From: Candidatus Heimdallarchaeota archaeon
GTDB lineage: Archaea; Asgardarchaeota; Heimdallarchaeia; JABLTI01
Length of the DNA: 14,610 nucleotides
Direction of reading: 5' to 3'
Assembly (NCBI GenBank): GCA_030614005.1
Contig: JAUWKS010000075.1
Span: 1 to 14,610 of the forward strand
The notes beneath the pieces were generated by a model. It was not told the origin of the DNA. It ran no database searches and worked only from the letters and a program-made list of their open reading frames with translations. The position numbers and the translations under genes were made by a program. Shown here piece after piece: positions 1-14,610 of this stretch (its first letter is position 1; the number at the start of each line of letters is the position of its first letter).

Positions 1-488
1 ATTTGATTATACATTCTCTTAAAACCAAAGATCCTTGGAAGCTTTGAATAAACGCCATTTGCAATCACAAGTATCTTTCCTTTATGTATTGATGTCTCTG
101 TAGTAACTTCTACACAATCAGAACCATAATTTGCTCGTTTAACATTTTCTTGTCTAAACTCAGCACCAGCTTCAATGGCTTTCTCCCGTAAATTATTATC
201 AAAATCCTTTCGTGAGGTTAAATAAGCAATATCACTATTACTACACCTTGCTTCGAATTTCAAAGAAGGAGAGACTATGTGTAAACCAGCAATTTTGTTT
301 GAAGTGGGTAGCAAGATATCCTTTTCGGGTAGAACTTCCAGTGCTTGAAACCCTAAAGCGCCTCCACAAGCTTTGTCCCTTGGAAATTTCTGTTTATCCA
401 ATAAAAGAACATCTAAACCCTTTTTTGCAGCAGTATAAGCACTTGTTGACCCCGCAGGACCACTACCAACAATTATCAAGTCTTTCAT
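1..488 (-). CDS. Geranylgeranyl reductase family FAD-dependent oxidoreductase (DGGGPL reductase-like), N-terminal part, runs off window start
   Basis: Manual translation from ATG at 488: MKDLIIVGSGPAGSTSAYTAAKKGLDVLLLDKQKFPRDKACGG...RKDFDNNLREKAIEAGA...IANGVYS. GxGxxG dinucleotide-binding motif plus the family-typical FPRDKxCGG. Open to base 1; AGGAG upstream. Not in the ORF track because it is truncated. Confidence 0.9.
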   Translation of the reverse strand, partial: MKDLIIVGSGPAGSTSAYTAAKKGLDVLLLDKQKFPRDKACGGALGFQALEVLPEKDILLPTSNKIAGLHIVSPSLKFEARCSNSDIAYLTSRKDFDNNLREKAIEAGAEFRQENVKRANYGSDCVEVTTETSIHKGKILVIANGVYSKLPRIFGFKRMYNQ

Positions 489-791
489 TTACTTTTCTCC
501 TCTTCTTTGAATTGAAATACTTTTGTAACGATTCCTCTATCCTAAATAACGATTTCTGAAAAGAGCATTTATATTTAAGGGATAGCCAAGACAAGCATTA
601 TTTTAGTTGGGTTATTAGAGGAGAATGAGGGAGGAGAGAAAAAGAAGAATAGAAATCAAAAATTATGGATAGCAAATTTCAATATAATCCATAACTTTCG
701 AAGTGAATTCTAGGACCATTGATTTACCTCAAAATTGAAGTGCTAAGTTGTAACATAAGTGGATTTACTGAAGTAGATAATCTTCCATGTT

Positions 792-1736
792 TTACTTTTT
801 CTTTCTCCTCTTACGGATATAAAGACTGATTGAACTAACTGTAAGCAATGCTGGAATTGTAATTAGAATTTCGATACCAGCAATTCTTGCATCCCAAAAT
901 AGTTTACCCATTCTATAGCCAACAGCTTCTACATGCTGATGCAGAAAGAGATCAATAATCTTTCCATCTTCTGTTGTTCCATTATAATCCAAACATATAT
1001 GATAGCCATTTAGTACCCCTGTTGTTAAATCATATTCGTATTTCAAATCATAAAAACCAGCAATACACCAACCTTGATCCTCACCATCAGTAGGTACATA
1101 AAAATCCCTCCAATAACTCCATTCGAAAATTCCTTTTGAATCCTCCTTATCAAAAGCTGTAATAAACGTAAAACTACGTGTTTTATATAGCGGATCCGGG
1201 TCCATTGTTCCTCCTACTTCAGCAAGATATTCAAACAGTGGATCAACCACACTTAAGTCGAAAAAGTGTGTGTTAATTATCTTTGGTGTACCTTTATCAA
1301 ATAAGGATTGATCCCAAGAATTATTTAGTTCTGCCATAAGAATAGGCAAAAATAATAAATCAAGAATCGTATAGTTGTTCGAAGTATCTTTAGTCGTAAC
1401 TGTATCTTCTCCGATTGTAATAGTATACTCTATCTCATGACTAACTTCACTTGTTATGTGAACAGCATATTTAGACCCTACAGGATGATTAGTTTCACCA
1501 ATGAAAATACCGGTAGAAGACGTGCTCAAATCTCCATGTTGAACACTCCATTCTGATGTCACTACATCGTATTCATAATCCAATTCGACAATACTAGTAA
1601 AATCTGCTAATGAATTCGTTATATTCAGGAATAATAATATAGAAACTAGTAATAATACTATAATTTTGATTCTCTTCTTCAAGAAATATTCCCCCAAGAA
1701 TTTTTTTCTTACAATAACAAATTCTTCTCTATTCAT
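792..1736 (-). CDS. Secreted, C-terminally membrane-anchored surface protein (resembles the Asgard 'choice-of-anchor S' type); true start probably TTG at 1682
   Basis: Signal peptide KKRIKIIVLLLVSILLFLNITNSLA|D, C-terminal TM plus basic tail IRKRRKKK, motif YEYDLTTGVLNG shared with 1880..2776. Family name is from recollection, not from a search. Confidence 0.7.
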   Translation of the reverse strand: MNREEFVIVRKKFLGEYFLKKRIKIIVLLLVSILLFLNITNSLADFTSIVELDYEYDVVTSEWSVQHGDLSTSSTGIFIGETNHPVGSKYAVHITSEVSHEIEYTITIGEDTVTTKDTSNNYTILDLLFLPILMAELNNSWDQSLFDKGTPKIINTHFFDLSVVDPLFEYLAEVGGTMDPDPLYKTRSFTFITAFDKEDSKGIFEWSYWRDFYVPTDGEDQGWCIAGFYDLKYEYDLTTGVLNGYHICLDYNGTTEDGKIIDLFLHQHVEAVGYRMGKLFWDARIAGIEILITIPALLTVSSISLYIRKRRKKK

Positions 1737-1834
1737 TAGTTTTTTGGGGGCAAAAATTAACTAAAATTGAACTAGAGAAGCTTTTTATTTAGTTTTAAAG
1801 ATAGATAACTCCAACCTTGGAGGGGTGACTTATT

Positions 1835-2776
1835 ATAAACAATAAAATTGGGAAAATTTTATCACTAGTTCTATTAGGAATGCTAATTCAAACACAATTA
1901 TGTTCAGCAGATACATTTGGTGTCTCTGTTGGAGAAACATTTACTTATGAGTGTATAACTTCAGAACGAACATTAGTTTGGGGATCAAATTCAAGTTTGT
2001 CAGAAGGATATTCACTTGATGACCATCATTTTGCTGAAGGAACGGCAGTGTCAGTTGAAGTTACACATATTGATGACAATGTCTATTATGTTGTTTCTAA
2101 AGATGGTTTTGAAGCTTTTCATAGTTCAGATGCTTTATCACTGTCATTAGCAATACTATTCGAGGAAGGGTCTATCATCTACTCGTTTTACAGTATTATA
2201 AACCATATTGAACAATTGGGATGGAACCAAACGCTATTGGATCAAGGACCTTATTTACTATGTAGAGAATTATTTGTAGAAATTGATTCCACTTCATGGA
2301 GTGACCTTATTGATGTAGTAACTTCAAAAATTGAGCATTACTCCACAGCAATAGTAACATATGACGATTCATTTCTTGGAGAAATTGAAGTACTATATGT
2401 TAATAGTGACTCAACCTTTGCATACGAGTTTCATTATTCAGGCGTATTAAATGTAACGTATACCCCTACCAGTCCTATAAGTCCATGGACAAAATATAGT
2501 GATGATGTAGAGTACTATCAAAGTTTTGTCTATGATAAGACCACAGGTGCATTGCTTGGTATGCATTCATACGGTTCAATGACTGGAACAAGCAACGGAA
2601 CAAACTTTGAATATGCTGTAGATAGTCATATCGAAAAGGAAGGATATGATTTACCAGTAAGTATACTGAGTAATACTAAAGGATTCTCCGGGTACAGCAT
2701 TGCTATTGCTTTTGGAAGTATGACTACATTAGTCATGATTGCTGTTTATGTTAGAAGGAAAAAAGCAACCATTTAA
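1835..2776 (+). CDS. Secreted, C-terminally anchored surface protein, paralog of 792..1736; start extended upstream of ATG 1880
   Basis: Frame is open from 1829 and encodes a full signal peptide (INNKIGKILSLVLLGMLIQTQLCSA|D). C-terminal GFSGY-TM-RRKK; motifs FVYDKTTGALLG and HIEKEGYDLP. Exact start uncertain. Confidence 0.7.
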   Translation: MNNKIGKILSLVLLGMLIQTQLCSADTFGVSVGETFTYECITSERTLVWGSNSSLSEGYSLDDHHFAEGTAVSVEVTHIDDNVYYVVSKDGFEAFHSSDALSLSLAILFEEGSIIYSFYSIINHIEQLGWNQTLLDQGPYLLCRELFVEIDSTSWSDLIDVVTSKIEHYSTAIVTYDDSFLGEIEVLYVNSDSTFAYEFHYSGVLNVTYTPTSPISPWTKYSDDVEYYQSFVYDKTTGALLGMHSYGSMTGTSNGTNFEYAVDSHIEKEGYDLPVSILSNTKGFSGYSIAIAFGSMTTLVMIAVYVRRKKATI

Positions 2777-2785
2777 ACCAATAGT

Positions 2786-2814
2786 TGATTAGATAGTTAG
2801 CTAACATCTAATCA
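2786..2814 (+). terminator. Hairpin followed by a T-tract downstream of the 1835..2776 gene
   Basis: tgattagat-a-gttagctaac-atctaatca: 9-bp arms around a 10-bp palindrome, then ttttt at 2821. Confidence 0.4.
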
Positions 2815-3063
2815 GTCATCTTTTTCTAATTTGAATTACAAACAATAGTTCAAAAGTTGTATAAAAGAGAAATAGAAACTCAATTTTGTGAACTCGCTTT
2901 TGTATTGTTATCTCCGAAGAACAAAACATCTCCTATGGTTGGTTTATTGCTGTGTTCGATGATGAATGATTATTTCATCTCAAAAACGCCGCTTTCTTGC
3001 TTTACTTTCTAAAGACTAATTCAAATTAATCAAGAACAATAAATTAGTTAGTAGAAGAGTTGA

Positions 3064-3426
3064 GTGATTAAGATGAAAATTTTAATAATTATTAATGATG
3101 CCTCATATGGAACCGAGAAAGCATTCAACGCTTTGCGGTTAGCCATGTCTGTGCAGAAAGAGCATAAAGATGTTGAAGTGAATGTTTTTCAGCTAGCGGA
3201 TGCCGTTACTTGTGCAATTCCCAATCAACAAACACCAAATGGGTACTATAATTTAGAGCGAATGTTGAAATCAGTTATTCGGAAAGGTAGAGAAATCAAG
3301 GCTTGTGGTGGATGTCTCAATGCCAGAGGATTAAAAGAAGTTGGGTTGATCGAAGGCATAGAGAGTAGTACTATGAGTCAATTATCACAATGGACGTATG
3401 ATGCTGCTAAAGTCATCACGTTCTGA
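3064..3426 (+). CDS. DsrE/YchN-like sulfur-relay family protein, copy A
   Basis: ASYGTEKAFNALRLA, FxLADAV, CGGCLNARG and QWTYDAAKVITF match the YchN/DsrE (COG1553) pattern. Confidence 0.9.
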   Translation: MIKMKILIIINDASYGTEKAFNALRLAMSVQKEHKDVEVNVFQLADAVTCAIPNQQTPNGYYNLERMLKSVIRKGREIKACGGCLNARGLKEVGLIEGIESSTMSQLSQWTYDAAKVITF

Positions 3427-3473
3427 TAGATAGTTTGTGAAACTAGATAAGAAAAGGAAAGCGAATGTAATAA

Positions 3474-3501
3474 TAGTGGACAATCCCGAATGTGAACCGT
3501 G
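3474..3501 (-). repeat. tRNA-3'-end repeat R1 (degenerate)
   Basis: Minus strand CACGG-TTCACAT-TCGGG-ATTGTCC-ACTA; aligns without gaps to R2-R7. Confidence 0.7.
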
Positions 3502-3562
3502 ATTAGTTAGAGAAGCACAAAATAAAATTCACTTAAAATTAGAGAAAGGAATATATACCAAA

Positions 3563-3594
3563 ACAGACATAGTATACACGAGAACCATGTCTGT
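3563..3594 (+). promoter_or_regulatory. Putative TA operator (8-bp inverted repeat) between TATA-like box and start codon
   Basis: acagacat (3563-3570), 16 nt, atgtctgt (3587-3594); atatata at 3551-3557. Confidence 0.45.
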
Positions 3595-3892
3595 ACTATC
3601 AGTGAGAATAGATAAAGAGCTGGAAGAGAAACTAAAGCTTCTAATGGAAAAACAGAAAATAATTGACAAGTCATCTTTTATTCGAAGATTACTCGATGAA
3701 TCAGTACAAGAAAAACTAATTGACATTTTGTGTAAAGAAGTTAAAAGAAAAAACATAAGTGCGTGGAAAGCCGCAGAACTCGCCCAGATGTCTTTAAGAG
3801 GGATTATGCATGAACTTGCTAAGCGAGATGTAAAAACATATGACGAAGTATCGTTAGAACAAGATTTAGCTTTTGTTGATAGAGAAGGATAA
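3587..3892 (+). CDS. UPF0175-family antitoxin with N-terminal ribbon-helix-helix
   Basis: LSVRIDKELEEKL...RRLL (RHH) followed by ISAWKAAELAQMSLRGIMHELAKRDV and LEQDL; coupled to a DUF3368 gene. Confidence 0.85.
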   Translation: MSVLSVRIDKELEEKLKLLMEKQKIIDKSSFIRRLLDESVQEKLIDILCKEVKRKNISAWKAAELAQMSLRGIMHELAKRDVKTYDEVSLEQDLAFVDREG

Positions 3893-3896
3893 AACA

Positions 3897-4409
3897 ATGA
3901 TAGGGATAACAAACGCTTCACCGTTAATCTATTTGGGAAAATTAGGCATAATAGAACTCCTCCCAAAATTATTCTCAAGAGTAATCACAACTACAACAGT
4001 AAAAGAAGAAGTTTTACAGGTAAAAGCTGCACCTGAATATCCTATACTTACAGAAGTTTTCGAGTCATGGTTAGAAGTAGTGAAAGTCGAAGAAGAGCTT
4101 GTGCAAAAAATAGCTGCTCTACAAATACATAGAGCAGAAGCTGAAGTAATAGCCTTAGGGAGAGAGCTGCTAGCAAAAGAAGAAGAAATAATAGTAATAA
4201 TAGATGATCTTCTAGCAAGAGAAATAGCTGTTAGTCTAGGATTGACTGTAACAGGAACAATTGGCATTATACTAGAAGCATTAAAAGAGAAAATTGTCTC
4301 AAAAAAAGCAGCGAAAATGTTAGTAGAACAATTAATAACAACGACAAATTTTAGATTGTCAGCAAAAGTTTATGCAAAAACATTGAAAGAAATAGAAACA
4401 AGAGGATAA
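3897..4409 (+). CDS. DUF3368 PIN-domain (VapC-like) toxin
   Basis: ITNASPLIYLGK, IHRAEAEVIALG, IIDDLLAR and TGTIGII are DUF3368 signatures. ATG 3897 lies 4 nt after the antitoxin stop. Confidence 0.85.
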   Translation: MIGITNASPLIYLGKLGIIELLPKLFSRVITTTTVKEEVLQVKAAPEYPILTEVFESWLEVVKVEEELVQKIAALQIHRAEAEVIALGRELLAKEEEIIVIIDDLLAREIAVSLGLTVTGTIGIILEALKEKIVSKKAAKMLVEQLITTTNFRLSAKVYAKTLKEIETRG

Positions 4410-4503
4410 AAATTATCAGTTAAGACTTTTAGAGATAAGATGGTTTGATTGAATTTCTTATTTTCATTTTGATTATAGTAATCATCAATTGATCAGTCCG
4501 AAA

Positions 4504-4704
4504 CTAAACCAGTTTTTCTGTGGGAATGGGATCATTAGATAACTTTCTTAATTTTTCTTGGAAAGCTTCAACCTCGGATTGAAAATCACTTAAGAATGTA
4601 GCTCTTAGTAAAACTAACCTCCCAGATTCTATTTAAAGAAATAATCTGGATCCTGGTTTGATGTTGAGTTTCTCACGTATTTCTTTAGGAATTAAAATTC
4701 CACC
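4504..4704 (-). pseudogene. AbrB/MazE-family antitoxin pseudogene (paralog of 8513..8743)
   Basis: GILIPKEIREKLNIKPGSRLFL*IESGRLVLLRATFLSDFQSEVEAFQEKLRKLSNDPIPTEKLV*. In-frame TAA at 4633-4635; 42-nt deletion removes the start codon. Confidence 0.9.
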
Positions 4705-4820
4705 GAGAGTACATAGTGGGAACGATGTTATGAATTTAATGTTTGGTTGACAAAGTGAAAATTTTAGAAGTAAAGCAAGAAAAAATGATTCAACGAATAA
4801 AATGAAAGAGTAAGAGAAAA

Positions 4821-4853
4821 TGATGGGCAATCCCAGATGTGAACCAGGGACTT
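4821..4853 (-). repeat. tRNA-3'-end repeat R2
   Basis: Minus strand AAGTC-CCTGG-TTCACAT-CTGGG-ATTGCCC-ATCA. Confidence 0.9.
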
Positions 4854-4907
4854 TTGAAAAAAGGATAAACTCTAAGAGGGAAAGATAGCCATCTGTATAA
4901 AACTCCC

Positions 4908-5201
4908 TTAAAGTGAATAGATTTCTTTATCTTCCTCTCGAGGGAATTGAGCATCCTTGTCATAATGAGTGTCCTTGTATTGCTCAAAATCAGCGATAAT
5001 TTCCTGAGCTAATTTCTCTGTTAGGCGAGGAACTGAAGAAGCAATAGTAAGAAAATCTTCAAAGTTACTAGTAGAGTATTGTATACAGAGGTCAATTGTC
5101 TCTTGTAAAGTAATTTTGCGACCTAACTGCAGGATCAATCTTGCATGAAGATCATCTAGAGCCTTCTTATCAGTGATCTTAATAACAGCCATAAGCATCA
5201 A
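4908..5201 (-). CDS. Orphan VapB-like antitoxin candidate (probable start ATG 5192)
   Basis: Small protein with helical N-terminus and acidic C-terminus in a TA array, followed by an SD and a 6-codon stub MAIFPS*. Function inferred from context. Confidence 0.55.
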   Translation of the reverse strand: MMLMAVIKITDKKALDDLHARLILQLGRKITLQETIDLCIQYSTSNFEDFLTIASSVPRLTEKLAQEIIADFEQYKDTHYDKDAQFPREEDKEIYSL

Positions 5202-5299
5202 TAATATACTATGCTACCTCGGCATAAAAGTCTACTGAAAAGTAAAGGACAAATGAAAATCGATGGAATAAAACTAATGAATGCGAGGAGAAGAAGAAG

Positions 5300-5329
5300 A
5301 ACGCTAGTGTCAAGATAGAGGTATTTCAG
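5300..5329 (-). pseudogene. Truncated VapC N-terminal stub
   Basis: (C)TG AAA TAC CTC TAT CTT GAC ACT AGC GTT = xKYLYLDTSV, overlapping the antitoxin stop TGA; the PIN-like sequence ends there. Confidence 0.65.
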
Positions 5330-5607
5330 CGCTTACGATCTTCTGCAACAAGTTTAACTATTGAAGAATCAAACAGTTTTTTCCCAACAGCTTCTAATTG
5401 TTTTTCGGTTAAACTTGGAGGAGTTCCCAATAGCTCAAGACTCGGAGAAGTTAATCGCTTTTCAGTGAAATCTTTAAGCTCCTTTGAAAGAAGAGCACGT
5501 ATAGTCTCACTTAGGTTGGCATAATACCCGAGGGCAATTAATTGAACTAATAGCTCTAAGTCTTCTTTTGCTATTCGAAAATTAACTACTTCATCAACCA
5601 TAAGCAA
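5326..5607 (-). CDS. Ribbon-helix-helix (CopG/VapB-like) antitoxin, toxin partner truncated
   Basis: VVNFRIAKEDLELLVQLIALGYYANLSETIRALL (RHH); C-terminal IVKLVAEDRKR resembles archaeal VapB tails. Confidence 0.75.
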   Translation of the reverse strand: MLMVDEVVNFRIAKEDLELLVQLIALGYYANLSETIRALLSKELKDFTEKRLTSPSLELLGTPPSLTEKQLEAVGKKLFDSSIVKLVAEDRKR

Positions 5608-5623
5608 AAAACATCCTATATGC

Positions 5624-5652
5624 AGATATAGATACAGATTTGTACTATATCT
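5624..5652 (-). promoter_or_regulatory. Putative operator palindrome upstream of the RHH gene
   Basis: agatatag-a-taca-gatt-tgta-ctatatct. Confidence 0.45.
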
Positions 5653-5684
5653 TTCCAGAAAGAAAAAAATGGTGAGGAAAGTAA

Positions 5685-5718
5685 TAGTGGTAAATCCAGG
5701 ATTCGAACCAGAGACTTC
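5685..5718 (-). repeat. tRNA-3'-end repeat R3
   Basis: Minus strand GAAGTC-TCTGG-TTCGAAT-CCTGG-ATTTACC-ACTA. Confidence 0.85.
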
Positions 5719-5811
5719 TAATAAAAGATAAGAAGAGTATTTAAAATTAAAAATTACTAATAGAATAGAAGGTTACAACAGGAAAAAAAAGTAGATTTAT
5801 CTGGTGAAGTA

Positions 5812-5892
5812 ATGTCAATAGGAAAAGTAGGCTCTAAAGGTGAATTCAAATTAAGAAAGAACAATAAATTGGTTAATAGAAGAGCTGGGTGA
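5812..5892 (+). pseudogene. 5' stub of AbrB-family antitoxin fused to the DsrE leader (26-codon ORF)
   Basis: MSIGKVGSKGEF matches MSIGKVGSKGEL of 13090..13323, and the leader agatttatctggtgaa is shared. The sequence then switches to the DsrE upstream region; TGA overlaps the DsrE GTG. Confidence 0.8.
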
Positions 5893-6251
5893 TTAAGATG
5901 AAAGTGTTAATAATTATTAATGATGCCTCATACGGAACCGAGAAAGCATTCAACGCTATGCGTTTAGCCATGACTTTACAAAAAGAACACAAAGATGTTG
6001 AAGCAAATGTTTTTCTGCTTGCTGATGCCGTTACTTGTGCAATTCCCAATCAGCAAACACCTGATGGGTACTATAATTTAGAGCGAATGTTAAAATCGGT
6101 TATTCGGAAAGGTGGAGAAATCAAGGCTTGTGGTGGATGTCTCAATGCCAGAGGATTAAAAGAAGTTGGGTTGATCGAAGGCATAGAGAGTAGTACTATG
6201 AGTCAATTAGCACAATGGACGTATGATGCTGCTAAAGTCATCACGTTCTGA
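5889..6251 (+). CDS. DsrE/YchN-like sulfur-relay family protein, copy B
   Basis: 111/120 aa identical to copy A by manual count. Confidence 0.9.
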   Translation: MIKMKVLIIINDASYGTEKAFNAMRLAMTLQKEHKDVEANVFLLADAVTCAIPNQQTPDGYYNLERMLKSVIRKGGEIKACGGCLNARGLKEVGLIEGIESSTMSQLAQWTYDAAKVITF

Positions 6252-6292
6252 TGAATAAATCCTACATGGTTATTATTAGGTTTAATTAATAA

Positions 6293-7039
6293 GTGACTAG
6301 TGTTTTACTAACAAGAGAAACATTGTTAAAAACTAGAATGCAAGAGCAATTTGTACGTAAACCATTACAAGTAAGAAAGGATGTTAAAAAACATCGGAAG
6401 GAAATGCTCATTCTATTTCTGGCAGCTTTTATCTATTCTATCGTCTATGGCATCTTTGAATATACTGTAATGTATACAAATCCGGGCTATGTTAGAAATG
6501 GCATCATTTCCCCTTACGTAAATTGGACAATTATGTACGTAAGTTTAGTTATACTAATGACAATTGTTACTCGAGGGAAAATCGAGTTAATAATTTTGGG
6601 AGTGTTTTTCTTCCTAGTGTTTGAAGATTTGGTGTATCACATATGCTATGGAATAGATATACAAGCCTATCCATTTCCAGTATATGATTGGTGGGATGAA
6701 TATCTGGCGAGCTTTCGCGTGCTGGGTCGGTTGGGGCAAGCGGTGCCATTTTGGCCATATGCACCACTCTATTATCTGCCAGGTTTCTTGATTCTACTAC
6801 TACAATTTAGTATAGGCATAATAAATGTTAAAGGATTCAGAATAGTAAACTGGATAATCGAACCATTCATAGTAGCAATCATTGTCGGGTTGCTTTGGAA
6901 TAATGACGTTTTTGCTTTAATTTCCTTAATAGTCATTCCAATAATCGCTTATAGCTATATCATTACCTTGATAGTGCTCTATAAAAAAGGACTGATAGAA
7001 ATATCAGAAAACTCTGCAGAAGAAATTAAAGAAGAATAG
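6293..7039 (+). CDS. Uncharacterised multi-pass membrane protein
   Basis: About 6-7 hydrophobic segments; start codon uncertain; stop lies 13 nt before R4. Confidence 0.7.
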   Translation: MTSVLLTRETLLKTRMQEQFVRKPLQVRKDVKKHRKEMLILFLAAFIYSIVYGIFEYTVMYTNPGYVRNGIISPYVNWTIMYVSLVILMTIVTRGKIELIILGVFFFLVFEDLVYHICYGIDIQAYPFPVYDWWDEYLASFRVLGRLGQAVPFWPYAPLYYLPGFLILLLQFSIGIINVKGFRIVNWIIEPFIVAIIVGLLWNNDVFALISLIVIPIIAYSYIITLIVLYKKGLIEISENSAEEIKEE

Positions 7040-7052
7040 AAGGGAGATAAAA

Positions 7053-7080
7053 TGGTGGGCGATCCCAGATTTGAACTGGG
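7053..7080 (-). repeat. tRNA-3'-end repeat R4
   Basis: Minus strand CCCAG-TTCAAAT-CTGGG-ATCGCCC-ACCA: perfect T-stem, canonical T-loop, CCA. Confidence 0.95.
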
Positions 7081-7100
7081 AATGCTTTTTTCAATATTGA

Positions 7101-7580
7101 TTAAATTGATAACAATTTACCAATACTTGTTTTGAAATTTTGAGAAGAGGGATTAAAAACAGGGATGGATTTGAGATTGGCTTTAAAATCAGAATCAAAA
7201 GTAATGAAAGCACTAGCTTTGTATTTTAGAGCAGTAGTGGCATGTAAGGCATCAGCAGCATATAGATTGGATGCAAAGATATGTTCTCGAGAAGTAATAA
7301 TAAGAGCATGAGAAACGGGAACAAGTAAAAGAATCTTCTTCTTAACCATCTCTCCAACATCACTCAGAAAAAAGTCAATAGCTATTTCAGCATTCTTTTT
7401 TGAGATAGTCCCTAAATTTACTTGTTTCTTGAAGGCTCGAAACATCTCAATAAGACACCATTCACTAGTAATAGCAGGAAAGTCAGGATGAACTTGAGAA
7501 AATAACCAATCAACTATCGAAGCATCTTCAATAGGACAATAAGCATGATAGAAGACATTGGTGTCAAGATAAAGAGCCAT
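7101..7580 (-). CDS. vapC: VapC PIN-domain toxin
   Basis: YLDTNVF, TSEWCLIE, YAADALH and FITFD: the conserved acidic PIN residues are present. Confidence 0.9.
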   Translation of the reverse strand: MALYLDTNVFYHAYCPIEDASIVDWLFSQVHPDFPAITSEWCLIEMFRAFKKQVNLGTISKKNAEIAIDFFLSDVGEMVKKKILLLVPVSHALIITSREHIFASNLYAADALHATTALKYKASAFITFDSDFKANLKSIPVFNPSSQNFKTSIGKLLSI

Positions 7581-7816
7581 TATTCCTCTTGCCTCACAGA
7601 ACGAATCGCTTCAACACCAGATTGAAAAGGTTTCTGTTGCTGTTTCCTAAGATACTCACGTAATTCAGCTCGAGAAGAAATACCAAGCTTTTCTTGAACA
7701 TAAGAGAAAATTCCACCACGAACTGCTTCACTACGAGACTTTATCACGCCACGTTCAATAAGCTGATCTAACCATTCAAGAAGTTCTTCGTCTAATGAAA
7801 CGGATATTGTAGTCAA
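7580..7816 (-). CDS. vapB: CopG/RHH-family antitoxin (VapB-like)
   Basis: ISVSLDEELLEWLDQL...SRSEAVR; C-terminal GVEAIRSVRQEE; stop overlaps the vapC start. Confidence 0.85.
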   Translation of the reverse strand: MTTISVSLDEELLEWLDQLIERGVIKSRSEAVRGGIFSYVQEKLGISSRAELREYLRKQQQKPFQSGVEAIRSVRQEE

Positions 7817-7841
7817 AATACCAACTCAACTAATCACTAAA

Positions 7842-7877
7842 ATAGTACTGTTTTTGTACTATAAAAACAATAGTACT
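7842..7877 (-). promoter_or_regulatory. Triple-box RHH operator overlapping the TATA box
   Basis: atagtac-tgttttt-gtactat-aaaaaca-atagtac: alternating 7-bp boxes at a 14-nt period; TTTTTATA on the minus strand at 7860-7867. Confidence 0.6.
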
Positions 7878-7903
7878 TGTAAGTGGAGAAAAATAGAGAG
7901 AAA

Positions 7904-7940
7904 TGGTGGGCGAGGCGAAATTTGAATCCGCGACTTCCAA
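7904..7940 (-). repeat. tRNA-3'-end repeat R5 (different T-stem)
   Basis: Minus strand TTGGAAGTC-GCGGA-TTCAAAT-TTCGC-CTCGCCC-ACCA. Confidence 0.9.
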
Positions 7941-8011
7941 TTAGATAAGAAAGTTTGATCAAGTTTCTTAGGAAAGATGATTACAACCAATTGCTGTATT
8001 GTATTCCTCAT

Positions 8012-8497
8012 TTAACGTTTTAATGAAGCGAATTTTGATTCATCAAATTCCTTTCCTTTGTTTAATATCAAAGGTGGATCAAACACAGGGTCAATTCGAA
8101 GTAAACTTGTGATTCTTAACAAATTTTTATCATTAGTGACAATCGTTTCAACATCTTTAGATAGCATACTCGCTAATATTAGGCAATCTCGTCCACCAAC
8201 TCCTTTACTTCGATTTGACTTTAAAAGCTCTAGCGCTATTAACATAATATCAGTATCGACAGGCACAAAGGTGATGTTTTCCTGGGTAACCCATTTTAAA
8301 ATTAACTTTTCTGTGGAGATTTTGTCTAATTTGGGAACCGCATAGAGATTATGGGAGACTTCAAGGGGGATTATCGTACTAAGCATAATTTGTTCATTTG
8401 CCAAGATTCCTTCGAACCATTTCTGAACACTGGTATTTGCTATGGCATTGGGATCAAAATAATAAATCCAGATTTGACTGTCAATTGCAATCATCAC
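8012..8497 (-). CDS. vapC: VapC PIN-domain toxin
   Basis: IAIDSQIWIY, STIIPLEV, GGRDCLILA, IVTNDKNL. Confidence 0.9.
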   Translation of the reverse strand: MMIAIDSQIWIYYFDPNAIANTSVQKWFEGILANEQIMLSTIIPLEVSHNLYAVPKLDKISTEKLILKWVTQENITFVPVDTDIMLIALELLKSNRSKGVGGRDCLILASMLSKDVETIVTNDKNLLRITSLLRIDPVFDPPLILNKGKEFDESKFASLKR

Positions 8498-8512
8498 GAG
8501 TTTCCTCCAAAC

Positions 8513-8743
8513 CTAAAACAATTTTTCTGTTGGAATGGGATCAGTAGTTAACTTTCTTAGTTTTTCTTGAAAAGATTCAAGCTCAGATTGAAGGTCGCTT
8601 AAGGATGTAGCTTGAAGTAAAACTAACCGCCCAGCTTCTACTTTAAGAAATAACTTGGAGCCTGGTTTGATGTTTAGTCTTTTACGAATTTCTTTAGGAA
8701 TTAAAATTCTACCTTTTGTATCAACAATTATATCGGAACCCAT
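8513..8743 (-). CDS. AbrB/MazE/SpoVT-family antitoxin
   Basis: VDTKGRILIPKEIRKRLNIKPGSKL swapped-hairpin motif, directly upstream of vapC. Confidence 0.9.
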   Translation of the reverse strand: MGSDIIVDTKGRILIPKEIRKRLNIKPGSKLFLKVEAGRLVLLQATSLSDLQSELESFQEKLRKLTTDPIPTEKLF

Positions 8744-8750
8744 AAGAAGT

Positions 8751-8770
8751 CCACCAAGTGTACTGGGTGG
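8751..8770 (-). promoter_or_regulatory. Putative AbrB operator palindrome
   Basis: CCACC-a-AGT-gt-ACT-g-GGTGG between a TATA-like box (about 8779-8786) and ATG 8743; decayed in the pseudo-copy at 4700-4719. Confidence 0.5.
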
Positions 8771-8879
8771 GAATGAGAATATAAATTTAACTGATAAGTT
8801 AGTGGATTGAGAATTTCAGAAATTAAATTAAAAAAAATCTTGAGATAATAGAAGAGTGGAAAGAGTAGAGAATGAAAAA

Positions 8880-8913
8880 TGGTGGGCGATCCCAGATTTG
8901 AACCGGGGATTTC
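8880..8913 (-). repeat. tRNA-3'-end repeat R6
   Basis: Minus strand GAAATC-CCCGG-TTCAAAT-CTGGG-ATCGCCC-ACCA. Confidence 0.95.
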
Positions 8914-8926
8914 TTTTTTGTAAGGT

Positions 8927-9541
8927 TCATTGATTTTTTTGCATTTTTTTCAGTAGAAATTCTTTTACTTCGTTTTGTTCATACTGAAAATGAGTTGTTA
9001 CTTCCCCTAGTATTTTCAACAATTTATTGAATTTTGATTCTATGACTTTTCTCTCTATTTCTGCATTTGTTATTTTCTTTTTATTTTTCACTTTCTTCCA
9101 ATATTTCAGCAGGGCTACTGTTGTGTATGCATTTTCATTTACTATTGTTATTTTTGACATTCCATATGTTATTACTCTGAATCTTGCATATGGCAGGTAT
9201 TGTATGCATACTGTTATCTTGTCTTTTGATTTGAAAATAATCCTTTCCTCTTGCAAGTTTACTTTGGCGCTTCTAATGAACTGTCTTCTTATCATATTGT
9301 GATATCCTTTCAGCAGTTCCCTAACTGTTTTTTTTGTTTTTGATACTGTGAAATAGATTGTAAAATCATAACCATCTATGAACATTGATGATTTCTTATC
9401 AGTAACTATTCTTATTTCCGCGCTGCTATTCCATTGCCTCATTATTTTTATTATTGTATGTACAGCTGGTTGATATATTGGCTTTTCTTGTACCAGCAGG
9501 TTTGCATATAGTCTTAATTCAGCTTCCTCGCTTATCAGCAT
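8927..9541 (-). CDS. Hypothetical basic protein downstream of the feo genes
   Basis: 204-aa Lys-rich ORF; no recognised family; stop lies 13 nt from R6. Confidence 0.6.
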   Translation of the reverse strand: MLISEEAELRLYANLLVQEKPIYQPAVHTIIKIMRQWNSSAEIRIVTDKKSSMFIDGYDFTIYFTVSKTKKTVRELLKGYHNMIRRQFIRSAKVNLQEERIIFKSKDKITVCIQYLPYARFRVITYGMSKITIVNENAYTTVALLKYWKKVKNKKKITNAEIERKVIESKFNKLLKILGEVTTHFQYEQNEVKEFLLKKMQKNQ

Positions 9542-9617
9542 ACTAGGTTACCGTTCCTTTTTTGTTTTTTTTTTTGTGTGTGTTGTTATTGTTGTTAGCT
9601 GATTTTTCCGCTTATTA

Positions 9618-9890
9618 TTACTCATCTTTTTTCTCTTTCTTTACCAGCAAATATTTTGGTCGATATTTTGATGAGTTACAGCTTTTCATTGAGCATCCAT
9701 TACAACTTCTAGAGCTACAATTCGCTTGTTTTATTTCTACTGCTGCTATTGTTTTTATGTATCCTTTTTGTTCAAGTTGTTTAATTATCATTTCGACTAC
9801 TTTTTCATCCATAGCTAATTTTCTGGCTATCATTGATGTTTTTAGCAGTCCACCATTTTCTAGATAGAACAGTACTTTTGACATAGACAT
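9618..9890 (-). CDS. feoC: FeoC-like winged-helix protein with C-terminal Cys cluster
   Basis: HTH segment IARKLAMDEKVVEMIIKQLEQKGYI followed by CSSRSCNGCSMKSC; lies in the feo operon. Confidence 0.75.
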   Translation of the reverse strand: MSMSKVLFYLENGGLLKTSMIARKLAMDEKVVEMIIKQLEQKGYIKTIAAVEIKQANCSSRSCNGCSMKSCNSSKYRPKYLLVKKEKKDE

Positions 9891-9916
9891 TTTTCTTCCT
9901 CCGAAAAAAAAGAGTA

Positions 9917-10423
9917 TTAGGAAGAAGCTGCTTGAGCTTTTTCCTTTCGCACATCTCGAAACTTGATGAATAATAGCAAGAATATTGGTAATGATATTAT
10001 TCCTAGTAGTATTGGGAAGTATAGTGATGAGAATTCTGTGAAGTCTGGTGCTACTGCTTCTGCTGCTGCATCCACTAGCACAGCGATTATATCTGCCACT
10101 ACCACTAATACATATAGTAAACCAAATACTACTCCTACTCCTGAACCGATTAGGAGAAATGAATTTCCTTCAGGATTTTTCCCTCTGAAATATAATATGG
10201 CTGACCATAGGATAATTAATCCGATTATCACCAGAGCAATTCCTGTCATGAATTCACCTGTCCAACCTAAGAGACTGGTGTTGGCAAATAGAGGCCATTC
10301 TGCTGTTGCTTCGAAAGTTGTCATAAATTGCAGGACTCCAAATGTCATAAAGATCAAAGATAGGACTATTGAGTAGGTTATTCGTAGCCATAATGGAATA
10401 TTTTTAGTTTCATTGATTGTCAT
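9917..10423 (-). CDS. Uncharacterised 4-TM membrane protein inside the feo operon
   Basis: Four hydrophobic segments; SD GAGGTGA; lies between feoB and feoC. Confidence 0.75.
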   Translation of the reverse strand: MTINETKNIPLWLRITYSIVLSLIFMTFGVLQFMTTFEATAEWPLFANTSLLGWTGEFMTGIALVIIGLIILWSAILYFRGKNPEGNSFLLIGSGVGVVFGLLYVLVVVADIIAVLVDAAAEAVAPDFTEFSSLYFPILLGIISLPIFLLLFIKFRDVRKEKAQAASS

Positions 10424-10436
10424 TCATCTCACCTCA

Positions 10437-12467
10437 TCAGATAGCAGCCGCTTGTAAACCGAAACCAACTATAGCTCCAGTTATGTAATAGGCTATTATT
10501 GCTGCAACATAAGCTATTACCAATGTCAGACCCATATTGAAGAACATCCACTTCCAGCTGTTTGTCTCTTGTTTTATTACTCCAAGTGCAGCAACACATG
10601 GGACATAGAGCAAGGTAAACATCATAAATGCCATTCCTGCAGCCGGTCCTATTGTCGCGGCTATTTGTGTTTGAAGTGCTGGATTATCTTCCGCTAAGTC
10701 ATCACCTATTCCAAATGTCGTTCCTAGTGCTCCTACCACTATTTCTTTTGCAATTAATCCGAAGAGCAATGCTGCCCCGAATTGCCAGACTAGTCTTGAT
10801 CCATCGGTCTTCATCCACCAGAAGAGGTAGCTAATAGCAGTTCCAACTTCTTCCATAATGCTGATACCTCCGAATTGAACGTTGCTAAATAGCCAGATCG
10901 CTGCTACAGATATCATGATGACTGAGGTGGCTTTTTTGAGGAACATTTTCCCTCTGTCCCAAGTTTTTCGGGACACGCCTTTTGCTGTTGGAGATGTATA
11001 TGGTTGAAGTTCCATAATAAATGGAGTTCCTTCTCCTCTAAAGAGAGTATTTCGTAATAGAAGTGCAACTAAGATTGCTACCACTATTCCTGTTAGATAG
11101 AGAACTAAAGTTATTGTACTTGGTGAACCTAAAGTAGAGGCAAATGCTCCACCTATGAGAATATACACTGGTAATCTTGCACCGCATGACATGAAGCCAT
11201 TGACCATAATGGTTGTCATTCGATCGTTTTCATTTTTGATTGCTCTTGTAGCCATTATTGCTGGTACATTACAACCAAAGCCAAGTAACATCGGAATAAA
11301 TGATTGACCATTAAGACCAATGCGATTCATCATTTTGTCCATGATAAAGGCAACTCGAGAGAGATATCCCGAATCTTCTAAAAACGCTATTGCTACGAAC
11401 AATAGCAGGATGTTTGGTAAGAAGACTATTACTGATCCAACACCATCAACTAGTGTACCTACAACGAAATTCATGAAGGCACCATCATGAATCAGGAAAA
11501 GCAAATCACCAAGATAACCAAAGAGCATTTCAACTAATCCTATGAAAGGATCGCCCACTGTAAATGTGAATTGAAATACACCCCACATAATTGCGATGAA
11601 TAGAGGAATCCCCCAAATCTTATGAGTGAATACTTCATCCAACATATCTGAAAGATTCCACTCATCAGATTCTGTTTTCGTCTGAACATTTCTGATATAG
11701 TTGCTTATTGCTGAATATCTTGCATTAGAAATAGCTACCATACCGTCGCCATCTAGTAAATCATCAGTTACTTCATCTATTTTCTTTGAAAAAGCACGCT
11801 TTGATATCCCTAAGGAATTTGCTATTGCCCATGTAGATTCATCATTCTCTAATAGAGAGATTGCCAACCAACTTGCAGGATATTTGGTTCCCACGTATGA
11901 TTTAATCTCAGCTTCAACCTTCGAGACTGCATCGCCAACTTTTCCATCATAAGTTAATGGACCGACTGCTAATCCTGCAGCCAATACATCGCAAATTGAT
12001 TCTTTTAAGATCTCAATTCCATCGTTTTTTGTAGCAATTGTTGGAATTACTGGAACACCCAAAACCTTGGACAATTGATCAGTATCAATCGTTACACCTT
12101 TGCTTTCAGCAAGATCAACCATGTTTACAACGACTAAAACCTTCATGCCCAATTCAAGCAATTGTGTTGTTAGATAGAGATTTCTTTCGAGATTTGAACC
12201 ATCTATAATATCAATAACCAAATCTGGTTTTTCTTTTAAGATGTAGTCCAGAGCAATTCGTTCATCAATAGAATACGGTGAAAGAGAATATACACCCGGA
12301 AGATCAATAACTTGTATCTCTTCCTGTTCTTCACCAGTCATCATTCCTTCTTTTTTCTCAACTGTACATCCCGGAAAATTAGCAACCGTCTGTCGTAAAC
12401 CTGTAAGAGCATTAAAAATAACACTCTTTCCGACGTTTGGATTACCAATTAATGCAATGCTTGTCAT
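10437..12467 (-). CDS. feoB: Ferrous iron transporter B
   Basis: G1 GNPNVGKS, NFPGCTVEKKEG, DLPGVYSL, NMVD, plus the TM region LGFGCNVPAIMATR, SCGARLP, LYVPCVA. Confidence 0.98.
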   Translation of the reverse strand: MTSIALIGNPNVGKSVIFNALTGLRQTVANFPGCTVEKKEGMMTGEEQEEIQVIDLPGVYSLSPYSIDERIALDYILKEKPDLVIDIIDGSNLERNLYLTTQLLELGMKVLVVVNMVDLAESKGVTIDTDQLSKVLGVPVIPTIATKNDGIEILKESICDVLAAGLAVGPLTYDGKVGDAVSKVEAEIKSYVGTKYPASWLAISLLENDESTWAIANSLGISKRAFSKKIDEVTDDLLDGDGMVAISNARYSAISNYIRNVQTKTESDEWNLSDMLDEVFTHKIWGIPLFIAIMWGVFQFTFTVGDPFIGLVEMLFGYLGDLLFLIHDGAFMNFVVGTLVDGVGSVIVFLPNILLLFVAIAFLEDSGYLSRVAFIMDKMMNRIGLNGQSFIPMLLGFGCNVPAIMATRAIKNENDRMTTIMVNGFMSCGARLPVYILIGGAFASTLGSPSTITLVLYLTGIVVAILVALLLRNTLFRGEGTPFIMELQPYTSPTAKGVSRKTWDRGKMFLKKATSVIMISVAAIWLFSNVQFGGISIMEEVGTAISYLFWWMKTDGSRLVWQFGAALLFGLIAKEIVVGALGTTFGIGDDLAEDNPALQTQIAATIGPAAGMAFMMFTLLYVPCVAALGVIKQETNSWKWMFFNMGLTLVIAYVAAIIAYYITGAIVGFGLQAAAI

Positions 12468-12709
12468 GGTTCAATTACCTCCACCAAGATTAAGCTTGCA
12501 CTTTTTTTACGGAATGAAAGTTGATACCCTTTAATCAAAAAGTCAATCGGATCACCCAAAGGAGCAACACGCACTACTTCAATTGTCTCGCCAGGTATTA
12601 CACCCATCTCGAGAATAGCTTTCTTTGCAGTGTTTTCTCCTTTGAATTTCTTGATTGTGGCTTTTTGACCAACTTTTAATTTATCCAGAGTTATTTCCAT
12701 AGTAATCAA
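12464..12709 (-). CDS. feoA: Ferrous iron transport protein A (start TTG 12709 or ATG 12700)
   Basis: LEMGVIPGETIEVVRVAPLGDPI...LSFRK; stop overlaps the feoB start (ATGA). Confidence 0.95.
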   Translation of the reverse strand: MITMEITLDKLKVGQKATIKKFKGENTAKKAILEMGVIPGETIEVVRVAPLGDPIDFLIKGYQLSFRKKSASLILVEVIEP

Positions 12710-12835
12710 CCTTTAAATCTGAAACAGCACGAAAAAGTAGTGCGTTATTATAACCCACTTATGAGTTTTAAATAACTGAATCTCCAGTTTTCTTCTGGAT
12801 ATTTGCTGTTTCACCAGATAGTTAATAGGTATAAA

Positions 12836-12883
12836 TGTTAGGAAAACCTAACAGTTATAATTTGTTAGGAGTTCCTAACAAAT
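12836..12883 (-). promoter_or_regulatory. Two DtxR/SirR-type iron-repressor boxes upstream of feoA
   Basis: tgTTAGG-aaaa-CCTAAca (12836-12853) and atttgTTAGG-agtt-CCTAAcaaat (12860-12883); the TTAGG-N4-CCTAA core matches DtxR/SirR operators. Confidence 0.7.
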
Positions 12884-12998
12884 ATAAAGATTCCTATAGA
12901 AAAGAATTTTGAGGGAAAGAGCAAAAATTGTATTCGTTTAATATAAAAAAGAAGGAATCTAAATATAAATAGAAAGACAAAAACAACTTAGAATGAAA

Positions 12999-13035
12999 TG
13001 GTGGGTGATCCCGGATGTGAACCAGGGACTTCCAA
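12999..13035 (-). repeat. tRNA-3'-end repeat R7
   Basis: Minus strand TTGGAAGTC-CCTGG-TTCACAT-CCGGG-ATCACCC-ACCA. Confidence 0.95.
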
Positions 13036-13089
13036 AGATTTTATGAAATGTTTTTATACCAGAAAAAAGAAGATTTATCTGGTGAAAAA

Positions 13090-13323
13090 ATGTCAATCGG
13101 CAAAGTAGGCTCAAAAGGGGAATTATTCCCACCAAAGAAAATTAGAGAAAAAATTGGGCTAAAGGAAGGACAAAGGGTTTTGTACAGAATAGTGCAAGGA
13201 AGATTAGTGGTAGAAAAAATTCCTTCAGCTGAAGAATTATTGGAAAAACCGGCAAAAGTCACAATTACCTTTGAAGAATTCAAAAAACATAGAAGGAAAT
13301 TAAGCAAGGATGCAGAGAAATGA
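13090..13323 (+). CDS. AbrB/MazE/SpoVT-family antitoxin
   Basis: IGKVGSKGELFPPKKIREKIGLKEG; SD GGTGA at 13081 supports ATG 13090; ATGA overlap with vapC. Confidence 0.9.
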   Translation: MSIGKVGSKGELFPPKKIREKIGLKEGQRVLYRIVQGRLVVEKIPSAEELLEKPAKVTITFEEFKKHRRKLSKDAEK

Positions 13324-13778
13324 AGCTGTTATTGGATAGCTCTTTCTTTATGCCTTTTTTAGCTGTAGATATTGTACAATGCCCAAGAAAGGCAATACTA
13401 GAATTAATGACAAAAGAAGAAATCATCAGATCAGAATTGGTAATTTTTGAAGTGTCTGCAAAAGGAAGCAAGTTAGTCAATAATGGGGAAATATCAATTG
13501 AAGAATTAACACAGGGAATAACAGCAATACAATACCTAGAAAAAATGGAAACTATTCCCATACATTATACAGAAATACAAGCATTAGCAAGCGAACTGCG
13601 AAAAAGTCACAGTAATCTTATTGATTGTTTAATGGTTGCAACAGCAGTTTATTACGCAGAGGGAATGCTAACACTAGATAAAGAACTAAAGAAAAAAGTG
13701 CATGAAGAGTGGAATGATATAATAGAGAGCATAAACAAAGAATTCAAGATGATTTTATGGGGAGAATATAAAAAATAA
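13320..13778 (+). CDS. vapC: VapC PIN-domain toxin
   Basis: LLLDSSFF, SELVIFEV, NLIDCLMVATA, LTLDKEL. Confidence 0.85.
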   Translation: MKLLLDSSFFMPFLAVDIVQCPRKAILELMTKEEIIRSELVIFEVSAKGSKLVNNGEISIEELTQGITAIQYLEKMETIPIHYTEIQALASELRKSHSNLIDCLMVATAVYYAEGMLTLDKELKKKVHEEWNDIIESINKEFKMILWGEYKK

Positions 13779-13797
13779 CAAAGATTTAGCTATTTCT

Positions 13798-14163
13798 TTA
13801 GTCTTCAGAAATAAAACTTACTAAAGAACCATTAGCTAATTTCTCTAGCCATTGTTCTGTACCAATCTTTGTTCTGATTGCAAGATGTCCAATTCGAAAT
13901 ATAGCTTCTTCTTTTCCTCGAGGATTATTTGGATCAAATTGCTTTGGTAACAACTCACATGGAAAATCAGCACAAAGTCCACAATGTTCTATATTTTTAT
14001 TTATTGCACATTCAGCGATGATACATTTACCCCAAAACGGTTTTCCAGCGCAACTCATACAACCAGGACATTTGGGTACTTTTTCACCTTTGAAAAATTC
14101 ACAATTATCACAAACTGAACCACAATACCTAGCACTCTTGTATTTTGATGTCATATATTTCAT
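13798..14163 (-). CDS. DUF3795-family Cys-rich protein
   Basis: CGSVCDNC...CPGC...CIIAECA...EHCGLCADFPCE. Confidence 0.8.
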   Translation of the reverse strand: MKYMTSKYKSARYCGSVCDNCEFFKGEKVPKCPGCMSCAGKPFWGKCIIAECAINKNIEHCGLCADFPCELLPKQFDPNNPRGKEEAIFRIGHLAIRTKIGTEQWLEKLANGSLVSFISED

Positions 14164-14463
14164 CTCATTTACTAAATTGTTATAGCTAAACTTTTTTTAT
14201 AATTGATTAGAGAGATAGCTAAAAGTATTCATGTTTTACTAAAAACTATTATGATATTGTATCTGAAGATTATAACATTTTTATTGGTTTTACTATTTGA
14301 ACTTGTTTAGAACAAATAGTACTTGTTTTTGCCGAAATGGACTTCTAGACCTTAAAGAGGAAGTGATTTTTGTAAAGCAAAATATAACAGAAAAAGAACA
14401 TAAGAGAATAGATTTTAGTTTCAAAACAAACATACTTCATATCCCATATACCTCTATCATTTC

Positions 14464-14610
14464 TTAATATGAATGAATTATTTTTGCAAATAAAGAGATA
14501 GCATCATCGTCTTTCCTTGAATCCTTTTCTTTTAGTGAAAATGGGATGGATTGTTTGCGTTCCAGAGCAGCATTTATTACCTTGTGATGAAAATCTTTTG
14601 CAAATTGGTC
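14464..14610 (-). CDS. 3' end of an unknown protein entering from the right edge
   Basis: Open frame DQFAKDFHHKVINAALERKQSIPFSLKEKDSRKDDDAISLFAKIIHSY*; no recognisable motif. Confidence 0.5.
   Translation of the reverse strand, partial: DQFAKDFHHKVINAALERKQSIPFSLKEKDSRKDDDAISLFAKIIHSY

Follow-up and report, generated by a model that had tools for sequence, protein, structure and literature searches.

The window that we analyzed, a 14,610-nt stretch of a Candidatus Heimdallarchaeota genome (GCA_030614005.1, JAUWKS010000075.1:1-14610), is probably the distal section of an array that grew by accretion at the 3' end of tRNA-Val(GAC) in a Heimdall-group Asgard archaeon, with cassettes that would be moved in trans. 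We propose that small circular or otherwise att-bearing DNA enters by site-specific recombination with the 3' part of the tRNA gene. Each unit would bring one operon, commonly a type II toxin-antitoxin (TA) system but also the feo iron-uptake genes or DsrE with a membrane protein. Each entry would leave a direct copy of the segment from the variable loop to CCA behind the cassette and would shift older cassettes farther from the tRNA. As minimal att-flanked units that lack a recombinase, the cassettes would be comparable to cis-mobilizable elements (CIMEs), and a recombinase supplied in trans would account for their gain, loss, reordering, and exchange between species. From sequence comparisons, we infer that the mechanism is site-specific, with a crossover near the boundary of the variable loop and the T-stem, that the intermediate is circular, and that the system is active today.

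Among known prokaryotes, Asgard archaea are the nearest relatives of eukaryotes, and knowledge of how their flexible genes move is scant. The arrays place much of the TA and defense repertoire of one Heimdall genus, and even an iron-uptake operon, in small att-flanked units at tRNA genes. If a trans-acting recombinase exists, then this would be cassette capture in functional parallel to integrons, with tRNA-derived sites; without such a recombinase, it is a clear case of serial integration and decay making archaeal TA and defense islands at tRNA loci. Because of the repeats, metagenome-assembled genomes (MAGs) of this genus break at tRNA genes and miss some tRNAs.

The repeats and their source

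An earlier, sequence-only reading of this DNA had described seven direct repeats as tRNA 3' ends. All seven are present: nhmmer places seven tRNA 3' parts in the same direction on the minus strand, spanning 3473-13040, with starts at most 1-4 nt from those proposed. Their start-to-start spacing (1347, 864, 1368, 851, 976, and 4119 nt from R1 to R7) matches the approximate values of 1.35, 0.86, 1.37, 0.85, 0.98, and 4.1 kb given before, and their sequences agree with the proposed anatomy. The parts are, in order, the variable loop, a 5-bp T-stem, a TTCAAAT or TTCACAT loop, the 7-nt acceptor strand, A73, and CCA, and a C/T-rich tract comes after CCA. The identity of the repeats and the structure of the array are established. 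E-values range from 1e-9 to 2.5e-6, and across the 3.62-Mb genome the following match reaches just E = 1e-3. With up to 3 mismatches allowed, a degenerate 25-mer occurs in 5 copies, versus 0.00 expected (200 shuffles). Rather than being scattered across the genome, the repeats are confined to the array, and nhmmer found none of this type in the rest of the 3.62 Mb. No open reading frame that crosses a repeat was found in the window, nor did ARAGORN or Rfam identify a full tRNA in it.

The copies differ from each other, with just 60-90% likeness within the array. R1 (3473-3516, minus strand, as are the others) is the most degenerate and most distal, and R3 (5684-5728) is also degenerate; both have CTA in place of CCA. 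R2 (4820-4862) has a TTCACAT loop and ends in TCA. R4 (7052-7096) is inherited together with RHH-PIN, the cassette on its upstream side, and R7 (12998-13040), which has a TTCACAT loop, is co-inherited with the AbrB-PIN cassette, as judged from nhmmer and junction comparisons. The T-stem of R5 (7903-7947) differs, with compensatory changes, and the acceptor of this copy is CTCGCCC. At R6 (8879-8918), metagenome contigs part ways at either edge; run X6 has loose contig ends at both 8880 and 8913. Across R1-R3 and across R5-R6, Logan contigs from four runs are continuous, and a separately filed 13.3-kb contig from ENA has the gene order of the window, although its sample may be the window's own.

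By sequence, the source of the repeats is tRNA-Val(GAC), because relatives in the same genus carry full genes with an identical 3' half. This supports the earlier suggestion of tRNA-Val. Full tRNA-Val(GAC) genes with the repeat's T-arm and its ATCGCCC-ACCA end are found in three genomes (G006, G004, and G001) and at three metagenome loci (L063, L070, and L071), and their 5' acceptor strand, GGGCGGT, pairs with ATCGCCC. A second allele (allele B, with GGGCGGG and CTCGCCC) is found in G008 and G005, and R5 matches it in both T-arm and acceptor. In G008, G006, and G005, an intact tRNA-Val(GAC) heads the array. A search for the source tRNA and for other arrays, as that reading had suggested, thus located the gene in relatives, as well as arrays at other tRNAs, but no intact tRNA-Val(GAC) on this contig or in this assembly. 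The array of G010 adjoins a gene for a RadA paralogue at its proximal end, with no tRNA there. Arrays such as this one and that of G010 may have become detached from their anchor tRNA.

Gene content of the cassettes

The cassettes are mostly TA pairs; the exceptions include one feo operon and one pair of DsrE with a membrane protein. Cassette 1 (3517-4819) encodes a UPF0175 antitoxin (3587-3892, plus strand) and a DUF3368/PIN toxin (3873-4409, plus strand), as assigned by Pfam, and it also contains a MazE-like pseudogene remnant (4475-4704; internal repeat D2). Cassette 2 (4863-5683, minus strand) has two small open reading frames (4908-5201 and 5326-5607) without a Pfam family and is TA-like by size and pairing only. 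Cassette 3 (5729-7051, plus strand) contains the remnant of an AbrB gene (5785-5846), a second copy of DsrE (5889-6251), and a 248-amino-acid membrane protein (6293-7039; Pfam, repeats D1 and D4). Cassettes 4 and 5, both on the minus strand, are TA pairs by Pfam: cassette 4 (7097-7902) has an RHH antitoxin (7580-7816) and a PIN toxin (7101-7580), preceded by an 87-nt leader with a palindrome inside, and cassette 5 (7948-8878) has a MazE/AbrB antitoxin (8513-8743) and a PIN toxin (8012-8497). Cassette 6 (8919-12997, minus strand) contains, by Pfam, FeoA (12464-12709), FeoB (10437-12467), a membrane protein (9917-10423), a FeoC-like winged helix-turn-helix protein (9618-9890), and a 204-amino-acid protein (8927-9541); its G+C content climbs to about 0.40-0.42. 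Cassette 7 (13041-13797, plus strand) encodes an AbrB/MazE antitoxin (13048-13323) and a PIN toxin (13320-13778; Pfam). The repeat upstream of cassette 7 is absent here, though junction comparison shows that it is present in G010, G004, and L067.

On the distal flank of the array lies the first copy of DsrE (3064-3426, plus strand), and contig C26 of G010 has an equal flank. At 14332-14363 (plus strand) lies a truncated repeat that belongs to a second family, a non-tRNA one that punctuates cassette-like arrays elsewhere in the genome.

The intervals do hold whole genes, as the sequence-only reading had it, but genes stop 5-65 nt from the near side of a repeat, which is not in every case 13-20 nt. 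Relative to the repeats, four of the seven cassettes are sense and three are antisense, and in co-oriented cassettes, a noncoding leader of 87-289 nt separates the preceding repeat from the first gene. It is most improbable that the fragments are minihelices retained to direct the 3' processing or the termination of cassette transcripts. The four co-oriented cassettes do end 5-65 nt before a repeat, and most of the T-stems can pair yet. However, the other three cassettes are antisense, CCA is lost in two copies, and A58 of the T-loop, which is universally conserved, is C in three copies; a recent tRNA origin suffices to explain the conservation.

Variation among relatives

Gain, loss, and reordering of cassettes with breakpoints in the repeat, which the sequence-only reading had proposed to look for, are seen across the relatives compared. 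Homologues of cassette 1 adjoin tRNA-Val(GAC) in G006, G001, G004, and L063. Cassette 4 (RHH-PIN) is 94% identical in G010, 90% in G008, and 75% in L067. In G008, it comes directly after the intact tRNA (90% identity to 7049-7938 of the window) and has an R4-like fragment behind it; RHH-PIN precedes AbrB-PIN in G010 and L067, whereas AbrB-PIN here is three cassettes upstream. Cassette 5 (MazE-PIN) is 93.5% identical in C26 of G010. The order of cassettes varies from genome to genome.

These arrays might instead be inert scars, that is, the last remnants of integrase-bearing plasmids or viruses that integrated serially at tRNA-Val, with no cassette movement today. TA modules would persist by resisting deletion, and sharing between species would reflect inheritance or transfer of array blocks. 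We consider this unlikely. Tandem reuse of tRNA sites and decayed remnants are documented in both archaea and bacteria (PMC6563490, PMC3718332, bioRxiv 10.1101/2020.12.28.424599), and several fragments here are decaying (R1, R3, and parts of C26 in G010), as expected for inert scars. The pseudogene remnants within cassettes (4475-4704 and 5785-5846) also fit, as does the failure to find a helper recombinase in the MAG. On the other hand, units of about 0.85 kb have identical ends in three or four genomes, with differing neighbors and order. Also, no backbone of a larger element and no integrase remnants were found in the arrays examined, and cassette identity far exceeds that of sampled core DNA. 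Identity of cassettes to those of the window is 94% in G010, 91% in G006, 90% in G008, and 84% in G004; this range of 84-94% between species compares with about 75-88% for core DNA, as judged from one sampled 20-kb region only. In that region, G000 and G010 are 84-88% identical, a 3.6-kb ABC-transporter gene is ~75% identical to G008, G005, G006, and G004, and another 6.4 kb is mostly without a match in these four genomes. Both the variation, with its breakpoints in the repeats, and the excess of identity over sampled core DNA are established.

A clean replacement at a single site also argues against inert scars. G008 and G006 share a block with the last repeat, about 750 nt, and tRNA-Ala(GGC) (86% identity). 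Their homology begins within the last repeat, and the cassettes between tRNA-Val and that repeat are unrelated. More generally, the non-tRNA arm 5' of a fragment moves together with the cassette upstream of the fragment. Next to the arm of AbrB-PIN, G000 and G010 have the T-arm of allele A, and G004 has that of allele B. At MazE-PIN, G000 and G010 have just the 13 nt beside the switch in common (about 11 of 13 match). The switch point is the boundary of the variable loop and the T-stem in three comparisons: AbrB-PIN, MazE-PIN, and G008/G006.

This single switch place favors a fixed crossover over homology-driven exchange, which we regard as quite unlikely to be the main explanation. After founding integrations, the tRNA fragments of 25-45 nt and the C/T-rich tracts would serve as portable homology anchors, and host homologous recombination would swap, insert, or delete cassettes from incoming DNA without any site-specific recombinase. 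Against this, the anchors are short, and their likeness in this array is just 60-90%. Nevertheless, homologous exchange would account for the missing integrases, for arrays without a tRNA gene (as in G010), and for mosaic T-arm alleles that are unfit for either simple crossover model. Upstream of RHH-PIN, the T-arm alleles of G010 and G000 do not sort cleanly with either adjoining cassette, and therefore gene conversion or homologous recombination is at work as well. In a metagenome variant, recombination between the two copies of DsrE has joined 3289 to 6115, which deletes 2825 nt, and the joint has 95 nt in common.

Recombinases and relation to known systems

The cassettes are integrase-less, as the sequence-only reading had it: neither Pfam nor tblastn identified an integrase or its remnant in the window, in two other arrays of this genome (C8 and C110, below), or in the arrays of relatives, and this absence is established. 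A tyrosine recombinase near the end of the array, which that reading had suggested seeking, was not found: the window's contig has no match to PF00589, and the only tyrosine recombinase of the MAG (which is 90% complete) is a conserved XerA-like gene on C58, in a chromosomal context. The MAG has no match for serine recombinases, SSV-type integrases (PF16795), or Cas1 (PF01867). At the loci that we inspected, no other tyrosine recombinase of the genus lies beside tRNA fragments, and viral contigs do not contain the att sequence of the array. The XerA-like enzyme has a Cys/His-rich insert (CxH...CxxC), and no connection to the fragments was found. Assembled metagenome contigs contained no circular cassettes or empty sites, no cognate recombinase was found in the MAG, and mobilization in trans, as in the earlier reading, is a putative mechanism.

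Like integrons, including super-integrons, the array has short co-oriented sites between single-operon cassettes, many of them TA, whose content and order vary among relatives. Chromosomal super-integrons are rich in TA cassettes. Unlike integrons, there are several arrays per genome, each bound to another tRNA. The array is not a member of the integrons, as the proposal of an integron analogue might suggest: there is no IntI-type gene, attI, or Pc by it (the lone PF00589 match is the XerA-like gene on C58); the sites are variable loop-to-CCA segments of tRNA-Val(GAC), not attC hairpins (R''-L''...L'-R'), and the only inverted repeat in R1-R7 is the 5-bp T-stem; and, whereas integron cassettes are mostly promoterless, co-oriented, and dependent on Pc, four cassettes here are sense and three antisense, with leaders of 87-289 nt in the co-oriented ones.

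IMEX elements integrate at dif through host Xer recombinases. Like them, the cassettes are integrase-less and in tandem at one site, and this genome has a XerA-like recombinase and no other; unlike them, the targets are tRNA genes instead of dif, and XerA is not tied to the fragments. An SSV-type partitioning integrase, in which attP lies within int so that int(N) and int(C) end up on either side of the insert, was rejected, as the genome has no PF16795 and the repeats have no spanning open reading frame. Casposons and other transposons with terminal inverted repeats, short target site duplications of fixed length, and a gene for Cas1 or a transposase were also rejected: cassette borders lack terminal inverted repeats, PF01867 is absent, and the fragments vary in allele and length and move with cassettes.

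CIMEs are closer. In streptococcal systems, these are decay products beside functional ICEs or IMEs whose integrase moves them (PMC5704250). Both they and the units here lack integration genes, keep att sites on both sides that stem from the target gene's 3' end, and form att-cargo-att-cargo tandems as newcomers settle next to older elements (PMC5704250); transfer genes are also lacking here (Pfam, nhmmer, and tblastn). Here, however, the units (0.8-4 kb each) number up to seven or more in an Asgard host, they recur in several species with fixed ends, and a helper was not found in the 90%-complete MAG, though one may lie on an unbinned plasmid or virus. Tycheposons of Prochlorococcus carry their own tyrosine or serine recombinase and a replication module (bioRxiv 10.1101/2020.12.28.424599), genes that are absent from the arrays examined here. 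Their islands do resemble these arrays in lying near tRNAs, with older elements pushed inward, partial tRNA copies between modules, and adaptive or defense cargo (bioRxiv 10.1101/2020.12.28.424599). Remnants at archaeal tRNA genes in Sulfolobus islandicus (PMC3718332) and Thaumarchaeota (PMC6563490), and "suicidal" integrases of the SSV type (PMC7253208), share an archaeal host, duplicated tRNA 3' parts as att sites, and integrase-free remnants in the chromosome. They differ in having single or few insertions per tRNA and recognizable plasmid or virus genes or a split int, whereas here there is no PF16795 match and there are no int fragments.

The direct repeats in relatives are co-oriented with an intact tRNA gene at one end, as in accretion at tRNA genes, but tandem elements that target tRNAs have their own integrase, and none was found in the window, C8, C110, or the arrays of relatives. 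The earlier statement that tRNA-anchored islands are large and carry their own integrase holds broadly, but integrase-less att-flanked remnants are known (CIMEs, tycheposon islands, and Sulfolobus). The distance to known systems is smaller than that reading took it to be. The array is best read as the product of serial, site-specific accretion, with units that are minimal and att-flanked, akin to CIMEs and tycheposon islands, and the tRNA-Val array is a small-scale variant of known tRNA-anchored genomic islands.

A broader proposal, which is possible though somewhat unlikely, is that Heimdall-group archaea run a distributed integron-like cassette system. Its platforms would be tRNA 3' parts and at least one non-tRNA repeat family, and a host-encoded or unrecognized recombinase would insert and excise integrase-less single-operon cassettes (TA, defense, or metal uptake) there and let species trade them, with the XerA-like enzyme as one candidate.

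Other tRNAs in this genome also have arrays. On C8, tRNA-Pro(TGG) is followed by five fragments with the same architecture, and the cargo includes an AAA_21/RloB pair; co-oriented tRNA-Pro arrays are also present in G005, G006, and G010. One or a few tRNA-like fragments are also found on C63, where they are Leu-like, and on C77, where they are Asn-like and no tRNA gene was called. On C110, tRNA-Ala(TGC) is followed by four fragments and an island with an MmeI-type restriction-modification system and a helicase. The 110 nt after the full tRNA-Ala are homologous to the 110 nt after the first tRNA-Ala fragment, as would be expected if two related elements had integrated in tandem.

Repeats and the tRNA gene they match

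The seven repeats that the sequence-only reading took for tRNA 3' ends were confirmed: a profile of the seven copies places all of them on the minus strand, at 3473-3516 (R1), 4820-4862 (R2), 5684-5728 (R3), 7052-7096 (R4), 7903-7947 (R5), 8879-8918 (R6), and 12998-13040 (R7). In a search of the genome with this profile, the best match after R1-R7 was a true tRNA-Pro gene (E = 1e-3). A degenerate 25-mer occurs in 5 copies in the window versus 0 in 200 shuffles. Each copy reads, on the minus strand, as variable loop, 5-bp T-stem, TTCAAAT or TTCACAT loop, T-stem, 7-nt acceptor strand, A, and CCA, and a C/T-rich tract of 25-30 nt lies directly 3' of the CCA. Conservation peaks from the T-loop to the CCA, declines 5' of the variable loop, and ends at the CCA. 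R1 and R3 are degenerate copies, and R5 has a differing T-stem (GCGGA/TTCGC) and acceptor strand (CTCGCCC). ARAGORN and Rfam did not identify a tRNA gene or another RNA family in the window. A tRNA-like RNA function of the repeats seems very improbable. An open reading frame beginning in the repeat (with ATG from the complement of CCA plus T) was rejected: no frame of at least 50 amino acids starts there, and it would also be out of frame with the AbrB gene.

tRNA-Val had been proposed as the source, which was right, and the anticodon is GAC. Full tRNA-Val(GAC) genes from the same genus (genomes G006, G004, and G001) and from metagenome loci L063, L070, and L071 match the repeat in the variable loop, the T-arm, the ATCGCCC acceptor strand, and ACCA (allele A), and their 5' acceptor strand, GGGCGGT, pairs with the repeat-type acceptor strand. 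A second allele (B), in the related genomes G008 and G005, has 5' GGGCGGG, 3' CTCGCCC, and differing T-stems; R5 resembles it. We also saw a tRNA-Val fragment variant with a T-loop insert of about 30 nt that could fold into a short hairpin. This variant is conserved across three genomes (L011, which is G010 C26, at 10244-10312; L052, which is G007 C88, at 6062-6126; and L067 at 8793-8861), and its origin may be a tRNA allele that has an intron in the T-loop.

The window is the entire contig C55 of an archaeal MAG of 3.62 Mb in 126 contigs (G+C 33.5%, estimated completeness 90%), whose tRNA genes have many introns and a genomically encoded CCA. Its nearest relatives are filed as Candidatus Heimdallarchaeota MAGs. 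We did not find tRNA-Val(GAC) or its usual neighbor, tRNA-Ala(GGC), in this assembly, nor did we identify a contig of it that continues the window array. Several of its contigs begin at tRNA genes, which suggests that the assembly breaks at such repeats. Metagenome runs containing window sequence are from cold seeps and marine sediment. Logan contigs span R1-R3 and R5-R6, and the gene order recurs in an ENA contig that was filed separately and possibly comes from the window's own sample.

Cassettes and their probable exchange between genomes

The cassettes contain a UPF0175 antitoxin, a DUF3368/PIN toxin, and a MazE remnant (R1-R2); two small ORFs with no assignment (R2-R3); DsrE copy 2 and a membrane protein (R3-R4); RHH-PIN (R4-R5); MazE-PIN (R5-R6); feoA, feoB, a membrane protein, a FeoC-like wHTH protein, and a 204-aa protein (R6-R7); and AbrB-PIN (beyond R7). 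Four have the orientation of the repeats; the other three are antisense to them. The window cassettes do not contain recombinase, replication, or virion genes, and no inverted repeats were found at unit boundaries. Upstream of feoA is a near-perfect 24-nt palindrome (12830-12886), which may be an operator for the FeoC-like protein or another regulator. The two DsrE copies (3008-3307 and 5833-6132) are 90% identical and 2825 nt apart. One cold-seep metagenome contig fuses 3289 to 6115 across them, losing 2825 nt; therefore, a variant exists that has only one DsrE gene and lacks R1-R3 together with their cassettes.

The sequence-only reading had also proposed to compare relatives for cassette gain, loss, or reordering with breakpoints inside the repeat, and this check came out positive: cassette content or order differs among G008, G006, G010, L067, and the window. 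G008 has an intact tRNA-Val(GAC), an RHH-PIN cassette (90% identity to window 7049-7938), an R4-like fragment, about 750 nt, and tRNA-Ala(GGC). The last fragment, spacer, and tRNA-Ala of G006 are 86% identical to those of G008, with homology beginning within the fragment; between tRNA-Val and that fragment, G006 has a PIN-UPF0175 pair that is unrelated to the G008 cassette in that position. In G010 and on L067, a 74.7-kb metagenome contig, RHH-PIN is directly followed by AbrB-PIN; in the window, AbrB-PIN lies upstream of RHH-PIN, with the feo and MazE-PIN cassettes between them. Arrays range from one cassette (G006 and G008) to at least seven (the window). The points where metagenome contigs part from the window lie at the R6 edges and within R3. 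Of 17 matches in the metagenome contig scan, 12 were bacterial tRNA-Val(CAC) genes; the other 5, from Heimdall relatives, were used. We left out G044:C85, a contig from another family with a genus-type fragment, as it resembles genus-1 DNA and may be mis-binned. A joint from 7899 back to 7051 is not a circle; the simplest reading is a strain with an allele A repeat upstream of RHH-PIN, as in G010. Two joints in the public metagenome run X6, one linking 951 with 7082 and the other 12734 with 5697, contain unrelated letters and were set aside.

Shared cassettes are 94% identical in G010, 90% in G008, 84% in G004, and 91% in G006. In the one 20-kb region of core DNA that was sampled, the window's genome (G000) and G010 are 84-88% identical; a 3.6-kb ABC-transporter gene is about 75% identical to G008, G005, G006, and G004, and these four genomes gave no match to most of a further 6.4 kb. 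Because shared-cassette identity exceeds that of this single core region, cassettes seem to be exchanged between species.

The junctions suggest where exchange occurs. Immediately 5' of each fragment, a non-tRNA arm is conserved with the cassette upstream of the fragment; 3' of the CCA, different contexts diverge immediately. The arm of AbrB-PIN ends in GGAAGTC; the T-arm that it adjoins is of allele A in G000 and G010 and of allele B in G004. The MazE-PIN homology of G000 with G010 stops 27 nt past the PIN stop codon, and only 13 nt beside the switch are shared (about 11/13); past the switch, G000 has an allele B T-arm and G010 a CCCAG-type stem. The G008/G006 homology likewise begins at the T-stem. 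In these cases the exchange point appears to be the boundary between the variable loop and the T-stem, which is what a fixed crossover would give. T-arm alleles sort imperfectly with either neighboring cassette (the allele upstream of RHH-PIN is B in G000 and G008 and A in G010 and L067), and we infer that conversion or homologous exchange must therefore occur too. That homology-driven exchange explains the arrays by itself seems quite unlikely. We lean slightly toward a site-specific process as the likeliest explanation: minimal att-flanked cassettes would accrete at tRNA-Val(GAC) and would be mobilized in trans.

Recombinases and known systems

The sequence-only reading had suggested looking for a tyrosine recombinase near the array end or the source tRNA; none was found in the window, in the C8 and C110 arrays of G000, or in the arrays of relatives. 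The genome has one match to PF00589, truncated by a contig end (G000 C58 19780-20675; L026 934-1827). This protein is 89% identical to a 351-aa orthologue that is single-copy per genome across the genus and has two-component-system genes around it. The G000 protein matches archaeal XerA best, with a score under the family cut-off. The genus core has no tyrosine recombinase other than this XerA-like protein (about 351-360 aa; also in G010 C8, L047 8853-9908). The protein has a Cys/His-rich insert (CxH...CxxC) in its N-terminal half, which to our knowledge is absent from typical XerA proteins. Genome-wide, we found no SSV-type integrase, serine recombinase, or Pfam Cas1. The tyrosine recombinase loci of 11 relatives had no tRNA fragments within the flanks fetched, tblastn found no remnants of relatives' tyrosine recombinases in any array, and no viral contigs had the att sequence (variable loop to CCA). 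One relative's integrase, 2.4 kb upstream of tRNA-Gln, was uninformative.

Arrays that grow by repeated use of a single tRNA site are known from both archaea and bacteria (PMC6563490). In Prochlorococcus, tycheposons build islands, pushing older elements inward and leaving partial tRNAs (bioRxiv 10.1101/2020.12.28.424599). Streptococcal CIMEs are flanked by att sites, lack an integrase, and are moved by helpers (PMC5704250), and Sulfolobus genomes contain many dead remnants at tRNA genes (PMC3718332). Unlike in those systems, the units here are very small (one operon each), each site has many units and each genome several sites, no integrase was found at all, the same units recur with fixed ends across species, and the host is an Asgard archaeon. 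Two papers on Asgard mobile elements contain nothing similar. The arrays could also be inert scars, but this is unlikely.

The sequence-only interpretation is partly supported: the tRNA-Val source, the integrase-less cassettes, and the reordering stood. The arrays lack the defining features of integrons, namely intI and attI, the attC structure, and co-oriented cassettes under a common promoter. Array logic is the sole shared feature. A distributed integron-like system that uses a host recombinase is doubtful; if true, it would be of high interest.

Other arrays and a second repeat family

Similar arrays follow other tRNA genes of G000. On C8, tRNA-Pro(TGG) is followed by five co-oriented fragments spaced 0.3-2.1 kb apart, with cargo including an AAA_21/RloB pair; tRNA-Pro arrays are also present in G005, G006, and G010. 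Beside the last tRNA-Pro fragment, a DegV gene (C8 34751-35774; L015 6552-7575) is 96% identical to G005, and the adjoining ABC-transporter gene is just 75% identical. No tRNA-Pro fragment was seen on the far (downstream) side of DegV. On C110, four fragments come after tRNA-Ala(TGC). The 110-nt stretches directly 3' of the tRNA-Ala gene and of its first fragment are homologous to each other, the signature of related elements in tandem. The first island after this gene (L013, C110 34715-51068) is 16 kb and encodes an MmeI-type RM enzyme, a NERD-like protein, a LAGLIDADG-HTH protein, an SF2 helicase, a metallophosphoesterase, and two large proteins without assignment (498 and 680 aa). More tRNA-like fragments are on C63, C77, C7, and C82. 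Also on C7, the 3' end of tRNA-Arg(TCG) recurs as a perfect 30-nt copy (25150-25179, plus strand), inverted and 6 kb from the gene (19117-19194, minus strand). This copy could mark an inversion between att copies.

A second repeat family, of about 55-75 nt, is not related to tRNA and has no Rfam match. Besides the window copy (14332-14363, plus strand), it occurs at 13 further places in the genome (C102 at 1379, 2222, 3114, 4745, 8010, and 8791; C71 at 50586 and 51389; C95 at 29009 and 33691; C66 at 5891 and 10934; and C112 at 14909) and at many more in the genus, at 92-97% identity. On C102, these repeats divide intervals of 0.8-3 kb that hold small paired ORFs, much as a further type of att site would. 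In the window copy the canonical left half is missing (junction 14331/14332), and metagenome contigs have the full form.

Follow-up and report, generated by a model that had tools for sequence, protein, structure and literature searches.

Seven copies of the 3′ portion of tRNA-Val(GAC), either displaced from the gene or borne by cassettes, divide a contig of a Heimdall-group Asgard MAG (G000) into swappable gene packets. Three of these tail copies carry the T-loop TTCACAT, in which A58 has been replaced by C (A58C), and this loop-variant lineage is a new detail. On balance, A58C seems to have arisen once, in a displaced or cassette-borne copy, and to have spread by insertion or exchange at the fragments themselves. 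The window referred to below is the entire contig (14,610 nucleotides).

Organization of the array

Seven co-oriented fragments of tRNA-Val(GAC), each of 44 nt and on the minus strand, were identified in the window with nhmmer and a covariance model (Table 1); ARAGORN detected no tRNA in the window. Each fragment comprises a T-arm, an acceptor strand, CCA, and a T-rich trailer, and the repeat extends approximately over tRNA positions 42-76 followed by the CCA (genome-encoded in G000) and the pyrimidine-rich trailer. The 5′ extent varies among the fragments, and the minimal unit common to the repeats always includes both T-stem strands. The repeats bound small cassettes encoding toxin-antitoxin pairs, DsrE, and a Feo operon, and no integrase is present in the array.

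In genomes of the same genus, tRNA-Val(GAC) is followed by fragments and cassettes and then by tRNA-Ala(GGC) or a DsrE-GGR border, which identifies tRNA-Val(GAC) as the parent. The gene itself is missing from the G000 assembly. In G010, a 106-nt overlap at 100% identity joins C13 to C26, giving a single locus that runs from tRNA-Val to the DsrE-GGR border across these two contigs. The cassette order differs between G000 and G010, the common cassettes being 90-94% identical.

Table 1. Tail copies of tRNA-Val(GAC), the cassettes between them, and A58C sites in related DNA
Feature	Position	Strand	Content	Copies elsewhere
DsrE copy 1 and upstream region	3004-3460	+	distal border of the array	same GGR-DsrE border in G010:C26
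R1	3468-3511	-	stems CACGG/TCGGG, loop TTCACAT (A58C), acceptor ATTGTCC, end ACTA; decayed	
Cassette C	3587-4409	+	UPF0175 antitoxin-like gene (3587-3892), DUF3368/PIN-like gene (3897-4409)	G001, G004, G009 (73-75% identity)
Site remnant	4410-4432	-	only 5′ extension ...AAAGTC left (compared with R5), joined to DUF3368 gene end	
Decayed partial AbrB-PIN cassette copy	4433-4814	-	matches 7942-8873, 82% over 230 nt	
R2	4815-4858	-	stems CCTGG/CTGGG, loop TTCACAT (A58C), acceptor ATTGCCC, end ATCA	
Cassette D	4908-5607	-	two small ORFs, 97 and 93 aa; second weakly RHH/CdrS-like	
R3	5679-5722	-	stems TCTGG/CCTGG (one mismatch), loop TTCGAAT, acceptor ATTTACC, end ACTA	
DsrE copy 2 cassette	5833-7039	+	DsrE (5889-6251), 248-aa membrane protein (6293-7039)	
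R4	7047-7090	-	stems CCCAG/CTGGG, loop TTCAAAT, ATCGCCC-ACCA	
Cassette A	7101-7816	-	RHH antitoxin (7580-7816), PIN toxin (7101-7580)	G010 (94%), G008 (90%), L054; neighbors differ
R5	7898-7941	-	alternative T-arm GCGGA/TTCGC, loop TTCAAAT, CTCGCCC-ACCA	
AbrB-PIN cassette	8012-8743	-	AbrB/MazE antitoxin (8513-8743), PIN toxin (8012-8497)	G010:C26 (93%)
R6	8874-8917	-	stems CCCGG/CTGGG, loop TTCAAAT, ATCGCCC-ACCA	
Large Feo cassette	8927-12709	-	FeoA (12464-12709), FeoB (10437-12467), membrane protein (9917-10423), FeoC-like wHTH (9618-9890), 204-aa protein (8927-9541)	
R7	12993-13036	-	stems CCTGG/CCGGG, loop TTCACAT (A58C), ATCACCC-ACCA	
Cassette B	13090-13778	+	AbrB antitoxin, PIN toxin; upstream of R7 in tRNA orientation	G010 (90%), G004 (84%), L054; behind tRNA-Ala(TGC) in G009 (75%)
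Further A58C sites	L054 1285-1328, 2088-2131		flank cassette B	
Further A58C site	G010:C26:46246-46263			
Further A58C site	G065:C85		R1-like remnant TTCACAC+TTGTCCA	

In minus-strand orientation, the T-loops agree with the original prediction, namely TTCACAT in R1, R2, and R7 (plus-strand 3490-3496, 4837-4843, and 13015-13021), TTCAAAT in R4, R5, and R6, and TTCGAAT in R3. R1 and R3 also have the common ending that was described for them (...CCACTATTA, plus strand taatagtgg), in which CCA has become CTA. An R1-like remnant (TTGTCCA) adjoins DsrE in G010:C26, and the 3′ half of R3 has two derived states in common with the G001 site L034:1422-1465. R5 closely resembles the T-arm of the working tRNA-Val(GAC) in G008 (GGGGA/TCCCC, CTCGCCC), from which it is separated by one compensatory pair change. 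Its proposed origin from another isoacceptor is therefore not needed, as it matches an alternative allele of the same tRNA.

Occurrence and direction of the A58C change

The proposed check of genomic tRNAs found TTCACAT in none of the 32 real tRNAs of G000 (ARAGORN), all of which keep A58, and in none of seven tRNA-Val(GAC) genes of relatives, where the loop is TTCAAAT (six) or TTCGAAT (one), all the tRNA-Val(GAC) genes surveyed being those of relatives. Four further A58C sites were found in three other assemblies (G010, G065, and metagenome contig L054), again beside different cassettes, and searches of 82 class genomes, 185,579 species genomes, and IMG/VR gave no additional ones. The neighbors of the A58C sites are of six kinds upstream and six kinds downstream. 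The signal is positional, as the bare TTCACAT 7-mer occurs at an ordinary frequency (5 found vs 3.5 expected).

The direction of the change is unusual. In a set of 23 fragments, 55 changes fall outside loop positions 57/58, every one of them GC→AT and none AT→GC, while the nine changes at positions 57/58 are all AT→GC (eight A→C and one A→G). Finding one same transversion at one column in at least three of the seven aligned copies has a probability of ~0.002, based on the transversion rate of the 23 related fragments and allowing for 28 columns and two transversion types. This value applies to a triple independent origin in the window. A58C thus runs against one-way GC→AT decay, which argues for a rare gain inherited by site copying and not for repeated decay. 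Outside the loop, A58C sites are no more similar than random sets (P = 0.46), so the case for one common origin is built on how rarely AT→GC changes occur, not on a phylogeny. Decay is faster in the GC-rich core than in the AT-rich flanks, which blurs the mapping of junctions.

Probable spread of the variant among displaced fragments

It had been proposed that the A58C sites were copied from one another and not freshly from a working tRNA. In agreement with this, A58C occurs in no intact tRNA examined, recurs beside different cassettes, and opposes the GC→AT trend. Its presence next to many different neighbors also fits the idea of stand-alone recombination sites and suggests that rearrangement continued to involve fragments no longer usable by a tRNA; as A58C also adjoins different packets in related DNA, the tail copies apparently propagate by themselves. 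A58C would have arisen once, in a copy freed from tRNA selection or in a cassette-borne site, and would have spread as new cassettes were inserted, or cassettes swapped, directly at the fragments and not solely at the working tRNA gene. Each insertion or exchange would leave one site on either side of the insert, and A58C could be lost again through ordinary GC→AT decay. Behind cassette B, G000 and the distant L054 (2088-2131) both have a TTCACAT site, and the closer G010 and G004 have TTTAAAT, a pattern that requires losses or site replacement. Since no excised circle, near-identical empty/filled pair, or enzyme was found, the copying route is one that we infer, and the three loop types probably record which sites share a copying history, which does not make them demonstrated specificity classes.

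Alternative explanations

Such specificity classes are the core of another explanation, in which a site-specific recombinase would exchange strands across the 7-nt T-loop as its overlap region, with the inverted repeat of the T-stem on either side, and A58C/A57C variants would recombine only with like partners, in the manner of lox or FRT spacer variants. The TTCACAT sites would then be a separately mobile set (e.g., R2 x R7). T-loop crossover is a recognized subsite of tRNA-targeting integrases (Islander, PMC4383910), and a single T-loop base of tRNA-Ala determines which gene is used by mycobacteriophage Ms6 (PMC1762012). Furthermore, positions 54, 55, 59, and 60 are invariant in the 23 fragments, with loop variation confined to 56-58, three truncated sites break within the T-loop (L054 427-470, L060 near 10293, and near 7400), and both T-stem strands belong to the minimal unit. 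An adjacent TTCACAT pair surrounds one insert in both multi-copy cases, R2/R1 and L054 b/c, the latter lying around cassette B and differing at two of 40 positions. However, unlike loops often flank one cassette, both in the window (R7/R6, R4/R3, R3/R2) and in G010, G004, G008, G001, and L054, and the same upstream cassette is followed by different loops across genomes or even by different whole T-arms (R5 vs G010:C26; G004 f1871 vs G010 f19761). Chimeric T-stems (CCCGG-type 5′ with GGGGA-type 3′) are absent although both types occur in one array, further truncations have breakpoints elsewhere than in the loop (window ~4424; L060 ~5935), no recombinase linked to the sites was found, the crossover could not be localized to the T-loop, and the A58C sites do not cluster outside the loop. 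Partner choice by loop class is thus not supported, though not refuted, and is considered unlikely.

Recurrent selection for changes at 57/58 that inactivate displaced fragments would make the shared C a convergence, which we regard as quite unlikely. Inactivation could end tRNA mimicry toward T-loop enzymes (m1A57/58 methyltransferase) or processing enzymes, or it could "lock" a cassette by impairing its recombination with the tRNA gene. The confinement of AT→GC changes in the core to 57/58, the lack of similarity among A58C sites outside the loop, the occurrence of TTCCAAT also in a Pro-type fragment (G005:C108), and the GCD14/TrmI-family methyltransferases encoded by G000 are all consistent with this. 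Yet most fragments, including old decayed ones, have kept TTCAAAT/TTCGAAT, and the other G000 arrays (Pro on C8, Ala on C110) contain no 57/58 variants. Inheritance is indicated by TTCACAT behind cassette B in both G000 and L054, as well as by R1 and the G065 remnant, which share A58C together with TTGTCC.

Little probability is given to a working or tolerated C58 allele of tRNA-Val(GAC) whose 3′ ends were displaced by classical integration at the intact gene. Such an allele could be hidden by the gap in the G000 assembly; R7, nearest the expected tRNA side, combines TTCACAT with good stems and CCA, and L054 site b is full consensus except for C58. The 3′ halves of tRNA-Val(GAC) also differ greatly among genomes of the genus, so these halves may be subject to replacement. 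On the other hand, A58 pairs with T54 in tRNA, a near-universal feature, and it is invariant in the tRNAs of G000 and in the seven tRNA-Val(GAC) genes of relatives. A Val-type pattern scan of 185,579 species genomes and of JGI metagenomes gave no full TTCACAT tRNA, and G010 has an A58C site while its working tRNA-Val carries TTCGAAT.

Archaeal TrmI methylates tRNA adenines 57 and 58, exactly where the odd substitutions lie, and TrmI-family genes are present in G000. Site copying through an RNA copy of the mature tRNA, with A→C misincorporation opposite m1A57/m1A58, would also suit the variable 5′ extent of the fragments, but it is very improbable: G000 (90% complete) has no reverse transcriptase (PF00078), the flanks of A58C sites are largely continuous at the DNA level with A58 progenitors, and gene-type trailers and cassette DNA after the fragments are homologous to DNA behind relatives' intact tRNA genes, which points to copying at the DNA level. 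The CCA is uninformative here because it is genome-encoded.

Relation to known systems and candidate recombination route

In lox/FRT-type spacer variants, one base change in the central overlap could give classes that recombine only with themselves. The variation described here is likewise confined to the central three loop positions, but the classes are mixed in natural arrays and the T-loop is only a putative overlap.

Elements of the Heimdall group integrate at tRNA genes (PMC8813620). As in tRNA-anchored serial-integration islands (Islander, PMC4383910; Prochlorococcus tycheposons, bioRxiv 10.1101/2020.12.28.424599), co-oriented partial tRNA 3′ ends separate accessory units behind a tRNA, older units lie further from the tRNA, and the cargo includes nutrient-uptake and defence-type genes. 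In contrast to those islands, the units reported here are without integrase or its remnant and go down to 0.8 kb (single toxin-antitoxin pairs), the cassette order is reshuffled between close relatives, and the fragments have accumulated copies of a loop variant unsuited to a tRNA, an outcome not predicted by simple serial entry at an intact tRNA. The attP/attB core of Ms6 in tRNA-Ala also spans the T-arm and acceptor end, and its 7-base T-loop is the likely strand-exchange region (PMC1762012), which is the very logic of the original prediction; Ms6, however, encodes an integrase of its own and its core has been mapped, whereas no linked integrase was found here and the crossover could not be assigned to the loop. 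Integrons, including archaeal ones (PMC9668308), and integrase-less attC clusters resemble the array in their small cassettes, one-directional hairpin-capable sites, reordering of common cassettes between genomes, and frequent toxin-antitoxin cassettes. The sites described here are tRNA 3′ ends instead of attC, the cassettes have their own promoters, lie on both strands, and are often multigene, and IntI, attI, and Pc are all absent.

The Xer-dependent dif modules of Acinetobacter plasmids are likewise small accessory units between short sites, often carry toxin-antitoxin genes, and have no recombinase of their own; a housekeeping tyrosine recombinase of the host is presumed to mobilize them (PMC6449649, PMC13141974). 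They differ in that pdif resembles chromosomal dif and alternates in orientation, whereas the sites of this array are tRNA-derived and all direct. The only tyrosine recombinase of G000 is a divergent, single-copy XerA-like gene (PF00589; 77 bits vs a cut-off of 220). If it acts on the sites at all, it would do so in trans, and the ~45-60-bp repeats could just as well have served for homologous exchange. The gene lies away from the arrays and is present in six of 11 relatives.

Repeats and cassettes in the array

The metagenome-assembled genome studied here (G000) comprises 3.62 Mb with 33.5% G+C, its tRNA genes encode the CCA end and introns are present among them, and the window is its entire contig C55. 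A profile search recovered seven repeats in the window, all in the same orientation on the minus strand. Each is the 3' part of a tRNA (positions ~42-76 only), and the longer copies include the end of the anticodon stem together with the variable loop (GGAAGTC). Every copy has a T-stem of 5 bp and a T-loop of 7 nt, followed on the 3' side by the acceptor strand, the discriminator A, CCA, and a pyrimidine-rich trailer. ARAGORN called no tRNA genes in the window, and an Rfam RF00005 scan of G000 gave no match on C55. The cassettes hold two to five genes each, on either strand, and an integrase domain is absent from all ORFs of the window.

Repeats and gene units of the array (positions in the window)
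Feature	Position	Strand	Description
R1	3468-3511	-	44-nt span
R2	4815-4858	-	44-nt span
R3	5679-5722	-	44-nt span
R4	7047-7090	-	44-nt span
R5	7898-7941	-	44-nt span
R6	8874-8917	-	44-nt span
R7	12993-13036	-	44-nt span
Unit between repeats (cassette C)	3587-4409		UPF0175 + DUF3368/PIN
Unit between repeats			two small ORFs
Unit between repeats			DsrE + membrane protein
Unit between repeats (cassette A)	7101-7816		RHH + PIN
Unit between repeats			AbrB + PIN
Unit between repeats			FeoA-FeoB-FeoC-like
Unit past R7 (cassette B)	13090-13778		second AbrB + PIN pair

A duplication with 90% identity covers the DsrE gene and the region upstream of it (3004-3460 and 5833-6252), the first copy adjoining R1 at the array border and the second lying within a cassette together with the gene for a 248-aa membrane protein. 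On contig C26 of the related genome G010 only the border copy is found, directly joined to the GGR gene and lacking the two secreted-protein genes of window 792-2776. In every genome, a palindrome (AGTACT...AGTAC) lies ahead of the RHH-PIN cassette (window 7835-7880; 500-535 of the metagenome contig L054; 6608-6654 of L060, the locus extracted from G010:C26); it is probably the operator/promoter of this toxin-antitoxin pair. Finally, a motif of ~37-44 nt (gaacaaatagtacttgtttttgccgaaatgg...) at 14322-14368 recurs with 91-97% identity on unrelated contigs and appears as a short dispersed conserved element with copies in G000 (C102), G004, G005, G008, and G009.

Parent gene and its alleles

In same-genus genomes an identical site type is found behind tRNA-Val(GAC), and an intact tRNA-Val(GAC) heads matching arrays in seven relatives (G001, G004, G005, G006, G008, G010, and G011). 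The tRNA-Val(GAC) of G000 is missing from the assembly, and its 5' half was not found. At the distal end, the arrays of same-genus genomes run into tRNA-Ala(GGC) and then tRNA-Gly(TCC), whereas G010 and G000 have a DsrE-GGR border instead. Contigs C13 and C26 of G010 overlap by 106 nt with 100% identity and therefore form a single uninterrupted locus reaching from tRNA-Val to DsrE.

Within the genus, working tRNA-Val(GAC) genes have widely divergent 3' halves. Their T-arms are of the types CCCGG/CCGGG, GGGGA/TCCCC, GGGAG/CTCCC, or GAGAG/CTCTT and their acceptors read ATCGCCC, CTCGCCC, or CTCGTCC, and the 5' acceptor strand changes to match, as exemplified by the pairing GGACGAG/CTCGTCC in G010. 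Divergence of the entire T-arm and of the acceptor stem was noted among L026 (G010:C13, 3895-4003), L032 (G008), L028 (G005), and L027 (G006), where an intron of ~31 nt after position 38 is also present in some genes and absent from others. The sites of the G010 array mismatch the 3' half of G010's own tRNA-Val(GAC). T-stem pairing is retained in 92% of cells (30 sites), with many double changes; such pairing is expected from alleles shaped inside working tRNAs and is alone no proof of selection on the fragments.

An origin of R5 from another isoacceptor was rejected and need not be assumed, as its 5' extension and acceptor are of the Val(GAC) type and its T-arm matches the G008 tRNA-Val allele; judged by these parts, R5 is a member of the GGGGA-type Val allele. 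The 5' strand of its T-stem (GCGGA) is identical to that of Pro-type fragments on contig C8 of G000, whereas the tRNA portions on either side are of the Val type; the likeness could be a coincidence or stem from inter-array exchange.

A T-loop variant seen in none of the tRNAs examined

The original prediction had assigned the T-loop TTCACAT to R1, R2, and R7, TTCAAAT to R4-R6, and TTCGAAT to R3, and had given R1 and R3 a common ...CCACTATTA end; all of this was confirmed. R1, R2, and R7 carry C58 (A58C), in contrast to the A58 of the functional tRNAs examined. The count of bare TTCACAT 7-mers in the window is not unusual, and the signal is positional instead: with the transversion rate taken from related fragments, P is ~0.002 that a single column shows one and the same transversion in three of the seven copies. 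No genomic tRNA with TTCACAT was found, A58 being present in 32/32 real tRNAs of G000 (ARAGORN), and no TTCACAT T-arm occurs in G000 outside C55. In the tRNA-Val(GAC) genes examined from relatives, the loop is either TTCAAAT or TTCGAAT (TTCACAT in 0/7). Across 185,579 species genomes, a Val-type TTCACAT pattern matched only unrelated non-tRNA DNA, and it had no match in IMG/VR, so no free element with the site was found there.

A metagenome scan for TTCACAT sites delivered one relevant contig, L054 (4.2 kb, 35% G+C), on which both sites flanking cassette B carry TTCACAT, one of them sitting behind the cassette in a position equivalent to R7. Further A58C sites were found on G010:C26 (...CACAT-CCGGG-ATCGCCC-ACCA) and in the assembly G065, where an R1-like remnant (TTCACAC+TTGTCCA) is placed exactly at a cassette junction.

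Direction of change and descent of C58

That the variant is inherited is argued most strongly by the direction of change. When 23 CCCGG-type fragments were compared with their consensus, each of the 55 differences outside loop positions 57/58 was GC->AT, without a single AT->GC, whereas the nine changes at positions 57/58 were all AT->GC (A->C in eight cases). The one-way change outside 57/58 implies that C58 is hard to gain and easily lost. Since it would be gained rarely and lost readily, finding it at seven sites in four assemblies is best explained by descent from very few gains, and probably from a single one. Strict GC->AT decay with 57/58 as the sole exception allows the histories of sites to be polarised in other arrays as well. 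The new elements are the lineage of loop variants and the one-way decay from which it draws its significance.

The loop TTCCAAT (A57C) resembles TTCACAT in that identical sites lie between differing neighbours in G008 and G065, and it was further seen in G001 and, within a Pro-type fragment, in G005. TTTAAAT (C56T) was ruled out as a class marker: it occurs in three backgrounds that are unrelated to each other, one of them being an Ala-type fragment of G000 (contig C110), and from its distribution it is ordinary GC->AT decay.

Archaeal TrmI methylates adenines 57 and 58. The changes fall on exactly these two bases and TrmI-family genes are present in G000, which would suit an origin of the variants by reverse transcription. 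This origin is unlikely because no reverse transcriptase gene was found in G000 and the site copies run on into gene-type trailers and cassette DNA, i.e., they are continuous at the DNA level.

Fragments as probable recombination substrates

It had also been proposed that the A58C sites were copied from one another and may have become stand-alone recombination sites. Both ideas are supported by the differing neighbours of these sites (six distinct upstream and six distinct downstream, within a small sample of ~35 mutually related sites) and by the reordering of cassettes. The order of cassettes differs between G000 and G010, with shared cassettes being 90-94% identical, and other genomes house relatives of cassettes A and B in arrays of the Pro and Ala(TGC) types. 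If entry took place only at the intact tRNA, a tRNA-unfit loop could not multiply, unless a working tRNA once carried it. A simpler reading would make the fragments, or sites travelling with the cassettes, recombination substrates in their own right. The A58C loop is a natural tracer here, as it is incompatible with tRNA function and has nevertheless multiplied beside differing cassettes in several genomes; at the level of sequence comparison this indicates that substrates extend beyond the working tRNA gene alone. Integrase-less cassette arrays bounded by tRNA tails recur in Asgard archaea, and with this variant they look less like remnants of serial integration and more like a platform for cassettes that has sites of its own.

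The G010 site f19761 is not relied on as an "empty site" for insertion of the R7...R2 block; this reading was dropped because downstream orthology is not clear (an extra small G010 gene, identities of 78-82%). The G065 contig (C85, locus L033) is 4 kb long and binned in the genome of another family, and parts of its tRNA-Gly/tRNA-Ala/cassette C region are 97-100% identical to locus L031 (G006:C152, genus g1), which reflects either mis-binning or a transfer that took place very recently. Compared with G006, the G065 contig has a 1.16-kb insert exactly after the site CCA. In L060, a direct repeat of ~22 nt (aaaaatct(c)ttcaaactcacac; 8310-8335 and 9797-9822) flanks a secreted-protein gene inside the array without tRNA-type sites and may mark a different insertion route. 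At L060 10238-10312, a 5' half-site (CCCGG-TTCAA) is followed after 22 nt by a complete site (TCTGG-ACACAT-CCGGG...) with a damaged A58C loop, which the covariance model treats as a single site with a T-loop insertion.

Possible loop gating and the position of the crossover

The loop base may also decide which partner site is used. For tRNA-targeting enzymes, the T-loop is a known crossover subsite (PMC4383910), and integration of Ms6 was redirected by one loop base (PMC1762012). In the sites studied here, T-loop positions 54, 55, 59, and 60 are invariant and positions 56-58 variable, and TTCACAT occurs in adjacent pairs around one insert in both multi-copy arrays. However, unlike loops commonly flank single cassettes, the loop behind a given cassette varies between genomes, and the similarity of A58C sites outside the loop does not exceed that of random sets (P = 0.46). 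Entire T-arms differ behind one and the same cassette, and no chimeric T-stems were seen, though two T-arm types share arrays. Truncated sites break within the T-loop in three cases but outside it in two. The mixed-class arrays argue against strict gating; alternatively, they could result from mutation after insertion.

A more specific proposal would make the T-loop heptamer the strand-exchange region of an integrase-less system, run in trans by the one XerA-like recombinase of the host or by a hairpin-reading enzyme, in which the tRNA-intolerable A58C and A57C loops form heterospecific classes and thereby independently mobile cassette sets. We consider this proposal improbable; if true, the loop classes would parallel engineered lox spacer variants in a natural system based on tRNA tails.

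The Islander definition (PMC4383910) expects crossover at one fixed subsite, which may be the anticodon loop, the T-loop, or the T/acceptor junction. When sites with either the upstream or the downstream cassette in common, but not both, were compared, no single junction emerged. Apparent "junction zones" at the site edges were rejected, since the GC-rich core undergoes fast GC->AT decay compared with the AT-rich flanks, which confounds junction mapping.

Candidate enzyme

The sites have no linked enzyme. G000 has one PF00589 gene, a XerA-like gene on contig C58 that is cut by the contig end and scores 77 bits, against a threshold of 220. Both in G000 and in six relatives, where it is 63-89% identical, this gene is single-copy; it lies away from the arrays and is a candidate only for the enzyme acting on the array sites. 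A full-length orthologue begins at 49852 on G010:C8. No integrase was found in the G010 array, and the 10.5-kb unit behind its tRNA-Val encodes a RadA-like ATPase and nucleases without an integrase. Dyad symmetry beyond the T-stem is weak by eye.

Comparison with known systems

Taken as a whole, the array comes closest to islands that are anchored at tRNA genes and contain scattered partial tRNAs (tycheposons, bioRxiv 10.1101/2020.12.28.424599; Islander, PMC4383910), and elements of the Heimdall group are known to use tRNA genes (PMC8813620). Islander islands have a displaced 3' tDNA fragment in direct orientation at the distal end of every unit, as the window does seven times, but each unit brings its own tyrosine integrase (PMC4383910), which the window units lack. 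The definition also places an intact target tRNA gene at one end; such a gene is absent from C55 and from the G000 assembly and stands at the head of the matching arrays of the seven relatives. In having no enzyme of its own, the array is most like Xer-dependent dif modules (PMC6449649), where the recombinase is absent from the modules and a host Xer is present, just as G000 has a XerA-like gene. The flanking sites of dif modules consist of two ~11-bp arms and a 6-bp spacer resembling the host dif site.

The array shows none of the defining features of integrons (PMC9668308). IntI with adjacent attI and Pc occurs neither in the window nor in the arrays of relatives, and the sites are 3' ends of tRNA-Val instead of attC (R/L boxes, imperfect hairpin, extrahelical bases). 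Integron cassettes are mostly promoterless single ORFs in one orientation, whereas those of the window are multi-gene and lie on either strand.

Other arrays in G000

A second array lies behind tRNA-Pro(TGG) (G000:C8:35896-40736) and contains five Pro-type 3' fragments with the T-arm GCGGA/TCCGC, acceptor CTCGGCC, and loop TTCGAAT. The resident tRNA-Pro(TGG) differs from them (CCGGA/TCCGG, CCCGGCC, and TTCAAAT, respectively). The units of this array include ORFs of 407 aa, 211 aa, 94 aa (small), and 174 aa, and no integrase-sized recombinase ORF was seen, the 407-aa and 211-aa ORFs being without a family search. tRNA-like 3' ends (GGGAG-TTCAACT-CTCCC ... ACCA) that ARAGORN did not call are found at G000:C64:~3331 and C94:~20297 and may be missed intron-containing tRNA genes or further fragments. 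Ala-type fragments are located on contig C110 at 51077, 54652, and 58422.

Follow-up and report, generated by a model that had tools for sequence, protein, structure and literature searches.

In tycheposon islands of Prochlorococcus, older elements are displaced inward by successive integrations, and the partial tRNAs left by these events are scattered through the island (Hackl et al., bioRxiv 10.1101/2020.12.28.424599). Bacterial CIMEs, integrase-less units flanked by att sites, are described as decayed ICEs or IMEs and are found alongside other elements in tandem (Guedon et al. 2017, PMC5704250). For Heimdallarchaeum, a paper on mobile elements reports integration at tRNA genes; the terms "cassette", "toxin-antitoxin" and "direct repeat" are absent from it (PMC8813620).

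The DNA analyzed here (the window, 14,610 nucleotides) is the entire contig C55 of a Candidatus Heimdallarchaeota metagenome-assembled genome (G000; 3.62 Mb, 126 contigs, 33.5% GC). Heimdallarchaeota belong to the Asgard archaea, which are the closest archaeal relatives of eukaryotes. Seven direct repeats on the minus strand, R1-R7, are located at 3474, 4821, 5685, 7053, 7904, 8880, and 12999, and the array that they form contains the following genes:

3008-3432 and 5833-6257: two copies of a DsrE gene, in the region of the repeat array
3587-4409: UPF0175 gene and DUF3368/PIN-like gene, between repeats
7101-7816: RHH and PIN genes, between repeats
8012-8743: AbrB/MazE and PIN genes, between repeats
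9618-12709: FeoA, FeoB, and accessory genes, between repeats
13048-13778: second AbrB-like and PIN pair, between repeats

As in CIME accretion, direct repeats of a tRNA 3′ end lie between units that lack an integrase of their own, decayed units persist, and an intact tRNA stands at the head of the array, here in relatives. Unlike CIMEs, the units are miniature (~0.85-1.4 kb, many of them a single toxin-antitoxin pair with hardly any further DNA), at least eight of them follow one another, they reside in an Asgard archaeon, and neither a helper element nor an integrase was found with the array. The array also resembles tycheposon islands in being tRNA-adjacent, in containing partial tRNAs, and in carrying small cargo cassettes that vary between close relatives; tycheposons, however, are cyanobacterial rather than heimdallarchaeial and carry tyrosine recombinases and replication modules, none of which were seen here, and the cargo of the Heimdall array consists mostly of toxin-antitoxin pairs. 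With sedentary chromosomal integrons and CALINs it shares long arrays of ~1-kb integrase-less cassettes, short repeats between them, decayed cassettes, and frequent toxin-antitoxin cassettes, which probably stabilize the array. In contrast to these, its repeats are tRNA 3′ ends and not attC palindromes, its cassettes come with promoters of their own and face either direction, and no IntI, attI, or Pc was found. The general mechanism is known; the unusual features of this array are how small and numerous its units are and the lack of an integrase. Together with sister genomes, the limits of homology described below provide nucleotide-level support for a ~1-kb cassette, bounded by tRNA 3′ ends, as the unit of gain, loss, and reshuffling at tRNA-Val.

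The repeats derive from the 3′ end of tRNA-Val(GAC)

ARAGORN detected no tRNA and Rfam no match over the whole window. Each of R1-R7 consists of a T-arm, the 3′ acceptor strand, a discriminator, and CCA, and the repeats correspond to the terminal ~35 nt of the relatives' tRNA-Val(GAC), with identities of up to 96.7% over 30 nt. This value was obtained for R6 and the tRNA-Val of G006, whose 3′ end reads GGAAGTC-CCCGG-TTCAAAT-CCGGG-ATCGCCC-A-CCA. Same-genus relatives possess intact tRNA-Val(GAC) genes, with an intron in some and none in others, and behind these genes lies a pyrimidine-rich trailer like the tract behind each repeat (purine-rich on the plus strand). Among the tRNA genes of G000, most contain introns and all encode CCA; an intact tRNA-Val(GAC) is present neither on C55 nor in the rest of the G000 assembly. 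An intact tRNA-Val heads cassettes in G008, G011, G005, and the metagenome contig L022, and in G010 the array lies 10.5 kb away from the tRNA.

The tRNA-Val gene is allelic in the genus. G006 and G004 have a CCCGG/CCGGG T-stem and an ATCGCCC acceptor strand; in G008 and G005 the T-stem is GGGGA/TCCCC or GGGAG/CTCCC and the acceptor strand CTCGCCC. By its sequence, R5 represents the G008/G005-type allele and the other repeats the G006/G004 type, which suggests that the cassette next to R5 came from a lineage with that allele. Allelic tRNA-Val ends in the repeats, R5 versus the others, would in this way record the source lineage of each cassette. We also considered R5 as a tRNA-Pro-type site, as found in a second array of this genome (below), and set this assignment aside, the G008/G005-type allele being the better fit. 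T-stems vary between repeats and pairing is always kept. The variants match natural tRNA-Val alleles, and their compensatory appearance is therefore inherited from functional tRNAs, so that selection acting on the repeats need not be invoked.

A Rad51/RadA-like gene is the conserved tRNA-proximal neighbor of the array in G010 (L014 4368-5477) and G001 (L006 1510-2004). In G010, the 10.5-kb block from tRNA-Val to the first fragment encodes Rad51/RadA-like, wHTH, PD-(D/E)XK nuclease, LAGLIDADG-like, and NERD-domain proteins, and may itself be an integrated element. In the window, a 24-nt direct repeat (2781-2804 and 14199-14222, 88%) encloses nearly the entire array and may be due to chance; the extended HSP, 2781-2829 versus 14199-14242, has E = 0.034. 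The region 656-2992 contains open reading frames at 792-1736 (minus strand) and 1880-2776 (plus strand) that have no Pfam match and are missing from G010, where only 40 nt separate the FAD-oxidoreductase gene from DsrE. No tRNA-like repeats accompany this indel.

Limits and lesions of the unit at 4412-4853

The sequence-only reading had paired the segment that ends at R2 with the abrB-vapC cassette between R5 and R6, which comprises the following:

7904-7936, minus strand: R5, a tRNA-Val 3′ end of the other allele (T-stem GCGGA/TTCGC, acceptor strand CTCGCCC), nearest to the tRNA-Val of G008 and G005
7937-8879, minus strand: intact abrB-vapC cassette, with flank (7937-8011), vapC (8012-8497, PIN), abrB (8513-8743), and promoter plus trailer (8744-8879)
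8880-8913, minus strand: R6, a tRNA-Val(GAC) 3′-end copy, the repeat that is 96.7% identical (30 nt) to the intact G006 tRNA-Val

The genes at 8012-8743 show the predicted layout of a type II VapBC system, in which a PIN toxin gene directly follows the gene for a small DNA-binding antitoxin. As in VapBC pairs with an AbrB/SpoVT-type antitoxin, the antitoxin gene precedes the toxin gene by a short spacer (15 nt), and the encoded proteins match PF04014 (E = 1.2e-9, AbrB) and PF01850 (E = 9.4e-13, VapC). The promoter is overlapped by a palindrome, CCACC(C/A)AGT..ACT(T/G)GGTGG, a putative operator that can be read directly in the intact copy.

The segment under study contains the following features:

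4412-4428, minus strand: remnant of an eighth att site of tRNA-Val type, of which only the variable-loop end GACTT (4424-4428) and possibly the preceding ATCAG are recognizable
4429-4460, minus strand: flank downstream of the lost vapC, homologous to 7937-7970
4461-4485, minus strand: vapC stub with ATG (4485-4483) and ~4 codons, then a scar in place of ~510 nt; aligns to 8494-8480 at an offset of 4009
4504-4704, minus strand: abrB pseudogene (AbrB/MazE-type VapB antitoxin), in-frame codons 11-76 and stop, interrupted by a nonsense TAA (4635-4633)
4698-4705, minus strand: junction of a 42-nt deletion; 8708-8749 of the intact copy is missing between GGTGGA and GGTAGA
4699-4745, minus strand: remnant of the abrB promoter and putative palindromic operator, 31/41 to 8750-8790
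4746-4820, minus strand: purine-rich tract (in the tRNA sense, the pyrimidine-rich trailer behind CCA), weakly like 8796-8875
4821-4853, minus strand: R2, a tRNA-Val(GAC) 3′-end copy from variable loop to CCA, here ending in ATCA

Homology had been claimed to span the whole cassette and to stop at the repeat positions, and our alignments bear this out. The core (4475-4704 versus 8484-8713) aligns without gaps at 82% identity, and the gapped HSP, 4475-4853 versus 8484-8912, has E = 2e-59. Within it, the abrB pseudogene is 84.8% identical to intact abrB (8513-8713) at the nucleotide level and 77.6% at the amino acid level, in frame. On the promoter side, the score of 4699-4739 against 8750-8790 was attained by 0 of 2000 shuffles. 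On the other side, the left flank 4433-4460 matches 7943-7970 at 23 of 28 positions, a score attained by 1 of 2000 dinucleotide shuffles in collinear space; the score is 18 with the R5 flank and 8-10 with the remaining six repeat flanks. Taken alone in a whole-window BLAST, this flank has E = 0.66 and would not stand. Beyond either edge, where extended homology would have contradicted the claim, scores are at chance level (4856-4955 versus 8914-9013 on the right; 4324-4423 versus 7800-7899 on the left).

The proposed resemblance of the purine tracts leading into R2 and R6 fared less well. Its score ranks first among 21 tract pairs (19 versus ≤15) and is nonetheless marginal, being attained by 68 of 2000 shuffles, and R2 is not nearer to R6 than to R7 (core score 23 against R6, 25 against R7); the tract and the R2 core are therefore not specifically R6-like. 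We looked for a hairpin or terminator in the conserved left flank and found none that is significant (z = -0.4 and -0.1).

Each lesion named in the sequence-only reading is present. About 510 nt of vapC are lost. The 42-nt deletion, between GGTGGA and GGTAGA on the coding strand, took the abrB ATG (8743-8741 in the intact copy), the first 10 codons, and some of the leader, and the premature stop arose by a change of AAA to TAA. At 4461-4704 neither gene of a VapBC pair is intact: the toxin is reduced to ~5 codons, and the antitoxin has no start and carries the TAA. From these alignments, 4424-4853 reads as a degraded relative of the intact abrB-vapC cassette, a pseudogenized VapBC unit. Toxin loss followed by antitoxin erosion is a course of decay that it shares with VapBC systems; it differs from them in lacking any functional gene. 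By itself it is an ordinary pseudogenized toxin-antitoxin pair. Contigs from public sequencing runs of two studies cover it without differences (X1 record 3, 3355-6144; X3 record 19, 4244-4765), and the decayed cassette is therefore a stable part of the population.

An eroded eighth repeat had been placed near 4424. A site at this position is supported by two relatives: in G001, a full tRNA-Val-type repeat directly follows the orthologue of window position 4413 (L006 1425-1465), and in L022 an intact tRNA-Val(GAC) adjoins the orthologue of 4412. These place it between the stop codon at 4409 and GACTT at 4424-4428. Base-by-base erosion is not what happened to it. To the left of GACTT, only 8 of 28 nucleotides match any repeat, which is chance level and rules out a point-mutated repeat, and in alignment with G001 the window lacks ~30 nt of the site (CCA, acceptor strand, and T-arm). 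It was truncated by deletion.

The claim of direct copying from the intact cassette did not hold. The decayed and intact abrB genes differ by dS 0.42 and dN 0.10 (dN/dS 0.24; excess of synonymous changes, Fisher p = 0.0013), versus a dS of 0.02 between intact abrB and its G010 orthologue. A maximum-likelihood tree of 228 nt of abrB groups the Heimdall-family copies in a single supported clade (95/92). Its internal branching is an unresolved fork of the decayed copy, the second G010 copy, the G011 copy, and the intact copy paired with G010 copy 1. The decayed copy is thus a lineage of its own in the tree, and on these distances would be an old paralogue or a separately acquired member of the family rather than a recent daughter of 7937-8879. 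Given its dS and dN/dS, it diverged mostly as a working gene under purifying selection.

The second abrB copy of G010 is 77-81% identical to both window copies, and its vapC is truncated too, at another point; this copy (L012 11361-11784, contig C26) retains abrB with a TTG start, and vapC is cut after ~17 codons. The G011 copy (L013 5973-6200) has an in-frame stop in abrB, and homology in vapC stops at window position 8270. In this abrB-vapC family, toxin loss seems to be recurrent. Promethearchaeota VapBC homologues (L016 and L017, ~70% amino acid identity) have no tRNA-like fragments within 3 kb. A 21-nt motif shared by 4565-4585, 7608-7628, and 8574-8594 was attributed to chance: at the protein level, no significant similarity links the RHH antitoxin to the AbrB antitoxin or one PIN toxin to the other.

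Cassette movement between related genomes

The sequence-only reading had held that the unit copied or moved is the repeat-bounded cassette, and related genomes agree with this: they contain the same units in other contexts, with breaks at the repeats. Units with equal boundaries (RHH-PIN, UPF0175-PIN, and abrB-vapC) occur in different settings among G010, G008, G001, G011, and L022. In G010, the RHH-PIN unit (window 7019-7926, 92%) lies directly behind the R7 cassette (12947-13778, 89%) on contig C13, and the abrB-vapC and Feo units are not between them. The G010 abrB-vapC unit (window 7933-8841, 91.5%) is found in a different neighborhood, on contig C26, without intact flanking repeats. In G008, the RHH-PIN unit (window 7049-7938, 90%) stands directly behind an intact tRNA-Val, with the tRNA in the place of R5, and in G011 a 71% identical relative of abrB-vapC, degraded as well, likewise directly follows an intact tRNA-Val. 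The UPF0175-PIN unit has a repeat on either side in G001 (window 3447-4413, 74%); in L022 (window 4412-3546, 70%) it begins 12 nt past the intact tRNA-Val and is followed by tRNA-Ala(GGC). When homology blocks of at least 150 nt between the window array and the relatives' loci were counted, 12 of 28 endpoints lay within 60 nt of a repeat versus 9.8% expected (p = 2e-4), a figure that is descriptive because the relatives are not independent.

Some rearrangements ignore the repeats. The DsrE duplicate (92% over 425 nt) ends away from them. A 62-nt fragment at 5785-5846, 89% identical to 13063-13124 and covering the leader plus codons 1-12 of the gene for the second AbrB-like antitoxin, follows R3 and is ended by the DsrE duplicate. 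We considered this fragment as a second decayed repeat-to-repeat unit and rejected the idea: its flank toward R3 is unlike the R7 flank (1209 of 2000 shuffles attain the score), and repeat-to-repeat homology is therefore not general in the array. Together, the DsrE duplicate and the abrB fragment indicate that ordinary homologous recombination also shapes the island. The intact cassette is a mosaic relative to its G010 orthologue, with 95-100% identity over 8140-8819 and 55-68% over 7940-8019, so recombination within cassettes happens too.

G010 has a single DsrE, adjoining the FAD-oxidoreductase gene. In run X2, one contig connects 3289 with 6115 through 95 nt of identical sequence; it represents either a population variant without 3290-6114, which includes the decayed cassette, or an assembly collapse. 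In X1, we weighed a back-joint from 7899 to 7051 with AAAGAAAAT, accompanied by doubled RHH-PIN depth, as a sign of an excised circle or of tandem duplication. The joint is identical to the junction found in G010, RHH-PIN then a Val-type repeat, and most likely reflects a co-occurring variant or a second copy. An X9 joint from 5630 to 8874, with a loose end before 8877, suggests a break at the CCA end of R6; it occurs in low-depth contigs of a relative and was set aside as evidence. Depth is low at the contig joints in general.

Proposed integration at tRNA-Val and competing explanations

We favor, with a probability of roughly 75%, a reading of these sequences in which the island was built as small integrase-less cassettes inserted one after another, by site-specific recombination, at tRNA-Val, and in which the toxin was later lost and the antitoxin decayed. 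Each integration into the 3′ half of tRNA-Val(GAC) would leave a copy of its ~35-nt 3′ end, from variable loop to CCA, with the pyrimidine-rich trailer. As in classical integration into a tRNA 3′ half, which the layout fits, the gene would receive a fresh 3′ end and trailer from the incoming element, and its former 3′ end would remain as a fragment. Repeated events would push older units away from the tRNA, and the outcome would be att-like repeats bounding compact units such as toxin-antitoxin pairs and the Feo operon. The segment 4412-4853 would be one such unit, of the same abrB-vapC (VapBC) family as 7937-8879. In its decay, the PIN toxin gene would have been deleted (~510 nt), the orphan antitoxin would have lost its start through the 42-nt microhomology deletion and gained a nonsense codon, and a deletion of ~30 nt would have taken most of the left att site. 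An antitoxin cannot go while its toxin is active; by this general logic of toxin-antitoxin systems, the toxin was probably lost first.

The recombinase would be a tyrosine integrase acting in trans, and the cassettes may still be mobile. No PF00589 integrase was found in the window, in the second G000 array on contig C8, or in the flanks of the G010 arrays examined. G000 has a single PF00589 match, located elsewhere on contig C58, and tyrosine recombinases occur elsewhere in genomes of the genus. The att sequence had 0 matches in a viral contig collection. Besides the missing integrase, points that weigh against this reading are the lack of an intact tRNA-Val in the G000 assembly, the 10.5-kb distance in G010, the G010 abrB-vapC unit without intact flanking repeats, the duplications that disregard the repeats, and the R2 core and purine tract with no specific likeness to R6. 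The second G000 array, behind tRNA-Pro(TGG), speaks in its favor.

It is unlikely that homologous recombination or segmental duplication alone made the second abrB-vapC copy and shuffles the island, with the repeats serving as handy patches of homology and hence drawing endpoints near them. Such recombination could account for the DsrE duplicate, which starts and ends away from repeats, for the X2 joint if it arose between the DsrE copies, and for the mosaic of the intact cassette, and it accords with the lack of an integrase. However, repeats of ~35 nt that are 60-90% alike are a poor substrate for homologous recombination, and the endpoints of homology are enriched at them. Moreover, the cassettes that stand directly behind an intact tRNA-Val in several relatives each have a complete, self-consistent tRNA 3′ end, which is a signature of att integration.

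An integron-like system, in which a structure-specific recombinase would read the T-arm hairpin as IntI reads folded attC and would capture and reorder cassettes at a fixed platform, appears quite improbable. The size of the cassettes, their richness in toxin-antitoxin genes and lack of integrases, T-stems that differ and always pair, and arrays at more than one tRNA in G000 are all features that it would accommodate. Yet the pairing T-stem variants are natural tRNA-Val alleles of sister species (G008/G005 versus G006/G004), for which inheritance from functional tRNAs suffices, and the cassettes, which occur in either orientation, have promoters of their own. Neither the window nor the related arrays showed an IntI-like gene, an attI, or a common promoter, and the repeats are not imperfect palindromes of attC type, their sole hairpin being the T-arm.

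We give very little credence to the idea that the flank matches are chance in AT-rich DNA and true homology is confined to the abrB coding segment, e.g., as a stray gene fragment: the window-wide E value of the left flank and the marginal purine tract would suit it, but the shuffle results for left flank and promoter, the specificity of the left flank for R5 among seven real flanks, and the att site confirmed at the left boundary by G001 and L022 argue against it.

Beyond serial integration at tRNA-Val, it is possible, and we suggest only tentatively, that Heimdallarchaeia keep tRNA-anchored arrays of miniature integrase-less cassettes as a platform for gene capture and exchange, analogous to integrons. 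A recombinase supplied in trans would move single cassettes between species, each cassette would carry a tRNA 3′-end copy as its recombination site, and the decayed abrB-vapC unit would be a fossil of this traffic. If the cassettes are mobilized in trans, they would give the archaea closest to eukaryotes a compact system of gene exchange, one that is tractable for finding the recombinase.

Repeated tRNA 3′ ends also occur at other places in G000. The second array, at C8:35898-40736 (L001 5899-10737), starts with an intact, intron-bearing tRNA-Pro(TGG) that is followed by five 3′-end fragments spaced ~0.3-2.1 kb apart; these bound a pair of genes for AAA_21 (AbiEii-like ATPase) and RloB as well as small open reading frames without a Pfam match. 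At C110:34604-54679, a tRNA-Ala(TGC) has two exact 28-nt copies of its 3′ end 16.4 and 20 kb downstream, which look like the marks of larger, recently integrated elements. The 3′ end of tRNA-Arg(TCG) on C7 is repeated in inverted orientation 6 kb away, and a tRNA-Leu-like 3′ end is present at C63:53783.
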